A stretch of 64,000 bases of DNA. Origin: Desulfatiglandales bacterium. Lineage in GTDB: Bacteria > Desulfobacterota > DSM-4660 > Desulfatiglandales > Desulfatiglandaceae. The DNA lies in the NCBI GenBank assembly GCA_963662465.1, contig OY759599.1, forward strand, positions 4,064,001-4,128,000. The letters run 5' to 3'. Below the pieces are notes generated by a model. That model was not told the DNA's origin. It saw only the letters and a program-made list of their open reading frames with translations, and did not search any database. The position numbers and the translations under genes are program-made. Shown here in pieces: positions 1 to 64,000 of this stretch (position 1 is the stretch's first letter; each line of letters begins with the position of its first letter).

Positions 1-144
1 TTTGAAATTGAACCAGGTGAAGTAGATTCGCTACACGCGGATTATATTATAAGTTCGGACGTTCAAGTTGTTGAATTCTATTTCTATATAGCAAATGCAA
101 AAAAAAACGCAAGGTATTGGATGGACATTAACCAAAATTCATGA
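1..144 (+). CDS. Partial hypothetical cassette protein (5' end outside window; possible slip in A-run at 99-107)
   Basis: Open frame from base 1 (FEIEPGEVDSLHADY...) to TGA at 142-144. Confidence 0.35.
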   Translation, partial: FEIEPGEVDSLHADYIISSDVQVVEFYFYIANAKKNARYWMDINQNS

Positions 145-169
145 ATTTGAAAATAAAGGAGGCACTATC

Positions 170-334
170 ATGCCAGACCATGAAAAAGGCAACAACTCCA
201 AAGAGTCTTTAAATGAGCAACAAAGACAGCAAAAGCAACAAAAACCTCAGCAACAACAGCAGCAAACTCAACAGCAAACACAAGATAAGAAAAATAATTC
301 TATTAAAAATAATGGCACTTCGGATCATCATTGA
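170..334 (+). CDS. Small Gln-rich hypothetical peptide
   Basis: AAGGAGG RBS before ATG 170; CAA/CAG-rich; stop just before attC1. Confidence 0.4.
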   Translation: MPDHEKGNNSKESLNEQQRQQKQQKPQQQQQQTQQQTQDKKNNSIKNNGTSDHH

Positions 335-345
335 AGGGAGGAATT

Positions 346-417
346 CCCGAACCATTTTCTGCACCTGACCAGTGTTCCGCTGCCGCTACACACCGTCAGG
401 TGAGAAATACGTTAGGG
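346..417 (+). other. attC site 1
   Basis: CCCGAAC...CACCTGAC...GTCAGGTG...GTTAGGG imperfect palindrome. Confidence 0.8.
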
Positions 418-430
418 CCACGAGAAAATT

Positions 431-1078
431 ATGAGTGCGAATAAAAAAACCAAGAACTACAAAATAGGCATGGATGGTGATTGGTCATTGGAAGATTTGT
501 ATTCATTTCCTCATACATACATCCAAATTTATTCATTTCTATATTCATTTCTGAGGCCAATAGCCGATTTCGATGACGAAGATGATAGGTTGGTAATAAC
601 TTATTCAATTCACCCGTGGAGAGGGGGTTATAGCGCGGTAAATTTTTATAACAATCTAAAATCCATTGTTGAGCCCGAGCATCGTCCTCAAATAAAATCT
701 ATACAATACGCATCTCCAGGGTGGATAGAACTTACTGTAATTGTTGGAATTGCTCTAAATATTAAGAGAATAGTTTTATGCTTCACTGAAGCAGCCAATG
801 AATTAAATAAATTATACAATAATATTTACAAAGGAATGCATGAGAGAAAGATGATGGATATAGAAGCAAAAAGACAGACACTGCTTCTTACAAAAGATCA
901 GAGCGATTTTGCAATTGAATCAGCTAACAAACTATGTCACTTGTTGGGTTTTAAAAACGTGGCTCAAATTCAAAAATTAACAAAAAACCCATTAGCCACT
1001 TTAAAAATTCTGCTTTCCTTTTATCGCAAAATTAAAGTGCTTGCTGAGTTTAATGTTAATGGAAAAACAAAGCTTTAG
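431..1078 (+). CDS. Hypothetical cassette protein (215 aa)
   Basis: AT-rich ORF exactly filling the cassette between attC1 and attC2. Confidence 0.8.
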   Translation: MSANKKTKNYKIGMDGDWSLEDLYSFPHTYIQIYSFLYSFLRPIADFDDEDDRLVITYSIHPWRGGYSAVNFYNNLKSIVEPEHRPQIKSIQYASPGWIELTVIVGIALNIKRIVLCFTEAANELNKLYNNIYKGMHERKMMDIEAKRQTLLLTKDQSDFAIESANKLCHLLGFKNVAQIQKLTKNPLATLKILLSFYRKIKVLAEFNVNGKTKL

Positions 1079-1079
1079 G

Positions 1080-1170
1080 CCCTAACAATAGCGTCAACCT
1101 GACCGCGTAAACGGTGGCGGCGCTACGCGGCAAGTTTAATAGCGCGGTCAGGTTACGCAAGACATTAGCC
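1080..1170 (+). other. attC site 2 (core GTT changed to ATT)
   Basis: CCCTAAC...AACCTGACCGCG...CGCGGTCAGGTT...ATTAGCC. Confidence 0.75.
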
Positions 1171-1188
1171 CACGATAGGGGGTTGCAG

Positions 1189-1878
1189 ATGGGAACCGAT
1201 ATCAAAATAGAGAAACGTATAGTTGCTTTAATTGAAAAAGGTGAGACACTTCGACAAGGTGACGACCAAGAAGGTGGTGCCATTGATGAAAACCATAAAC
1301 AAAATTGTTCTGGATGGATTGCCGCAGCGAGAAGCGTCACCCAGTTCATCCTTCCGTATCCAGAATTATTGTATAGAAAACACATTGAAGAAGTTGCATC
1401 TATAGATCGTGGGTGGATGATAAATAATTCTGTAGGTGAAATCACAGAGCTACTAAAACATCTGCTCAGCGATTTCAAAAACGGGCTTTTGTTTTCTATA
1501 GTAAACCAAACTCGCGCAGAGGTTTTTGACGACTTTCTGGATCATGCGCGAGCATATTTGGCAGATGGTCGCAAAAATGAAGCGGGTGTTATTGCAGGCG
1601 TTGTTTTCGAAGACACATTGCGCAGAATATGTAAAAATCATAAAATTGAAGAGACTGGAAAAAAACTCGACTTCCTTATAACCGAGCTTAACAAAGAAGG
1701 CATAATAACTGGCATAATGGCTAAAAGAGGTAGAGCGTGCGCGCATGTAAGAACTAAAGCAACGCATGCGCAGTGGGATGAATTCGAAGTTGGTGACGTT
1801 GAGGCAACTATGGCTTTTACAGATGAACTTATTCTCAAAAAATTAGATAGCGAGAGAAAAACGGGGACAGGCAAATAA
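1189..1878 (+). CDS. HEPN-superfamily (DUF4145-like) cassette protein
   Basis: C-terminal AGVIAGVVFEDTLRR helix and RTKATH (Rx4H) motif. Start placed at ATG 1189, downstream of attC2. Confidence 0.65.
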   Translation: MGTDIKIEKRIVALIEKGETLRQGDDQEGGAIDENHKQNCSGWIAAARSVTQFILPYPELLYRKHIEEVASIDRGWMINNSVGEITELLKHLLSDFKNGLLFSIVNQTRAEVFDDFLDHARAYLADGRKNEAGVIAGVVFEDTLRRICKNHKIEETGKKLDFLITELNKEGIITGIMAKRGRACAHVRTKATHAQWDEFEVGDVEATMAFTDELILKKLDSERKTGTGK

Positions 1879-1896
1879 TGTTCTGTCGAAAACAAA

Positions 1897-1956
1897 ACCG
1901 AACAAAGCAAATCCAGCCGACGCCAAAAGCCGCGCGGCTAATTAGCGGCGTTGGGC
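1897..1956 (+). other. attC site 3
   Basis: ACCGAAC...CAGCCGACGCCAAAAGCCGCGCGGCTAATTAGCGGCGTTGGGC; near-identical to attC4. Confidence 0.8.
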
Positions 1957-1982
1957 GTCAAATATGACGAGAAAGGAATCTC

Positions 1983-3017
1983 GTGACAGAACTTGCCCCC
2001 AAACTAAAAGTTGTGGTGACGCATCCGCTTTGGATGTACGACGAGGGCGAGCAGCACCTTCTATCGTCCCTGCTCCTCATATGTGACAAGATTATAACGT
2101 TGGACCTTCCCAAACATTGTTATAAGCATGATCATGTCGACAAGGCACGTGGCTTTTTCGCCGCATATATCCACGATAATTGGTGCTCGGCAGCTTGGGA
2201 TGAAGGTCTTCTTGAAGAACCCGATGGTATCGACGAAGTTGTCATAAAATGTAGGGACTCCTTGAAGGAGCAGGCCCAAAGAGATGGCACGGTCAACAAA
2301 CTACGTTGGCCCGTGAACCCGGAAGAACTTGTCGCGAGAGCGTACCTTGAGTTGTCGCGGAAGGGCTCTCTCCAGACAAGAGGCCAGGTATACCCGCTCT
2401 CGATTTCGGATGAGGCACCAGCGACCGATGTTCACTCGAACACCGCTGTCGTTGCCCACTACTACCTTGCGAGAGCGGCACTTGCAGTGGCACTTCCCTC
2501 CATCCCGGTATTCGAGAACGCGGAACAGGTTCTACAGGTGAGGACTACTTGTCTTCAATCAGGCGAATTGGCTCAGTTCCAGGCACTTATTCGGCGTTTG
2601 ACTAGCGATCTCAATGCCATGATGCTTGGGTCCGCAAGTGCGATTGATATAGAAGGGTGGGCATCCGCCAAGGCCGAGACGGATGTCAGACTTTCCCTCT
2701 ATGAGCTTGATCGAAAGATATCGAGTCTGAAGTCTTCTCGCAGATTCGCATTCCTCAGAGACAAGGAATGCCTGACTTCATTGTTTAGCCTGATCGATCC
2801 AACGTCATGGGTTGGTTTTCTCAAGAATATAGTCGTCAATTTGCCTGGCATCGCTGAAGGCCTTCAAACATTAATTGACCCCGAGACGCAGACGCTGAAG
2901 CGTAATCCAAGTCTTGCGTATCTGTATCGACTCTCAAAGGCATCGACATCTGTGGGGAGGCGTGCCATGCCCAACAAGGCTAATTCAGCCGACGTAAAAA
3001 GCCGCGCGGCTGATTAG
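1983..3017 (+). CDS. Hypothetical cassette protein (344 aa; reads into attC4)
   Basis: GTG start after AAAGGA; fills the cassette. Confidence 0.75.
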   Translation: MTELAPKLKVVVTHPLWMYDEGEQHLLSSLLLICDKIITLDLPKHCYKHDHVDKARGFFAAYIHDNWCSAAWDEGLLEEPDGIDEVVIKCRDSLKEQAQRDGTVNKLRWPVNPEELVARAYLELSRKGSLQTRGQVYPLSISDEAPATDVHSNTAVVAHYYLARAALAVALPSIPVFENAEQVLQVRTTCLQSGELAQFQALIRRLTSDLNAMMLGSASAIDIEGWASAKAETDVRLSLYELDRKISSLKSSRRFAFLRDKECLTSLFSLIDPTSWVGFLKNIVVNLPGIAEGLQTLIDPETQTLKRNPSLAYLYRLSKASTSVGRRAMPNKANSADVKSRAAD

Positions 3018-3028
3018 CGGCGTTAACC
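2969..3028 (+). other. attC site 4
   Basis: GCCCAAC...CAGCCGACGTAAAAAGCCGCGCGGCTGATTAGCGGCGTTAACC. Confidence 0.85.
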
Positions 3029-3196
3029 GCGCGGCGTGAGTAGCATATACGAATTAGGGAAAATGGGTAAAAATGGGTAATCGGAAGTAAAGGGAACTAC
3101 CAATAAGGAAGAAGCTTTTTTTAAGCTTATTGCCGCAGATAACCCAAGGAGAAAAAGGCCAAAGAAGAACCGTAAACGTAATCGCGAGAAAATAGG

Positions 3197-3259
3197 TTCT
3201 AATAAATGGGTAAAGTTGACGTCCTGAAAAGAGGGCTCAAGTTACCTTTTTCGTTTGAT
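3197..3259 (+). other. attC site 5 (degenerate)
   Basis: TTCTAAT...GGGTAAAGTTGA...TCAAGTTACC...GTTTGAT; paralogous to attC6. Confidence 0.6.
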
Positions 3260-3297
3260 GTAAATGGCAACAATTTTCAAAGGAAAGGTGGTACATT

Positions 3298-3510
3298 ATG
3301 GCCAACACGTATAGGGCTGTCACAAAGCAGGATGGCGAATGGTGGATTGGCTGGATTGAGGAGGTTCCTGGTGTGAACTGCCAAGAGCGTACTCGTGATG
3401 AACTGCTCAATAGCCTAAAGGTGACTCTGATGGAGGCCCTTGAGTTCAACAGGCTGGAGGCAATTCAAGCAGCCGCACCCAACTATGTTGAGGAACTGGT
3501 GACGGTATGA
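3298..3510 (+). CDS. hicB: HicB-family antitoxin
   Basis: YRAV...DGEWWIGWIEEVPGVNCQERTRDELL motif; overlaps hicA. Confidence 0.85.
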   Translation: MANTYRAVTKQDGEWWIGWIEEVPGVNCQERTRDELLNSLKVTLMEALEFNRLEAIQAAAPNYVEELVTV

Positions 3511-3695
3511 AGCGTGGGGAACTCATCAAACATATGCGCAGGCATGGCTGCGCGTTTGTACGTGAGGGTGGTAGTCATTCCTGGTGGGAGAACGCAGCAG
3601 GAAATGGTAGATCCTCTGTGCCGCGTCATAACGAAATCAGGGACAACCTCGTACGCAAAATATGCAAGGACCTACGTATTCCTTTCGTGAGATGA
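3507..3695 (+). CDS. hicA: HicA-family mRNase toxin
   Basis: REGGSH...SVPRHNEI motif, 62 aa, basic. Confidence 0.9.
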   Translation: MKRGELIKHMRRHGCAFVREGGSHSWWENAAGNGRSSVPRHNEIRDNLVRKICKDLRIPFVR

Positions 3696-3698
3696 GGC

Positions 3699-3763
3699 AC
3701 CGAACAGACGGGTGAAGTTGATGTTCTGAAAAGAGGGCTCAAGTTGCCCTTTTATCGTTAACC
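3699..3763 (+). other. attC site 6
   Basis: ACCGAAC...GGGTGAAGTTGA...TCAAGTTGCCC...GTTAACC. Confidence 0.7.
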
Positions 3764-4091
3764 AGCGGCGTCAGTAGCATATACGAAGATGAATGAAGCT
3801 GGTCAGAGTGTTTGACCGCAAGTGAAATGGGGCAGGTCTACTGTTGGCTGTTAGTCCTTTGAATGATAATTGGAATTCCGAGGATACTTAATTCCAACCA
3901 AAAAAATCACCGGATAAACCGGTGATTTTCATGTTGGGCCTGTGATGGCAAAGTCCTTGAGAAACAGTGCAAATACACAGATAGAAGTGTCTTTTTCAGC
4001 AACTTACGGTATACTATAAGATCCTAAAAAGAGAAAGATTTGGTTCGACTCGGTGAATGTAATTATAATCAGAAGTAAAGGAAAACAAAGA

Positions 4092-5276
4092 ATGAAAATC
4101 ACACAATTGGATATTGAGGGTTTCCGCTCTCTTCGAAATGTAAGCTGGTTTCCTGGTGATCTCAACGTGATTATCGGTCCTAACGGGACTGGCAAATCAA
4201 ATTTGTTACGATTAATGGAATTAATTTCCGTATCAGCACAGGGTAAACTCGGCAAATATATTCAATCGTTGGGTGGAATGGATCCGATTGTTTGGGACGG
4301 CACAGCTACTTCGATAAAGTTTGCCCTTGAGTCAATCCCTGAAGGAGGAGAGCTAGGTCCTGAACACTACGAGCTTGAACTAGCAAGGCTCGGGGCTGGA
4401 AGTTCATATAAAGTTGAAAAGGAACTTTTGATCAACTCTCATAAATTAAGGAAAAATATTGAAAAAAAACCATTTAAATTTCTAGAAAGATTCTCAAGGA
4501 CAGCTGTTATTTTTGATGAAACGGAACATACCTTTACTACTCCTGAAGAGTTTGTTTCAGAGGAGGAAAGTCTTCTTTCAATAGCATCAGGGCCATTTGT
4601 CAATAATCACTACATTCCACCTTTTCAACGGGAATTGGCATCTATTGCTGTTTATCATGATTTGCATACCAATAAGGACGCCTCTGTTCGTCAACCTGCT
4701 ATCTCTCGAATGGAAAAACGAGTTGATCCTGATGGACAAAATCTCATATCGGTTATGCATACGCTTTACACAGGTGATCGTGATTTTAAAAAAGATATAA
4801 ATTCTGCCATGCGAGCAGCATTTGGTGATGATTTTGAAGAGTTGGTTTTTCCTCCTGCGTCTGACCAGAGGATTCAAATGAGAGTTCGCTGGAGATCACT
4901 AAAGCGTGAGCAATCAGCTGCTGAGCTTTCAGACGGAACACTACGTTTTTTATTTTTGTTAACGGTGCTGGCAAGCCCATCACCGGCTCCAATTATCGCG
5001 ATCGATGAACCAGAGACAGGGCTGCATCCATCAATGTTGCCTTTGGTTGCGGAGTATGCAGTTGACGCAGCCACTAGATCTCAAGTTATTCTGACGACGC
5101 ATTCCCCACAATTCTTGGATGCTTTCGGTGGAACTCAGCCTACAACCACTGTTGCAACCTGGGAAAATGGTGAAACTTTATTAAAAACGCTAAAAGGAGA
5201 AAACCTTGACTACTGGCTGAACGAATACTCTCTGGGGGCTCTTTTTAAATCTGGAGAATTGGAGCAGATGATATGA
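4092..5276 (+). CDS. ABC/AAA_21-type ATPase
   Basis: Walker A GPNGTGKS, signature LSDGT, Walker B/D-loop IDEPETGLHP, H-loop TTHSP. Confidence 0.9.
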   Translation: MKITQLDIEGFRSLRNVSWFPGDLNVIIGPNGTGKSNLLRLMELISVSAQGKLGKYIQSLGGMDPIVWDGTATSIKFALESIPEGGELGPEHYELELARLGAGSSYKVEKELLINSHKLRKNIEKKPFKFLERFSRTAVIFDETEHTFTTPEEFVSEEESLLSIASGPFVNNHYIPPFQRELASIAVYHDLHTNKDASVRQPAISRMEKRVDPDGQNLISVMHTLYTGDRDFKKDINSAMRAAFGDDFEELVFPPASDQRIQMRVRWRSLKREQSAAELSDGTLRFLFLLTVLASPSPAPIIAIDEPETGLHPSMLPLVAEYAVDAATRSQVILTTHSPQFLDAFGGTQPTTTVATWENGETLLKTLKGENLDYWLNEYSLGALFKSGELEQMI

Positions 5277-5902
5277 GATTTGTTTTTTTTGTGGAAGGCT
5301 ATACTGAAAATAAGTCGCTACCTAAATTTTTAAAAAAATGGCTTGATCCAAGATTAGATAATCCTGTCGGGATTCGAACTATCCGATTTGAAGGATGGTC
5401 TGAACTAGTAAAAGACGCTCCTCGAAAAGCAAAAATGCATCTGAATGGGCCAGATAAAGGCGATATTATTGCCGTGATTTCTTTGTTGGATCTTTACGGC
5501 CCGACCTTTTATCCGAATCATATTGAAAACTACGATGAGCGTTATGAGTGGGGGAAAAAATATATTGAAGACAAGGTAAATCATTCACGTTTTTTTCAAT
5601 TTTTTGCAGTTCATGAAGTTGAGGCATGGCTTCTGAGTCAACCAGATATCTTCCCTCTTAAAGTCAAAAATGCATTCCCCCCAAAGATTCAAAATCCGGA
5701 ATTGGTAAACTTTAATGAACCGCCGGCAAAATTATTGGAACGTCTTTATCGTTTGCATGTAAAAAGATCATATAAAAAAGTCGTGAACGGGAAAGAACTT
5801 TTCGATAAACTCGATCCGAATATCGCATATCACAAATGTCCAAAATTTAAAGAGCTTCTGGATAAAATGTTAGAGTTAGCCCAACCAGACGCTACACATT
5901 GA
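5273..5902 (+). CDS. DUF4276-family (TOPRIM-like) protein
   Basis: FVEGYTE N-terminus, LLDLY and HEVEAWLLS motifs; coupled to the ATPase. Confidence 0.75.
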   Translation: MRFVFFVEGYTENKSLPKFLKKWLDPRLDNPVGIRTIRFEGWSELVKDAPRKAKMHLNGPDKGDIIAVISLLDLYGPTFYPNHIENYDERYEWGKKYIEDKVNHSRFFQFFAVHEVEAWLLSQPDIFPLKVKNAFPPKIQNPELVNFNEPPAKLLERLYRLHVKRSYKKVVNGKELFDKLDPNIAYHKCPKFKELLDKMLELAQPDATH

Positions 5903-6095
5903 CCGCAAGGGGCGCGGTTTTATTACCGGTTGTCCCTTTTGTGTTTCCGGTTCTATTTGTAAGCGCTGAGTTCCCTTGCGGCAATTGAACTCGATTGTTA
6001 TAGCATCACACGAATAGATGCAACTCACAGGTCTCGTTTAGCCTTTCGGGGTGAAAGCAGTCCTTGACAAATTCCACTGCTAAAATGGAGGTACG

Positions 6096-7265
6096 ATGAC
6101 GTCGCCAATTAAAGACAAGTATGCTATCGTTGGAGTGGGATACACGCCCCAGGGCCGTGTCCCTGGAAGAACATCTCTCAGTTTCCATTTGGAGGCGTCA
6201 GCCAATGCCATCAAAGATGCCGGCCTGAATAAAGACGATGTGGACGGTTTCATCTGTTACCGCCACTTTCCCGCCGCTTCGGATGAGGACGACCTGACGC
6301 CCCAATTTATCGCTCAGCAACTCGGGATTTCCCCCGCCTACGTCAGCCAGGACGGCAACTGATCGCGAAATCACCTTCAGCACGCAGTTGGCGCGCTCGA
6401 ACTTGGTTTATGCCGTTACGTTCTTATCTCCTATGGTCACAATGCCCTTTCCAGCGACAGCATGTTTCAGATGCTTATGACATTATCAGGCGATGATGCC
6501 GTCTTCGGCCATTTTGGCGCCACCGGCGGTTATGCGCTCGCTGCCAGAAGGGCCATGCACCAATTCGGCACTGGACCTGAAACCTGGAAACAGATTGCCG
6601 TTGGGCAGCGAAAGTGGGCCAACCTCAACCCGGCCGCCATGATGCATGACAAGCTCATGACCGAAGCGGATTACGACAACGCAAGGTGGGTTGTCGAGCC
6701 GCTACGCCTGCCTGACAACTGCCTGATTAATGATGGCGGCCGCGCTATTATCGTCACCTCCCTTGAGCGGGCACGCGACCTGAAACAGCCTCCGGCAGTA
6801 ATAATGGGGATGGGGATGCACAATCCCTCGACGGTCATTGCTCAGTCCGACTGGATGGCTGGGCCCAGCGGCGCCAAACAGGCCGGAGAGGCAGCTTTTA
6901 AAATGGCGGACATCACCCTGAATGATGTGGATGCATGCCAGACCTATGACTGTTTTACCTACACTGTGGAACTCACTCTCCAGGACTATGGTTTTTTTAA
7001 ACCCGGCGAAGGGCGCGATTGGTTCCAGGGCGGAACGATTGAACCCGGCGGCAGGATGCCGGTGAATACTTCAGGCGGGCAGCTTTCGGAAGCCTACTTC
7101 ATGGGTCTGACGCCCATCGCCGAAAGCGCTGTGCAGCTTATGGGCCGGTGCGGGAAACGACAGCTCGGCCCCGCCACCCGGACCAAAGCGCCTGAGATTA
7201 TAATGTGTAGTGACAATGGTGGTATTTTGCAGAGTCACGCATGCATCCTGCTAAGGAGGTTGTAA
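6096..7265 (+). CDS. Thiolase-fold (SCP2/Ltp2-like) protein with in-frame UGA at codon 89, putative selenocysteine
   Basis: ORFs 6096-6362 and 6462-7265 share a frame with 33 open codons between. Motifs AIVGVG, CLINDGG, YDCFT, NTSGGQLSEAY. Hairpin at 6376-6401. Confidence 0.75.
6376..6401 (+). promoter_or_regulatory. SECIS-like hairpin
   Basis: TTCAGCACGC-AGTTG-GCGCGCTCGAA; loop begins 23 nt after the UGA with GU at loop positions 2-3. Confidence 0.5.
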
Positions 7266-7267
7266 CG

Positions 7268-7687
7268 ATGCCATACGAAAAACCATTGCCAAAACTCAAT
7301 GGCGACAACACCCCCTTTTGGGAGGGGTGTCGCCGGCATGAACTCAGATTTCAGCAATGCAACGATTGTGGCCACGTCAGATGGCCGCCGTCCGATCTTT
7401 GCCCCCAGTGCCATTCCACTGAAATCAACTGGTTGATTTCCAAGGGGATCGGCAGGGTATACACATTTGCTGTCTACCACACCGCATTCCATTCGGGATT
7501 CGCAACCGACGTGCCATATACTGTGGCCGTCGTGGCGCTCGATGAGGGACCCCACCTTCTAACCAATATTGTCGACTGCCGACCCGATGAGGTGAGATGC
7601 GACATGCCGGTAGGGGTATTTTGGGAGGATGTCGACGAAAGAATAACACTGCCGAAATTCAAGCCATTATCGTGTGTCCGGGCATAA
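7268..7687 (+). CDS. DUF35/ChsH2-like Zn-ribbon OB-fold protein
   Basis: FWEG, CxxC...CPxC, G.VYTF, VALDEGP motifs; typical thiolase-fold partner. Confidence 0.9.
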   Translation: MPYEKPLPKLNGDNTPFWEGCRRHELRFQQCNDCGHVRWPPSDLCPQCHSTEINWLISKGIGRVYTFAVYHTAFHSGFATDVPYTVAVVALDEGPHLLTNIVDCRPDEVRCDMPVGVFWEDVDERITLPKFKPLSCVRA

Positions 7688-7897
7688 AGCGACGATTGGC
7701 CGTACCCTGCCTGCTTAATTGCATAAAAAAAGAGGGCTAAGGGAACTTCCCTTCATATTCATGCGTTGGTCGTGAAGCACCAGGATGCGACCCCATTGCA
7801 TTTTTCCTTGACATGTTATTCCAAAATAGAATATTTCCATTTAGACTATTTTATCATACCGCAGTCGAGACCCGGTGATATTGAAAGGAGCAGCGAA

Positions 7898-10138
7898 ATG
7901 AAACGGATATTGTGGATGAGCATCTTGATGGGGTTTGCTATTTTTCCCGAACCGGTTTTTTCGGGAGAGGATATTACCGCCTTGCCTGACGTTGTCGTAG
8001 AAGGCAAATTCGCGGAACAGGATTTTGTGGGACCCGTGTTTACGGAAACCAACACCAAAACAAAAATCACGGAAAAAGGGATAAACGCCCTCGGTCCCGG
8101 CTCAAAAATGTCCGTGCCAAGAGCCATAAGTCTTATTCCATCCGTGAATCAGCAGAGCGTTGATCCAAATGGTCTTGCGGATATCAGCAATTATCACGAA
8201 TCTTTCAGGTTCAGGGGGATTGAACCCACCGGTGGCGGAAACCCCTCCACCCCAGTTAATGTGGAGAATATCCCGGTTACCGGAAGACCTGGGGGCGGCG
8301 GAAACATCTATGATCTGGAAAATTTTGGAAGCATATCCATTTATAAGGGAGGCGTTCCAGCCGATAAGGCATTCGGATTGACGAATATCGGCGGAAAAAT
8401 TGATATGGCGGTAAAAAAACCCAAGGGAGAATTCGGTTTCGATTTGAAGCAGGCCTTGGGAAGTCATGACTTCAGAAGGACTTTTTTGCGTCTTGATACG
8501 GGATTGTTTTCCACCGAAACCGCGGGTTTCCTGTCATATTCCAACACCAACGCCGACAAATGGAAGGGCGAAGGGGATTCCAATCGAAATAATGCAATGC
8601 TCGGTTTGACTCAGAAAGTCGGCGACGGATTAAAAATAGAAGCATTCTCCATCTACAACAACGCAAAGATCAATCCCTACAGACCGCTTAATTATAAAGA
8701 GGCGTCATCGCTAAGCAAGAATTACAATTTTGATTATACGGATAATAGTGCCGACTATTTCTATTATGGTTACAATAAAAGTGATTTTGAAGATTATAAT
8801 ATTTTTGCAAATATTGAATATAAGTTTAATAAAAATTCCAGCATAATGGTGAAGCCGTTTTATTGGAAAGATGATGGCTATTATCTGGAAACCATCACAA
8901 TGAAAAACGGAAAAAACCGGATCAGACGATGGGACATAGACCATGAGTTGAGCGGCGTTTTAAGCCAATATTCATTGAAAATTCAATCAGCGGACTTTAA
9001 TGTGGGCTATTTTTATCTTGAGCAGGAAAGACCCGGACCGCCCACCTCATGGAAATTGTATAAGGTATCGTCCGGCAATCTTGATTTCGACAAATGGCAG
9101 GTCCTTTCCAATTCTTCAAAGCACCGTCAACATGTTCCTTTTGTATCAGGGAAATATTCAATAGGGCCCTTCAATATTGAAGGCGGCATCAAATATCTGA
9201 GATATTCAATGCCGGACATCACCACATACGACACAACCGGCATCCCGGATGTCAGCTATGAAGACGCCCTCGGCATGGTGACCGGCACTGAAGCGGATGC
9301 AAGTGCCAATTCAAAAGATTTCAATGAAATTCTTCCCAATTTCGGTTTGAATTACAGGATAAACGATGAATTGAATGGCTATTTTTCATATGGCAGAAAT
9401 TATGGCATGAGTGTGGCCCTTTACCCCTATTTTATCTCGCAAAAAAGTGCTTTCTATAAAAAAGGCATCACGCTGCAGGATCTCTGGAATAAACAGGAAC
9501 TCGAAATTGCGGACAATTTTGATGTGGGGTTGCGATACATCACGGACAACCTGTATGTGGCGCCCACCCTTTATTATGCCAAACACAAAAATAAGACCGC
9601 ACCTTATTACGACGCCTCCATCGAGGCCACCTTCCCCGCCGCGGTTTTTGATGCGGATGCATACGGTTTCGAATTGGAGGCAGGCGTTATGCCTTTGGAA
9701 AATCTGTCTCTCTATGGATCCTTTTCCTACAACAGATTCTGTTTTTCCCAAGATATTTATGATCAGGCGGGCGCCGCTATTTCAGTAAAGGGCAACCAGG
9801 TGCCTGATGCCCCGGAATTTCTGGCGAAAGGCATCGCAAGTTACAGCATCGGATATTTTACCTTTTCTCCCGTTGTGAGATATACCTCCAGCAGATATGG
9901 CGACATTTTGCATGAAGAAAAAATTGACGGCGCAACGCTCTTTGATTTCGATATTACCTATACAACAGCCTTTCCAAAGATTAAGATTCAAAAACTGGAT
10001 CTTTCCCTTGCTTTTAATAATATATTTGATAAAGAATACATTAGCATTATCAATACCGCTGATTATAAGACCCTTGGGTCATCCTATCAGACAGGTGCGC
10101 CGTTTAATGTTTTCTTCTCTGTTTCGGCTTCTTTTTAA
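7898..10138 (+). CDS. TonB-dependent receptor
   Basis: AAGGAG RBS, signal peptide, TonB box DVVVEG, plug end IYKG...GGKI, C-terminal Phe. Confidence 0.9.
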   Translation: MKRILWMSILMGFAIFPEPVFSGEDITALPDVVVEGKFAEQDFVGPVFTETNTKTKITEKGINALGPGSKMSVPRAISLIPSVNQQSVDPNGLADISNYHESFRFRGIEPTGGGNPSTPVNVENIPVTGRPGGGGNIYDLENFGSISIYKGGVPADKAFGLTNIGGKIDMAVKKPKGEFGFDLKQALGSHDFRRTFLRLDTGLFSTETAGFLSYSNTNADKWKGEGDSNRNNAMLGLTQKVGDGLKIEAFSIYNNAKINPYRPLNYKEASSLSKNYNFDYTDNSADYFYYGYNKSDFEDYNIFANIEYKFNKNSSIMVKPFYWKDDGYYLETITMKNGKNRIRRWDIDHELSGVLSQYSLKIQSADFNVGYFYLEQERPGPPTSWKLYKVSSGNLDFDKWQVLSNSSKHRQHVPFVSGKYSIGPFNIEGGIKYLRYSMPDITTYDTTGIPDVSYEDALGMVTGTEADASANSKDFNEILPNFGLNYRINDELNGYFSYGRNYGMSVALYPYFISQKSAFYKKGITLQDLWNKQELEIADNFDVGLRYITDNLYVAPTLYYAKHKNKTAPYYDASIEATFPAAVFDADAYGFELEAGVMPLENLSLYGSFSYNRFCFSQDIYDQAGAAISVKGNQVPDAPEFLAKGIASYSIGYFTFSPVVRYTSSRYGDILHEEKIDGATLFDFDITYTTAFPKIKIQKLDLSLAFNNIFDKEYISIINTADYKTLGSSYQTGAPFNVFFSVSASF

Positions 10139-10250
10139 ATTTACGCCTTGTCTTTATAACGCATGGCATTAAGAGAGGTCGGCCTAATGGTTTCCCTCAG
10201 CTCTTGAAGCATGCGGGTTTTCCGGCCGCTGCAAGCGGTAAGGAGTCATA

Positions 10251-11078
10251 TTGATGTTTTGTTTTGGTCGTTTTTTTTGGTTTTCATGCCTTTTTGGGGT
10301 TATACCCGCTTTGATATTCTTCCCTTGCGGAGCCGGCTGTGAATCGGAGATGCCGCCCACGGCCCTACAAGTCAAGCAGAATGCCGAAGCATCCGTGAAA
10401 ATCCGTCGTATGAGTCAGAAACGCATCGATGCATGGGCGGATGAAGAAGAAAAAATGCGTTCAGAAATTTCGAGTCTTGAGAAAGATCTAGATACGCTCA
10501 AGTGGAGACGGCAAAAGACCGACACGTATCTCCTGGATCTGGAACAAAAAATGGCGGCTTTAAATGAAGGAAGCCGTGCGGCTAAAGAGATTCAGGATGA
10601 ATTGGAACCTTTTCTGGAAAAAACCCTTCAGGATCTGGAAGCGTTTTCCGAAAATGAATTGCCGTCCCTGAGGGAACTTCAAAGCCCCGGTCTTCAATCG
10701 GCCAAGGAAATGCAAAATGATGCGGATGCCGATATGGTCCGGAAAACCCGCGGCCTGCTGGAGGTTCTCATGCGGGCCGTGGAATACGGATATTTCGTGG
10801 AACCGGACCAGACCGATATCGGTATCGATGAAAAGACCATTCGCGTCAAACGCATCAGCGTAGGACGATTGGGGCTCTTTGCCCTGAGCGCCGACGGAGA
10901 TCAAGCCTGGAAATGGCAGACTGAGAAAGAGCAATATGAACCGATTCCCCATTTTGCCGGCGCCATTCGGGAAGCCATCCAGATTTGTGAACGAAGGCGT
11001 TTGGTGGAATTGGTGAAATTGCCCATGGGACCCCCTGTCAGCCCCCCCGTTAGCTCTGACAAGGAGGTGAAAAAGTGA
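10251..11078 (+). CDS. DUF3450/TtpB-like TonB-system coiled-coil protein (copy 1)
   Basis: Signal peptide, coiled coil, EYG and VGRLGL motifs; precedes a long ExbB. Confidence 0.75.
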   Translation: MMFCFGRFFWFSCLFGVIPALIFFPCGAGCESEMPPTALQVKQNAEASVKIRRMSQKRIDAWADEEEKMRSEISSLEKDLDTLKWRRQKTDTYLLDLEQKMAALNEGSRAAKEIQDELEPFLEKTLQDLEAFSENELPSLRELQSPGLQSAKEMQNDADADMVRKTRGLLEVLMRAVEYGYFVEPDQTDIGIDEKTIRVKRISVGRLGLFALSADGDQAWKWQTEKEQYEPIPHFAGAIREAIQICERRRLVELVKLPMGPPVSPPVSSDKEVKK

Positions 11079-12478
11079 GGGTTTTGCTCTGTCTGGTTTT
11101 TTTATTCACCTTCCCGCCATTGCTTTTTGCCCAATCGTCCTCATTCAGCCGGGTGGCCCAAGAGGTAGAGACGGATTTGAAAAAGGCGCAGGCGGAAGAA
11201 ACCCTCACCCTGGCCGATGTGGCCGAGAAACGCAAAGAACTCATGACCCGGCGGGATCGCCTGATATCTGATATCAAAAGGGAAAGCGAAGCCCTTGCAG
11301 CTGACGAACTGCGGCTTTCGGAAATGCGGAAAAAGCGGCTGGAACTGATCCGTATGGTTCAGACCCACGCGGGCCGCATGAAAGAGCTGGATGCGGCCAT
11401 ACGGGATTTTGCTCGTAATTTCTATGGTTTAGCTGAGCGTTCCGCCTATAGTGCTGAAACGCCCGACCGGTTGACGATTCTCAAGCATTTCCTGGATAAA
11501 AACAAAATTCTCGGGATTCAGGATATTCAAACCCTGGTGGCATTGGCTTTTAAGGATATGACGGCATCAGGGCAGATCATCCGGCGTGAAGGGGGAATGG
11601 TGGATCGTCGGGGAGAAACGGTCCAGGGGGCGATTATCCGCATGGGCAATCTTACCGCCATCTACCGGAGCGGGGGAGATGTGGGGTACCTCAGCCCGAG
11701 TCCCGCTTCAGGGAGGCTTTTGGTTTCCGCTCCCCCCGGATGGGGTGTTTGCCGGAATCTGAAACAGTATTTTGAAGGGGAAACCGATGACGTCTATATG
11801 GATATCTCGGGGGGCGCAGCCATCAAACAGATGGCGCGTAAAGCCACCTTATGGGAGCAGATTCAGAGCGGCGGCGTGTTGGTATGGCCTATCCTGCTGG
11901 TGGGGTTGGTGGCCGTCATTCTGGTGCTTGAACGGCTTATCTTCCTGGGTCGGGTGCGGCACAACACCGACAAACTCATGACCCATGTGACGGAGCTGGT
12001 GGAAGCGGGCGATTACCGGGGCGCCATGAAGGAAACCGAGTCCCTGTCCGGCATGCCCACCAGCAATGTTTTAAAGGCCGGGCTTACCCAGCAGGGTCAG
12101 CCCCGGGACATCATTGAAAGCAGTCTGGCCGAGGCCATCCTCAAGGAAACCCCGCGTCTGGAACGATTTCTGCCCGCCCTCAAGGTGCTGGCGGCCATTG
12201 CGCCCCTTCTGGGGTTGCTCGGGACCGTGACCGGCATGATCAACACCTTTCAGGTGATTACCGTTCATGGGACCGGCGACCCGCGCCTTATGGCCGGCGG
12301 GATCAGCGAAGCCCTCATCACCACCCAGCTGGGTCTGGCCGTGGCCATTCCCATACTGGTGATCGCGGCCCTCCTGGGACGAAAAGTGAACCGCATTGCC
12401 TCGGATATGGAGGAAAAAGCCATGGCCCTGATCGCGGCCCTTTTAAGAGATCAGAGGGTTTCCTATGAACTGTCTTGA
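11075..12478 (+). CDS. Long MotA/TolQ/ExbB protein (TtpC-like, copy 1)
   Basis: APLLGLLGTVTGMI...GISEALITTQLGL with a large periplasmic N-domain. Confidence 0.9.
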   Translation: MRVLLCLVFLFTFPPLLFAQSSSFSRVAQEVETDLKKAQAEETLTLADVAEKRKELMTRRDRLISDIKRESEALAADELRLSEMRKKRLELIRMVQTHAGRMKELDAAIRDFARNFYGLAERSAYSAETPDRLTILKHFLDKNKILGIQDIQTLVALAFKDMTASGQIIRREGGMVDRRGETVQGAIIRMGNLTAIYRSGGDVGYLSPSPASGRLLVSAPPGWGVCRNLKQYFEGETDDVYMDISGGAAIKQMARKATLWEQIQSGGVLVWPILLVGLVAVILVLERLIFLGRVRHNTDKLMTHVTELVEAGDYRGAMKETESLSGMPTSNVLKAGLTQQGQPRDIIESSLAEAILKETPRLERFLPALKVLAAIAPLLGLLGTVTGMINTFQVITVHGTGDPRLMAGGISEALITTQLGLAVAIPILVIAALLGRKVNRIASDMEEKAMALIAALLRDQRVSYELS

Positions 12479-13079
12479 AACCATGTGGCGCTTTGTTCAA
12501 ACGGGTGGACCCATCATGATCCCATTGGTGCTGATTTCCATCTGGATGTGGTATTTGATTGTTCAAAAGCTGCTGTGGATATTCCGTATTCGCCGCTATC
12601 CCCTGAAAATATCCGAGGCCCTTAACGTCATGGCAGCCCCCCCCAAACAGTTGGGAGGGCATGACACTCCCAGGTCCGGGGCCCTCAACTATTTTCTGGG
12701 GCAGCGGCGTTTCAACCCGGAGCCCGATCGGATTATGTGGGAAGTGGCAGTCAAGCGCCAGCTTTTCCCCCTCAACCGGCACATGGCCGCCATTCTGGTG
12801 CTGGCCACGGTGGCGCCCCTTTTGGGATTGCTGGGGACGGTGACGGGTATGGTGGATACCTTCAGGGTGATTGGCGTTCAAGGGGCAAGCAATCCCCAGG
12901 CCCTTGCCTCGGGGATCAAGGAAGCCCTGATTACCACGCAGACCGGACTGCTGATCGCCATTCCCGGTCTTCTGGCCGGGCAGACCCTGCGTAAGATGAT
13001 CCGCAACATTCAGGGGGATCTCATGATATTTTACCGGGCCGTGGACCAATGGCTGGAAAGGAATACGCCCCATGTTTAG
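12465..13079 (+). CDS. exbB: ExbB
   Basis: APLLGLLGTVTGM...ALITTQTGL. Confidence 0.9.
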   Translation: MNCLETMWRFVQTGGPIMIPLVLISIWMWYLIVQKLLWIFRIRRYPLKISEALNVMAAPPKQLGGHDTPRSGALNYFLGQRRFNPEPDRIMWEVAVKRQLFPLNRHMAAILVLATVAPLLGLLGTVTGMVDTFRVIGVQGASNPQALASGIKEALITTQTGLLIAIPGLLAGQTLRKMIRNIQGDLMIFYRAVDQWLERNTPHV

Positions 13080-13503
13080 AATCGGCAGCAGTCTTGGCGG
13101 CAACCGGGGGCTGGACGGCAGTGAAGACGCCGAACTCAACATGGCGCCCCTCATCGATATGATTTTTATCCTTTTGATTTTTTTCCTGGTCACCGCCACC
13201 TTTGTGAAGGAATCCGGGGTGGAGATCCAAAGGCCCGAAGCCGCATCGGCCCAGGACAAACCGGAGGCCGGACTTTTCATCGGCATCACCGAACAGGGGG
13301 AAATCTTCATTGACAAAACGCGGGTGGATTTAAGGAGCGTTCGCGGCATGGTGGAACATTTTTTGTTGGAAACCCCTTCGGGAGGCGTGATCCTTGAAGC
13401 CGACCGTTCCAGTCTCACGGGACGCCTCGTGGCGGTCCTGGATCAATGCCGAATGGCGGGGGCCGAAAATATCGCCGTATCCACCCTCAGGAGCGAACCG
13501 TGA
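13072..13503 (+). CDS. exbD: ExbD (copy 1)
   Basis: NMAPLIDMIFILLIFFLVT. Confidence 0.95.
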   Translation: MFRIGSSLGGNRGLDGSEDAELNMAPLIDMIFILLIFFLVTATFVKESGVEIQRPEAASAQDKPEAGLFIGITEQGEIFIDKTRVDLRSVRGMVEHFLLETPSGGVILEADRSSLTGRLVAVLDQCRMAGAENIAVSTLRSEP

Positions 13504-14330
13504 GAACAGGGCCGGCAATGGTTTTTTCCAGCCGGAAAAAGCACGGTTATGGCCTTTTGGCCTTCCTTCTGTCGCTTCTCATCAATGTCGTTATTTTCGC
13601 CATTGCCCCCATGCTCCTGGAACAGACCGGCGTGACGGACTTTTTGCCCCATGCCCTTCTGAATTTGAAAATGCCCCTGCGGTCGGAACAACCGGGATCT
13701 GAGTCAGAGCAAGACATTGAGATGAGGGATGAAAATCCCCAACCGGCACCCATGGAACCGGAATTGGAAATCGATTCACCGGACGTACCGGAGATGTTGC
13801 CCCCCGAACTTGAAATCCCCCCACTGACATCTCCCCAGGATTCTTTTGATGAGCCTGCCCCTGAAATATCCCGGTTGGAAATTCCCCTCAAGACCGTGTC
13901 CATGAAATCCGTACCCGTGGCCTTGTCCGCGCCCGCTGCCGCCCCGGCATCCTCACCCCCCCCGGCATCCGCGCCACAACCGGCTGCGCGGTCAAACCCG
14001 CAACCCGTCAAGGAACATAAAAAAAACGGCGGTTATTCCCTGGGCCAGGTGGATGCGGCGCCGAGGGCCATGTATCAGGCGCTCCCTCGCTATCCGCGCC
14101 GCGCCAGACAACGAAACATCGAGGGATGGGTGAAAGTCCGTTTTCTGGTGGATAAAGAGGGGCGGGTTCGGAACCTTCGAATACTGGAAGAATCCCCGCC
14201 GGACGTTTTTCATGAAACCGTCATGGAAACAGCGCCCCGGTGGCGCTTTCGCCCGGCCACAAAGGAAGGACGTCCCGTGAACGTCTGGGTGGAACAAACC
14301 ATTAATTTCAGGATGGACGACGCATGGTAA
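13500..14330 (+). CDS. tonB: TonB (copy 1)
   Basis: N-terminal TM, Pro-rich linker, YPRRA...IEGWVKVRF...WRF.P. Confidence 0.9.
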   Translation: MRTGPAMVFSSRKKHGYGLLAFLLSLLINVVIFAIAPMLLEQTGVTDFLPHALLNLKMPLRSEQPGSESEQDIEMRDENPQPAPMEPELEIDSPDVPEMLPPELEIPPLTSPQDSFDEPAPEISRLEIPLKTVSMKSVPVALSAPAAAPASSPPPASAPQPAARSNPQPVKEHKKNGGYSLGQVDAAPRAMYQALPRYPRRARQRNIEGWVKVRFLVDKEGRVRNLRILEESPPDVFHETVMETAPRWRFRPATKEGRPVNVWVEQTINFRMDDAW

Positions 14331-15937
14331 ACCGGAAACGCACCTTTCTGATTGTCTTTATGCTGGTGTTTCCATGGGGCGGCAGCCTTTTCGGCGGACA
14401 ATGCCCCCAGGAGATGCCCCCCATGAACCCGGACCTTCACAAGTGCATGGTCCAGGCTGAAAAACTGATGGACCGGGGCCGGAACACGGAAGCCCTGACC
14501 CTGTTGGATTGTTATGCTCGGGAAAACCCTTCTGAAAAACATCCTCATCCGGTTTTTGTCAGGGGGCTTTTGAATTACCGGCTCAAACGGCTGAAAAAAG
14601 CAGAGGCCCTTTTCAAAACCGCCGTAGACCGTAACCCTTGCTTCGTCGAAGCCTGGCAAAACCTGGCGGTGGTGTATCATGACCAAAAACGACCGGCCCG
14701 GGCCGCAAAATCAATGGAACGGGTGCTGGCCCTGTCAAAGGATGAACAGCCGAGTTTGAAATACCAGGCCGCCCTGTGCTGGCTGGCGGCGGACAAACCC
14801 GGAAAAGCCCTTCCCCTGCTTCAGGCCTTATCCCGAAAGAAACCGCCTCGTCCTGAATGGTTGACCCGCCTGGCGGAAGCCCAAAAAGCCCTTGGGCAGC
14901 CGAAAAACGCTGCCATGACCCTTGAAAAAGCCTACCGCAACGACCATGATCCTGAACGCCTTTACCAGGCGGCCCTGCTTGATTTGAAGGCGAAAGCGCC
15001 GGATAAAGCCCTGCCTTCTTTGAAGAAACTGGCGGCAAGCCCCCACCCTGACGCTAAATGGATCATTCTTCTAGCGCTGACCTTAGACCAGCTGGACCAC
15101 TGTTCCGAGGCCATGGAGATCATGGAAAGAACAGAGGTTAACGCCCCGTCCCTGCCGGCTGAAATGCGCTTTCAGGTGGGGATCTTCTGGTTGAAGCATG
15201 AGCGTCCCAAACAGGCCCTGCCCTGGCTTGAAGCCGTTTTTAAGGATCCCAATCCCCCTGAAGGCGCCCGCCGGGCTTATATCCGGGCACTGGTCTTGGC
15301 CGGAAAACCCCATCAGGCCGACCCCTTGCTTAGCGCCCTGTTAAAAAAAGATCCGGAGGACCATGGCATCTGGCGTCTTGCCGCATGGATTTATATGGAA
15401 CAGAAGGATTATCCCCGTGCGGCCGCCGCCCTCCACGTGGCCTATCGTCTTAATCCTCCGAACCCCGGCGAGTGGAAACGCCTGGGAGACCTGTATCGGC
15501 TTTCCGGCGTTCCCATGAAGGCCGTCGACGCTTACGAAAAAGCCTTTGGTCCATCGCCGGGAGCAAGGGACCTGGATTTGCTGGCTGAAACCTATATCGC
15601 AGCGAACCGGATGGAAAAGGCCCTTGCCGCGGCAGAGCGTGCCGTACGTTTGAAACCCACGGCGAAACGCTGGGCCAGACTGGGAGACCTCTGCCTGAAA
15701 TGCAGGGAGTGCCGCAAGGCAAAATCCGCCTTTCAACAGGCAGCGAGAATTGACGACAGGGGTGGGCTAATGAGCTTAAAGGAAGGATACGCCGCCTGGC
15801 AGATGCAGGAAATGTCATGTGCGAAAAATGCCTTTCAGAAGGCGCTTCAGCACGCGGAACCGAAAAGCGACACGGCTCTGAAAGCGTCCCATGCACTGGC
15901 GGCTATCCGGAAAATCACGGATGCGGCAAAAAATTGA
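14324..15937 (+). CDS. Exported TPR protein (TtpD-like, copy 1)
   Basis: Signal peptide and repeated TPR helices; last gene of the TonB set. Confidence 0.85.
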   Translation: MVNRKRTFLIVFMLVFPWGGSLFGGQCPQEMPPMNPDLHKCMVQAEKLMDRGRNTEALTLLDCYARENPSEKHPHPVFVRGLLNYRLKRLKKAEALFKTAVDRNPCFVEAWQNLAVVYHDQKRPARAAKSMERVLALSKDEQPSLKYQAALCWLAADKPGKALPLLQALSRKKPPRPEWLTRLAEAQKALGQPKNAAMTLEKAYRNDHDPERLYQAALLDLKAKAPDKALPSLKKLAASPHPDAKWIILLALTLDQLDHCSEAMEIMERTEVNAPSLPAEMRFQVGIFWLKHERPKQALPWLEAVFKDPNPPEGARRAYIRALVLAGKPHQADPLLSALLKKDPEDHGIWRLAAWIYMEQKDYPRAAAALHVAYRLNPPNPGEWKRLGDLYRLSGVPMKAVDAYEKAFGPSPGARDLDLLAETYIAANRMEKALAAAERAVRLKPTAKRWARLGDLCLKCRECRKAKSAFQQAARIDDRGGLMSLKEGYAAWQMQEMSCAKNAFQKALQHAEPKSDTALKASHALAAIRKITDAAKN

Positions 15938-15944
15938 AATCGGA

Positions 15945-16060
15945 GGTGTTTCGTTCAGTGGCCAAAGCCATCAGCTTATAGTATCGGCAGTATCCTTGCC
16001 GGTATCCCGGTGTATTATGCCTGGTCCTTCTACGTTCGCCACTTCGCAAGGCCTGCTCGA
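15945..16060 (+). pseudogene. 3' remnant of APC permease
   Basis: Matches the ends of the permeases at about 32235-32352 and 48283-48400, with small deletions. Confidence 0.75.
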
Positions 16061-16297
16061 TTATAATTCATCGCCGGCAACCGGAGTACGTGCAGGTACA
16101 TTGGACAGAATTTGATGAATTTTTTCAAAGTCAGTTCTGGCAGCGCGTGCGTTAATGTATTCTTCTGTCAGGAGTGCTGAAATTTTTTCAGATACTGCTG
16201 AGGAAATGAACTGATTGATCGACACACCTTCCTGCTTCGCAATCTCGCGAATGTGTCTATGGATTGACTCCGGCAATCTCAAACTTAAAGCGCCCAT
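16061..16297 (-). CDS. RHH/HicB-like antitoxin
   Basis: LSLRLPESIH...AKQEGVSINQFI. Confidence 0.8.
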   Translation of the reverse strand: MGALSLRLPESIHRHIREIAKQEGVSINQFISSAVSEKISALLTEEYINARAARTDFEKIHQILSNVPARTPVAGDEL

Positions 16298-16713
16298 TTG
16301 ATTTCCTCCAATAGTGTTTTGGGAGAGAGGATTTCCACCCCAAAATCTTTAACTCCTTTGAAATCTTTCCTGTTAAAAGTTGTGATGCTTTTTACACCAG
16401 ACGCCACCGCCAACTCGAGAACGTGATCATCTTTAGGATCAGGGAGAAACGGTCGCCACAAATAGTGGATTTTGTGCAGCGAACACAAAGCGCAAAAAGC
16501 GTCCAGCAGAGTCTCAATTTCTACATCGGTTAAACCCAATTTTTTGCTGTTTCGTTTCAGAACGTCCTCATATTCAAAAAGCAGGGCCACAGACATTACA
16601 GGCTTGACGCGTTTTTTCATGATGGCCTTGATAACCTGGAACGATGCACCAGTACTGGAATAAAGTCCTGCGTAAAGTATGTTCGTATTGATTACGGTGC
16701 GAATACCAACCAC
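16285..16713 (-). CDS. PIN-domain putative toxin
   Basis: INTNI (first Asp replaced by Asn), EYEDV, DPKDDHVLELA, TFNRKDF. Confidence 0.85.
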   Translation of the reverse strand: MVGIRTVINTNILYAGLYSSTGASFQVIKAIMKKRVKPVMSVALLFEYEDVLKRNSKKLGLTDVEIETLLDAFCALCSLHKIHYLWRPFLPDPKDDHVLELAVASGVKSITTFNRKDFKGVKDFGVEILSPKTLLEEIKWAL

Positions 16714-16856
16714 CTCCCAAAAAATATCATAATACTATATGTGGTATCATTGTAGTCGTCAAACAAATAATATGCATGGGGAAACTGTCCGAGAATAGAA
16801 AACTTAGCAATTTTAACATAGGGGTTAGCGTTGTGTAGTTGCTGATTTTAACCACT

Positions 16857-17570
16857 TCAATAAACATGGGGGTGTTTTAACGCCTGATGTTTATGGAAAT
16901 GGCTGTGCAGCGTTCCGGCCGCGCCGTTATAGGCAATTTTTCCGGCCGTCATAGTGTAGATTTTCCGGGTGGTTTCCTCCAGAAAATCGTATTCGTGAGA
17001 GACGATGACATAGCTGATGTCGAGACGGTTCAGGAGAGAGGCGATGGTGCTCCGGGCCTCTTCATCCAGGCCGGTGGTGGGTTCGTCCAGCAGGAGCGCT
17101 TTCGGCTGCATGACCAATACCGTTGCCAGGGAGACGAGCTTTTTTTCGCCTCCCGAAAGCCTGTGGGTAACGCGGTTTTCAAATCCTTTCAGTTTCAGCA
17201 TTTCAAGGGTTTCCATGGCCATGGAACGGGCCTCTTTGGGTGTTTTCCCCAGGTTGAGTGGGCCGAAAGCCACATCTTCCAGTACGGTGGGACAAAAAAG
17301 CTGATCATCCGCGTTCTGAAAAAGAAAACCGATGACGCGTCTGACCGTCAGAAAATCTTTTTTGCTTTCGACTGTTTTTCCCAAAACCCGGATACTTCCG
17401 GATGAGGGTTTGAGAAGCCCCATGATGATATGCAGCAGCGTGGTTTTGCCGCTGCCGTTATATCCGATCAATCCTACCTTTTCTTCTTCGGGAAGGGAGA
17501 ACTTCAGATTGTTCAGTACCGGCTTGTCTTTTTCATGGGAAAAGCAGAGGTTATCCAGTTCGAGAATCAT
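16857..17570 (-). CDS. cbiO: ECF ATPase CbiO/NikO (copy 1), His-rich tail
   Basis: GYNGSGKT, FQNADDQLF.PTV.EDVAFGP, LSGGE, LLDEP. Confidence 0.9.
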   Translation of the reverse strand: MILELDNLCFSHEKDKPVLNNLKFSLPEEEKVGLIGYNGSGKTTLLHIIMGLLKPSSGSIRVLGKTVESKKDFLTVRRVIGFLFQNADDQLFCPTVLEDVAFGPLNLGKTPKEARSMAMETLEMLKLKGFENRVTHRLSGGEKKLVSLATVLVMQPKALLLDEPTTGLDEEARSTIASLLNRLDISYVIVSHEYDFLEETTRKIYTMTAGKIAYNGAAGTLHSHFHKHQALKHPHVY

Positions 17571-18325
17571 TATGCGTGTACCCATTCAAGGATTAGTATG
17601 CCCAATAGGGTTGTGATGGTGCAGAACAGCCAGATCAAGTCCCGCCGCGATCGGGAAAATTCGGAAAGGGAATGGAATTTCCCGTTGAACCCGCGGCAAA
17701 GCATGGCCATGTAGACCCGCTCGGCCCGCTCCGAGGCCCGCACGAAAAGCATCCCCACGAGATAGGCGAATGTCCTGTAGGTGTGCAGCCGAGTGGACGG
17801 TTGAAACCCGCGGACCGCTGCTGATCGGACCAGCCGGTGATATTCCTCTTCCATAACGAAGATATACCGGTAATTCAGCAGCAGGAGATGCACCATTTTT
17901 TGTGGAACACCCAGCCTGCCGAGAGCTGCCCCCAGGCTTGCAACGGAACTGGTGGCGATGAGCGCAATAAAAGCCAGCAGTATGGCATTGCTTTTGAGCG
18001 TGATTCGGGCCGCAATCAAAACCCCCTCATGGGTTGCCGTGAAGGGTCCCAGGGAAAAAATGGGTTGGCCGGGGTAGGTAAAGGGGATCACAAACCAGAA
18101 GAAGAGAACAAAACCGTTTACTATCGCAACCCGTTTGCCCACTTCCCACAGGGGCAAGCGGGAGGTGCCCAGGAGAACAAAGGAAAAGGCGAGACTCAGA
18201 AAAAGAGGGGGAAATCGGTTTGAAAGGGCCACGACAAAGGCATAGAGCGTCGCCATGACAATCTTGAACCGGGGGTCGAGGTCGTGGATGGGGCTGGCGC
18301 CGTGCGCAAAGGGTTCCTGTAACAT
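17570..18325 (-). CDS. cbiQ: ECF T component CbiQ (copy 1)
   Basis: LDPR.K, YRYI, RAERVY.AM.CRGF. Confidence 0.9.
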   Translation of the reverse strand: MLQEPFAHGASPIHDLDPRFKIVMATLYAFVVALSNRFPPLFLSLAFSFVLLGTSRLPLWEVGKRVAIVNGFVLFFWFVIPFTYPGQPIFSLGPFTATHEGVLIAARITLKSNAILLAFIALIATSSVASLGAALGRLGVPQKMVHLLLLNYRYIFVMEEEYHRLVRSAAVRGFQPSTRLHTYRTFAYLVGMLFVRASERAERVYMAMLCRGFNGKFHSLSEFSRSRRDLIWLFCTITTLLGILILEWVHA

Positions 18326-18332
18326 AAATCCA

Positions 18333-18726
18333 TCAGCCTTTCTTGCGTGCGTCTATTTCACGGATTTTGCGGCGAAAGTGGATATAGGAGGCCAGGCCCA
18401 ATAAACCCAAAATATAGCCGATGCCGCCCAGAATATCGTGGAGGGTGGGCGCTTTGTCCTGGGATTCCGCAAACATTTTGAGTACCGGTCCGAGCCTTCG
18501 CTCCAGGGATTGGTCCAGAACGTCGCGCATTTGGTTCAGGTTGACGGAGGATGCTTCCATTGAATTTGCTTTCCGTGTGAACGGTATCGCCTTCCACCCA
18601 TGCGAATATGTTTACCCTGTGGGCCATTGCGGAACCGGACCACAGCAGGCAAAACATGAAAAGACATGCCGATCCAAAAGTAATTTGCCGGCATTGAATA
18701 GCATCAAAACTCAAAAATGTTTTCAT
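18333..18726 (-). pseudogene. NikL/CbiL-like gene with internal deletion and frameshift (copy 1)
   Basis: Signal peptide + AHRVNIFAWVEG in one frame; C-terminal DILGGIGYILGL in another. Confidence 0.7.
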
Positions 18727-18736
18727 GATCTCCTTT

Positions 18737-19342
18737 TCACGAAATATTCCCGGACAGCATTTCAGGTTGAACTTTTTTCAAAAATGCCACACAGAAAGCG
18801 GTGATGATCCCTTCGATGATCATCACGGGAAGGTGCGCCGTCACCACCAGATAGGAGACTTTTAAAAAATTTTCCTCGGTGAAGGTCAGGGCCAAACCCA
18901 CCATGACGGCGCCCAAAAAGACGGAAAGCGATCCGCACAAAAAAGCCGCCGGCAAGGCAATGCGAGGCCCCTTTCCCACGAGCTTACCGAATAGATAATA
19001 ACATAAAACGGCGGGCAGGGCCATGATCAGGGTGTTGACCCCGAGGGTCGTGATACCGCCGAACTGAAAAAAAACGGCCTGGAGCGCCAACGCCACAAGG
19101 ATGACGGGAAAAGCCCCCCAGCCGAGAATAAGGCCCACAATCCCGTTCAGAATCAGATGAACACTGGAGGGACCGATGGGAACGTGAATCAGGGAGGCTA
19201 CAAAAAATGATGCGGAAAGAATCGCGGCACGCGGGATGCGGTCGTAATTCAGTTTCTTAAGCCCTATGGCAGTGCCGGCAGCGGCCAGCACAATGCCCGA
19301 AATAATCACCGGCCCGGACAGGACGCCTTCGGAAATATGCAT
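18737..19342 (-). CDS. cbiM: ECF S component CbiM/NikM (copy 1)
   Basis: N-terminal MHISEG; FVASLIHVP; GGITTLGVN. Confidence 0.95.
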   Translation of the reverse strand: MHISEGVLSGPVIISGIVLAAAGTAIGLKKLNYDRIPRAAILSASFFVASLIHVPIGPSSVHLILNGIVGLILGWGAFPVILVALALQAVFFQFGGITTLGVNTLIMALPAVLCYYLFGKLVGKGPRIALPAAFLCGSLSVFLGAVMVGLALTFTEENFLKVSYLVVTAHLPVMIIEGIITAFCVAFLKKVQPEMLSGNIS

Positions 19343-19397
19343 GATATGCCTTTCATAATTAGAGAGAAGCAAAGCTGTTTGATCAAAACCAAGACCG

Positions 19398-19620
19398 TTA
19401 TGCTATTTTTCTTTCCAATCAAGGAATTTTACCCAGAGGACCGCTCCCAGTTCCACGATTCCCTGAAAAACGTTTCCGGCATAGAGACCGAACGGCTTTG
19501 ACAGGGGAACGATCTCGGTTTTGAGTCCGATTTCCCGGTCCCAGCCTTCATCATCCCCAAAAGCCGCGACAACGGTTTTCGTATAGTGAACGATGAAACA
19601 GTCTTCCGCCGGTTCCCATT
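19398..19620 (-). pseudogene. Collapsed remnant of DUF4198 gene
   Basis: Two joined segments matching about 36135-36194 and 36417-36578; the porin gene is missing in this copy. Confidence 0.8.
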
Positions 19621-19720
19621 ATGATCATTTGCGGCCGCTCTCGAAGCGACCGTTTTGTTTTGAACCGATCCGATCGGTTCGTCTCTCAGTTCGCATGCGC
19701 ATGCCTTGCTGAAAACAGCC

Positions 19721-19870
19721 AAAAAAAAGCCAAAAAGACAGTTTCGGGTACACCCCCGATCCAGCCTTCTTGGCTTTTTTGGTTTTTGCTTCAGATTTAT
19801 TTCAGATGTGCAATTTCGTATTGCACGTGCTATCGAGTGCTGAATAAACTCTTATTGCCGGGTTGTCAAG
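19721..19870 (-). promoter_or_regulatory. Promoter and structured leader of cbi operon copy 1
   Basis: TTGACA-17-TATTCA, GTGCAAT-ACGAA-ATTGCAC hairpin, then terminator-like hairpin with U-tract. Confidence 0.6.
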
Positions 19871-20033
19871 ATATTTTCCTAGGGAAGGAATGCACCACCA
19901 CCCAAGATGATTTTCGTTAAACCTCTGGCAGAGAATTTAGTACACTTTTGTGTTCAGATCAACTGAAAGGGAAGGTGGAATGATGCGCAATCAAAAGGAT
20001 GCGTGCTTCAGCACCGGCGCTTTGATCTTTTGC

Positions 20034-20200
20034 TTGACAGAAAAACCGGTACTTGTTATAGGACCCGAATTCCTACGGCGCAAAACGAAATTGCGCGCAT
20101 GATTCAAAGCGTAAAGACTGACACAATTTAGGTTTTAACAAAACAGGCCAAGAAGGCAATGTCGGATTGAAGTCCGGTGGTGTCTTCCCGGCCTTTTTTT
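20034..20200 (+). promoter_or_regulatory. Promoter and structured leader of the UGA-containing receptor
   Basis: TTGACA-17-TATAGG, GCGCAA-AACGAAA-TTGCGC, then GGCCAAGAAGGC...GGCC-T7 terminator. Confidence 0.6.
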
Positions 20201-20471
20201 ATGTGCTATGGAAAAGGGAGGGGGTGATTGAAAAGAGTGAGACCATAATCGAAATCAGACATTAAGGATGGGAAGACAGCCAAGGTTCCCGCAAGGATAT
20301 ATGGCTGCCTTCCCGGTGGAAGCCCCTCGGATGGAGAGACGCCCGAATATTCTTTTACCATAAGCGTATTTTCCCCGTCAATTTCCTTCTGCTTCCAATC
20401 CGAGGATAAACAACCTTGAGCCGCTCTAATGCGTCCAAAACGCTACGGCGGAAACAACGAAGGAAACAATA

Positions 20472-22583
20472 ATGAAAAAGTATTCAAAATGGGGTCATGG
20501 GACCTTTATGTTCCTGGGTCTCTGGGTCGTGATGGTTTTTCTGCTGGGGGCGTCGGTTTGCCCGAGTGATGCGGAAGAGCCGGAAGACAAGAAGGCAATC
20601 GCCCAAACGGGAGAAAAAAAGGCAGGCGCCGGAAAGGCCGTGCAACTGGAAGATGTGACGGTGATGGCGGCGCAACCGGGCGTTGAAATTACGCCGGATA
20701 AAACCGTCATTCGAATGGATGAGTTCGTTAAACCGGGAGATGTGCGAACCCTTACGGACGTGTTGAAAACCATGGGGGGCATCGACGTTATGCGCGTTAA
20801 TCCCATGATGGCCAGTCCGGGAGATGAAGTGTCCATTCGCGGCATGAACGAAGGCCGTCTGGTGGTGGAAATCGACGGCAGGAGAATCAACCACAGCGGC
20901 TACTATGGAAGGTATATCGTGGACTGGTCAACGCTGAACATGGACGATGTCGAAAAAGTTGAAATCATCCGGGGTGGTCATTCGGTGCTGCATCCCTTTG
21001 CCATCGGCGGCGTGATCAACATCATCACCAAAAAGGGCAAAAAAACCGATGATCCCAAGCCCAATGTGCGCGCCAAGGCGGGTGTGGGGGCCTTCACCAC
21101 CACCACGGAATCCCTTTCCATTGACGGCGGGGCATTCAATGTGGTGGGCTATGATTTTTCAGTGAACAATGGTTCCACCAACGGTTACTTGCGGAACAAC
21201 TACCAGGACAGCACCACGCTCAATGGACATTTAAGTTTCTTTATGCCCATGGACGCAGTGCTGGAACTGGGGGTCAAGCATGCGGATGTAAATTACGGAT
21301 TTCCAGTGGTAAACGACCCCTCCCGGGCCGATTACGATGCCGGCTCTCCCAACTTTTATGCCAATGCCGACCAGCTCAGGCATCTGAACTGGCCCCAGTA
21401 TGCGGAAAATGATCCCAGTTGGAAAAAACATACCACCTACCTCGACGGCATATTCCGCATGCCCGCGGGGCCCGGGACCATCAATATTCACGGATACCTC
21501 ACCAATGGCAGGCGCTGGACCAGCCTCTACAATAAAATGGGTGTTCTTGAACCCGATGTGTTCATGGATGACCGCACCGAGGGGGTTATCGCGGAGTACC
21601 GGGATATCGATTTATTCGGATTCAACAAGGTGACCGTGGGGTATGAATATCAACTCCTGGGCGCCCCCAGTGAAATTTCGGACCTGTTCCGGGTTAGCTC
21701 CGGGTACATCCAGGACGTGATCACCATAGGGGATCAATGGCGCCTCACACCGGGGGTTCGTTATTACCATGTGGATATGAACACTTACTACTCCCAGTTC
21801 GGCAAAGGATGGCCCGTAGCCGGCAATACGGAGACGGATGAGGGGTTTTATCCCAGCCTGAGGGCCGACTTTCAAGCCACCGATGAAACCGCCCTTTATG
21901 CGGCGGTGAGCCGGTCCTATCGGCTGCCGTGTCCTTGAGACTACTACTGGTGGGCGCGGTGCGCGTCCGAGGAGAATCCCACGTTAAAACCGGAATCGGC
22001 CTGGGAATACGAGTTGGGCCTGATTCAGGATATGGATCCCATTAATTTGAGAGCCGCCATATACTACTATGACATCAAAAACTTCATCAACGACAACGGC
22101 ATTACGTCTCCCGGAACGGGCATCGGGAGCAACTGCCTTTACAACATTCCCCACTTCAAACTCTGGGGCGGTGAAATCGAGACGAGCCTTCGCTTGGGCC
22201 GGTTCCAGGGGACCCTTTCCTACAACTATCAAAACTACAATGCGGACAATACCGGATTTGAGGCGGACTGGTCCTATTATCTTCCCGCGCTTCTGCCCCA
22301 GAACAAAGTCAAGTTTCTGGGCAATTACGAGGTCTGGAAAGGCGGGATGGTTCAGTTGAGCAGCATCTTCGTGGATGAACGAAAGACCCAGCAGCCGGGG
22401 GTGGACGATCTGGACAGCTACATCACCTTTGATGCGGGGTTTCAGCAGTCATTTCATTTCGCCGGCGTTAACTGGCGGGCCGAGACCTACTGTAACAACT
22501 TTACGGGGGCCAATTACCAGGAACAGGCGGGATACCGCATGCCCAAATATGTTTGGGGGTTTCTGTTGAGCGCCCGATTTTAA
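20472..22583 (+). CDS. TonB-dependent receptor with in-frame UGA (C-P-U), putative selenoprotein, 703 aa
   Basis: Signal peptide, plug, VEIIRG...IGGVINIITK. Frame stays open after TGA 21936-21938 (DYYWW...NPTLKPE) to a C-terminal Phe. Confidence 0.8.
21952..21968 (+). promoter_or_regulatory. SECIS-like hairpin
   Basis: GGGCGCG-GTG-CGCGTCC; stem starts 13 nt after the UGA and the loop starts with GU. Confidence 0.6.
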
Positions 22584-22609
22584 AATAGCCAAAAAAATGA
22601 GGTAAGATC

Positions 22610-23545
22610 ATGAAATATTACACCAATAAACGCATTTCAACCTGGTTTACAATTGCCTGTCTGGTCCTGGCGGCGGGATGGGTATTGCCATCCCCGGTCG
22701 CCGCCTGGGGAGGCCGGGGCCATCTGTACGTTATCGGCACCGGACCCGCGGGTCCTCAAACCGCCACGCTCCAGGCCCTTGATACCCTCAGAAGCATGGA
22801 TATCATTGTCGCCCCTCAAAAACATGTCAATCTGTTTGCGGAATATGTGGGCCAAAAACCCGTTCTGTTCGATCCGTGGACGGACATCTGGGACTACAAG
22901 GGAAAAAGCATGTGGAAGCTGGATGAAACGGAACTGGCGGCATTTAAGACGGAGCGCTTTAAAATCCGTGATGAGCGGGTGGCCAAAATTAAGGATGCAC
23001 TGGCCCGGGGGAAAGATGTGGGTCTCATGGACCACGGCAATCCCTGTTTATACGGTCCCAGCCACTGGTATGCGGAGCAGTTTGATCTTGATGATGTGAT
23101 TATCATTCCGGGGATGGGGTGCGACGCCGCGGCCATGGCGGCTCTTAAAAAAAGCACCATCCCCGCCCATGACAGCCATTTCGTCATTCAGACCGCTCCC
23201 TTTTCGCTGATGCGCTGGGGAGGGAAAGAACAGGCAATCCTCAAGGATATCGGCAAATACCCTTCGACCCTGATTTTCTATATGGCCCTTTGGGAGCCCG
23301 AAGCGTTGTTTACGGCGCTCAACTCAAGCTTTCCCCCGGATATGCCCTGCGCCGTGGTTTTCTGGGCCGGTTATCCGGAAAAGGAGCGGGTTCTTCGGGG
23401 AACCCTGGCGGATATGCCGGAAAAGCTTTCAAAAGACAAGGAAAAATTCATGGGATTGTTATTCGTGGGTCGGTTTCTTGAAGGCAACCCCTATGATGCC
23501 GCCATGAAACGGTCTCAGAAGGAATTGGGGAAAAACACGCCATAA
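22610..23545 (+). CDS. Tetrapyrrole-methylase-family (CobM/CbiF-like) protein with signal peptide
   Basis: LYVIGTGPAG, GNPCLYG, IPGMG motifs after a Sec-type leader ending PVAA. Confidence 0.85.
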   Translation: MKYYTNKRISTWFTIACLVLAAGWVLPSPVAAWGGRGHLYVIGTGPAGPQTATLQALDTLRSMDIIVAPQKHVNLFAEYVGQKPVLFDPWTDIWDYKGKSMWKLDETELAAFKTERFKIRDERVAKIKDALARGKDVGLMDHGNPCLYGPSHWYAEQFDLDDVIIIPGMGCDAAAMAALKKSTIPAHDSHFVIQTAPFSLMRWGGKEQAILKDIGKYPSTLIFYMALWEPEALFTALNSSFPPDMPCAVVFWAGYPEKERVLRGTLADMPEKLSKDKEKFMGLLFVGRFLEGNPYDAAMKRSQKELGKNTP

Positions 23546-23579
23546 GGAGGGCTTTACGAATATTTTCAGAAGGAATTGC

Positions 23580-23688
23580 GGAAAAAGGGGAATGGTTTGT
23601 TTCCGTGACCCATGAAATTCCCTATGACGATAAAAGCGAATGCGACACCCAAAAATATAATGCCACGTTCACCTTTGACGTGAAGTAG
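23580..23688 (+). pseudogene. C-terminal remnant of DUF4198-like gene
   Basis: GEWFVSVTHEIPYDDKSECDTQKYNATFTFDVK* parallels the end of 45632-46453. Confidence 0.65.
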
Positions 23689-23709
23689 GGGCGAAAAATC
23701 TTTCGCCCC
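23685..23709 (+). repeat. GTAG-type REP-like hairpin
   Basis: GTAGGGGCGAAAAATCTTTCGCCCC. Confidence 0.45.
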
Positions 23710-23727
23710 CGCCATGAGGATTTAAAA

Positions 23728-25218
23728 ATGCTGTTTCGAAAGTTGATTTTGACCTGCATTCTAGTTGCGACGCTCTTTTTGATTCCCTGTTCTTCCCATG
23801 CCCACACGTACAGGGTTCCGGTTCTGGTGGACACGGACATGGCCCTGGACGACATGCGGGCCATTATTATGCTGTTAAATTCCCACATGGTGGATATCCC
23901 CCTTGTTGTGGTATCCGACGGCATTTCATCCCCTGAAAAGGGGGTTGAAAATCTCAAGGCCCTGCTGTCGCGCTTTGATCGAAACGGCGTCCACATGGCC
24001 AGGGGCAAGCCATCGGACATGCCGCCGCCTCCCGTCCGGCCGCTGTCTGAAAACATACAGTGGCCCCATAAGGGGGCATCATTTTCCCGGTCCATTGCGG
24101 CAAAAGATGCGCCTGGCGCCATTATCGAAACATTGAATGGGTTGCCCGGCCGGGTTGTTTATCTCTGCCTGGGACCCATGACCAACCTGGCCGAGGCCAT
24201 TCGACAGGCCCCCGGAATTCAATCCAAAATTTCCCGCGTCATCTATTTCGGGGATCATCCGAAAAGCGCCGACCCCGGTTGGAACACGACCCGGGATGTT
24301 GACGCCGCTGCCGGGGTTTTTGCATCGGGCATGGATATCTATTGCATTCACCCGGCCAAAAAAGACCTTCGTCCCTTTGATCGCAACATGCTGGAAAAAA
24401 TGGATGCCATTGGGTCCCCGGCGGCCAGGTTGGTATCCACCATTCACAAAGGGATTACGGTTCAAAAAGCCATTGATCAAGGGCATCTCATGATATGGGA
24501 CGAAAATGCCGTGATTTATCTGGAAAGCCCTGAGCTATTCAAGATGGAGCCCGTCTCAGGAGATCCATACCTCATGCGGCTGAACGGCTTCGATGCCGAA
24601 GGCGTACTCCGGGCCTATGTCGAATGCCTGGGGCGCCCGGCGGACGCCCATCTGGATGCCCGTCATGCGGTTGTGCTGAAGATGTTCCCCCATGATCCGC
24701 TTATGTTCAAACCGGATGTTGCGCCCCATGTGGACCGGATTATCAAACGGTACGGCATTGAAGAGTGGAAGGCCGCGGTTCTCACCCACGAGTTGCACCG
24801 GCACCTGGGCATCTATTCCCTGATCGGCGCCAAAATGGGCGTCAGGGCCAGGGAAATTCTGGATGCCCCTTTCGACGCCCTGAAGGTGGTTTCCCATGCG
24901 GGAAACAAACCGCCCCTCAGTTGCATGAACGACGGGCTTCAGGTGTCCACCGGCGCCAGCCTGGGGCGGGGAACCATTCGGATTGATGGCGAAAATCCAA
25001 TGCCTTCGGCAACCTTTATCTACCGAAACGAGAGGCTTGAATTGACCCTGAAACCCCGGTGGCGGGAAAAAATAAAGGCCGATATCAAGGCGGCCATTCA
25101 ACAATTCGGTGGCTTGAACAAGTCCTATTTTGCCCATATTCGAAAACTATCCATTGCATACTGGCATGATTTTAATCGTGGGGAGATTTTTGATGAAAAG
25201 CTGGGCCTGGCCAAATAG
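23728..25218 (+). CDS. Exported nucleoside-hydrolase-like / FmdE fusion
   Basis: VDTDMALDD, LGPMTNLA, WN...D, IWD; C-terminal HRHLG...SCMNDGLQVSTGASLGRG. Confidence 0.8.
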   Translation: MLFRKLILTCILVATLFLIPCSSHAHTYRVPVLVDTDMALDDMRAIIMLLNSHMVDIPLVVVSDGISSPEKGVENLKALLSRFDRNGVHMARGKPSDMPPPPVRPLSENIQWPHKGASFSRSIAAKDAPGAIIETLNGLPGRVVYLCLGPMTNLAEAIRQAPGIQSKISRVIYFGDHPKSADPGWNTTRDVDAAAGVFASGMDIYCIHPAKKDLRPFDRNMLEKMDAIGSPAARLVSTIHKGITVQKAIDQGHLMIWDENAVIYLESPELFKMEPVSGDPYLMRLNGFDAEGVLRAYVECLGRPADAHLDARHAVVLKMFPHDPLMFKPDVAPHVDRIIKRYGIEEWKAAVLTHELHRHLGIYSLIGAKMGVRAREILDAPFDALKVVSHAGNKPPLSCMNDGLQVSTGASLGRGTIRIDGENPMPSATFIYRNERLELTLKPRWREKIKADIKAAIQQFGGLNKSYFAHIRKLSIAYWHDFNRGEIFDEKLGLAK

Positions 25219-25672
25219 TTTCGTCCTTTTTATTGCGCTTCTGCTGATTCCCTGCGGACTTTTTGCGCACGGGGTCAAGGGAGAGATTGCCGTAGGGACC
25301 GGCGCTATGATTGTCACGGCCCGGTACAGCAACGATGAAGCTATGAGCTATTCCGAAACGACCATCCGCCCACCTGCCGGGGAATTGGATTTTCAGACGG
25401 GCAGAACCGACCGAAACGGCCGGTTCTGCTTTTTCCCAGATGCGGACGGCGATTGGGAGGTGACCGTTAATGATGGAATGGGACACCGGCTGAGGATATT
25501 GGTTCCCGTCAGCAAGGATAGCCCCCTTGCATCAGACCCCGTGGCTGCCCCTTTAACCGGAAATTCATCCGCTTTGGTTGCAAGAGCCCTTTCAGGTCTG
25601 TGCATTATCTTTGGCATTTCCGGGTGCTTAATATGGTGGAGAACCCGGAAGATCCATCAAAAAACGCCATAG
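25193..25672 (+). CDS. NikL-like exported beta-sandwich protein with C-terminal TM
   Basis: AHGV, YS..EAMSY, GRTDRNGRF.F.P, DGMGH. Confidence 0.75.
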   Translation: MKSWAWPNSFVLFIALLLIPCGLFAHGVKGEIAVGTGAMIVTARYSNDEAMSYSETTIRPPAGELDFQTGRTDRNGRFCFFPDADGDWEVTVNDGMGHRLRILVPVSKDSPLASDPVAAPLTGNSSALVARALSGLCIIFGISGCLIWWRTRKIHQKTP

Positions 25673-25704
25673 GGAAGAAACGCTTCCAGTGGTAAGGAGC
25701 AACA

Positions 25705-26532
25705 TTGATGTCTCGTTTTTGTAGTTTTTTCGGGTTCTTATTCTTTTTTTGGGTCATACCTGCGTTTGTATTCTTCCCTTGCCAGGCCGGCTGTGAATCG
25801 GAGGTTCAACCCACGGCCCTGCAAGTCAAGCAGAATGCCGAAGCATCGGTAGAAATCCGTCGTCTGAGCCAGAAACGCGTTGATGCCTGGGCGGATAAAG
25901 AAGAAAAAATGCTCTTGGAAATTTCACGCCTTCAGAAAGATCTGGATGCGCTCAAGTGGAGAAGGAAAAAAACCGATACCTATCTCTCGGATCTGGAAAG
26001 TAAAATGGCGGCCTTAAATGAAGGAAGCCGTGCGGCAAAAGAGATTCAGGATGAATTGGAGCCTTTCCTGGAAAAGACCCTTCAGGACCTGGAAGCGTTT
26101 TCCGAAAATGAATTGCCGTCCCTGAGGGAACTTCAAAGCCCCGGTCTTCAATCGGCCAAGGAAATGCAGAATGATGCGGATGCCGATATGGTCCGGAAAA
26201 CCCGCGGCCTGCTGGAGCTTCTCATGCGGGCCGTGGAATACGGATATTTCGTGGAACCGGACCAGACCGATATCGTCATCGATGAAAAGATCATTCGCGT
26301 CAAACGCATCAGCGTGGGACGATTGGGGCTCTTTGCCCTGAGCGCCGACGGAGATCAAGCCTGGAAATGGCAGCCTGGGAAAGAGCAATATGAACCGATT
26401 CCCCATTTTGCCGGCGCCATCCGGGAAGCCATCCAGATCTGTGAACGAAGGCGTCTGGTGGAATTGGTGGAATTGCCCATGGGACCCCCTGTCAGCCCCC
26501 CTGTCAGCTCTGACAAGGAGGTGGAAAAGTGA
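25705..26532 (+). CDS. DUF3450/TtpB-like (copy 2)
   Basis: Close paralog of 10251-11078. Confidence 0.75.
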   Translation: MMSRFCSFFGFLFFFWVIPAFVFFPCQAGCESEVQPTALQVKQNAEASVEIRRLSQKRVDAWADKEEKMLLEISRLQKDLDALKWRRKKTDTYLSDLESKMAALNEGSRAAKEIQDELEPFLEKTLQDLEAFSENELPSLRELQSPGLQSAKEMQNDADADMVRKTRGLLELLMRAVEYGYFVEPDQTDIVIDEKIIRVKRISVGRLGLFALSADGDQAWKWQPGKEQYEPIPHFAGAIREAIQICERRRLVELVELPMGPPVSPPVSSDKEVEK

Positions 26533-27932
26533 GGGTTTTGCTCTGTCTGTTTTTTTTATGGTCCTTCCCGCCATTGCTTTTTGCCCAATCGTCCTCATTC
26601 AGCCGGGTGGCCCAAGAGGTAGAGACGGATTTGAAAAAGGCGCAGGCGGAAGAAACCCTCACCCTGGCCGATGTGGCCGAGAAACGCAAAGAACTCATGA
26701 CCCGGCGGGATCGCCTGATATCTGATATCAAAAGGGAAAGCGAAGCCCTTGCAGCTGACGAACTGCGGCTTTCGGAAATGCGGAAAAAGCGGCTGGAACT
26801 GATCCGTATGGTTCAGACCCACACGGGCCGCATGAAAGAGCTGGATGCGGCCATACGGGATTTTGCTCGTAATTTCTATAGTTTAGCTGAGCGTTCCGCC
26901 TATAGTGCTGAAACGCCCGACCGGTTGACGATTCTCAAGCATTTCCTGGATAAAAACAAAATTCTCGGGATTCAGGATATTCAAACCCTGGTGGCATTGG
27001 CTTTTAAGGATATGACGGCATCAGGGCAGATCATCCGGCGTGAAGGGGGAATGGTGGATCGTCGGGGAGAAACGGTCCAGGGGGCGATTATCCGCATGGG
27101 CAATCTTACCGCCATCTACCGGAGCGGGGGAGATGTGGGGTACCTCAGCCCGAGTCCCGCTTCAGGGAGGCTTTTGGTTTCCGCTCCCCCCGGATGGGGT
27201 GTTTGCCGGAATCTGAAACAGTATTTTGAAGGGGAAACCGATGACGTCTATATGGATATCTCGGGGGGCGCAGCCATCAAACAGATGGCGCGTAAAGCCA
27301 CCTTATGGGAGCAGATTCAGAGCGGCGGCGTGTTGGTATGGCCTATCCTGCTGGTGGGGTTGGTGGCCGTCATTCTGGTGCTTGAACGGCTTATCTTCCT
27401 GGGTCGGGTGCGGCACAACACCGACAAACTCATGACCCATGTGACGGAGCTGGTGGAAGCGGGCGATTACCGGGGCGCCATGAAGGAAACCGAGTCCCTG
27501 TCCGGCATGCCCACCAGCAATGTTTTAAAGGCCGGGCTTACCCAGCAGGGTCAGCCCCGGGACATCATTGAAAGCAGTCTGGCCGAGGCCATCCTCAAGG
27601 AAACCCCGCGTCTGGAACGATTTCTGCCCGCCCTCAAGGTGCTGGCGGCCATTGCGCCCCTTCTGGGGTTGCTCGGGACCGTGACCGGCATGATCAACAC
27701 CTTTCAGGTGATTACCGTTCATGGGACCGGCGACCCGCGCCTTATGGCCGGCGGGATCAGCGAAGCCCTCATCACCACCCAGCTGGGTCTGGCCGTGGCC
27801 ATTCCCATACTGGTGATCGCGGCCCTTTTGGGACGAAAAGTGAACCGCATTGCCTCGGATATGGAGGAAAAAGCCATGGCCCTGATCGCGGCCCTTTTAA
27901 GAGATCAGAGGGTTTCCCATGAACTGTCTTGA
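26529..27932 (+). CDS. TtpC-like long ExbB (copy 2)
   Basis: Nearly identical to 11075-12478. Confidence 0.9.
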   Translation: MRVLLCLFFLWSFPPLLFAQSSSFSRVAQEVETDLKKAQAEETLTLADVAEKRKELMTRRDRLISDIKRESEALAADELRLSEMRKKRLELIRMVQTHTGRMKELDAAIRDFARNFYSLAERSAYSAETPDRLTILKHFLDKNKILGIQDIQTLVALAFKDMTASGQIIRREGGMVDRRGETVQGAIIRMGNLTAIYRSGGDVGYLSPSPASGRLLVSAPPGWGVCRNLKQYFEGETDDVYMDISGGAAIKQMARKATLWEQIQSGGVLVWPILLVGLVAVILVLERLIFLGRVRHNTDKLMTHVTELVEAGDYRGAMKETESLSGMPTSNVLKAGLTQQGQPRDIIESSLAEAILKETPRLERFLPALKVLAAIAPLLGLLGTVTGMINTFQVITVHGTGDPRLMAGGISEALITTQLGLAVAIPILVIAALLGRKVNRIASDMEEKAMALIAALLRDQRVSHELS

Positions 27933-28078
27933 AACCATGTGGCGCTTTGTTCAAACGGGAGGCCCCATCATGATCCCATTGGTGCTGATTTCCATCTGGA
28001 TGTGGTATCTGAATTCAGGGGGATCTCATGATATTTTACCGGGCCGTGGACCAATGGCTGGAAAGGAATACGCCCATG
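27919..28078 (+). pseudogene. exbB: exbB copy 2 with about 450-bp internal deletion
   Basis: The junction at 28012/28013 joins sequence equivalent to 12558 and 13008. Confidence 0.85.
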
Positions 28079-28507
28079 TTTAGAATCGGCAGCAGTCTTG
28101 GCGGCAACCGGGGGCTGGACGGCAGTGAAGACGCCGAACTCAACATGGCGCCCCTCATCGATATGATTTTTATCCTTTTGATTTTTTTCCTGGTCACCGC
28201 CACCTTTGTGAAGGAATCCGGGGTGGAGATCCAAAGGCCCGAAGCCGCATCGGCCCAGGACAAACCGGAGGCCGGACTTTTCATCGGCATCACCGAACAG
28301 GGGGAAATCTTCATTGACAAAACGCGGGTGGATTTAAGGAGCGTTCGCGGCATGGTGGAACATTTTTTGTTGGAAACCCCTTCGGGAGGCGTGATCCTTG
28401 AAGCCGACCGTTCCAGTCTCACGGGACGCCTCGTGGCGGTCCTGGATCAATGCCGAATGGCGGGGGCCGAAAATATCGCCGTATCCACCCTCAGGAGCGA
28501 ACCGTGA
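28076..28507 (+). CDS. exbD: ExbD (copy 2)
   Basis: Protein identical to copy 1. Confidence 0.9.
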   Translation: MFRIGSSLGGNRGLDGSEDAELNMAPLIDMIFILLIFFLVTATFVKESGVEIQRPEAASAQDKPEAGLFIGITEQGEIFIDKTRVDLRSVRGMVEHFLLETPSGGVILEADRSSLTGRLVAVLDQCRMAGAENIAVSTLRSEP

Positions 28508-29316
28508 GAACAAGGCCGGCAATGGTTTTTTCCAGCCGGAAAAAGCACGGTTATGGCCTTTTGGCCTTCCTTCTGTCGCTTCTCATCAATGTTGCCCTTT
28601 TCGCCATTGCCCCCATGCTCCTGGAACAGACCGGCGTGACGGACTTTTTGCCCCATGCCCTTCTGAATTTGAAAATGCCCTTACGGTCGGAACAACCGGG
28701 ATCTGAGTCAGAGCAAGACATTGAGATGAGCGATGAAAATCCCCAACCGGAGCCCATGGAACCGGAATTGGAAATCGATTCACCGGACGTACCGGAGATG
28801 TTGCCCCCCGAACTTGAAATCCCCCCACTGACATCTCCCCAGGATTCTTTCGATGAGCCTACCCCTGAAATATCCCGGTTGGAAATTCCCCTCAAGACCG
28901 TGTCCATGAAATCCGTACCCGTGGCCTTGCCCGCGCCCTCTGCCGCCCCAGCATCCGCGCCACAACCGGCTGCGCGGTCAAACCCGCAACCCGTCAAGGA
29001 ACACAAAAAAAACGGCGGTTATTCCCTGGGCCAGGTGGATGCGGCGCCGAGGGCCATGAATCAGATGCTCCCTCGCTATCCGCGCCGCGCCAGACAACGA
29101 AACATCGAGGGATGGGTGAAAGTCCGTTTTCTGGTGGATAAAGAGGGGCGGGTTCGGAACTTGCGAATACTGAAAGAATCCCCGCCGGACGTTTTTCATG
29201 AAACCGTCATGGAAACGGCGCCCCGGTGGCGCTTTCGCCCGGCCAAAAAGGGCGGGAGACCCGTGAACGTCTGGGTGGAACAAACCATTAATTTCAGGAT
29301 GGACGACGCATGGTAA
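28504..29316 (+). CDS. tonB: TonB (copy 2)
   Basis: Paralog of copy 1 with a 6-aa shorter linker. Confidence 0.9.
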   Translation: MRTRPAMVFSSRKKHGYGLLAFLLSLLINVALFAIAPMLLEQTGVTDFLPHALLNLKMPLRSEQPGSESEQDIEMSDENPQPEPMEPELEIDSPDVPEMLPPELEIPPLTSPQDSFDEPTPEISRLEIPLKTVSMKSVPVALPAPSAAPASAPQPAARSNPQPVKEHKKNGGYSLGQVDAAPRAMNQMLPRYPRRARQRNIEGWVKVRFLVDKEGRVRNLRILKESPPDVFHETVMETAPRWRFRPAKKGGRPVNVWVEQTINFRMDDAW

Positions 29317-30923
29317 ACCGGAAACGCACCTTTCTGATTGTCTTTATGCTGGTGTTTCCATGGGGCGGCAGCCTTTTCGGCGGACAATGCCCCCAGGAGA
29401 TGCCCCCCATGAACCCGGACCTTCACAAGTGCATGGTTAAGGCTGAAAAACTGATGGACCGGGGCCGGAACACGGAAGCCCTGACCCTGTTGGATTGTTA
29501 TGCTCGGGAAAACCCTTCTCAAAAACATCCTCATCCGGTTTTTGTCAGAGGACTTTTGAATTACCGGCTCAAACGGCTGAAAAAAGCAGAGGCCCTTTTC
29601 AAAACCGCCGTAGACCGTAACCCCTGCTTCGTTGAAGCCTGGCAAAACCTGGCGGTGGTGTACCATGACCAAAAACGACCAACCCGGGCCGCAAAATCAA
29701 TGGAACGGGTGCTGACCTTGTCAAAGGGTGAACAGCCGGATTTGAAATACCAGGCCGCCCTGTGCTGGCTGGCAGCGGACAAACCCGGAAAAGCCCTTCC
29801 CCTGCTTCAAGCCTTATCCCGGAAGAAATCGCCGCGTCCTGAATGGTTGACCAGTCTGGCGGAAGCCCAAAAAGCCCTTGGGCAGACGAAAAATGCGGCC
29901 ATGACCCTTGAAAAAGCCTACCGCAACGACCATGATCCTGAACGCCTTTACCAGGCAGCCCTGCTTGATTTGAAGGCGAAAGCGCCGGAAAAAGCGCTGC
30001 CTTCCCTGAAGAAACTGGCGGCAAGCCCCCACCCTGACGCTAAATGGATCATTCTTCTAGCGCTGACCTTAGACCAGCTGGACCACTGTTCCGAGGCCAT
30101 GGAGGTCATGGAAAGGACAGAGGTCAACAACCCGTCCCTGCCGGTTGAAATGCGCTTTCAGGTGGGGATCTTCTGGTTGAAGCGTGAGCGTCCCAAACAG
30201 GCCCTGCCCTGGCTCGAAGCTGTTTTTAAGGGTCCCAATCCCCCCGAAGGCGCCCGACGGGCTTATATCCGGGCACTGGTTTTGGCCGGAAAACCCCATC
30301 AGGCCGACCCCTTGCTTGGCGCCCTGTTAAAAGAAAACCCGGAGGACCATGGCATCTGGCGTCTTGCCGCATGGATATATATGGAACAGAAAGATTATCC
30401 CCGTGCCGCCGCCGCCCTCCACGTAGCCTATCGCCTTAATCCTCCGAACCCCGGCGAGTGGAAACGCCTGGGAGACCTGTATCAGCTTTCCGGCGTTCCC
30501 ATGAAGGCCGTCGACGCTTACGAAAAAGCCTTTGGTCCATCGCCGGGAGCAAGGGACCTGGATTTACTGGCCGAAACCTATATCGCGGCGAACCGGATGG
30601 AAAAGGCCCTTGCCGCGGCAGAGCGTGCCGTACGCTTGAAACCCACGGCGAAACGCTGGGCCAAAGTGGGAGACCTCTGCCTGAAATGCAGGGAGTGCCG
30701 CAAGGCAAAATCCGCCTTTCAACAGGCAGCGAAAATTAACGACAGGGGTGGGCTGATGAGCTTAAAGGAAGGATACGCCGCCTGGCAGTTGCAGGAGATG
30801 GCATGTGCGAAAAATGCCTTTCAAAAGGCGCTTCAGCACGCGGAGCCGAAAGGCGACACGGCTCTGAAAGCGTCCCATGCACTGGCGGCTATCCGGAAAA
30901 TCACGGATACAGCGCAAAATTGA
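29310..30923 (+). CDS. Exported TPR protein (copy 2)
   Basis: Close paralog of 14324-15937. Confidence 0.85.
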   Translation: MVNRKRTFLIVFMLVFPWGGSLFGGQCPQEMPPMNPDLHKCMVKAEKLMDRGRNTEALTLLDCYARENPSQKHPHPVFVRGLLNYRLKRLKKAEALFKTAVDRNPCFVEAWQNLAVVYHDQKRPTRAAKSMERVLTLSKGEQPDLKYQAALCWLAADKPGKALPLLQALSRKKSPRPEWLTSLAEAQKALGQTKNAAMTLEKAYRNDHDPERLYQAALLDLKAKAPEKALPSLKKLAASPHPDAKWIILLALTLDQLDHCSEAMEVMERTEVNNPSLPVEMRFQVGIFWLKRERPKQALPWLEAVFKGPNPPEGARRAYIRALVLAGKPHQADPLLGALLKENPEDHGIWRLAAWIYMEQKDYPRAAAALHVAYRLNPPNPGEWKRLGDLYQLSGVPMKAVDAYEKAFGPSPGARDLDLLAETYIAANRMEKALAAAERAVRLKPTAKRWAKVGDLCLKCRECRKAKSAFQQAAKINDRGGLMSLKEGYAAWQLQEMACAKNAFQKALQHAEPKGDTALKASHALAAIRKITDTAQN

Positions 30924-31003
30924 GTTCGGTGGTATTTCATCTTCGTAAAACCGGTTGTGAGGGCATCCGTCCCACTTGATTACGGTATCTTTGGAAAAGG
31001 GAA

Positions 31004-32356
31004 ATGGCACGAGAAGAGCTTCAACGAGAATTCGGGCTGTCAACAGCCACCTATGTGGTCATCGCCAGTATGATCGGAACCGGGATTCTGGTTTCCCCCG
31101 GGTACATGATGGCGTCTCTCGGGAATTACCCCGTTATATTCGGGCTTTGGGCCATCGGCGGGTTGCTGGCCCTTTGCGGGGCACTTTGCGTGGCGGAATT
31201 GGCGGCCGCCCTGCCGCGGGCGGGTGGGGAGTACGTTTACCTTCGTGAAGCATACGGTCCCATGCCCGCTTTTCTCTCCGGTTGGACGTCTTTTTTTGTC
31301 GGTTTCTCAGCGCCCCTGGCTGTTGCCGGCTACGTTGCGGCTTCATACCTTTTGACGCCGTTTCAGTTCGCTAAAGACGAAACAGAACAAATGATCAAGG
31401 TGGTGGCCGTCGGCATTATCGTTGCAGTTACGTTGCCCAATCTCCTGGGTCACCGTCAGTCCGCCTAGACACAAAACCTCACGACAATTCTCAAGCTGGG
31501 TCTGTTTGTGGTTCTGGTGGCGGCCGCGTTTTTATGTGGCGATGGGCGCCTGGCGGCGCATATTTCACTGGGGCAGCCAATGGAAAAGGTGGGGCTGGAG
31601 ACTGCGGCAACACAGTTGTTCTATGTCATGTTTGCTTACAGCGGTTGGAACGCTGCCAGCTATATGGCCGGCGAGGTGAAAAATCCCGCGAAAACCCTCC
31701 CGCGGTCACTGCTTCTGGGCACCGGGGTTGTCATTGTGCTATATTTAGCGCTCAACCTTGTTTTTGCCTATGCGGTTCCTCTGGCCGGGGTGGGATTTGA
31801 CAATGCGGAACAGGTCCCCCAGATGGCCGTCCGAAATTTATTTGGCGTAAAGGCCGCGAGTGTTTTCAACGTTATGCTGGGATTGACGTTTCTGGCTACG
31901 GTGAACGCTTTCATTATCACCGGTCCCCGGATCTACTATGCCATGGCAAAAGATGGATTGTTCCCATCATTGGCGGGGCATGTCAGTCCCAAAGGGCGGG
32001 TCCCCGTCTATGCGATGATCTCGCAGAGCATCTGCGCCATCACTATTTTGTTCGTGACGGATTTTCAGAACCTGTACCGGTATACCTCGGTGGGATTATC
32101 GGTTTTTGCATTGCTTATGATCGCCGCCGTCTACGTCCTCAGGTGGCGCCGGCCGGATATGGAAAGGCCGTTTCGTTTGCCCGGATATCCGGTTGTTCCG
32201 GCGATCTTCCTGGCGGTAATTCTCTTCATGACGGTGTTCGCATTCAAGCAGTGGCCAAAGCCATCGGCTTATAGCATCGGCAGTATCCTTGCCGGTATCC
32301 CGGTGTATTACGCATGGTCCTTCTATGTTCGCCATTTCGCAAGCCCTGCTCGATGA
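31004..32356 (+). pseudogene. APC amino-acid permease with nonsense mutation
   Basis: TAG at 31466-31468 where the intact paralog has TGG (Trp). Confidence 0.85.
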
Positions 32357-32367
32357 TTTTAACCACT

Positions 32368-33081
32368 TCAATAAACATGGGGGTGTTTTGACGCCTGATG
32401 TTTATGGAAATGGCTGTGCAGCGTTCCGGCCGCGCCGTTATAGGCAATTTTTCCGGCCGTCATACTGTAGATTTTCCGGGTGGTTTCCTCCAGAAAATCG
32501 TATTCGTGGGAGACGATGACATAGCTGATGTCGAGACGGTTCAAGAGAGAGGCGATGATGCTCCGGGCCTCTTCATCCAGGCCGGTGGTGGGTTCATCCA
32601 GCAGGAGCGCTTTCGGCTGCATGACCAGAACCGTTGCCAGGGAGACGAGCTTTTTTTCGCCGCCCGAGAGCCTGTGGGTAACGCGGTTTTCAAATCCATT
32701 CAGGTTCAGCATTTCGAGGGTTTCCATGGCCATTGCGCGAGCCTCTTTGGGCGTTTTTCCCAGGTTGAGTGGGCCGAAAGCCACGTCTTCCAGTACGGTG
32801 GGACAAAAAAGCTGATCATCGGCATTCTGAAAAAGAAAACCGATCGTACGCCTGACTGACAGAAAATCTTTTTTACTTTCCACCGTTTTTCCCAAAACCC
32901 GGATACTTCCGGATGAAGGTTTGAGAAGCCCCATGATGACATGCAGCAGCGTGGTTTTGCCGCTGCCGTTATACCCGATCAACCCCACTTTTTCTTCTTC
33001 GGGAAGGGAGAATTTCAGGTTATTCAGTACCGGTTTGTCTTTTTCATAGGAAAAGCAGATGTTATCCAGTTCGAGAATCAT
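32368..33081 (-). CDS. cbiO: CbiO/NikO (copy 2)
   Basis: Paralog of copy 1. Confidence 0.9.
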   Translation of the reverse strand: MILELDNICFSYEKDKPVLNNLKFSLPEEEKVGLIGYNGSGKTTLLHVIMGLLKPSSGSIRVLGKTVESKKDFLSVRRTIGFLFQNADDQLFCPTVLEDVAFGPLNLGKTPKEARAMAMETLEMLNLNGFENRVTHRLSGGEKKLVSLATVLVMQPKALLLDEPTTGLDEEARSIIASLLNRLDISYVIVSHEYDFLEETTRKIYSMTAGKIAYNGAAGTLHSHFHKHQASKHPHVY

Positions 33082-33836
33082 TATAAATGCACCCATTCAA
33101 GGATTAGTATGCCCAATAGGGTCGTGATGGTGCAGAACAGCCAGATAAAGTCCGACCGAGACCGGGAAAATTCGGAAAGGGAATGGAATTTCCCGTTGAA
33201 TCTGCGGCAAAGCATGGCCATATACACCCGCTCGGCCCGCTCCGAGGCCCGCACGAAAAGCATCCCCACAAGATAGGCGAATGTCCTGTAGGTGTGCAGC
33301 CGAGTGGACGGTTGAAACCCGCGGATCGCCGCTGATCGGACCAGCCGGTGATATTCCTCTTCCATGACGAAGATATATCGGTAGTTCAGCAGCAGGAGAT
33401 GTACCATCTTTTGCGGAACACCCAACCCGCCGAGAGCAGCCCCCAGGCTTGCAACGGAACTGGTGGCGATCAGCGCAATAAATACCAGCAGAATGGCATT
33501 GCTCTTGAGCATGATTCGGGCCGCAATCAAAACCCCCTCATGGGTTGCTGTGAGGGGTCCCAGGAAAAAAATGGGTTGGCCGGGGTAGGTAAAGGGGATC
33601 ACAAACCAGAAGAAGAGAACAAAACCGTTTACCAGCGCAATCCGTTTCCCCACTTCCCACAGGGGCAACCGGGAGGCGCCCAGGAGGACAAAGGAAAAGG
33701 CGAGGCCCAGAAAAAGGGCGGGGAATCGGTTTGAAAGGGCCACGGCAAAGGCATAGAGTGTTGCCATGACAATCTTGAAGCGGGGGTCGAGGCCGTGGAT
33801 GGGACTGGTGCCGTGCGCAAAGGGTTCCTGCAACAT
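33081..33836 (-). CDS. cbiQ: CbiQ (copy 2)
   Basis: Paralog of copy 1; start MLQEPF. Confidence 0.9.
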   Translation of the reverse strand: MLQEPFAHGTSPIHGLDPRFKIVMATLYAFAVALSNRFPALFLGLAFSFVLLGASRLPLWEVGKRIALVNGFVLFFWFVIPFTYPGQPIFFLGPLTATHEGVLIAARIMLKSNAILLVFIALIATSSVASLGAALGGLGVPQKMVHLLLLNYRYIFVMEEEYHRLVRSAAIRGFQPSTRLHTYRTFAYLVGMLFVRASERAERVYMAMLCRRFNGKFHSLSEFSRSRSDFIWLFCTITTLLGILILEWVHL

Positions 33837-33843
33837 AAATCCG

Positions 33844-34237
33844 TCAGCCTTTCTTGCGTGCGTCCATTTCACGGGTCTTGCGGCGAAAGTGGATATAAGC
33901 GGCCAAGCCCAACAAACCCAAAATATAGCCGATGCCGCCCAAAATATCGTGGAGGGTGGGCGCTTTGTCCCGGGATTCCGCAAACATTTTGAGTACCGGT
34001 CCGAGCCTTCGATCCAGGGATTGGTCCAGAACGTCGCGCATTTGATCCAGGTTAACGGTGGATGCTTCAATTGAATTTGCTTTCCGTGTGAACGGTATCA
34101 CCTTCCACCCATGCGAATATGTTTACCCTGTGGGCCATTGCGGAAGCTGACCAGAGCAGGCAAAGTATGAAAAGACATGCCGAAACAAAAATAATTTTCC
34201 GGCATTGAATAGGATCAAATCTCAAGAATGTTTTCAT
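33844..34237 (-). pseudogene. NikL/CbiL-like gene, same deletion as copy 1
   Basis: N-part ends ESKFN*; C-part lies in another frame. Confidence 0.7.
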
Positions 34238-34246
34238 GATCTCCTT

Positions 34247-34852
34247 TCATGGGGCATCCACTGACAGCATTTCAGGTTGTACTTTTTTCAAAAATGCCAC
34301 ACAGAAAGTGGTGATGATCCCTTCGATGATCATTACGGGAAGATGTGCCGTCACCACCAGATAGGAGACTTTTAAAAAATTTTCCTCGGTGAAGGTCAGG
34401 GCCAAACCCACCATGACGGCGCCCAAAAAGACGGAAAGCGATCCGCACAAAAAAGCCGCCGGCAAGGCAATGCGAGGCCCCTTTCCCACGAGCTTACCGA
34501 ATAGATAATAACATAAAACGGCGGGCAGGGCCATGATCAGGGTGTTGACCCCGAGGGTCGTGATGCCGCCGAACTGAAAGAAAACGGCCTGGAGCGCCAA
34601 CGCCACAAGGATGACGGGAAAAGCCCCCCAGCCGAGAATAAGGCCCACAATCCCGTTCAGAATCAAATGAACACTGGAGGGACCGATGGGAACGTGAATC
34701 AGGGAGGCTACAAAAAATGATGCGGAAAGAATCGCGGCACGCGGGATGCGGTCGTAATTCAGTTTCTTAAGCCCTATGGCAGTGCCGGCAGCGGCCAGCA
34801 CAATGCCCGAAATAATCACCGGCCCGGACAGGACGCCTTCGGAAATATGCAT
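34247..34852 (-). CDS. cbiM: CbiM/NikM (copy 2)
   Basis: MHISEG start. Confidence 0.95.
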   Translation of the reverse strand: MHISEGVLSGPVIISGIVLAAAGTAIGLKKLNYDRIPRAAILSASFFVASLIHVPIGPSSVHLILNGIVGLILGWGAFPVILVALALQAVFFQFGGITTLGVNTLIMALPAVLCYYLFGKLVGKGPRIALPAAFLCGSLSVFLGAVMVGLALTFTEENFLKVSYLVVTAHLPVMIIEGIITTFCVAFLKKVQPEMLSVDAP

Positions 34853-34973
34853 GATATGCCTTTCATAATAATTAGAGAGAAGCAAAGTCATTTGGTCAAA
34901 ACCGAGACCCTACGACTTTGCTTCTCATAAGGCCCAGGAGGAGAGAGAGTTTTGGACCGTTTGTCAAAAAATT

Positions 34974-36113
34974 TTAGAATTCCGCGGTTGCCCGCAGACC
35001 GAAAATCCAGCCACTCGGGCTGTCGCCCTCTTTCATGGAATCCTTCATGTACTGAACATCTCCCGTAATGGCGAAGATATCATTCAAGGCAAAGCGACCG
35101 TAAACCTCGAATACGTCCGTGTGGTCAAGTTCCAGATTTCCGCCCCTCAAATGGGCGTAACCGATTCCGACATTGTCGTTTTCACGGCCCCACAGATTGC
35201 CGCCGATGTTCAACCCACCGGAATAGAGATCCTTGCAGTTAAGGGCCGCCTCATCGTCCAGTTGCCAGCCGAAACGGATCCACGCCCCCAGGATCTCCCC
35301 AAGTTGCTGATCAAAGGAGATCATGGTACAGCTCATCCGTTCCTTATTGGTGCCTGCCACATTGCTGAAATCACTGCTGGTGGTGTCCACGAGCAAACGG
35401 TAGTTTCCTTCACCCAGTCCGAAGTCCACCTTGTAACCCAGCTGGATTCCGTAAAAGTTGTAGGGTTCTTCGAATTCCCCTTCTTCGTCGTTGGTTCCCA
35501 TTGCCATCACCGCGCCTTTCACGGAAAACGCGCCGATTTCCCATTCCACGGCGCCGCCGATATCGTAGGAGGGCAGAAAGGCATTGGGGCCGTTCACCAG
35601 GGCTTCGTTCATGAACTGGGTAAATTCGTCGTTGGAAAAAGCGTTTTCATCCAGGTAATCCGTTGCGTCGATGATGCCGCCGGTGAGTCCCAGGGAGTGG
35701 TTTTCGCTGAAGGTGAAAGTGTGCTTATACCAAACCGTGAGCAGGTAGTCGCGATTTCGGCCGTTGATGTCTTTATAATCGTCTTGTACGTCCGCGGCCC
35801 ATGGCGCCAGAAAAAAAGGGGATCGCCCTTCTTCCATCAAACCGTTCCCGGCGCCGAATCCGAACTTGGCAAAGACCTCGTCGCTGTCGGTGGGTGTGAA
35901 ACTGATCTCCGGTTGAAAGACCATGGCGCCCCTGCCCTCGGATTCAAACCCTTCGGCATCGCTTAAGTCCTGATATTGCCATTCACCGGCGATAATACCG
36001 CCGATTGATAATTTATCGTTAATCTCGTAAGCAAATGCATTGCTTGCACAAAACAGAAAAATCCCCAGCATTGCCGGCAGCAAAGTCCTGTTTGGCTTCT
36101 TGATGTTGTTCAT
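34974..36113 (-). CDS. OprB-like outer-membrane porin
   Basis: Signal peptide, DENAFSNDEFTQFMN, EVYGRF, D.QY, GLRATAEF C-terminus. Confidence 0.8.
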   Translation of the reverse strand: MNNIKKPNRTLLPAMLGIFLFCASNAFAYEINDKLSIGGIIAGEWQYQDLSDAEGFESEGRGAMVFQPEISFTPTDSDEVFAKFGFGAGNGLMEEGRSPFFLAPWAADVQDDYKDINGRNRDYLLTVWYKHTFTFSENHSLGLTGGIIDATDYLDENAFSNDEFTQFMNEALVNGPNAFLPSYDIGGAVEWEIGAFSVKGAVMAMGTNDEEGEFEEPYNFYGIQLGYKVDFGLGEGNYRLLVDTTSSDFSNVAGTNKERMSCTMISFDQQLGEILGAWIRFGWQLDDEAALNCKDLYSGGLNIGGNLWGRENDNVGIGYAHLRGGNLELDHTDVFEVYGRFALNDIFAITGDVQYMKDSMKEGDSPSGWIFGLRATAEF

Positions 36114-36139
36114 GTGTTCTTTCCTCCCCTACGGTTATG

Positions 36140-36916
36140 CTATTTTTCTTTCCAATCAAGGAATTTCACCCAGAGGACCGCCCCCAGTTCCACGTCTTTT
36201 TCCTGACCATCATGCTTGATTTTTTCGTTCGAGGTGTTCAAAGCGGCAAATCCCCACCAGCCCGCTTTTGGCGCGGCATAGGTGAAAACGCCGTTTTGAT
36301 CCGCCTTGACGACTTGGGTGACCATGTATTCGGTAGGCGCTTCTACTTTCTTTTCCCGATTGTAATATTCGATCTCAACTTCGGCGAAGGGGACCGGTTT
36401 TCCATCCAGTTTCACGATTCCCTGAAAAACGTTTCCGGCATAGAGACCGAACGGCTTTGACAGGGGAACGATCTCGGTTTTGAGCCCGATTTCCCGGTCC
36501 CAGCCTTCATCATCCCCAAAAGCCGCGACAACGGTTTTCGTATAGTGAACGATGAAACAGTCTTCCGCCGGTTCCCAGTAGGGTTTGGGAACCATGTAGA
36601 ACATATAGATGCCGGGTCGTTTAACAGTGTAGTCAGCCTTCCAGGACATGTGTCCCATGACCTTTGTTTCTTTCAGATTACACAGAAGATTCTGTTTTTT
36701 TCCGTCCGTCATGACGCCGAATTCCTGGGGTTTTACCAGCGGCATGCCAACGCCTTCAAAAGGGTGGGAGAAAGACAAAATCAGTGAAACCGTCTTGGAA
36801 TCCCCCTGCATGATCATGCTATCCGACGGAATGAGCATTCCGAAGTGGGCCATGGCCATATGGCCCGTGAATAGAAAAGACAATCCCAATATCAGGCTAA
36901 ACAGATTTTTTTTCAT
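36140..36916 (-). CDS. DUF4198 periplasmic Ni/Co-uptake accessory protein
   Basis: [28 protein letters not shown]. Confidence 0.85.
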
Positions 36917-37052
36917 TTTATGATGCCTCCGTTTATGTTCTCGCTTCAATTTATGATCATTTGCGGCCGCTCTCGAAGCGACCGTTTTGTTTTGAATCGA
37001 TCCGATCGGTTCGCCTCTCAACCCGCATGCGCATGCCTTGCTGAAAACAGCC

Positions 37053-37202
37053 AAAAAAAAAGCCAAAAAGGCGGCTTCGGGGGTACACCCGATCCAGCCT
37101 TCTTGGCTTTTTTGGTTTTTGCTTCAGGTTTATCTCAGATGTGTAATTTCGTATTGCACATGCTATCGAGTGCTGAATAAACTCTTATTGCCGGGTTGTC
37201 AA
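37053..37202 (-). promoter_or_regulatory. Promoter and structured leader of cbi operon copy 2
   Basis: TTGACA-17-TATTCA, ACGAA-loop hairpin at 37139-37161, GCCAAGAAGGC...GCCTTTTTGGC-U tract. Confidence 0.6.
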
Positions 37203-37242
37203 GATATTTTCCTAGGAAAGGAACGCACCACCACCCAAGATG

Positions 37243-39163
37243 CACGGTAAATTTGTTCTAACAGGTATCACGCTTGGGGCACTGAATTTTTGGTCATCTT
37301 GAGATAGTCGAAGACACCCCTTACGTTCTGCGTGAGCTGGCGCATTTTCTGGGCTACACTGCGAACGCCTTTCGCCTTAATGACGCCCACCGCGAATCTA
37401 CGCAGCCTGGTCATGTTTTCAGGACCATTGCCGGTTCTTATTCGGCTTCGATCTTCGTCGTAGTTCCAGTCGATGATGTAATGGCACTCGTTTTCAATGC
37501 TCCAGTGACCGCGATTGATAGAAAGTACACGTTCGGGATTCGCCTGATCAGGTGATTGACTCGTTATGCCGTAAGCAACCTCAACTGTGCATTTACCGGT
37601 TTTCTTGTTTGTAACTTCTCTCTGGATCATAAAAGCCTGGCCGACATACGGGAAATCCAGGTATAGGTTAAGTTCGGTAGTCGTCCATATTTTGCGCACT
37701 TCGATGCGACCATGATCGGGAGCATCGTGTTGTATGAAATCAGGATCGTTGCAGCCCTCAAAATACAGGGAAATGTCTTGAAGTAATGTGGGCTGGTTGT
37801 TTTTGGCGATGAAATGGTAATGGGCGTTGCGTTGCTCGACCAAATATTTAGCAAAAGTCCTTTGGGTTAGCAGTGCGTCAGCTGAAATGACTTTGCCTTC
37901 GATATCGATCGCGTCCAGTAAAGGGGCAGCCGTTTTGATTTCATTGGTTCGCTTGAGTTCGTCTTTGCCTTCTACAGGGAGAGAACCGACTTTTTTTGGG
38001 TGTAACAGGTCTTAGTTTGATGGCCGACAGCACTCATGATGTGAGTCTGATAACCTTGTTCATCGATGGCATTACACATGGTTTTTCCATCGATGGCCAA
38101 GCTTTCGTCCTGTTCACCGTAAAGCAGATTCCAACGCTGGAGAGCTTTGTCGAGTTCTGTGGGGTCAACGCGAACCAGAACATCACGGATAGTAGACTGA
38201 CTGGGAGCTACATAGCGCTTATTTTCATATCGGCAACGGAAACGCTCAAGGGCTTTTTGTCCAAGACCATTTACCCAATCGGATATCGCCAGATAACCGC
38301 GCATTCCGCACAGTGTTGCGGCGGTGGCAATGGCCAGAACAGTGGAGAGCCTGTGACGTCGTCCCTGGGATCGACGCGGGTCGGGAATTTGAGCAAAAAA
38401 GTCGGGTAGAGATTTCATATGTTCCGCACTGAGCATGATTTTGTAACCTCCTGTAAGATATGGTTTTTTGAGAACAGGTCGGGATAACAGTGCTTGAACA
38501 TTGGAAACCAATGGTTTAAGAAAAACCATTTTCGGTGAATCCGCTTTATCGCTGTAGCCTTGGCGAGTTCGATGAAAACCCTTTGTTTTACCAACATATA
38601 TCCAATTAGACGCTCGATATACGGTTCCGTGGAATTGCTTTGGGTCCACAAAGGTTTCCAGGAGTACAACCGGATGCCCGAAACGCTCCTGCCAATCAGC
38701 CTGCATTCGCTTCCGACATAATGAAAGGATACGGGATGCGAGATTCGGAATATGCCATTCGGGCAAAATTAGAAAACGACTGTTATTGGTTACCAGTTTC
38801 AGTCGATCGTATTGATGGCGAAAATTCCATCCGATCCAGCTGTCCCTTGGTGTACATTTCAAAGCGGGAGCAGAAAAACTGACAAGCGCAATCCACTCAC
38901 TATTTAGTCTAGCTGTATACCAGAGGGTTTCGCTGATCTTGGGAAGAGCGCCCAAATAATGATGCGACTGCATCAGATGCTGAAAGCGTTGTTCTTCAAG
39001 CGGGCGGACTATTTGAATGCGGACTTGCTTAACGTTCAAGAATTTAAACCCCGAATTGGTTTGGTGCCTGTCACAGTATATACACCATCCGAGGGTTTCT
39101 GTCCATAATGTAGCGCAACTTTTATATTTTATTTGGATAATTCGGAAGAATAAATTCACCCTG
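37243..39163 (-). mobile_element. ISAs1-family insertion sequence (1921 bp)
   Basis: IRs CAGGGTGAATTTATTCT / CACGGTAAATTTGTTCT; 10-bp TSD ACCCAAGATG (37233-42, 39164-73); empty site at 19900-19909. Confidence 0.92.
37268..39040 (-). CDS. DUF4338 + ISAs1 transposase, -1 frameshift at A-AAA-AAG (about 37990-37997); start approximate
   Basis: HHYLG, NNSRFLI, LETFVD; DPR, AIDGKT; after the shift NEI, ADAL, HGRIE.R, RGHWSIEN, EDRSRIR. Confidence 0.85.
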
Positions 39164-41236
39164 ACCCAAGATGACTTTCGTTAAACCTCTGGCAGAGGAT
39201 TTAGTATACTTTTGTGTTCAGATCAACTGAAAGGGAAGGTGGAATGATGCGCAATCAAAAGGATGCGTGCTTCAGCACCAGCGCTTTGATCTTTTGCTTG
39301 ACAGAAAAACCGGCACTTGTTATAGGACCCGAATTCGTACGGCGCAAAACGAAATTGCGCGCATGATTCAAAGCGTAAAGACTGACACAATTTAGGTTTT
39401 AACAAAACAGGCCAAGAAGGCAATGTCGGATTGAAGTCCGGTGGTGTCTTCCCGGCCTTTTTTTATGTGCAATGGAAAAGGGAGGGGATGATTGAAAAGA
39501 GTGAGACCATATGGGGTCATGGGACGTTTATGTTCCTGGGTCTCTGGGTCGTGATGGTTTTTCTGCTGGGGACGTCGGTTTGCCCGAGTGATGCGGAAGA
39601 GCCGGAAGACAAGAAGGCCATCGCCCAAACGGGAGAAAAAAAGGCAGGCGCCGGAAAGGCCGTGCAACTGGAAGATGTGACGGTGATGGCGGCGCAACCG
39701 GGCGTTGAAATTACGCCGGATAAAACCGTCATTCGAATGGATGAGTTCGTTAAACCGGGAGATGTGCGAACCCTTACGGACGTGTTGAAAACCATGGGGG
39801 GCATCGACGTTATGCGCGTTAATCCCATGATGGCCAGTCCGGGAGACGAAGTGTCCATTCGGGGTATGAACGAGGGCCGTCTGGTGGTGGAAATCGACGG
39901 CAGGAGAATCAACCATAGCGGCTACTATGGAAGGTATATCGTGGACTGGTCAACGCTGAACATAGACGATGTCGAAAAGGTTGAAATCATCCGGGGTGGT
40001 CATTCGGTGCTGCATCCCTTTGCCATCGGCGGCGTGATCAACATCATCACCAAAAAGGGCAAAAAAACCGATGATCCCAAGCCCAATGTGCGCGCCAAGG
40101 CGGGTGTGGGGGCCTTCACCACCACCACGGAATCCCTTTCCATTGACGGCGGGGCATTCAATGTGGTGGGCTATGATTTTTCAGTAAACAATGGTTCCAC
40201 CAACGGCTACTTGCGGAACAACTACCAGGACAGCACCACGCTCAATGGACATTTAAGTTTCTTTATGCCCATGGACGCGGTGCTGGAACTGGGGGCCAAG
40301 CATGCGGATGTAAATTACGGATTTCCAGTGGTAAACGACCCTTCCCGGGCCGATTACGATGCCGGCTCTCCCAACTTCTATGCCAATGCCGACCAGCTCA
40401 GGCACCTGAACTGGCCCCTTTAGCAAGGTGACCGTGGGGTACGAATATCAACTCCTGGGCGCCCCCACTGAAATTTCGGACCTGTTCCGGGTTAACTCCG
40501 GGTACATCCAGGATGTCATCACCATCGGAGATCAATGGCGCCTTACGCCGGGGGTTCGTTATTACCACGTGGATATGAGCACCTACTACTCCCAGTTCGG
40601 CAAAGGATGGCCCGTAGCCGGCAATACGGAGACGGATGAGGGGTTTTATCCCAATTCCCCACTTCAAACTCTGGGGCGGTGAAATCGAGACGAGCCTTCG
40701 CTTGGGCCGGTTTCAGGGGACCCTTTCCTACAACTATCAAAACTACAATGCGGACGATACCGGATTTGAGGCGGAATGGTGGATCGCCGGGGAGAAACGG
40801 TCCAGGGGGAGATCATCCGCATGGGCAATCTCACCGCCATCTATCGGAGAGAAGGAAGGATACGCCGCCTGGCAGTTGCAGGAGATGGCATGTGCGAAAA
40901 ATGCCTTTCAGAAGGCGCTTCAGCACGCGGAACCGAAAAGCGACACGGCTTTGAAAGCGTCCCATGCACTGACGGCCATCCGGCAAATCACGGATGCAGC
41001 GCAAAATTGAGTTTCCAGGACCAAGGCAACTGCACCTGAGCTATAATTCGGCCCCGTCAATACAGTCCACGATTTCACGGGGTGAACGTCCAGGGGGGCA
41101 ATGAATATTTGCCTTAGGGTCAAATACTAAATAATCCTCCGGTGTAAAGCACTTGAGATGAGAAACTTAAGGTTCAATACTCGTTACGGAGTTTCGCAAC
41201 GCTCGCCATTTCGCAAGCCCTGCTCGATGATTTTTA
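39164..41236 (+). pseudogene. Collapsed multi-deletion copy of the receptor-TtpC-TPR-permease unit
   Basis: Colinear fragments matching about 19900-20249, 20489-21397, 21626-21855, 22145-22267, 27051-27124, 30766-30923 and 32330-32360. Confidence 0.85.
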
Positions 41237-41295
41237 AATCGATGGGGACACCATACCATGGCGCGTCCCACTGTGCCCGGGGGCGATGAAAAATC

Positions 41296-41493
41296 TTGAC
41301 TTTCCGGAAAGCCTTCAGTACAAATGGCATCCTAAAATTTCGGTTGAAGCCGATCGCATTCGGATTTCAGAAGAAAATCCACAATAAAATTGCTTTGCCG
41401 CCAGTATAGTGGCGGAGACGTAGAGAGCTGGAACAAAAAGGCCACGAAGGTCTATGTCCCTTAAAGAGGGATGTGGATTCGTGGCCTTTTTTT
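41296..41493 (+). promoter_or_regulatory. Promoter and structured leader with terminator
   Basis: TTGACT-17-TACAAA; several short hairpins; GGCCACGAAGGTC...TTCGTGGCC-T7. Confidence 0.55.
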
Positions 41494-41678
41494 GTTGAAG
41501 GCAATTTCGACAATCGAAGTCCGGAGGACGGTGTTCGCCTGCCAGGGTCATCCGCCGTCCTCCGGGTTAAGCGCCCCCGTGAAAAAGGAGGCTCGGTTCA
41601 ATATTACCGGTGCATCTCTTTCTCGTCAAGCGGGGAATTCAAGATTTTGAACGGATTGACACAAGGAGGAGAGGCATA

Positions 41679-43910
41679 ATGAAAATGATGTCGTACAGGA
41701 AAAAGTTATGGGCAGGTTTCATCTTCATCGGAATCATGAACGTCATGTTGCCGTTAACGGCGGCGGCAGAGGAAGAAGCAACGGATCTCGGGAATCTCGT
41801 CGTCACCGGCGAGAAGCTCTTTGTCCCCACGATGGAATCGGATGAAACCGTCTATACGGGCACCAAAGTGACCAAAGAGGGGATCGAGAGTGAAGGGAGC
41901 AAGGCGCAAACCAGCGTTTACCAGGCCATCGATATTCTTCCCGGAATCAGTGTGGAAAGCGCTGATCCATACGGCCTTGGCGCAGAGCAAAGCGCTATCC
42001 GGGTCCGGGGCATGCGCGGCTATCTTGGCGCCATGACAGTGGAAGGGGTGCCCAATTATGGCGGCAACCCCATCGGTCCTCGGGAATATCTTTACGACAC
42101 GGAGAATTTCCAATCCATTTCAGTCTACAAGGGGGCTGTTCCGGGGGACCTGGGAACGGGCGTTGGAGATCGTGGAGGCGCTATTGAGTTGAGTCCGCAA
42201 TGGCCCGGTGAAACCTTCGGAGCGCTGCTCAAGCAAGGGGTGGGCACGGATGGTTACCATCGGAGCTTCTTGCGACTCGAATCCGGTTCGTTGACCGAGG
42301 CTGACACCCGATTTTCCGGATCCTATTCTTACACCCAGGCCGAAAAATGGAAAGGACCGGGTGAAGCCGGCCCCAGGAACAACGCAAACATAGCCTTGTC
42401 GCAACCGATCGGCGACCATGTGGATGTGAAGGTCTGGTTCAATTACAATGATCTGAAGAAAAATCTTTACAGGACACTCAATTATAACCAGATTCAGAGC
42501 CTGTCGGCCAATTACAAGTTTGATTACAATCCGGATCTTACGGGAACGAAAGCTCAGGATCTCTATTATTACGATTACAACCGGGGCAGCTTCGAAAACG
42601 ATGATGTTCTTGCCCTTATCACGATTACACCCTTCGATCGGTTGAAATTTACCTTCAAGCCCTACTACAGCCATGAGAATTCGGAGATTTATCAGGGCGT
42701 GACCTCCGGCGGCGGCCGCGTCCAGAAGAGGAACAGAGAGATCAAGCGCCCAGGGGCAATTGGTGAAGTGACATGGAACAGCCCGTTTTTCACGACGGCC
42801 CTTGGTTATCATTTTGAAAAAAGCGATATGAAGATTTACACAGAGAACTACGGCATCACCTCATCCGGGCTCAACTGGCAGGGCTATGGCAACTTTGCCT
42901 CACCCAGTGACTCCTATATCAACAGCCCTTACTTTAAGATTGCCGGGAGTCATGAGCGCTTCGACTGGCAGGCAGGGCTCAAGTATTTCAGATATGATGA
43001 AGGCGCCAGCGAAGGATATGTCACGGATTCAAAGACATATGAGTTGATAAGAGCGCCTGATCTTGACCGGGAAGAGAGAGTCTACGATATTCTGCTTCCC
43101 ACCGTCGGGGCCGCATTCAAGTTTACTGAAAGCGTTCAGGCCTATGCGAGTTATGGAAAGAACTTTATTCGCCCCTACGCATACATGCCCCTGGTAAATC
43201 TCTACAATAACTACCGACAGAGGTTCATCGATGCCGGGATCACCTTGAACGACCTTTTTAGCGGGTATGAAATGGAGCAGACAGACGCCATTGATTTCGG
43301 CGTACGATGGAATACCCCCTGGTTTGACATCACGCCCACAGTCTTCTTCAATAAAAGCAAAAACCTGTTCACCAATGTTTATGACCCGCGGGTCGATCTC
43401 AGCTACCAACAAAACAATGCAAAGGCTACAGGCTACGGTATCGATGTGGGAACCAACTTCTACCTTGCCAGACCCCTGACGTTTTTCGTCAATCCAAGCT
43501 GGACGGTTCTCACATATGATGACGACATTACTGATTCCAAGGGAAATACAATTCCGCTGAAAGGCAATCAGGTGGTGGATACGCCCGAATTCATGATAAA
43601 AGCCGGTTTGGTTTACAAATGGAGTGATCTTGAGGTTATTCCCATGGTGAGATGGCTAAGTTCGCGATATGGAAATGCGGAGAACACCCAAAAGGTCGAT
43701 TCCTACGCTATTGTTGATCTGCGACTGACCTATGCACTGCAAAATATCCCTGTTGCCCGGGCATTGAAATTCTCTTTGGACCTGAACAACCTGTTCAATA
43801 AGGAGTATATTTCCGTTATCAGTGCCTCGGATTATACCACGGGTGGAAAGGCCGGCTATTACACCGGTAGCCTGTTCACGACGGTGTTTACGGTATCTCT
43901 GGAGTTTTAG
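41679..43910 (+). CDS. TonB-dependent receptor (same subfamily as 7898-10138)
   Basis: Signal peptide, LVVTG TonB box, shared YD.ENF.SIS.YKG and KWKG.G...RNN, C-terminal Phe. Confidence 0.9.
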   Translation: MKMMSYRKKLWAGFIFIGIMNVMLPLTAAAEEEATDLGNLVVTGEKLFVPTMESDETVYTGTKVTKEGIESEGSKAQTSVYQAIDILPGISVESADPYGLGAEQSAIRVRGMRGYLGAMTVEGVPNYGGNPIGPREYLYDTENFQSISVYKGAVPGDLGTGVGDRGGAIELSPQWPGETFGALLKQGVGTDGYHRSFLRLESGSLTEADTRFSGSYSYTQAEKWKGPGEAGPRNNANIALSQPIGDHVDVKVWFNYNDLKKNLYRTLNYNQIQSLSANYKFDYNPDLTGTKAQDLYYYDYNRGSFENDDVLALITITPFDRLKFTFKPYYSHENSEIYQGVTSGGGRVQKRNREIKRPGAIGEVTWNSPFFTTALGYHFEKSDMKIYTENYGITSSGLNWQGYGNFASPSDSYINSPYFKIAGSHERFDWQAGLKYFRYDEGASEGYVTDSKTYELIRAPDLDREERVYDILLPTVGAAFKFTESVQAYASYGKNFIRPYAYMPLVNLYNNYRQRFIDAGITLNDLFSGYEMEQTDAIDFGVRWNTPWFDITPTVFFNKSKNLFTNVYDPRVDLSYQQNNAKATGYGIDVGTNFYLARPLTFFVNPSWTVLTYDDDITDSKGNTIPLKGNQVVDTPEFMIKAGLVYKWSDLEVIPMVRWLSSRYGNAENTQKVDSYAIVDLRLTYALQNIPVARALKFSLDLNNLFNKEYISVISASDYTTGGKAGYYTGSLFTTVFTVSLEF

Positions 43911-43958
43911 ATCCCTTCGACGAAAAGAAACAATAGCATCCAACTGGAGAAGAAAATA

Positions 43959-45596
43959 ATGAAAAGCGTAAAGATATGGACCGTAATGATGGCGATCGGC
44001 TTACTTATGGCCTGCTCGATGGCCGCAGGGGCCAAAAAAGTTGAAGCAGGGCCGTCAGGCAGTTATTGCGTGGTGGGCATTGGGCCGGGGGATGCGGACC
44101 TTTTGACGGCAAGGGCCGTATCTGTCATCCGCAAGGCGGATATTGTGTTCTGCAACTCGGAAACCCGTGAGAAGTTGGCTGGGCTTGTGGACTTTCAGAA
44201 CAAGCAGGTGCTGGATGGCTATGGGACCCTGTTCCGTTTCCATGGAAAGGTTTGCGGCGCCCTCAGCGAGAACGAGCGCACCCGGCATAAGATGACCTGT
44301 GAAGAGTACCACAAGAAGCAGGCGGAATTCGCGACCCTGGTTCGCGGAGCAGTGGCCGAGGGCAAGAACGTGGTCATGTTGAGCCATGGAGATCCTACCA
44401 TTTACGGACCGGACATCTGGACGCTCAAAGAACTGGCCGATCTGCATCCCTTTGTGGTGCCGGGCCTGAGCGCCTTCAACGCGGCAAATGCAGCCCTTCA
44501 GGTGGGACTGGGCGAGGTGATTCTCACCGCACCTTTTCAGGGAAAGGACGAAGAAAAGGGAAAAGACAGCATCGAAAACCTGGCCGAACACCAAAGGGCG
44601 ACCCTGGTGATCTTCATGCCCCGAAATATTGAAAGACTTTTGGCAAGGCTTAGAACCTCCTGTAATCCGAATACGCCAGTGGCCGTTGTCAGCCATGCGG
44701 GGCAACAGGGCAAGGAAAAGGTGATCACCGGTACGGTGGCGGACATAGCTCGGAAATTAGTGGGACAGAACACCAGGTTTTCCCTGGTCTATGTGGGCAA
44801 CGCATTGAACGAGGCCCAGCACAACGGGAAGGTTTTGAAAAAGGGTTCAAGACCCGGCAAGTTCTATCTTGTGGGGGTAGGGCCCGGCGACCCGGATCTG
44901 GCCACCCTCAGGGCGCTTGAGGTCATGGGAAAAGCGGATCTGATCTTCGCCTCAAAAAGGCTCGCTGAACGTTTCCAAAAGGAACTTTCCGGGAAAGTGG
45001 TCATAAACGGTTATCATCGGCTCTTTCCCTTTTACGGCAAAAAGTGTTCCAAAGTCAGCGAAGAAGAAAAAACAAGAGAAAGGATGAGCTGTGAAGAATA
45101 CCATCAAAAGCAGGCGGAATTGGCCCGATTGGTTCGCGAGGCCGTGGCGGAAGGCAAAACCGTTGCAATGCTTGACAGCGGGGACCCGCTCATTTACGGC
45201 CCCTGCTCCTGGACCCTAAAGGAATTCAAAGACATACAATCCGAAGTCGTACCCGGCCTGAGCTGTTTCAACGCGGCCAACGCGGCCCTTGCACAGGGCG
45301 TCACCGAAGGAAAGCGTTCCCATTCCGTTATTTTGGCTTCGGGCTGGTCCGTGGAGAAAATGGCCGCGCTTCAAAGCACTCTGGTGCTTTTCACCATGCG
45401 GACCGAATTCAAGAAATTCATTGACGCCCTGTCCAGACACTATCCATCCGATACGCCCATCGCCATCGTCTCCAGCGCGGGTTATGCACGGAAGGAAAAG
45501 GTGCTGAGGGGAAGGCTGGACAGCATCATGGCGCAGACGACAAAGGAGCGCCTGCCTTTTGAGTACATGATTTATGTGGGGGATTTCCTTAAATGA
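43959..45596 (+). CDS. Tandem-domain tetrapyrrole-methylase-family protein with export signal
   Basis: Two copies of VG.GPGD / GDP.IYGP / VPGLS; leader with possible LMAC lipobox. Confidence 0.85.
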   Translation: MKSVKIWTVMMAIGLLMACSMAAGAKKVEAGPSGSYCVVGIGPGDADLLTARAVSVIRKADIVFCNSETREKLAGLVDFQNKQVLDGYGTLFRFHGKVCGALSENERTRHKMTCEEYHKKQAEFATLVRGAVAEGKNVVMLSHGDPTIYGPDIWTLKELADLHPFVVPGLSAFNAANAALQVGLGEVILTAPFQGKDEEKGKDSIENLAEHQRATLVIFMPRNIERLLARLRTSCNPNTPVAVVSHAGQQGKEKVITGTVADIARKLVGQNTRFSLVYVGNALNEAQHNGKVLKKGSRPGKFYLVGVGPGDPDLATLRALEVMGKADLIFASKRLAERFQKELSGKVVINGYHRLFPFYGKKCSKVSEEEKTRERMSCEEYHQKQAELARLVREAVAEGKTVAMLDSGDPLIYGPCSWTLKEFKDIQSEVVPGLSCFNAANAALAQGVTEGKRSHSVILASGWSVEKMAALQSTLVLFTMRTEFKKFIDALSRHYPSDTPIAIVSSAGYARKEKVLRGRLDSIMAQTTKERLPFEYMIYVGDFLK

Positions 45597-45631
45597 CCAA
45601 CGAAACCAATTTACGGCTCAAGGAGGGACCA

Positions 45632-46453
45632 ATGAAGACCAGATTTTTTTTCATGACTATTTGTTTGGCGATCACCATGATCGCCGGTTCTCAAGCCTTT
45701 GCGCACAATATCTGGATTAACCCGGAGAATCATTGCCCGCAGGTGGGAGAAACCGTGGATATCGGAATCGGGTGGGGGCACAGCTACCCCGCCGGTCGTG
45801 TTGACCAGGAAATGAAGCCGGGAATGTTTGGGTATATCCGGATTCTGGACCCGGATGGAATAAAAGTGGAACCTGCGAAATTGTCCGAAAAACGCTACCG
45901 GTTGAAAATCGAAAAGGAGGGTGTATATCTTGTGACCGCGGGAATTAAGCCCGGAGTCTTCACAAAGACCCCTCAGGGAAGGCAATGGAGCGACAAGAAA
46001 GGGGTGAAAAATCCCATTTCCTGTACCAGTTTTTGCATTGAGGCGAAAACGGTGATTGTCGCCGGGGCGAATGACAAAAATCTCATGGCGGCGACCGGTC
46101 AGGAACTTGAGATTATTCCCCTTTCCAATCCAAAGATGCTGAAGCCGGGGGATGAGCTGAGCCTCATGGTGATGTTCAGGGGAAAGCCCGCGCCGGACGT
46201 TGCCGTCAACGCCACCTACGCCGGTTTTGCGGATGGAAAAAAGCCTAAAGATATTGCTCCCCATAGACAAGTCAAAGGCAAAAAGTCCCATTTTCCGGTC
46301 AGCACCAAGACCGACAGTCAGGGCAGGGCATTGATTCCCTTGACCAAATCCGGCTACTGGATGATTGTTATTTCTCATAAGAGCCCTTACCCGGATAAGG
46401 AGACCTGTGATGAGTATATGCACAACATGGCCTTTACCTTTCAGGTCCAATAG
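45632..46453 (+). CDS. DUF4198-family periplasmic protein
   Basis: AFAHNIWI, GWGH, LEIIPL.NP, TD..G.A motifs. Confidence 0.8.
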   Translation: MKTRFFFMTICLAITMIAGSQAFAHNIWINPENHCPQVGETVDIGIGWGHSYPAGRVDQEMKPGMFGYIRILDPDGIKVEPAKLSEKRYRLKIEKEGVYLVTAGIKPGVFTKTPQGRQWSDKKGVKNPISCTSFCIEAKTVIVAGANDKNLMAATGQELEIIPLSNPKMLKPGDELSLMVMFRGKPAPDVAVNATYAGFADGKKPKDIAPHRQVKGKKSHFPVSTKTDSQGRALIPLTKSGYWMIVISHKSPYPDKETCDEYMHNMAFTFQVQ

Positions 46454-46546
46454 GCGTAACCGTTTTCACAGGCAGGTTTCTGCCTTAGACAATCCTGATG
46501 TCAATTATCATCAACTTACGATGTTTCTTATATTAACGGTTTTGTG

Positions 46547-47044
46547 ATGAAAAAATTTCTACGGTCCTTTCTTCTCCTCTTCCTTCTCGTCTTCATTCTT
46601 CTGCGGACGTCTTTTGATGCGTGGTCCCACGGGACGGACTACAGCCTTGTCAAAGACGCGAATTTGGCGGCTATTGAATTCCATTACTCGGACGGCGAAC
46701 CCATGTCCTATGCCGAAGTACTTGTATTCAGCCCGCAAAACCGCCAGGTGGAACATCAGAACGCAAGAACCGACAAGCATGGGAAGTTCGCCTTCTGCCC
46801 GGATATACAGGGGGCCTGGCTGATCACCGCGAATGACGGCATGGGCCATTTGTGTGAGGCAACGGTGGCGATAGGCCCGGAAACGTCCTTTGAAAAGGCT
46901 GCCAAGCCGCAGGGTTATACCGATTCCGGGCATCCTCTTCAGGGTTCAAAGATTTTAAAGATCATTTCCGGACTCAGCCTGATATTGAACCTTGCATTTG
47001 CAGCCGAATTCTTTCATCGATGGTTAATCGCCGCCAAGGGGTGA
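46547..47044 (+). CDS. NikL-like exported protein
   Basis: Homolog of 25193-25672 (YSDGEPMSY, RTD..G.F.F.P, DGMGH). Confidence 0.75.
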   Translation: MKKFLRSFLLLFLLVFILLRTSFDAWSHGTDYSLVKDANLAAIEFHYSDGEPMSYAEVLVFSPQNRQVEHQNARTDKHGKFAFCPDIQGAWLITANDGMGHLCEATVAIGPETSFEKAAKPQGYTDSGHPLQGSKILKIISGLSLILNLAFAAEFFHRWLIAAKG

Positions 47045-47054
47045 TCGAATGGAA

Positions 47055-48401
47055 ATGGCACAGGAAGAGCTTCAACGGGGATTCGGGCTGTCAACAGCCA
47101 CATATATGGTCATCGCCAGCATGATTGGAACCGGGATTCTGGTTTCCCCCGGGTACATGATGGCGTCTCTCGGGAATTACCCCGTTATATTCGGGCTTTG
47201 GGCCATCGGCGGGTTGCTGGCCCTTTGCGGGGCACTTTGCGTGGCGGAATTGGCGGCCGCCCTGCCGCGGGCGGGTGGGGAGTACGTTTACCTTCGCGAA
47301 GCATACGGTCCCATGCCCGCCTTTCTCTCCGGTTGGACGTCTTTTTTTGTCGGTTTCTCGGCGCCCCTGGCAGTGGCCGGCTATGTTGCGGCTTCATACC
47401 TTTTGACGCCGTTTCAGTTTGCTAAGGACGAAACGGAACAAATGATCAAGGTGGCGGCCGCCGTCATTATCGTTGCGGTTACTTTGCCCAATCTTCTGGG
47501 CCACCGTCAGTCCGCCTGGACGCAAAACCTCACGACAATTCTCAAGCTGGGTCTGTTTGTGGTTCTGGTGGCGGCCGCGTTTTTATGTGGCGATGGGCGC
47601 CTGGCGCACATTTCACTGGGGCAGCCCATGGGAAAGGTGGGACTGGAAACCGCGGCGACACAGTTGTTCTATGTCATGTTTGCCTACAGCGGTTGGAACG
47701 CTGCAAGCTATATGGCCGGCGAGGTGAAAAATCCCGCGAAAACCCTCCCGCGGTCACTGCTCCTGGGTACTGGGGTTGTCATTGTGCTTTATTTAGCGCT
47801 CAACCTTGTTTTTGTCTATGCAGTTCCTCTGGCCGGGGTGGGATTTGACAATGCGGAACAGGTCCCCCAGATGGCCGTCAGAAATTTATTTGGCGTGAAG
47901 GCTGCGAGCGTTTTCAACGTTATGTTGGGATTGACGTTTCTGGCCACGGTGAGCGCTTTCATTATCACCGGTCCCAGGGTCTACTATGCCATGGCAAAAG
48001 ATGGATTGTTCCCATCATTGGCGGGGCATGTCAGTCCAAAAGGACGGGTCCCCGTCTATGCGATGATCTCGCAGAGCGTCTGTGCCATCGTCATTTTGTT
48101 CGTGACGGACTTCCGGAACCTGTACCAGTATACCTCTGTGGGATTGTCGGTTTTTGCATTGCTTGTTATCGGCGCCGTCTACGTCCTCAGGTGGCGCCGG
48201 CCGGATATGGAAAGGCCGTTTCGTCTGCCCGGATATCCGGTTGTTCCGGCGATCTTCCTGGCGGTAATTCTCTTCATGACGGTGTTCGCCTTCAAGCAGT
48301 GGCCAAAGCCATCAGCTTATAGTATCGGTAGTATCCTTGCCGGTATCCCGGTGTATTATGCCTGGACCTTCTATGTTCGCCGCTTCGGAAGCCCTGCTTG
48401 A
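47055..48401 (+). CDS. APC-family amino-acid permease (intact)
   Basis: MIGTGI, ELAAALPRAGGEY, YSGWN...AGEVKNP, R.YYAMA.DG. Confidence 0.92.
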   Translation: MAQEELQRGFGLSTATYMVIASMIGTGILVSPGYMMASLGNYPVIFGLWAIGGLLALCGALCVAELAAALPRAGGEYVYLREAYGPMPAFLSGWTSFFVGFSAPLAVAGYVAASYLLTPFQFAKDETEQMIKVAAAVIIVAVTLPNLLGHRQSAWTQNLTTILKLGLFVVLVAAAFLCGDGRLAHISLGQPMGKVGLETAATQLFYVMFAYSGWNAASYMAGEVKNPAKTLPRSLLLGTGVVIVLYLALNLVFVYAVPLAGVGFDNAEQVPQMAVRNLFGVKAASVFNVMLGLTFLATVSAFIITGPRVYYAMAKDGLFPSLAGHVSPKGRVPVYAMISQSVCAIVILFVTDFRNLYQYTSVGLSVFALLVIGAVYVLRWRRPDMERPFRLPGYPVVPAIFLAVILFMTVFAFKQWPKPSAYSIGSILAGIPVYYAWTFYVRRFGSPA

Positions 48402-48416
48402 TGATTTGTAACCACT

Positions 48417-48472
48417 TCAATAAGCATGGGGGTGATTTGATGCCTGATGTATATGGAAATGGCCGTGCAGCG
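48417..48472 (-). pseudogene. cbiO: 3' remnant of a third cbiO
   Basis: Matches about 32368-32424. Confidence 0.65.
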
Positions 48473-48493
48473 TGGTAGCAGTCAAAGAACTGA

Positions 48494-49177
48494 TTAGCTG
48501 GTAATGATGTAAGATATGGCCATTGGCCCATGCACACCTTGTACTCGTATCAACTCAATATCAGCCGTAGTACTGGCGCCGGAAATAAAGTTAACTGAGT
48601 TTGGCAATCCTATAGCAATCTGTTCCCGGAGAAAAGACATCGCCTGGGTGAGACGGGGACGAAGATCCTGTTTGCGGATAATCGTTACTGTGTATGCAGG
48701 CAGGAGAGAAACCGAGCGACCGGAACCAAGATGACTGAACATCACAACGGCGCCGGATTCAGCAAGCGCAAGTTCTGCTTTTGCAATGCCGACTGATGCC
48801 TGCTCGGCATTTGTAATATTTTCCTTACGTGACAAGGTGAGGTCCCATATTTTCAATTGATCAAAATGATTTTTTAAAACGTCAAAGGTGTCATGTTCAC
48901 TAAAAAAATCCTGATCAGCCAACACAACCGGTCCCTTACCAAAAGCAGCAACCGCCTTGATAATGGTTTTATTGAGATCGCCTGATTCACATTGATAAAC
49001 AGTGGTCCCGGAAGCCTCAGCGTTTCTTATAAATATTTTTTCCAGTTCATCTATGCCGATATCCTTCAGGTAGTGGTGAGTATGGGGAATACTCAAAGGC
49101 GTTGGCTCAACGGGAACAGTGTTGCGACCGAGACAATTTGATATCCGTTTGATAAATTTTTCTTTTCCGTCAATCAT
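48494..49177 (-). CDS. lutC: Lactate utilization protein LutC
   Basis: AESG, GRSVSLLP, TADIEL..V.GVHGP. Confidence 0.9.
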   Translation of the reverse strand: MIDGKEKFIKRISNCLGRNTVPVEPTPLSIPHTHHYLKDIGIDELEKIFIRNAEASGTTVYQCESGDLNKTIIKAVAAFGKGPVVLADQDFFSEHDTFDVLKNHFDQLKIWDLTLSRKENITNAEQASVGIAKAELALAESGAVVMFSHLGSGRSVSLLPAYTVTIIRKQDLRPRLTQAMSFLREQIAIGLPNSVNFISGASTTADIELIRVQGVHGPMAISYIITS

Positions 49178-50579
49178 TTTGCGCCTCTTCCTTTTTATGT
49201 TTTCTGAACCAGTCCCTGAATCGTTTTTGGGGAACTTTCGGCAACTCTCTTTCTTTATACCATTCTTTCATTGGTCCGATTTTAGGAAGAAGGTTATTAA
49301 AACGGGTCAGTTTCGTTCCCAGATCGTAAAGGCCGCTACTACCGATAACCTGCGAATAAAGTCCCATGATGAAGGTCTCAGCTTTTCCCGTGAGTTGTTT
49401 TTCTTCGGCAACAACACGGCGGTGTTTAAGGATAAATTGATAAAGAGGAATTTTTACCGGACAGACATCGTTACAGGCGCCGCATAAGGAACAGATCTTT
49501 ATCATATCTTTATACGCCTCATAGCCGGCAAGAACGGGAACCAGCGCAAGGCCAAGGGGGCCTGGATACAAAGCGCCGTAGCCATGACCACTGATATGGC
49601 GGTAAGCAGGGCACTCAAGCATACAGGTTCCGCAGCGAATGCATCGCAAAACATCCCTGAAATCGCTTTCCAGCACATGAGAGCGTCCGTTGTCAACGAT
49701 GATAATATGCAGTTCTTCCGGACCGTCCTTGTCATTTTCTCCCTTGGGCCCGGTCATAAAACTTAAATACGATGTCAGTTTGGCGCCCACCGCACTGCGG
49801 ACCAGCATACTGAAAAGAATATCGAGTTCGACAAAGGTGGGTACAATACGCTCCATCCCCATAAACACAATCTGGGTCTTTGGCGTTGTGGCGACAAAGC
49901 GGCCATTGCCTTCGTTGGTTGCCAAGGTGACGGTTCCGGTTTCAGCAACCGCGAAATTACAGCCGGTAATACCCACATCCGCGGTCAGAAATTCCGTCCG
50001 AATTTGCTTGCGGACAAAACAAGTAATGTTTTCCGGTACATTATCTCCAGTATAGCCCTTTTTTTCGGCAAAGACCTCTCGAATCCTGTCACGGTTTTTA
50101 TGAAGGGCCGGAACAACGATATGGGAAGGCTTGTCATGGTCATCTGTCTGGAGGATGTATTCGCCAAGATCCGTCTCAACAACCTCAATGCCGGCCTTTT
50201 CAAGTGCTTCATTCAAGCCAATCTCTTCGGTGACCATTGATTTTGATTTTACCGCCTTGCCGGCTTTGATCCTGTTCAGGATTTGAAGGGCATGATCAGT
50301 GGCTTCCCGGGCAGTTTGGGCAAAAAAAACCTGGGCGCCATTTTGGGTGGCCTTGTCAGCAAACCGGTTCAAATAATAATCCAGGTTCTCCAAAACATGA
50401 CTTCGGATAGCCGCCGCATTTTCCCGCCACTGTTCGTAATTTCCCAGTTCTTCAAAGGCGTCCGAACGTTTCCGGTTAAGCAGATCCTGAGCTCTGGCAA
50501 TGGCGGTGCGCATGAACTTGTCGGCAAGTTCTTTTTCCAGGCGTTTATTTAAAGGGAGATCACTTGTTTTGATGCTCAT
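49170..50579 (-). CDS. lutB: Lactate utilization Fe-S protein LutB
   Basis: KSKSMVTEE, ETDLGEYI, CIRCG.C...CP, CSLCGAC..VCP. Confidence 0.95.
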   Translation of the reverse strand: MSIKTSDLPLNKRLEKELADKFMRTAIARAQDLLNRKRSDAFEELGNYEQWRENAAAIRSHVLENLDYYLNRFADKATQNGAQVFFAQTAREATDHALQILNRIKAGKAVKSKSMVTEEIGLNEALEKAGIEVVETDLGEYILQTDDHDKPSHIVVPALHKNRDRIREVFAEKKGYTGDNVPENITCFVRKQIRTEFLTADVGITGCNFAVAETGTVTLATNEGNGRFVATTPKTQIVFMGMERIVPTFVELDILFSMLVRSAVGAKLTSYLSFMTGPKGENDKDGPEELHIIIVDNGRSHVLESDFRDVLRCIRCGTCMLECPAYRHISGHGYGALYPGPLGLALVPVLAGYEAYKDMIKICSLCGACNDVCPVKIPLYQFILKHRRVVAEEKQLTGKAETFIMGLYSQVIGSSGLYDLGTKLTRFNNLLPKIGPMKEWYKERELPKVPQKRFRDWFRKHKKEEAQND

Positions 50580-50603
50580 GTTTTAAATCCTAAATTGGCT
50601 GGG

Positions 50604-51335
50604 TTAGTCTTTTGCCGTCAGCGCTTCGACAATGTGCAGAACTTCAATTTTGTGTCCTTGACGCCGGATACGACCCTCAATGTTCATCAGGCAGCCGGCA
50701 TCAGCGCCGATTAGATAGTCGACACCTGCTTTAACGATATTGTCTACCTTTTCAGCAACCATGGCGCCGCTTAGAGGGCCAAGCTTGACGGCAAAAGCGC
50801 CGCCGAAACCACAACATTTATCCTGTCCCGGAAAAGATACCATCTCAAGATCCCGGATGTTTGCAAGAAGAGTAAGCGGGGGCTCTTTGACGCCAAGGAG
50901 ACGGGTCATATGACAGGATGGATGATAGACCGCTTTGCCTTTCAGTCTTGCGCCAACATCAGTAACGCCTAAGATGTTAACTATAAAATCCGTTATTTCC
51001 CAGATTTTACCAGCCAGAATTTTGGACATGGATTCCCATTTGGAATCACCCTTGAAAAATTCAGGATACTCTTTGACCTGCCAAACGCAAGAACCACTTG
51101 GGGCTACAATATATTCACAATCATCTTCCAGCAGTGCAGCCATGAGGGTGCGCATACCCTTTTTTGCCTTTTCGTAAAAACCTGAATTGACCAGAGGCTG
51201 GGCGCAACAGGTTTGCTTTGGATTAAAACTGACTTCGCAACCCAGTTTTTCAAGGAGTAGGACGGAATGAATTGCGATATTGGGGAAAAGGGTGTCACCC
51301 AGACAGGTGGCAAAAAAAGATACTCGTTTGGTCAT
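50604..51335 (-). CDS. lutA: Lactate utilization protein LutA (CCG domains)
   Basis: FATCL.D, QTCC.QP, YHPSCH, CCGFGG, GCLMNI. Confidence 0.92.
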   Translation of the reverse strand: MTKRVSFFATCLGDTLFPNIAIHSVLLLEKLGCEVSFNPKQTCCAQPLVNSGFYEKAKKGMRTLMAALLEDDCEYIVAPSGSCVWQVKEYPEFFKGDSKWESMSKILAGKIWEITDFIVNILGVTDVGARLKGKAVYHPSCHMTRLLGVKEPPLTLLANIRDLEMVSFPGQDKCCGFGGAFAVKLGPLSGAMVAEKVDNIVKAGVDYLIGADAGCLMNIEGRIRRQGHKIEVLHIVEALTAKD

Positions 51336-51439
51336 ATCCAAGTCCTCATTAATGTGAGATATCGCCGTAGTTTGATTTTTCAAATGTGCAACTGACGCGC
51401 CGGTTCTCCAGCCCACACGCCGATGTAGTTGTCCTCACA

Positions 51440-51622
51440 AGATAATAACATAAGACGGCGGGCAACGCCATGATCAAGGTGTTGACCCCAGGGCAAATTT
51501 GTTCTATTTGTAAACCTTTGATATCAAAACCTTATGAAGGACACATCAATTCAAACAAATCAATGGATTAGCGTTAGAACAAATTCACCGTGGTGTTGAC
51601 CCCGAGGGCTGTGATGCCGCCG
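51440..51622 (-). pseudogene. cbiM: cbiM fragment interrupted by a MITE
   Basis: Flanks match about 34503-34572. Confidence 0.7.
51489..51592. mobile_element. 104-bp ISAs1-type MITE
   Basis: Ends CAGGGCAAATTTGTTCTA / TAGAACAAATTCACCGTG; 10-bp TSD GTGTTGACCC. Confidence 0.85.
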
Positions 51623-51701
51623 ATTGATAATTTTGTCGTTGACAAGGAATTATTTTTGTGACCATCTGAAAACCCTTTTGGAATCCGAAAACGGTGACGT
51701 T

Positions 51702-52586
51702 ATGCACGATATCAACTACTTTCACGAGCACGAACTCAAAGAACACGATTTCCTGGGCTGCTGTAAAGACTGCCAAAACAGCCTGAACATCATTAAACCT
51801 CATATTCTGGCATTTGCAGATAAAATTCGGAAATACACGCCGCAGATGCTACAAGACCTGCCACCGGACGAGCTGTATCGACTCTATCAGCTTTTAGACG
51901 ATCTGGCTCACATGAACGCGGGCGCACATCTGGCCGGTCTTATCCTTGAAGAGGAAGCGATCAAGTCCGTACTGCCGGTCATTCGCGCCTATTACACCAT
52001 GTTTTTTTCCATTCATGAAACTCAGTTGGCTGAAGCATTGCTTCATGCGGACGATGCTTGGAAGACCCTTTCCGGGTTTCCCCTTTATCCGCGTTATGAA
52101 GCATTGATCAAAGGGCAGATGGAATCCATGCCCGATTTGATCACCACAAGAATCGCTTTCATCGGGTGTGGTCCTGTGCCCATGAGCCTGATTCTCATGG
52201 CAAAGCTGTATGGGACATTGTCTCTCGGGTTGGATGCCTCCAAAGACTGTGTTCGGATGGCAAAGGCAGTCATCCGGACACTGGGATTGGGGAATCAGGT
52301 CGAAATCATGGTGGGAGATGATACGTCCCTTGAAGATCACACCTGGGATGCGGTGCTGATAGCGGCCCTGGCGGAACCCAAAGCTCGGATATTTGAAAAC
52401 CTGCGGCGCATCCTGTCGGGACAAAACCGCAGGGTCCCCGTTATTTACCGAACCTATACGGGAATGCGAGCCGTACTGTATGAACCGGTCGGTTCCTCGG
52501 ATACACAAGGGTTCCGGATCGTTAAAGAGGTCTTTCCCACGGGCCGGGTCAACAACACCACGATTTTTGCCGAACTGGAGGATTGA
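51702..52586 (+). CDS. Nicotianamine-synthase-family protein 1
   Basis: FPLY.RY, AFIGCGPVPMS, AALAEPK, YR...GMR..LY; His/Cys-rich N-terminus. Confidence 0.8.
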   Translation: MHDINYFHEHELKEHDFLGCCKDCQNSLNIIKPHILAFADKIRKYTPQMLQDLPPDELYRLYQLLDDLAHMNAGAHLAGLILEEEAIKSVLPVIRAYYTMFFSIHETQLAEALLHADDAWKTLSGFPLYPRYEALIKGQMESMPDLITTRIAFIGCGPVPMSLILMAKLYGTLSLGLDASKDCVRMAKAVIRTLGLGNQVEIMVGDDTSLEDHTWDAVLIAALAEPKARIFENLRRILSGQNRRVPVIYRTYTGMRAVLYEPVGSSDTQGFRIVKEVFPTGRVNNTTIFAELED

Positions 52587-53398
52587 TGGAGGTTACGTAT
52601 GAATCCATCCGGTGCGAATTGATCCGGATCGACGGGTTGTTGCGCACTCTAACAACGGATGACATCGCGCAGGCGCCCGAGCGTGTGTATCGCTCGCACC
52701 TGGCGGGTCTGAATCGTCTGGCGGCAACTCCCGTGCCGGATGAAATCGTAAAAAAACTGGCATCGGACGAAAACCTCATCCCCATGGTCGGACGCATCGC
52801 TCGGGTGAGACGGTTGATCGGATTAAAGCTGGAAATGCAATTGGCGGAATCCATCATTCTTCATCGGGACCCGTGGTCGCTGATCAAAAAATTCACCTAT
52901 TACGCCAACTATGTATCTCTGGCTCGCATGGAATTCGAGGGGGCAGGTCTGAAACCGGGGGCACGCGTCGTCTTTTTGGGCAGCGGGCCTCTTCCCCTCA
53001 GTCTGATCTGTCTTTCAGAGGCATATGGCATAAAAGGGGTGGGGATCGAACAGGACCAGAAAATTGCGGGGCTTTCAAAAAAGATGATTCAAACACTGGA
53101 TCTGGATCCTTTTATCACCATCCTCCATGGCGATCACTTCTCCCTGCCGATTGAGGAAACATGCGCATTGGTCATGGTGGGCGCCGATGCCGTACCGAAA
53201 AAATCTATTTTTGAACACCTTGCTTCCATATTTCCACCGGGGCAGATGATCTCCTACCGAATTTACGAAAAGGGTTTGCGGCGCCTTCTGGATGACCAGT
53301 CCATATTTGAATTGCCAAAGGAATTTAAAGAATGCGCCAGGGTTCACCCGGAACCGCCGGTGAACAATACCTGCGTGTTTGCCGTAAGGGTTGATTGA
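52586..53398 (+). CDS. Nicotianamine-synthase-family protein 2
   Basis: FTYYANY..L...E, FLGSGPLPLS, GLR.LL, P.PPVNNT. Confidence 0.85.
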   Translation: MEVTYESIRCELIRIDGLLRTLTTDDIAQAPERVYRSHLAGLNRLAATPVPDEIVKKLASDENLIPMVGRIARVRRLIGLKLEMQLAESIILHRDPWSLIKKFTYYANYVSLARMEFEGAGLKPGARVVFLGSGPLPLSLICLSEAYGIKGVGIEQDQKIAGLSKKMIQTLDLDPFITILHGDHFSLPIEETCALVMVGADAVPKKSIFEHLASIFPPGQMISYRIYEKGLRRLLDDQSIFELPKEFKECARVHPEPPVNNTCVFAVRVD

Positions 53399-53931
53399 GC
53401 CCTTTTAAAATTTGTCGACAACCCAACCCAATAAAAAAGGATGGGATCGGAAACAACCATCCCGTTATCTGGTGTTGGTACGCCCTGTTTGTAGAACCGC
53501 CATGCTATAAACTTTAACGGAATCGAAGCTACGCGTTTCCAGCCTTGCACCCATGGGCGGTGAAAACGGTTTGGCATATATTCTACGATGGAATATTGTA
53601 GCCTGCAATATTACCCTCAGGTCTGTGCCCGATAGCTCTGATCTAAGACAAAGGTTGATCATTCACGTGGTTTTCGGTCTGTCTGGTGGCATTGGGACAC
53701 CTGGCCAGCTTTCTGCTGGGTTACCGCTTAACCCATTTAGCGATAGGGGGGAAGCGAAAAATCTGATTACGGGCAATTTTTGGTCCAGAAAATATTGCTT
53801 AACTAATTAGTAAATTCACCCGCTAAAACAACTGAAATTTACGATAGGGCCGTAGGTGTTGAAAAGCGCAGGATGGTTTTAAATGCTTGGCGATAAATCA
53901 TATTTTTTTAAAAAATATATGCTATACACAC

Positions 53932-53974
53932 TTGCTATATACAACTTTGCGCTATATACTTTATGGATATAGCG
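53932..53974 (+). promoter_or_regulatory. vapBC promoter with operator palindrome
   Basis: TTGCTA-17-TATACT overlapped by CGCTATAT-N9-ATATAGCG. Confidence 0.65.
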
Positions 53975-53998
53975 GATTAAATATAAGGAGATTGAGTT

Positions 53999-54232
53999 AT
54001 GGATGTAGGAACCGTCTTTGTAAACAATAGAACCCAAGCGGTGAGATTACCTGTTGACAGCAGGTTTCCTGAAAATGTGAAAAAAGTGGTTGTACGTATC
54101 ATCGGTAAGGATCGGGTGCTTTCACCAGTGGATAATACATGGGACAGCTTTTTTCTTTCGGATGATGGCGTTACCGATGATTTCATGCAGGAACGTGCTT
54201 CACAAGAACAACCTGAAAGGGAATCCTTTTAA
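53999..54232 (+). CDS. vapB: VapB antitoxin (AbrB type)
   Basis: VF.NNRTQAVRLP...TWDSFF...DFM.ER..Q...ERESF. Confidence 0.92.
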   Translation: MDVGTVFVNNRTQAVRLPVDSRFPENVKKVVVRIIGKDRVLSPVDNTWDSFFLSDDGVTDDFMQERASQEQPERESF

Positions 54233-54639
54233 TGCTGAAATACATGCTGGATACCAACATCGTTATTTATGTGATTAAACGCCGCCCAATCGAAATATTG
54301 GACATTTTCAATGCCCATGCAGGGCAGATGTGTATAAGCTCAATCACATTGGCCGAACTCTTACATGGTGTCGAAAAAAGCTCTATGATTTCCCATAACC
54401 TACGCAAAGTCGAAGACTTTGTCTCCCGTTTGGAGGTCTTGCCCTATGACAATAATGCCGCTGCCCACTATGGGAATATCAGAGCTGATTTAGAAAAGAA
54501 AGGCACGCCTATAGGGGTCAATGATTTGCACATTGCCGGTCATGCCCGAAGTGAATCTTTGATCCTGGTCACAAATAACATGCGGGAGTTTGTGAGAGTC
54601 GAAGGCTTGCGATTAGAAAACTGGATTGAATCAAAATGA
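54232..54639 (+). CDS. vapC: VapC PIN toxin
   Basis: MLKYMLDTNI, GTPIGVND..IAGHARS, VTNN.REF.RV.GLRLENW. Confidence 0.95.
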   Translation: MLKYMLDTNIVIYVIKRRPIEILDIFNAHAGQMCISSITLAELLHGVEKSSMISHNLRKVEDFVSRLEVLPYDNNAAAHYGNIRADLEKKGTPIGVNDLHIAGHARSESLILVTNNMREFVRVEGLRLENWIESK

Positions 54640-54796
54640 TGAAATACAATTATTAACACCGAGCATAGCACAGAAATATGCAACTGTTAAGAAACCCACT
54701 ATTTTACGTGATCTTAAAGAACTTCAAGAGCTAAAAACTGGCAGAAAATATACAGCTAATACCAGAAGCCTGAGGGCTTTAATGCCAAGTAGGAAA

Positions 54797-54854
54797 ATAT
54801 AACCAAAAAATCCACCGGACGTAAAAAGCCGCGCCGCTGATTTCCGCGTTATGG
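54797..54854 (+). other. Solo attC site related to attC3/4
   Basis: ATATAAC...GACGTAAAAAGCCGCGCCGCTGATT...GCGTTATGG. Confidence 0.7.
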
Positions 54855-54891
54855 CTTTTAAATATTTTCTGAACGGGACGCCGAAAAGATT

Positions 54892-55310
54892 ATGAAAACC
54901 GTATTTGTCGATACCTCTGCGCTGATTGCCATCGGAAACAGGCGTGATTTCTTCCATCCGCAGGCTATCAGTGTCAGAAATTACCTGAAAGAGACAAAAA
55001 GCTGTTTTGTGATAACGAATGCGGTTCTGCTTGAATTCGGAAACGCTTTCAGCTCGCTGTCCCTAAAGCCCGCTGCCGTAAAACTGATTGAGGCTGTCAG
55101 ACAGTCGGCAAAATGGAGCGGCTACAATGAGATCCAGGATCCCCGAACGAAGAATATTTTGATTGATTATGAGAAACTCCGGGAATTGTTTGGGGTTGGA
55201 TCATACGATGAGCCGAGAAGCAGCCACAGAGGATGGGTCGAGGAATCCCTTGGGAGTGACACCGAAGTCCGTCGAGATGAATGAACGGGCAGTATCGCCA
55301 TTGGTAGCCG
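54892..55310 (+). pseudogene. Chimeric remnant: PIN N-terminus joined to a Y1/RAYT-like transposase C-terminus
   Basis: VFVDTSALIA...H..A, then WSGYNEIQDP...LID...HRGWVE...RDE*TGSIAIGS. Confidence 0.55.
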
Positions 55311-55366
55311 ATCACTGAATTCCGGGTCCGCGTCTCTTCATCGGAGGGGGCTTTTGCGCCTTTCGG

Positions 55367-55579
55367 CTATCGTACCGCCTCCAGCTCCGCCAGCAGCTTG
55401 TTCAGGTCCAGGTCGTATTTCTCCGCCACATCCCGCAGGGATTCGAATAGGGCCTGGCAGCAGACACACTCGCCGGCCCGAGCATCGTAACTTTTGAAAA
55501 CCGCCTCGGTTTGCCTGTAGCGGGAAATAACGTCCAAAACCGTCATCTCAGAGTGAATGGGGTCGTTTTTATCAGACAT
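55367..55579 (-). CDS. Small DUF1858-like Cys-containing protein
   Basis: MTVLDVI..Y..TE.VF, CVCC.ALFESL. Confidence 0.7.
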   Translation of the reverse strand: MSDKNDPIHSEMTVLDVISRYRQTEAVFKSYDARAGECVCCQALFESLRDVAEKYDLDLNKLLAELEAVR

Positions 55580-56459
55580 GACGGCGCCTCGATATGGTTG
55601 TCTTTTGATCCAAAACCTGAACCAGCGCTGACGGGATTTGCTCGATGATATCAATGATCTGTGTAGCGGGTGTGGGCGCCGCATAATATCCCGCCAACCG
55701 GTTGACCCGGGCTGCCATGCCGGCAGCCTCATTGATTTCAATACCCGCCCCGATTAAAGCCGCAACAATACCGGTCAGCGTATCTCCGGTTCCGCCGATG
55801 GCCTCCATGGCTTTCGCTATTGGCTGGTCAATGGTCATTTGGATGCCCTTCAAATCGGCGACATAATCCGGTTGTCCTTTTACCAAAAGCGATTGGGCGG
55901 CGTTTTCGTGTGCATACGCACGCGCAATGAGCGCCGGCGCCTGGTTGTCTTCGTGCAGGATGAACCCACGTGTGTAAAAGGGGTGCGGCGCATCCTCATC
56001 GGCCAGAAATGCCAGTTCCCCCACATCCGGGGTGAAAAGGTCATAATCCATGGCCTGACCGCTCATTTTGGCGGCGTACATGAAGCCGGCATCGGCAATC
56101 AGTATGGGCCGATGCGTCATCTCCTGAGCGGCAAACAGAACACGGTTGTGCCAGTCTACATCCGGTTGAAGGTAGTGAAACACCATGGCTTTGAAACGGC
56201 ATTGGGCAAGGTTTTCGCATAAATGCGCATAAAGACGCCGACTGCCGTCCCCCAACCCGATGTCGCCCACAAGATACGCAACAGGAGGCTGTTGTCCCAT
56301 GATCTCGTTAACCTTGACGGCTGCGGCAATCAGGGCTGGGGTTCCGCGGTTGATGGGGGCTTGCCTTCCCTGGATGGATATCGTGTCGCCTTTCAAAGCG
56401 ACCGCGCCCGTTATCAACGGAAAATTCTGATCGGGAACCGTTCCGACGATCGCTAACAT
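55572..56459 (-). CDS. Ribokinase-fold YjeF-related protein
   Basis: IADAG, FTPD.GE, LLVKG, IGGTGDTLTG. Confidence 0.8.
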   Translation of the reverse strand: MLAIVGTVPDQNFPLITGAVALKGDTISIQGRQAPINRGTPALIAAAVKVNEIMGQQPPVAYLVGDIGLGDGSRRLYAHLCENLAQCRFKAMVFHYLQPDVDWHNRVLFAAQEMTHRPILIADAGFMYAAKMSGQAMDYDLFTPDVGELAFLADEDAPHPFYTRGFILHEDNQAPALIARAYAHENAAQSLLVKGQPDYVADLKGIQMTIDQPIAKAMEAIGGTGDTLTGIVAALIGAGIEINEAAGMAARVNRLAGYYAAPTPATQIIDIIEQIPSALVQVLDQKTTISRRRHV

Positions 56460-57001
56460 TTTCGTCTCATTTCCTCGTAGGCCAATTGAAGGGCATATCC
56501 ACAGAGTGTATGACCGATTTCCCGGGGGATGGGCGCTTCCGCGAGAGGCCTTCCCACCATCTCCTGCGCCAAATAGGGCACATCCGGGCACCCGCCGCCC
56601 GAAACATTGACGATCATATCCGTTTCCCGGTCCACCGTCAATTTCATATTGGCGGCCCGGACCATCAGATACCGGCCGTAATCCCGAATGTGAAAAAGAT
56701 CCACAGGTTTCAATAGCGGACCGTCTATGGGGATGACTTCCAGGGGTATATTTCCGGCGCTTTCAAGAATGCGCATAATGTTCAATTCTTCGATCAAAGG
56801 GATTTCTATTACCAGGTCGCAGCCGCTCCGTATACCCGGAGGCGGTCCGCATACCCGAATATCCCATTGGGACTTTTTGAGCAGGTTTTCGGCGCGAATC
56901 ACCTCGCTGGTGTTTTCAAAAACCAAAATGCCGCGATCCCGGTTCATTTTTTTTGTCCCGGAATCAGGTTTTTTGCGCCTTAACGATTTCCAAAATGCCA
57001 T
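56453..57001 (-). CDS. DUF3343-domain protein
   Basis: F..TSEVI.AE..L, PP.IRSGCDL, GGGCPDVP. Confidence 0.75.
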   Translation of the reverse strand: MAFWKSLRRKKPDSGTKKMNRDRGILVFENTSEVIRAENLLKKSQWDIRVCGPPPGIRSGCDLVIEIPLIEELNIMRILESAGNIPLEVIPIDGPLLKPVDLFHIRDYGRYLMVRAANMKLTVDRETDMIVNVSGGGCPDVPYLAQEMVGRPLAEAPIPREIGHTLCGYALQLAYEEMRRKC

Positions 57002-57060
57002 AATTTTTTGGGTTTCCTTTTTTCCGTTGCGACGCCGTGGTCAGAGGCCGGTTTCAGTCG

Positions 57061-57282
57061 CTATCCATTTTCCAGTACAATCCGATAGCCACTGTCTTCT
57101 TCCCGAATATCCTTTACCCGCCAACCCTGGCTTCCAGCGGCGCGGCTCACATTTTCCTTGGACGTATCCGTATCCACCAGCACCTCGATTTTATTCTCAC
57201 GACCCTTCTTTATTTCATCCAGCGTCATCAGTACGGGCTGCGGACATGACAAACCACGCGCGTCTACAGTAGTGCCACCCAT
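57061..57282 (-). CDS. TusA/YedF-family S/Se carrier
   Basis: VDARGLSCPQPV. Confidence 0.9.
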   Translation of the reverse strand: MGGTTVDARGLSCPQPVLMTLDEIKKGRENKIEVLVDTDTSKENVSRAAGSQGWRVKDIREEDSGYRIVLENG

Positions 57283-57389
57283 ATCATTTCTCCCTCTTTA
57301 CGCCTACCATTTTTATTTTTTCCCTGCCGCTTCATGAAAACAGGGTGTTTGAACGGCAAGAGCCGAATCCTTCAATTCAAAATCCATTA

Positions 57390-58481
57390 TCAAGCACGTT
57401 TCCTCATGGTGAACCCCACAAGTAAACAAAATAAAATACCGATAATAACCGATACAATGCCGTGGGGTCCCACCCCTTTTGGAGAACTGGCAAGACCAAA
57501 ATTATGTGAAAAGGCCGCCCCCACAATCATTCCCCATACAAATACGGCGGCATCGCCGTCGCCTTCCCCGGCGAGAAACAATTGTCTTCCCGGACATCCT
57601 CCCGCAAGGGCAAACGCAAGACCCGCCAGGACCATCCCCCCGAAATTCCATAGCTCCATCGTATGGGCCACGGGTTGGTTGGCAAATCCGGGATGAAACT
57701 GCCCCAGCGCCAAATTGGTCAAAAAGGCAAATACAGCCAGGGCGCAAAGCCCGCCGAACAGATGATTCTGGCGGAAAAGAATAAGGTCTCGAAATGCACC
57801 CATGGTGCAAAAGCGACTTCTCTGGGCCAAAAATCCGACGCCTAATCCGATGATCATCGAGATGATCAGGGGCGCATGCATGGCGCCCGGACCTTTTACG
57901 CTGTAAAACAGAATGCCGTCCTTGGGTTCTCCCTGGATTTGGGGATAGATGAGCATGAGGATGAAAAACCCGATCATGGCCAGGGGCAGCAGCCATCCTG
58001 CCGATGAATAGGTTTTTTCGGTTCGCCCCAGGTTATATCCGCCCTTCAAAAAAAGGACGCCGATCCAGATGCCCACAATCAGACCCGCAATGCCGAAAAG
58101 TGCGTTGCCGTCGCCTCCCGCCAGTCGCAAGAGCGCGCGCCAGGGACAGCCCAGAAAAACCAATGCGCCGATCATGGCAAAGGCCCCCAGAAAAAACCGC
58201 ACAATGGGCGCGGAACCGAGGCGAGGGCGGAACTCCTTGAATGCAAAAGCCGCAATCAGGCTTCCGATGACAAACCCGATAATCTCCGGGCGCATGTATT
58301 GCACTACGGCGGCCCGGTGCATACCGATGGCGCCTGCAATGTCCCGTTCAAAACATGCCACGCAGATCCCCATATTGCCCGGGTTGCCCAGCTTCTGCAA
58401 AATCGCCGCAAGAATACCGATAACGGCGCCGACAATGATAATTCCCCAACGACCGGCAAACACATTTTTCAATTGACCCAT
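57390..58481 (-). CDS. yedE: YedE-family putative selenium/sulfur transporter
   Basis: GNPGNMGICVACF.RD, GCPWR, RSRFC, GGCPGRQ. Confidence 0.9.
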   Translation of the reverse strand: MGQLKNVFAGRWGIIIVGAVIGILAAILQKLGNPGNMGICVACFERDIAGAIGMHRAAVVQYMRPEIIGFVIGSLIAAFAFKEFRPRLGSAPIVRFFLGAFAMIGALVFLGCPWRALLRLAGGDGNALFGIAGLIVGIWIGVLFLKGGYNLGRTEKTYSSAGWLLPLAMIGFFILMLIYPQIQGEPKDGILFYSVKGPGAMHAPLIISMIIGLGVGFLAQRSRFCTMGAFRDLILFRQNHLFGGLCALAVFAFLTNLALGQFHPGFANQPVAHTMELWNFGGMVLAGLAFALAGGCPGRQLFLAGEGDGDAAVFVWGMIVGAAFSHNFGLASSPKGVGPHGIVSVIIGILFCLLVGFTMRKRA

Positions 58482-58775
58482 ATGGAACCCTCCTCAACTG
58501 ACCCTTCAGGATGTTTTTGTTAGAACGCGCTGAAAAGACCACTAAAATCTTGATAAGTCAAACTGGAAATTTCGATCCAAAAGCAGCCGCCTATTGATAT
58601 TTCCGATTCATTTTTTTTGGATATGTGAAATTGTCAAATCATACAATACCGTTGACAAAAACGGGCCCTATGACCTAAAACTCGAAAGGAATCGATTTTG
58701 ATGACTCTTCTGCTGATGCCCCGTAGTCTTCCGGTTCACGGACTCAAGTGAGAGATTGCCTCAGGGAGAAAGGCC

Positions 58776-60797
58776 ATGATGAATAAAAAACACGTTTCCC
58801 TCCAGATCGACTTGGAACAGTTCAATCTGAGCCTCGATCTTCCCGGCCAAAAGGGACTGAGCCTTCAATTTGACACACCCTCGCGCAGATTTTACCTGTC
58901 GGTGATGGCCCTTGTACTGGACCGGATGAAAAAGGCGGGCAAGATTTCATTTGTGCCCCTTGAAAGCCATTCGGACATTCTGGCGCTTCTAAATGAGACC
59001 GTTGGGGGGTCGGTTGGGTCCTCGGAAATGAAAAATTTGCTGCCCCGGATTTACCGGAAATGGAAGGACGCCCTTCCGGACCTGGAATCAGCACCGCTAT
59101 TTAGGGTGGTGGGTCGAAAAAAAGAATACAATGACGCAGCCGAAAAATCATATGATTTTGGCGATAATGCCAAGGACGCCTGGGCCAATCTGTTTGCCTA
59201 CCAGGGGAGCAGAGAGACCATCAGCTTGAGGCTGTGCATTGACCGCCTGGGGATGACGCTGGACGATGTAACCCTTATTTACGGGTCGGATCAAGAGCAG
59301 GAGGGGAAAACCCCCTGGGACCGGTTCATGGAAAGTCTGAAAAGCAAAACACAACCGGAACCTGGACATACGACTGACAACACTCCCGACCCTGAGAAGA
59401 CCCATGGGGAGAAAAAGCCGCCAAAGGGCGGACTTCGGAATATGGCGCTGCCGGCGCTTCTCATTTTGATGGCGTTGGTTTCCCTGTTCCTGGGGCTAAA
59501 ATCTATGCTTGGACACTCCGGAACAATCAACGCCAAACCTGCACAAACTGCTTCGACCCCGGTGCTGGAAAAACCTTCCATTGCGGTGCTGCCCTTCACC
59601 AACATGAGTGGAGACCCGAACCAGGATTATATTGCCGATGGCATCAGTGAAAACATTATCTCCGCCCTTTCGAGGATCGGGGAAATCTTTGTGATCGCCA
59701 GAAATTCAACCTTTACCTACAAAAACAAAGCCGTGAAAGTGCAGCAGGTTGCCGAGGATCTGGGCATCCGCTATGTGCTGGAGGGCAGTGTTATGAAGTC
59801 CGGCGATAAAATCAGGGTTACGGCCCAGTTGATTGATGCCGTCAGTGGATATCATCTCTGGGCGGAGAAATTCGATCGGAATATGTCGGATTTTTTTCAG
59901 ATGCTGGATGAAATCACCCGTGAGATTGCGGTAGCGCTTCAGGTTAAACTCACCCACGGTGAACAGGTCCGTAAATGGTATGTCACCACCAACTTTGAAG
60001 CCTGGGGTGAAGTTGCAAAAGGACTCTGCATATTTGAGACTTATACCAAGGCGAATAATGCAAAGGCGCGGGAACTTTTCGAAAAGGCCGTCAAGCTGGA
60101 TCCAGACTGCGCTTTTGCCTGGGTCATGCTGGGATGGACCCACTATATCGACGTGCGGTTTGCCTTTGATATGCGAAATCCGCCGGCGTCTTTCAAAAAA
60201 GCCTTTCAATATGCGGAAAAAGCCTTATCCATTGATGATGCCTCGTCTGATGCTCATGCACAGCTGGCATCCATCTATCTGATACGAGGGCAGTTTGATC
60301 AGGCGGTACAGGAAGGTCAAAAATCGGTTGATCTGGGCCCCAACAACGCATTGAGCCACATCCTTTTTTCACAGATCATGCATTATGCCGGAAATCCGGA
60401 GCGGGCAGTGGCTCTGGCGGAACAGGCACTGAAATTATGTCCCTGTTGCCCGGCCTGGTATCAGGTAAAGCTGGGCAGAAGTTACGGGGACGCCGGACGC
60501 TATGAGGACGCACTTCGCCTTTATAAACAGGTTCTGGCGCGTGCGCGAAAAGGTGAGTTTCCCCTCTGGTTAGCAAATTCGCATCTGGCGATTACCTATT
60601 CAATGATGGGACAGGATGAAAAAGCGCGGTTTCATCTGGCGGAAACCCTCAAATTGAATCCTGCCTATTCATTGGATCTGGTGCGCAAAATTAATTTCTA
60701 TAAAGACCCCAAGCAACTTGAAGCCATATTTAACGCCCTGCGCAAAGCGGGACTCCCCGACAAGACCTCACTCGCTGTATCCGCCTCACCTTCCTGA
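58776..60797 (+). CDS. Membrane-anchored TolB-N/TPR protein with uncharacterised N-domain
   Basis: One TM, KPSIAVLPF.NMSGD, VIARNSTF, LWAE.FDR, TPRs, LRKAGL. Confidence 0.8.
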   Translation: MMNKKHVSLQIDLEQFNLSLDLPGQKGLSLQFDTPSRRFYLSVMALVLDRMKKAGKISFVPLESHSDILALLNETVGGSVGSSEMKNLLPRIYRKWKDALPDLESAPLFRVVGRKKEYNDAAEKSYDFGDNAKDAWANLFAYQGSRETISLRLCIDRLGMTLDDVTLIYGSDQEQEGKTPWDRFMESLKSKTQPEPGHTTDNTPDPEKTHGEKKPPKGGLRNMALPALLILMALVSLFLGLKSMLGHSGTINAKPAQTASTPVLEKPSIAVLPFTNMSGDPNQDYIADGISENIISALSRIGEIFVIARNSTFTYKNKAVKVQQVAEDLGIRYVLEGSVMKSGDKIRVTAQLIDAVSGYHLWAEKFDRNMSDFFQMLDEITREIAVALQVKLTHGEQVRKWYVTTNFEAWGEVAKGLCIFETYTKANNAKARELFEKAVKLDPDCAFAWVMLGWTHYIDVRFAFDMRNPPASFKKAFQYAEKALSIDDASSDAHAQLASIYLIRGQFDQAVQEGQKSVDLGPNNALSHILFSQIMHYAGNPERAVALAEQALKLCPCCPAWYQVKLGRSYGDAGRYEDALRLYKQVLARARKGEFPLWLANSHLAITYSMMGQDEKARFHLAETLKLNPAYSLDLVRKINFYKDPKQLEAIFNALRKAGLPDKTSLAVSASPS

Positions 60798-60871
60798 TTT
60801 CAGGTTTTTCATCTCCAGACTTCAATTATCTCGGTAGCATTTTTTTTGATGTTTTGTGAGAAACAAAAAGG

Positions 60872-60895
60872 TGTTGACGGTCAGAACCGTCAACA
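60872..60895. promoter_or_regulatory. Perfect 10-4-10 inverted repeat
   Basis: TGTTGACGGT-CAGA-ACCGTCAACA. Confidence 0.5.
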
Positions 60896-61033
60896 GAGCG
60901 GCGCTATGAATAAAATTGCTGGAATTTTTTAAAACTCATATGCGTTGGGGGAGGTGAAGAAAAAGGAAATTGAATTTTGGGAAGCGGGAGATGTTAAACC
61001 ACAATTGAAAAATGGGAAAAAGGAGAAACCAAC

Positions 61034-61585
61034 ATGGCAAGATGTAGGAAAAACAGCGGCAGGGGTATTCTTAACCGATGGGGTCTGTGTTTGATGGTTT
61101 TCGTTATTTCATTATGGGCGCTCACATCCGTTGTGCAAGCGGGTGAAATTATCCGAAAAGGGAAGATCAACAGCGTGATTACCAAGATGCAGGCCATCCC
61201 CATTCCAGGATTGCCGGGACGGGTCATCGGCTTTTATGAGCGCCAGGGAGAGGCAACATATGAGGACGGCGAGACGGCTAAGCAAATTCTCAGGTGTACC
61301 TTTGATATGAACCGGGGGGCGGGGCCCTTTCAGGGATATTCCCAACTGACCTTCAAAGACGGCTCTGCGATGCTGGTAAAAATTGAGGGGGTCATGATAG
61401 CGCCGGAAAAAGGCAAGCTTCCAACCGGCAAGGGAACAGGGAAGTATATTGACGGAACGGGTCGCTTCAAAGGTATTCAGGGAACCATATCCTTCAATGT
61501 TACAGTACTCAAGCCTTTTGCCGGGGAAAGCAAGGGAGACGCCCTTGTGGAGGTTACAGGCACCTATACCCTGCCTGGAAAGTGA
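61034..61585 (+). CDS. Exported beta-rich hypothetical protein
   Basis: AAGGAG RBS, signal peptide ending VQA, GTGRFKGIQG. Confidence 0.8.
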   Translation: MARCRKNSGRGILNRWGLCLMVFVISLWALTSVVQAGEIIRKGKINSVITKMQAIPIPGLPGRVIGFYERQGEATYEDGETAKQILRCTFDMNRGAGPFQGYSQLTFKDGSAMLVKIEGVMIAPEKGKLPTGKGTGKYIDGTGRFKGIQGTISFNVTVLKPFAGESKGDALVEVTGTYTLPGK

Positions 61586-61643
61586 TTCTCAGTCGAGATT
61601 TCGAGGCGACTCTGGGGAAGGGTTTCTCGGTTTAAAATAGCGG

Positions 61644-61685
61644 AGCGGGGGTAGGGGTGATCTTCCTTTCCCCGCTTTCTCTTTA
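61644..61685 (+). terminator. Probable intrinsic terminator
   Basis: AGCGGGG...CCCCGCT followed by a pyrimidine tract. Confidence 0.45.
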
Positions 61686-61889
61686 TTGGCATAATTTTCG
61701 GTGTTGGAAGTCGCGGGGATTAAATCGATTTCTCCCCCTTGTCTGATCAACTTCGCCGGCACGCTGCTTGTGCAATAGTACCAACGGATCCTCGTCCAAG
61801 AACAAGAAATGCTTTGCCAATGCCCTTAGAAATGTGGGCCTGAAATAAAAGGGGTTGTTTTTAATTCCGGGGAAAGGTTCGAATCTCTA

Positions 61890-62684
61890 TCAGTGTTTCT
61901 TCTTTTTTTTAAGGCTTTCGAGATAGGCTTCGATGTCCTCCATCTTGAGACCTTTGAGTCTTTCCTGAGTCTTGAGACCTTTAAGCCTCTCTTCGGCTTT
62001 GAGACCTTTAAGCCTTTCTTCCGGATCCAGGTCTTCCAGGTGGGCCTTGACATAATCCTTTCTGAATTGTTCCATGGTATAGGGCATTGCGATTCCCTCC
62101 AGAGAATATTTTTCCAACAATTGGTTGACCACGGTGCTTCCGTCGTCCATTTGCCAGTGATAGTTTTCCAGTGCGAATCGGACTTTTTCCGGGTCAAAAG
62201 TGAAAAAGCTCAAAACGGCATTGCGCTGGACCAGTGGCAGCCTACTCAATACCAGAATCCGGATCAGGCGGCGCAACAACTTGATTTCCCATACGCCGGG
62301 TGTTATTTCCCTGGCTTGTGTTTTTGACAGCAATCCCACGGGATAGCGTGTACTGACGGCATACAACTGGATTTTGTGGGCCTTCGCGCCCGTTCTCTCA
62401 AGTATCTTTCTGTAGTTCACATAATGACCGATCAACTCCTCAATGGCCCATGAATTCAGGGACTGTCGTTTGGATTTGTAGCTCAACAGGTTATGACTGG
62501 AAAGGTTGTCAAACCCATCGCATATGCCCGACAGGTTTGCTTTTTCGTCTTTTTGTTCAACAATCACCACGTCCAGATACTGTCGCTTCAGGGAAAGATC
62601 TTTTTCCAGTTCCACGCGGAAACCGCGGTTGGAAAAATAATCAATGAGTAGCAAACCAAAAAGCCGATGCCAGTTGATATTCAT
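61890..62684 (-). CDS. PD-(D/E)XK/Rpn-like hypothetical protein with ERLKGLK repeats
   Basis: WHRLFG, LDVVIV, LSYKS; three 27-bp tandem repeats near the 3' end. Confidence 0.65.
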   Translation of the reverse strand: MNINWHRLFGLLLIDYFSNRGFRVELEKDLSLKRQYLDVVIVEQKDEKANLSGICDGFDNLSSHNLLSYKSKRQSLNSWAIEELIGHYVNYRKILERTGAKAHKIQLYAVSTRYPVGLLSKTQAREITPGVWEIKLLRRLIRILVLSRLPLVQRNAVLSFFTFDPEKVRFALENYHWQMDDGSTVVNQLLEKYSLEGIAMPYTMEQFRKDYVKAHLEDLDPEERLKGLKAEERLKGLKTQERLKGLKMEDIEAYLESLKKKKKH

Positions 62685-62884
62685 TTCTCTGCACCCGAAG
62701 TCGAAATTCTGATGTGGATAGACTCTTTCATCTGACCCCCTAAATAGAATGATATTCGATAACCGTTTCTTCTGCAATCCATTTTTTTCAGTTTCCAGCA
62801 ATTCTCATTTCAAAATGTGCCCCTGAAATTGTGATGACCCGGATGTATTGCGCCATTTCGGAAAGCTGCTCGGCTTGAACGGAC

Positions 62885-63038
62885 GGCATGAAGGAAGCGC
62901 GGGCGGAGATGGCGGAAATACACCGTCTGAATCCTGAGTTTTCCCTGGTGGACTGCATGCGCAACAGTTTTAATGATTAACCCGCCGGAAGACAAAAAAC
63001 GGTTTATCGATGCGTTGAAAGGCGCGGGTTTGAAATAA
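62885..63038 (+). pseudogene. C-terminal remnant of a TPR protein
   Basis: EARAEMAEIHRLNPEFSL...RFIDALKGAGLK*, with a stop and frameshift; resembles the end of 58776-60797. Confidence 0.6.
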
Positions 63039-63076
63039 CAGGAACTTTTCAACCCATACAGATCCGGAACAAAGTA

Positions 63077-63421
63077 TCAAACCTCTCCTCTTTGGGGAAC
63101 GATGCAGATGAAATCAAAGGGACCAGACCCCGCATTCCTGAATTGGTGGGTCTCATTGTCATTGACATAAACATAGTCGCCCGGTTGTAACGGATGGTCA
63201 TTGCCCATTGCATCCGTCATGATGCCGTTTCCTGCTTCGATTTTGACCAAGTGGGGGAAATCATGGGAGTGATGTGGACTTTTTCCACCGGGCTTCAGGC
63301 TGAAATAGCGCAACACGATCTCCTTCGATCCATCATCCGGACCTATGACAATTTTCTTTTTTACATTTTCATACCCCTGCAAATTTGCGAAGGGGACATC
63401 TTTCAATTTTTTAATAACCAT
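63077..63421 (-). CDS. Cupin-domain protein
   Basis: PGGKSPHHSH...G.G...PGD......HQFRN; own AAGGAG RBS. Confidence 0.85.
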   Translation of the reverse strand: MVIKKLKDVPFANLQGYENVKKKIVIGPDDGSKEIVLRYFSLKPGGKSPHHSHDFPHLVKIEAGNGIMTDAMGNDHPLQPGDYVYVNDNETHQFRNAGSGPFDFICIVPQRGEV

Positions 63422-63649
63422 AACGTTCTCCTTGATTTCTTCCGGCCCTCTGGAACCTTCCCATGAGCCCGAGAGTTCGAGCAAAACCTCTGCCGGAGTT
63501 TTTATCGAGTTTGAATGATTTGTTCCGGCCAGGTATGCCCGCACCAGAAAAAGGACTTGCTGACTAACGGACCGATGCTCTGTTGCGGCAAGTGCTTTAA
63601 GGTGGTCATAGATGTCATTGTCGATCCCCTTAATCTGTAAATTTGCCAT
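63422..63649 (-). pseudogene. FitA-like RHH antitoxin, in frame with the cupin
   Basis: MANLQIKGID...LKALA..EHRSVSQQV...LSGSW; no stop codon and no adjacent toxin. Confidence 0.55.
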
Positions 63650-64000
63650 TTTGAAACTCTCCCTTATTCTCTTCATGAAATTGTATGACGAATGCATGAA
63701 AACTGTCAATGGAAAGGAATGAAAACTTAAAATGCTCCGCTCAATTTTTGGCTTCTTGTAATTCCCTTGTCGTCTCTGTATATTGGGACTGCTTATCATT
63801 CTCGTGCGATAATTTTTCGGTTGCGAGCATGCGAAAAGGCCTTGGTGGGAAACAACCCTCCACCTGCCGGGGTTTCGTGAGTATTCTGTTTATGATGGGG
63901 GAGAGAAGCGCGTGAAAGCCGGAAAGCGTTATGTGTTAATGACAAAGCTCGCAAAACAAATTCATGTCTCCTGTGGCATCATCCGGCAGGATGATTTAAC

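Follow-up and report, generated by a model that had tools for sequence, protein, structure and literature searches.

Enzymes of the thiolase fold are paired with DUF35 proteins in several described systems, and the partners of DUF35 include not aldolases alone but also the archaeal acetoacetyl-CoA thiolase, BbsAB and PhlBC (PMC12329534). In the steroid aldolase TcLtp2–ChsH2(DUF35) (6OK1), Ltp2 has a Gly in the nucleophile loop and a YDHF motif, and in the bile acid aldolase CtSal–Shy(DUF35) (9MYR), the nucleophile position of Sal is Gly, and Gln352 stands where Ltp2 has its second Tyr. The amide of this Gly in Sal contacts the β-hydroxyl of the substrate, and the authors concluded that the Gly rules out thiolysis (PMC12329534). 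A Cys nucleophile is kept in the archaeal acetoacetyl-CoA thiolase and in PhlC (PMC6392133). The Friedel–Crafts acyltransferases PhlC and MucB (5M3K, 5MG5 and 9VBO) also combine a thiolase fold with DUF35 and form a covalent acyl enzyme, as is proposed for the family described here; PhlC has an Asn-Cys nucleophile and an active-site Tyr, both with counterparts in the family. A glutamine-amidotransferase selenoprotein with a GxUxG motif has been predicted in a sulfate reducer (deep-Sep, PMC12013277; PMC13188914, Table 1), although its fold is unrelated and its chemistry concerns an amide rather than a C–C bond.

The family described here resembles Ltp2 and Sal in having a Tyr base in a YDxF/Y motif and a proton donor (Tyr284, Cys286 and Tyr334 are invariant). 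Unlike these aldolases, it carries Cys or a predicted selenocysteine (Sec) in the nucleophile loop in 160/160 loci, and this loop has 28 residues. Compared with TcLtp2, it has Sec or Cys at residue 89, YDCF and a shorter loop, and there is no linked ChsH1/ChsH2 hydratase; whereas in the Ltp2 and Sal systems DUF35 goes with a MaoC hydratase, by fusion or linkage, here it is a stand-alone gene, and MaoC lies within 3 kb in 3/160 loci. The SCP2-type and archaeal DUF35-linked thiolases (6ESQ/6ET9, 7YVY, BbsAB 7PXP and 6HSP) have the thiolase fold in common with the family, but their HDCF and GHP His residues are both Tyr in the family (YDCF in 120/120 and Tyr334 in 120/120 proteins), which also has a shorter turn after the nucleophile and Sec in place of Cys, and does not form one clade with the Cys-bearing SCP2-type proteins. 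PhlC and MucB, at 19–20% identity, differ from the family in that they retain GHx, have no HDxF motif and depend on an HMGS-like subunit.

Gene structure and DUF35 partner

The thiolase-fold gene lies on the plus strand at positions 6096..7265 of the window, the stretch of 64,000 nucleotides that was analysed, and with the TGA taken as a Sec codon it comprises 389 codons. The frame runs from the ATG at 6096 to the TAA at 7263-7265, and the sole internal stop is the TGA at 6360..6362 (+), codon 89, in the context SQDGN-U-SRNHLQHAVGALELG; an earlier note on this DNA had described both the context and a 389-aa frame open on both sides of the TGA, and they are as claimed. The 389-residue readthrough product matches the Pfam family Thiolase_C_1 (PF22691). 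Its predicted structure (pLDDT 88.6) has fold matches to 4U4E, 6OK1, 9MYR and 6ESQ, of which the top ones are aldolases. In public protein collections the gene is present as fragments of 88 aa and 267 aa, which fall in clusters of 33 and 95 members; a same-genus relative with 98% identity is labelled Desulfatiglandales.

The DUF35 partner, a protein of 139 aa with a zinc ribbon and an OB fold (PF12172 and PF01796), is encoded at 7268..7687 (+), beginning 2 bases after the stop of the thiolase-fold gene. Its start is most likely the ATG at 7268, which follows an AGGAGG, and not 7241. DUF35 is directly downstream in 80/81 genome loci and in 71/72 metagenome loci with room for it, and all four zinc Cys residues are invariant in 75/75 sequences. 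The loci without DUF35 downstream, L042 and L128, share identical upstream sequence. The earlier note had treated DUF35 as the partner of Ltp2-type aldolases; the pairing is strongly supported, but it does not single out an aldolase, as thiolases, BbsAB and PhlBC pair with DUF35 too.

Predicted recoding of codon 89

Among related genome loci (the best 80 of 225 matches), column 89 is TGA in 56 and TGT or TGC in 24; among metagenome loci (the best 80 of 449 matches), 76 have TGA there and 4 have Cys, the two sets overlapping and including near-duplicates. The column is thus TGA or Cys only in 160/160 loci, TGA in 132 of them and never TAA or TAG, and none of the 160 has any stop other than this TGA. 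The exchange of U and C that the earlier note had proposed to look for in homologues is therefore found, and the opposite pattern, in which relatives would all carry TGC or TGT with no other TGA, is not. Because the same codon is TGA in 56/80 and 76/80 related loci, neither chance nor sequencing error accounts for it. Cys occupies column 89 in 120/120 full-length database proteins listed, a set that leaves out TGA genes by construction. Of 401 genomes sampled evenly across the phylum, 11 have the family, 8 with TGA and 3 with Cys.

A contig of 947 bases spans the TGA without differences, from a run that is possibly the source sample itself. Contigs of two other studies also span it, with no listed difference at codon 89 and 8 differences unlisted. 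Rough dN/dS values against 10 close TGA relatives are 0.04–0.16 on both sides of the TGA, indicating purifying selection on either flank.

The predicted SECIS hairpin is located at 6376..6401 (+), with a conserved core at 6381-6395 (CACGC-AGTTG-GCGCG) and the loop at 6386-6390. The hairpin, seen at this place in the earlier note, is present in the predicted fold, but alone it is no stabler than shuffled sequences (z -1.15, with 28/200 shuffles as good), so that its support derives from conservation and not from energy. Across TGA genes the core reads CACGC-AGTTG-GCG(C/T)G. Of 108 four-fold sites, those of codons 99, 98 and 97 vary least in the 57 TGA rows (1.00, 0.93 and 0.91, against a median of 0.51), whereas in Cys genes codon 99 scores 0.65 and codon 97 scores 0.42, a pattern that points to selection on the hairpin core beyond protein coding, in TGA genes only. 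The loop GT and four stem pairs are kept in 133/133 TGA rows; the fifth pair is A-T in 81 rows and mismatched in 52, and one stem pair is A-C in 48/133. The stem covariation term is -0.02, with a single double change among 44 of the 57 sequences, the core being nearly invariant. The spacing from TGA to hairpin equals that after the TGAs of the genome's own SelD, FdhA and MvhD.

The genome encodes SelA, SelB, SelD and tRNA-Sec. SelA was detected in all 26 TGA genomes tested (26 of 56) and in 17/24 Cys genomes (Fisher p 0.0035, uncorrected for kinship or genome incompleteness). A nonsense mutation, or a real split into proteins of 88 aa and 267 aa, would be in keeping with the presence of both fragments in databases and with a hairpin that is weak alone and shows no covariation. 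Such a broken or split gene is nonetheless scarcely credible: the TGA is confined to a single column where it exchanges with Cys only, codons 90-122, which lie between the database fragments, are open and conserved, both flanks appear to be under purifying selection, and every TGA genome tested has SelA. Codon 89 is almost certainly read as Sec, and the recoding and DUF35 pairing put forward in the earlier note are strongly supported.

Other observations concern Sec-related genes more widely. No SelA match was found in the L072 genome, possibly through incompleteness, and in the L037 genome the selA match (G092:C19:11766-13127) contains one in-frame TAG, though the gene is present there in its TGA form. 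Of 16 MvhD/FlpD matches on G000:C1, 9 have an in-frame TGA, and one has two (7658251-7658619). The source genome is, to judge from its sequence, rich in selenoproteins.

Active site and position of residue 89

In the model, strand β3 comprises residues 82–85 and the next helix starts only at residue 93, which places residue 89 in the β3–α3 (nucleophile) loop. U89 falls on the canonical Cys in two alignments and two residues later in three. The E/D-x-x-C/U of the family aligns with E-A-A-C (6ESQ and 7YVY) and E-T-L-C (SCP2-type thiolases), and the residue at +2 after U89 is Arg, not the Ser of CxS. The numeral 89, shared with classical thiolases, is no proof of position, because the family lies within a group of Gly-bearing aldolase-like proteins and has a loop shortened by 3 residues. 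The proposal in the earlier note that this is the site of the nucleophilic Cys holds as to the loop; the residue is not the inherited thiolase Cys, and the alignments are split on its register.

The motifs YDCFT (284-288) and EAYF (332-335) are both present, as previously claimed. YDCF, with Tyr284 and Cys286 (6945..6956, +), is invariant in 120/120 proteins and 80/80 loci and aligns with the HDCF of SCP2 thiolases and the YDCY of Sal; Cys286 corresponds to the Cys that donates the proton in Sal and in SCP2 thiolases (PMC12329534). Tyr334 (7095..7097, +) is aligned to the His of the GHP motif and to the second Tyr of Ltp2. The codons of Tyr55-Arg56 (6258..6263, +), within a 4-residue insert, are invariant in 120/120 family proteins and correspond to a gap in 120/120 sister proteins, and this pair is a candidate binder of an anionic substrate. 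The CxG loop consists of Asp373-Asn374-Gly375 (7212..7220, +), without Cys; Asp373 is present in 120/120 family proteins and in 0/120 of the sister clade. The invariant Arg56, Arg91 and Asp373 hint at a charged acyl group, for example a dicarboxylic one.

Probable gain of Cys, then Sec

The sister clade comprises 120 uncharacterised proteins (P0124 and P0328-P0446), several labelled Chloroflexota, mostly 51–55% identical to the query and carrying YDC(F/Y) and the second Tyr. They share YDC and Tyr334 with the family and are without the Tyr55-Arg56 insert and Asp373. Gly occupies the nucleophile loop position in 120/120, and the loop has 31 residues in 119/120, compared with 28 in the family. 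Members bear the database label acetyl-CoA acetyltransferase and are likely aldolases. In the wider radiation at approximately 30–40% identity, collected by profile search, the canonical nucleophile position is Gly in 110/125 full-length representatives and Cys in 0/125.

Family and sister clade form one branch (SH-aLRT 100), far from the Cys-bearing SCP2-type proteins. Placing the family in one clade with the Cys-bearing SCP2-type thiolases was rejected (delta lnL 220, p-AU 2e-91) in an AU test on a quick tree with loop columns removed, 8 family and 15 thiolase-motif rows being set against 50. The Gly-bearing sister, the wider radiation and this rejection argue that an aldolase-like scaffold acquired the chalcogen along with a loop shorter by 3 residues. 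A thiolase with a retained Cys is contradicted by the Gly sister clade and the tree. Cys first, and then Sec, would have been gained in the shortened loop, with the aldolase-type site of Tyr284, Cys286 and Tyr334 left intact.

A tree of 81 members with column 89 masked requires 6 changes between Cys and Sec, against a shuffled mean of 21, and has Cys rows at its base and about 5 reappearances of Cys inside the Sec group; in this quick tree, just 2 changes are required by the starred branches, and the root depends on a single long branch. We infer that Sec was gained once and that Cys returned about five times. The Cys-codon genes of L036, L069 and L072 retain the full hairpin (codons 96-100), as expected of reversions, and are likely recent changes from Sec to Cys.

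The same ancestry bears on the possibility that the enzyme is still a retro-aldolase, or a β-addition/elimination enzyme, with Sec89 in a second job. By the chemistry of Sal and Ltp2, Tyr284, Cys286 and Tyr334 would then cut a 3-hydroxyacyl-CoA, and Sec89 would trap the aldehyde as a hemiselenoacetal or add to the β carbon of an enoyl-CoA. The family is nested in the Gly-bearing radiation, with its grouping among Cys thiolases rejected as above; YDC and the second Tyr are invariant in family and sister alike, aldolases are the top fold matches, the register of residue 89 is possibly +2, and a minority of loci have hydratase neighbours (enoyl-CoA hydratase in 10/160 and MaoC in 3/160). However, the characterised aldolases need no residue at this position, and in Sal, which binds the hydroxyl by its Gly amide, a side chain would crowd the site (PMC12329534). 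A main catalytic role is also better suited to the strict conservation of Cys or Sec and to the gain of Sec, and we consider this possibility rather unlikely.

Proposed mechanism

As the loop Gly of Sal touches the β-hydroxyl and, according to the authors, precludes thiolysis, a new and strictly kept Cys or Sec at this place is best read as a β-carbon nucleophile; its strict conservation, together with its absence from the sister clade, points to a new catalytic need. Thiolysis or some other acyl transfer through an acyl-selenoester is fairly probable. Thiolysis itself, the leading reading, is put forward tentatively. Equally tentative is the fuller proposal that a retro-aldolase lineage independently re-invented thiolase chemistry, by placing Cys and then Sec in a shortened loop, and in sulfate reducers and syntrophs now cleaves or forms C–C bonds via an acyl-selenoester with a Tyr/Tyr/Cys set, which would make it the first C–C-cleaving selenoenzyme.

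In this mechanism, SelB would read the hairpin, Sec would be inserted at residue 89, and the product would join DUF35 in an α2β2 complex, as Ltp2, Sal and BbsAB do. The selenolate would attack the β-keto carbon of a 3-oxoacyl-CoA, the carbon faced by the residue-89 loop, and the resulting tetrahedral alkoxide would break like an aldol alkoxide, cutting the C2–C3 bond. The Tyr pair, at the places of the thiolase His and Asn, would hold the CoA-enolate, Cys286 would protonate it, and CoA would take the acyl group off selenium. The GxUxG Sec of the predicted amidotransferase is presumably the acyl-carrying nucleophile of class I amidotransferases, and as this Sec enzyme is already catalogued, there is a predicted precedent for an acyl group being carried by Sec. 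In the Zoogloea thiolase, the enolate is held by Asn316 and His348 (PMC3406046). The low pKa of Sec (5.2, compared with 8.3 for Cys; PMC13188914) may offset the loss of the GHP His.

An acyltransferase resembling PhlC and MucB would also use an acylated residue 89, Sec89 being loaded by acyl-CoA, with a small molecule rather than CoA or an acyl-CoA enolate as the acceptor. PhlC, however, retains His347 and works with an HMGS-like subunit, and no such gene recurs nearby: no HMGS-like family was found among the scanned neighbours (56 plus 20 chosen neighbours). PhlC and MucB are without HDxF (PMC12960953), against the invariant YDCF here, and identity is 20%. We regard such an acyltransferase as unlikely.

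Redox enzymes make up most catalogued selenoproteins (PMC13188914), and in glycine reductase the cleavage of a Se–C bond is coupled to the formation of a Se–S bond (PMC10298544). By analogy, an acyl-CoA whose enolate is held by the Tyr pair could lose a substituent reductively, with a selenenylsulfide arising between Sec89 and the invariant Cys286. A redox role of this kind is decidedly unlikely, as there is no CxxU-type motif, no thioredoxin or reductase gene recurs among the neighbours of 160 loci, the nearest being a C_GCAxxG_C_C protein near 7/160, and Cys286 is equally invariant in the sister clade, which has no residue-89 chalcogen.

Prior record and significance

No NCBIfam 20.0 model matches at its cut-off, the scores being 231/469 bits for PRK07855 and 274/421 bits for PRK06158, either of which would have marked an Ltp2/Sal-type retro-aldolase. 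A thiolase is absent from Table 1, in its available form, of a May 2026 review of 119 prokaryotic selenoprotein families (PMC13188914), and a thiolase selenoprotein is absent from the text and four supplements of deep-Sep (PMC12013277) and from the BSepDB main text (family table aside). A literature search, with two recent papers outside its coverage, found no prior description of the family. This is a real selenoprotein family and apparently an unpublished one, fairly widespread and uncatalogued, the gene of which annotation pipelines split in two. The enzyme occurs naturally in three versions, with Gly (sister clade), Cys or Sec, at 50–90% identity. Such a series makes testable both the benefit of Sec to a nucleophilic catalyst without a redox role and the way in which one scaffold passes between aldolase and thiolase chemistry. 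Should the acyl-selenoester proposal hold, the enzyme would be a natural selenium-dependent catalyst of C–C cleavage or formation, of use in biocatalysis and in mapping anaerobic degradation routes.

Distribution and neighbourhood

The family is carried by, among others, Desulfatiglandales, Desulfatitalea, Syntrophales, Smithella and Desulfarculaceae, and carriers of the Cys form include Dehalococcoidia and Desulfurella. Among cultured carriers, the TGA form is present in Desulfatitalea alkaliphila M08but (L035) and the Cys form in Desulfurella acetivorans A63 (L102). No conserved operon beyond DUF35 was found among the neighbours of the loci examined. Acyl-CoA enzymes lie near a minority of loci, which would fit acyl-CoA catabolism and is no proof of it. 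In the related loci L070, L076 and L077, the gene pair lies 13–35 bases downstream of a squalene-hopene cyclase gene.

In the window, the pair is flanked by an AAA_21 ATPase/DUF4276 gene pair on one side and by a TonB-dependent receptor gene on the other. The ATPase gene and then the DUF4276 gene occupy 4053-5902 and may be a toxin–antitoxin or defence pair; L005, the relative at 98% identity, has the ATPase apparently in pieces and lacks DUF4276. A DUF3450 gene region at 10227-11000, with which an ExbB-type cluster begins, recurs at approximately 25681-26454 with 90% identity, a match possibly longer than the stretch compared. Elsewhere in the genome, a remnant of 122 bases from the 5' end of the thiolase-fold gene is found at G000:C1:6613700-6613579 (-). 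It is 97% identical and holds approximately 83 upstream bases and the first 13 codons, followed by unrelated sequence, and it appears to be what a duplication or relocation of the gene pair left behind.

Follow-up and report, generated by a model that had tools for sequence, protein, structure and literature searches.

Several outer-membrane transporters of the TonB-dependent class import a transition metal, among them the copper transporter OprC, whose Cys/Met/His site lies elsewhere in the protein than the selenocysteine (Sec) site discussed below, and the nickel receptors FrpB4, FecA3, NikH and CntO; to our knowledge none of the five contains Sec. A second comparison is offered by the haem-type receptors (HemR, ShuA, PhuR, ChuA), which have a special residue in loop L7 between a FRAP and an NPNL box, and in HemR and ShuA this is the haem-ligating histidine, which we take to hold the position of the Sec or Cys in the receptor described here. 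Nickel transporters of the TonB-dependent class are listed in PMC11247825. Sec-containing receptors of the same fold have also been catalogued, as NF049944 (PUIUD), NF049946 (CU) and NF049945 (FCYXU), for the last of which there is a deep-Sep report from Desulfosarcina sp. BuS5 (PMC12013277) and an entry in PMC13188914. Their sister NF049947 (“TonB-dependent receptor, PCPU motif-type”, of kind “exception”) is an already-named family without an assigned cargo; no description of what it does turned up in the literature searched, and NF049947, PCPU and PUIUD are all absent from the accessible sections of a 2026 review.

We examined a receptor gene of this type at 20472..22583 on the + strand of a 64,000-nucleotide stretch of DNA from a Desulfatiglandales bacterium (the window). 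An earlier note had proposed that two open reading frames lying in one frame (20472..21938, 488 aa, and 22014..22583, 189 aa, both on the + strand) are joined by a single in-frame TGA into one protein with a Plug and a barrel, and translation confirms this: with TGA read as U, the gene gives 703 residues containing one U (U489) and no further stop before the terminal TAA. The TGA, at 21936..21938 (+), falls within C487-P-U489-D ... C497 (codons ccg tgt cct TGA gac tac tac tgg tgg gcg cgg tgc), and the motif spanning it reads SYRLPCPUDYYWWARCASEENPTLKPE. The protein scores 1128.6 bits against NF049947.1 (TonB_dep_PCPU; cut-off 800), with residues 45-703 aligned to positions 22-685 of a 685-position profile (1122.4 bits when the genome is searched), and it has the P-C-P-U motif with a TGA-encoded U; it is a member of the family. 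Scores against NF049944, NF049946 and NF049945 (479.5, 387.1 and 226 bits) are all under the respective cut-offs.

A signal peptide is followed by a Plug (about residues 77-181; PF07715, 54.2 bits) and a TonB-dependent barrel (PF00593, 112.6 bits) that ends in ...SARF. The AlphaFold2 model (pLDDT 79.4, pTM 0.82) has 22 barrel strands, so that the N-terminal Plug and 22-strand barrel of a TonB-dependent transporter are both present. Residue 489 lies between strands 473-483 and 509-521, the 13th and 14th of the barrel, which places Sec489 in extracellular loop L7 of the model (the beta13-beta14 connection), between an YRLP (FRAP-like) and an NPTLKPE (NPNL-like) box; the loop position foreseen in the earlier note is thus borne out. 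The arrangement is that of the haem-type receptors, three of which (PhuR, ShuA and ChuA) came up as fold matches, together with BtuB, FecA, PfeA and others (E about 1e-29) and OprC (PDB IDs: 6FOM, 6Z8Q and others; TM about 0.70). The likeness to FrpB4, FecA3, NikH and CntO is one of transporter class, that to OprC one of class and fold. The score against the haem/haemoglobin receptor family TIGR01785 is 118.4 bits (cut-off 316.85), and the receptor is therefore not a member of it. Membership among the vitamin B12 receptors was likewise rejected, the BtuB models TIGR01779 and NF007926 giving 65.1 and 68.1 bits against cut-offs of 599.7 and 836, with no cobalamin riboswitch found at the loci scanned. 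A comparison by BLASTP with another receptor in the window (41610-43910) gave no meaningful similarity.

Because standard gene callers break the reading frame at the TGA, one could suppose that the codon reflects a lesion or a fault of the assembly, leaving either a pseudogene or separate products of 488 and 189 residues. Indeed, 67 of the 68 database relatives are gene calls that end at ...YRLPCP, much as the earlier note had anticipated for annotation pipelines. However, a single TGA is found in each of the 20 genes over the NF049947 cut-off among 201 genomes of the order, and in all seven further such genes from a 401-genome sample of the phylum: 27/27 genes, in 26 genomes of several families, share it. 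RSYRLPCPUDYYWWARCAS recurs at the same position in 21/21 genes (one of them partial, also with the TGA), and the seven genes of the phylum sample have ...RLPCPUDYYWWARCA... in that position too, their flanks differing by a few substitutions. The remaining database relative, P0002, has Cys at the Sec site (...RLPCPCDYYWWARC..., 57% identity), and neither Trp, Arg nor Gly occurs there in any sequence examined. Those residues, or a TGA confined to this assembly, are what the earlier note had held would tell against Sec, and the conserved TGA and the Cys homologue are what it had looked to for support; on each point the comparison sides with Sec.

The frame beyond the TGA is open and conserved, with invariant residues from Y513 to P691. 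A truly decayed copy elsewhere in the window (39626-40779) looks quite different, having deletions and a TAG. TGA is the normal stop of 13/24 neighbouring genes, which excludes a general recoding of the codon. Across 25 sequences of four subtypes (PCPUD, PU[IG]UD, GCUD and ACUD) the Sec column, D490 and W494 are invariant: in PU[IG]UD, GCUD and ACUD genes Sec stands in the same aligned column and is followed by Asp, and what differs between the subtypes is the position of the second thiol or selenol.

The hairpin that the earlier note had described about 20 nt downstream, with a loop starting in GU, is present inside the coding sequence at 21952..21968 (+; GGGCGCG-GUG-CGCGUCC), its stem beginning 13 nt and its apical loop 20 nt after the TGA. 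By the rules of bSECISearch the yardstick for a bacterial SECIS is the fdhF type, which this hairpin resembles in both distances and in its G-initial loop (GUG), but from which it differs in its short stem (7 bp) and a loop of 3 nt. Its folding energy is unremarkable (z = 0.09 for an 81-nt stretch, 104/200 shuffles being equal or better), a point that could be held in favour of a lesion; as the energy is no better than that of shuffles we leave it out as evidence, and the significance of the hairpin comes only from comparison with relatives. There, synonymous sites are frozen: codon entropy is at its minimum for the gene (rank 1 of 244 windows), with Ala+6 encoded by GCG and Arg+7 by CGG in 18/18. 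The hairpin is kept across the sister subtypes with a different sequence at the same distance from the TGA, and their alignment, with 85.7% of cells paired and three pairs changed on both sides, is matched by none of 500 shuffles. No SECIS family of Rfam matches the window at gathering score, or positions 19300-22700 at E <= 1.

The genome also encodes the full machinery for Sec that the earlier note had called for, namely selA (614 bits), selB (382 bits), selD (373 bits; itself with a TGA) and a tRNA-Sec (70.7 bits, anticodon tca). Conserved UGA, Cys homologue, SECIS stem-loop, sel genes and tRNA-Sec together make up the sequence hallmarks of a bacterial selenoprotein, and on these grounds the TGA is a true Sec codon. 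The lesion reading is refuted by conservation, as far as sequence comparison can judge, and we give it next to no weight. The UGA would be decoded by SelA, SelB, SelD and tRNA-Sec, directed by the putative SECIS hairpin within the coding sequence.

What the receptor carries may be a soft metal or a corrinoid, as the earlier note had suggested, and here its neighbours are informative. A search with the single receptor protein returned only three close loci, and neighbourhoods were therefore taken from searches of the genomes. Directly downstream (22610..23545, +) lies a gene for a tetrapyrrole-methylase-like protein of 311 aa with an N-terminal signal peptide (Pfam TP_methylase, 98.9 bits; under all NCBIfam cut-offs), and a gene of this kind follows the receptor in 16/16 and 7/7, that is 23/23, PCPU loci, unlike GCUD-type loci, which lack it (0/4). 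Next come a signal-peptide fusion of inosine-uridine nucleoside-hydrolase-like and FmdE domains (23728..25218, +, 496 aa; found in 8/16 PCPU loci) and a small membrane-anchored protein resembling the NikL family (25130..25672, +, given as the longest reading frame, the true start being probably further in), which scores 60.2 bits against NF058648 (cut-off 100, E 2.5e-16) and has homologues in 7/16 PCPU loci. Genes for DUF3450, a long ExbB, ExbD, TonB and TPR proteins (25705..30923, +) make up an energising TonB system. Divergently, at 16857..19372 (-), lie cbiM (NF004905, 285 bits), a NikL-like gene (122 aa), cbiQ (TIGR02454, 157.7 bits) and cbiO, an inner-membrane Ni/Co importer of ECF type. 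DUF4198 proteins are encoded in 4/5 of the PCPU loci scanned with Pfam. Such proteins are described in PMC12663993 as periplasmic binders of transition metals, Zcp binding Zn and in vitro also Co, Ni and Cu, and nikK and nikL were proposed in PMC545781 as periplasmic Ni components in delta-proteobacteria.

This context favours metal handling of the Ni/Co type, the features that support it being the tetrapyrrole-methylase-like partner, DUF4198, the NikL-family matches, cbiM-cbiQ-cbiO and the fold match to OprC. We put at roughly 55% the reading as a whole, that of a genuine Sec-containing TonB-dependent outer-membrane transporter that captures a thiophilic metal (Ni/Co). For the capture site we see about an even chance that the Cys487-x-Sec489 dyad, possibly with Cys497, would act as thiolate and selenolate ligands of a thiophilic transition metal, the likeliest being Ni or Co, whether free or bound in a small complex; in the anoxic habitat a site of this sort could rival sulfide for the metal. 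The TonB system encoded beside the receptor gene would power passage. In the periplasm the tetrapyrrole-methylase-like protein with its signal peptide, together with DUF4198 and NikL-like proteins, would receive the cargo and deliver it to an importer in the inner membrane, which may be cbiM-cbiQ-cbiO here and FecCD/ABC or APC permeases elsewhere.

Several observations run against parts of this proposal. Adjacency of cbiM-cbiQ-cbiO is rare, occurring here and in one close relative only (L063 and L069 are the same site), and both NikL-like matches are under the NCBIfam cut-off (60 and 34 bits against 100). The delta-proteobacterial NikR box, with the consensus given in PMC545781, has no match in the window with up to three mismatches in three arrangements. 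DUF4198 has been characterised for Zn and not for Ni, and the obligate tetrapyrrole-methylase homologue suits a tetrapyrrole cargo no less than a bare ion.

The same receptor might accordingly import a metallo-tetrapyrrole or its precursor, for instance a corrinoid, Ni- or Co-sirohydrochlorin or an F430-like compound, with the Sec/Cys of L7 acting as axial ligand to the ring metal, like the L7 histidine of haem receptors, and the periplasmic tetrapyrrole-methylase-like protein as binding protein. The exported partner of TP_methylase fold in every one of the 23 loci is consistent with this, as are the position of Sec between the FRAP-like and NPNL-like boxes and the presence of BtuB and PhuR among the best fold matches. 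FecCD with an ABC ATPase (L065) and Peripla_BP_2 (L071) adjoin the receptor and its partner in some loci, and a second operon in the window encodes a lipoprotein with two TP_methylase-like domains. However, scans for a cobalamin riboswitch gave nothing in the window or 16 locus files at gathering score, or in 19300-22700 at E <= 1, which argues against an ordinary corrinoid importer under B12-riboswitch control; BtuB models reach 65-68 bits against 600-836 and the haem-receptor model 118 against 317, and the DUF4198 and NikL-like partners are better suited to ions. We regard a metallo-tetrapyrrole cargo as rather unlikely.

A further possibility is that Sec and Cys do not touch the cargo, which could then be anything, e.g. 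an iron chelate, and that a selenylsulfide or disulfide in L7 serves as a redox-sensitive lock or gate, by analogy with the L7 disulfide of FepA and CirA. In a profile alignment the two cysteines of CirA fall in the same segment between the boxes (...SNSCRGACKIVGSPDLKPE), and dyads of the C-x-U, U-x-U and CU kind are typical of redox motifs in selenoproteins (motif table of PMC13188914). Cut-short relatives bear the source name “iron complex outermembrane receptor”, though these are automatic names only. Yet Sec-Asp and Trp494 are invariant while the second thiol or selenol shifts (C-x-U, U-x-U, CU), a pattern more in keeping with a ligand site than with a single fixed bridge; the context is of Ni/Co and Zn type, without siderophore biosynthesis, and in an anoxic habitat an extracellular redox switch would be less obviously useful. 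A gate of this kind seems to us improbable, and capture of a thiophilic metal is the reading we retain.

Upstream of the receptor, at a distance of about 90 nt from the ATG, lies a conserved structured 5′ leader RNA (20268..20381, +) with helices P1 and P3, an UACCAY loop and a CCGUCAA tail. Its model, R1, has only two matches in the 8.16-Mb genome, and within the order the RNA also stands ahead of other genes for TonB-dependent receptors, which belong to several unrelated families. RNAalifold on the MAFFT alignment of leaders recovered P1 alone, and a column-wise helix scan missed P3 because its arms shift between rows; P3 was set by hand from the L077 row and tested after realignment to the model, in an alignment that leans towards that model. 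Still further upstream is a conserved terminator-like hairpin with a run of U (GGCCAAGAAGGC...CGGAUUGAAGUCCGG...UCUUCCCGGCC UUUUUUU; 20146..20200, +), and many loci share conserved k-mers with a constant spacing. The leader has no match in Rfam: nothing in the window reaches gathering score, and 19300-22700 at E <= 1 gives just implausible eukaryotic miRNA and snoRNA matches. No NiCo riboswitch was found in the 16 locus files. The leader is a candidate cis-regulator, and receptor expression is probably under its control.

Taken together, and tentatively, the receptor could be the gate of an undescribed pathway for a thiophilic metal (Ni/Co) or a metallo-tetrapyrrole in sulfidic, anoxic bacteria, with a fixed periplasmic partner of tetrapyrrole-methylase fold, DUF4198 and NikL-like proteins, and a new class of leader RNA, possibly a riboswitch, as its switch. 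An outer-membrane transporter that displays Sec in a surface loop brings unusual chemistry to the cell surface, and its gene is one that standard calling breaks at the TGA in 67/68 database entries. The conserved periplasmic tetrapyrrole-methylase-like partner, the neighbours of Ni/Co type and a leader RNA absent from Rfam provide handles on the cargo, and the same features bear on how anaerobes of sulfidic settings acquire scarce thiophilic metals.

The same reading frame holds two ORFs, 20472..21938 (488 aa) and 22014..22583 (189 aa), joined by a TGA at 21936-21938. Translating 20472-22583 (+) with TGA as selenocysteine (U) gives 703 residues with one U (U489, in ...SYRLPCPUDYYWWARCASEENPTLKPE...) and zero other stops, which confirms what the earlier note had read, namely two ORFs joined by a single in-frame TGA with no other lesion. 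The product has Plug and TonB-dependent barrel domains (Pfam), and its residues 45-703 match the NCBIfam model NF049947.1 ("TonB-dependent receptor, PCPU motif-type", of the kind 'exception') with 1128.6 bits, above its curated cut-off of 800. It scores under the cut-off of each of the sister NCBIfam models (PUIUD, CU and FCYXU motif-types), and far under those of the models for haem, siderophore and B12 receptors. The gene is therefore a member of a selenoprotein family that is already catalogued, a point that had been left open. A TonB-dependent receptor selenoprotein with TGA and Cys homologues is described for Desulfosarcina sp. BuS5 in the deep-Sep paper (PMC12013277). The portion available of a 2026 review (PMC13188914) includes the FCYXU type (NF049945) as the sole one, with NF049947, NF049944, NF049946, PCPU and PUIUD absent from that portion, and a full-text literature search gave no paper on the PCPU motif type or NF049947 among the matches listed. 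The PCPU type is thus known to NCBI's curators, with discussion in print not found.

The TGA is conserved wherever the family was sampled. Across 201 genomes of the order, 20 genes in 19 genomes score above the family cut-off, with one in-frame TGA apiece, and RSYRLPCPUDYYWWARCAS can be read in 21/21 PCPU-type genes (one partial) with the TGA at an identical position. Sampling the phylum evenly (401 genomes) adds seven genomes of other families with a PCPU gene, all seven having the TGA and ...RLPCPUDYYWWARCA... at the same place, with a few substitutions in the flanks. When residues 380-703 were searched against a collection of 5.8 billion proteins, 67 of the 68 hits were proteins of 442-544 aa whose last residues are exactly ...YRLPCP, indicating gene calls that stopped at the TGA; the one relative that continues through the site (P0002, N-terminally partial, 57% identity) has Cys there (...RLPCPCDYYWWARC...). 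The tabulation of the aligned codon proposed in the earlier note thus yields a conserved TGA and one Cys homologue, with Trp, Arg or Gly at this site in none of the sequences examined. The proposed look for the Sec machinery was likewise positive, as the genome (8.16 Mb, single contig) has the full set: selA (614 bits), selB (382 bits), selD (373 bits) and tRNA-Sec (70.7 bits, anticodon tca). As selD itself, beyond the window at G000:C1:5156011-5156934, has one in-frame TGA, it represents the selenoprotein version of selenophosphate synthetase. Since 13 of 24 neighbouring genes end normally in TGA, the codon is not recoded genome-wide. In one relative (locus L082) a tRNA-Sec gene (56.1 bits; 8304-8391, -) lies some 600 nt upstream of a leader RNA and receptor gene. 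The window also shows how a pseudogene of this family looks: a decayed second PCPU-type receptor at 39626-40779 (+) has deletions and a TAG, matches only model positions 22-290, 364-445 and 541-584, and has lost the Sec region. Adjoining it is an ORF (37972-39159, -) with a DruA-like (Druantia) region and DDE_Tnp_1-associated and ISAs1-transposase-like parts.

Downstream of the TGA lies a hairpin, GGGCGCG-GUG-CGCGUCC (21952-21968), with its stem 13 nt and its loop 20 nt from the TGA, a distance and a G-first loop that agree with the rules of bSECISearch. Folding energy does not set the region apart (z = 0.09; 104 of 200 shuffled sequences do as well), and the hairpin gains weight only when relatives are compared. 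Beginning with the TGA, 33 nt (TGA GAC TAY TAY TGG TGG GCG CGG TGC GCG TCC) are near-identical across 21 genes and in the five of seven phylum-sample genes that have the GCG TCC ending, two of which encode proteins merely 51-52% identical to the receptor. In 18 full-length genes, mean normalised codon entropy over the 248 columns whose amino acid is invariant and degenerate is 0.74; it is zero in three columns only, two of them within the hairpin (Ala+6, GCG 18/18; Arg+7, CGG 18/18), and the five-column window +6..+10 is the minimum of the gene (0.163, rank 1 of 244). Unlike these, the Pro and Cys codons immediately upstream of the TGA vary freely. Sister subtypes retain a hairpin of differing sequence at equal distance: with 27 sequences aligned without gaps, 85.7% of hairpin cells are paired and three of seven pairs have changed on both sides, values matched by 0/500 shuffles, most unpaired cells arising because the register is shifted by 1-3 nt in the GCUD and ACUD types. 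Together with the conserved TGA, the Cys homologue and the Sec machinery, the hairpin supports the original reading of the TGA as Sec.

An AlphaFold2 model from a 25-sequence alignment (mean pLDDT 79.4, pTM 0.82) has a plug and 22 barrel strands, with residue 489 beginning a short helix (488-495) between strands 13 (473-483) and 14 (509-521), which in the model places Sec489 in extracellular loop L7. In a profile alignment with CirA the YRLP box lies opposite FKAP and the NPTLKPE box opposite PDLKPE, and the two loop cysteines of CirA fall between these boxes. In all four subtypes the Sec column is invariant, as are Asp490 and Trp494. Fold matches of the model (BtuB, FecA, PfeA, PhuR, YncD/PqqU, OprC, ShuA) are generic for the class.

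Directly 3' of the receptor, 22610-23545 (+) encodes a protein of TP_methylase fold. Having a signal peptide, it is predicted to be periplasmic, and SAM is not expected in that compartment. It scores under every NCBIfam cut-off and has homologues in 23 loci; one relative (L072) carries three copies in tandem. Such a gene directly follows the receptor at 16/16 distinct flanked PCPU loci and 7/7 phylum-sample loci, and is found at 0/4 GCUD-type loci; this obligate partner looked new to us. Also downstream are a signal-peptide fusion of nucleoside-hydrolase-like and FmdE domains (23728-25218; at 8/16 PCPU loci), a NikL-family-like protein (60 bits versus a cut-off of 100; such a gene at 7/16) and genes for DUF3450, ExbB, ExbD, TonB and TPR proteins, while cbiM, a NikL-like gene, cbiQ and cbiO lie upstream and divergent. 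DUF4198 occurs at 4/5 PCPU loci scanned with Pfam, FecCD with an ABC ATPase at one locus and Peripla_BP_2 at one. A recent segmental duplication has left the ExbB-(ExbB)-ExbD-TonB-TPR cluster at 11075-15937 and 26529-30923 (+), the copies being identical at 99.2% of positions over 1484 nt and at 95.9% over 2930 nt; the small ExbB gene is missing from the second. Two adjacent ORFs (31004-31468 and 31508-32356, +) correspond to the N-terminal and the C-terminal portion of a single amino-acid permease and are probably a split (broken) gene.

Upstream regions of the receptor genes share k-mers at fixed spacing, and three elements can be defined from them. The first is a hairpin that resembles a terminator and has a U-run (U7; 20146-20200, +); its sequence is kept across genera. 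Next comes GGAGGUGAU, Shine-Dalgarno-like and also conserved, after which we found no conserved ORF; the hairpin may be an attenuator, a small RNA end or part of a leader peptide arrangement. Some 70 nt downstream of the hairpin is a leader core of 114 nt (20268-20381, +). It comprises helix P1, the stretch GGUGRAAGCCCCUCGG, a long helix P3 that closes a UACCAY loop, and the tail CCGUCAA. A covariance model with 13 seed sequences has only two hits in the 8.16-Mb genome, this one (96.4 bits) and 41520-41629 (+; 51.9 bits), and finds 23 sites in the fetched loci, some outside the seed and some before PUIUD-type genes. In the alignment fitted to the model, which favours that model and contains four weak rows from the reverse strand, 94.6% of P1 is paired, with five covarying pairs, and P3 is 69% paired with 11/12 pairs changed on both sides; the covariation score was reached by 0/500 shuffles, and slid controls gave about half. 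The second hit immediately precedes an operon (41610-48401, +) whose products are a TonB-dependent receptor of 766 aa that has no Sec and is unrelated by BLASTP, a lipoprotein in which two TP_methylase domains retain GxGPGD and GDPxIYG motifs, a DUF4198 protein, a NikL-like protein and a permease of the APC family. One or two copies of the leader RNA occur in 27/151 genomes sampled from the order, and loci L095-L121 carry it too. Among 17 examined sites away from PCPU/PUIUD genes, 16 had room downstream, and there the next gene encodes a Plug-domain protein (13), a signal-peptide FmdE protein (1) or nothing recognisable (2). The RNA, which precedes TonB-dependent receptor genes of several families, is a candidate cis-regulator of a regulon of TonB-dependent receptors; it has no match in Rfam 15 and looked new to us.

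As to cargo, Rfam scans of the window and of 16 loci found no cobalamin riboswitch, which counts against a standard corrinoid importer, and a box search in the window found no NikR box, which counts against simple NikR control. One study describes DUF4198 proteins as periplasmic metal binders, with Zcp binding Zn in vitro and likewise Co, Ni and Cu (PMC12663993), and another proposes nikK and nikL as nickel components of the periplasm in delta-proteobacteria (PMC545781). Rival readings of function are a metallo-tetrapyrrole cargo and a redox role, or a structural selenylsulfide, for Sec/Cys. At about even odds, our preferred reading is that the receptor imports a thiophilic metal (Ni or Co, either free or in a complex) and that Sec/Cys is its putative capture site.
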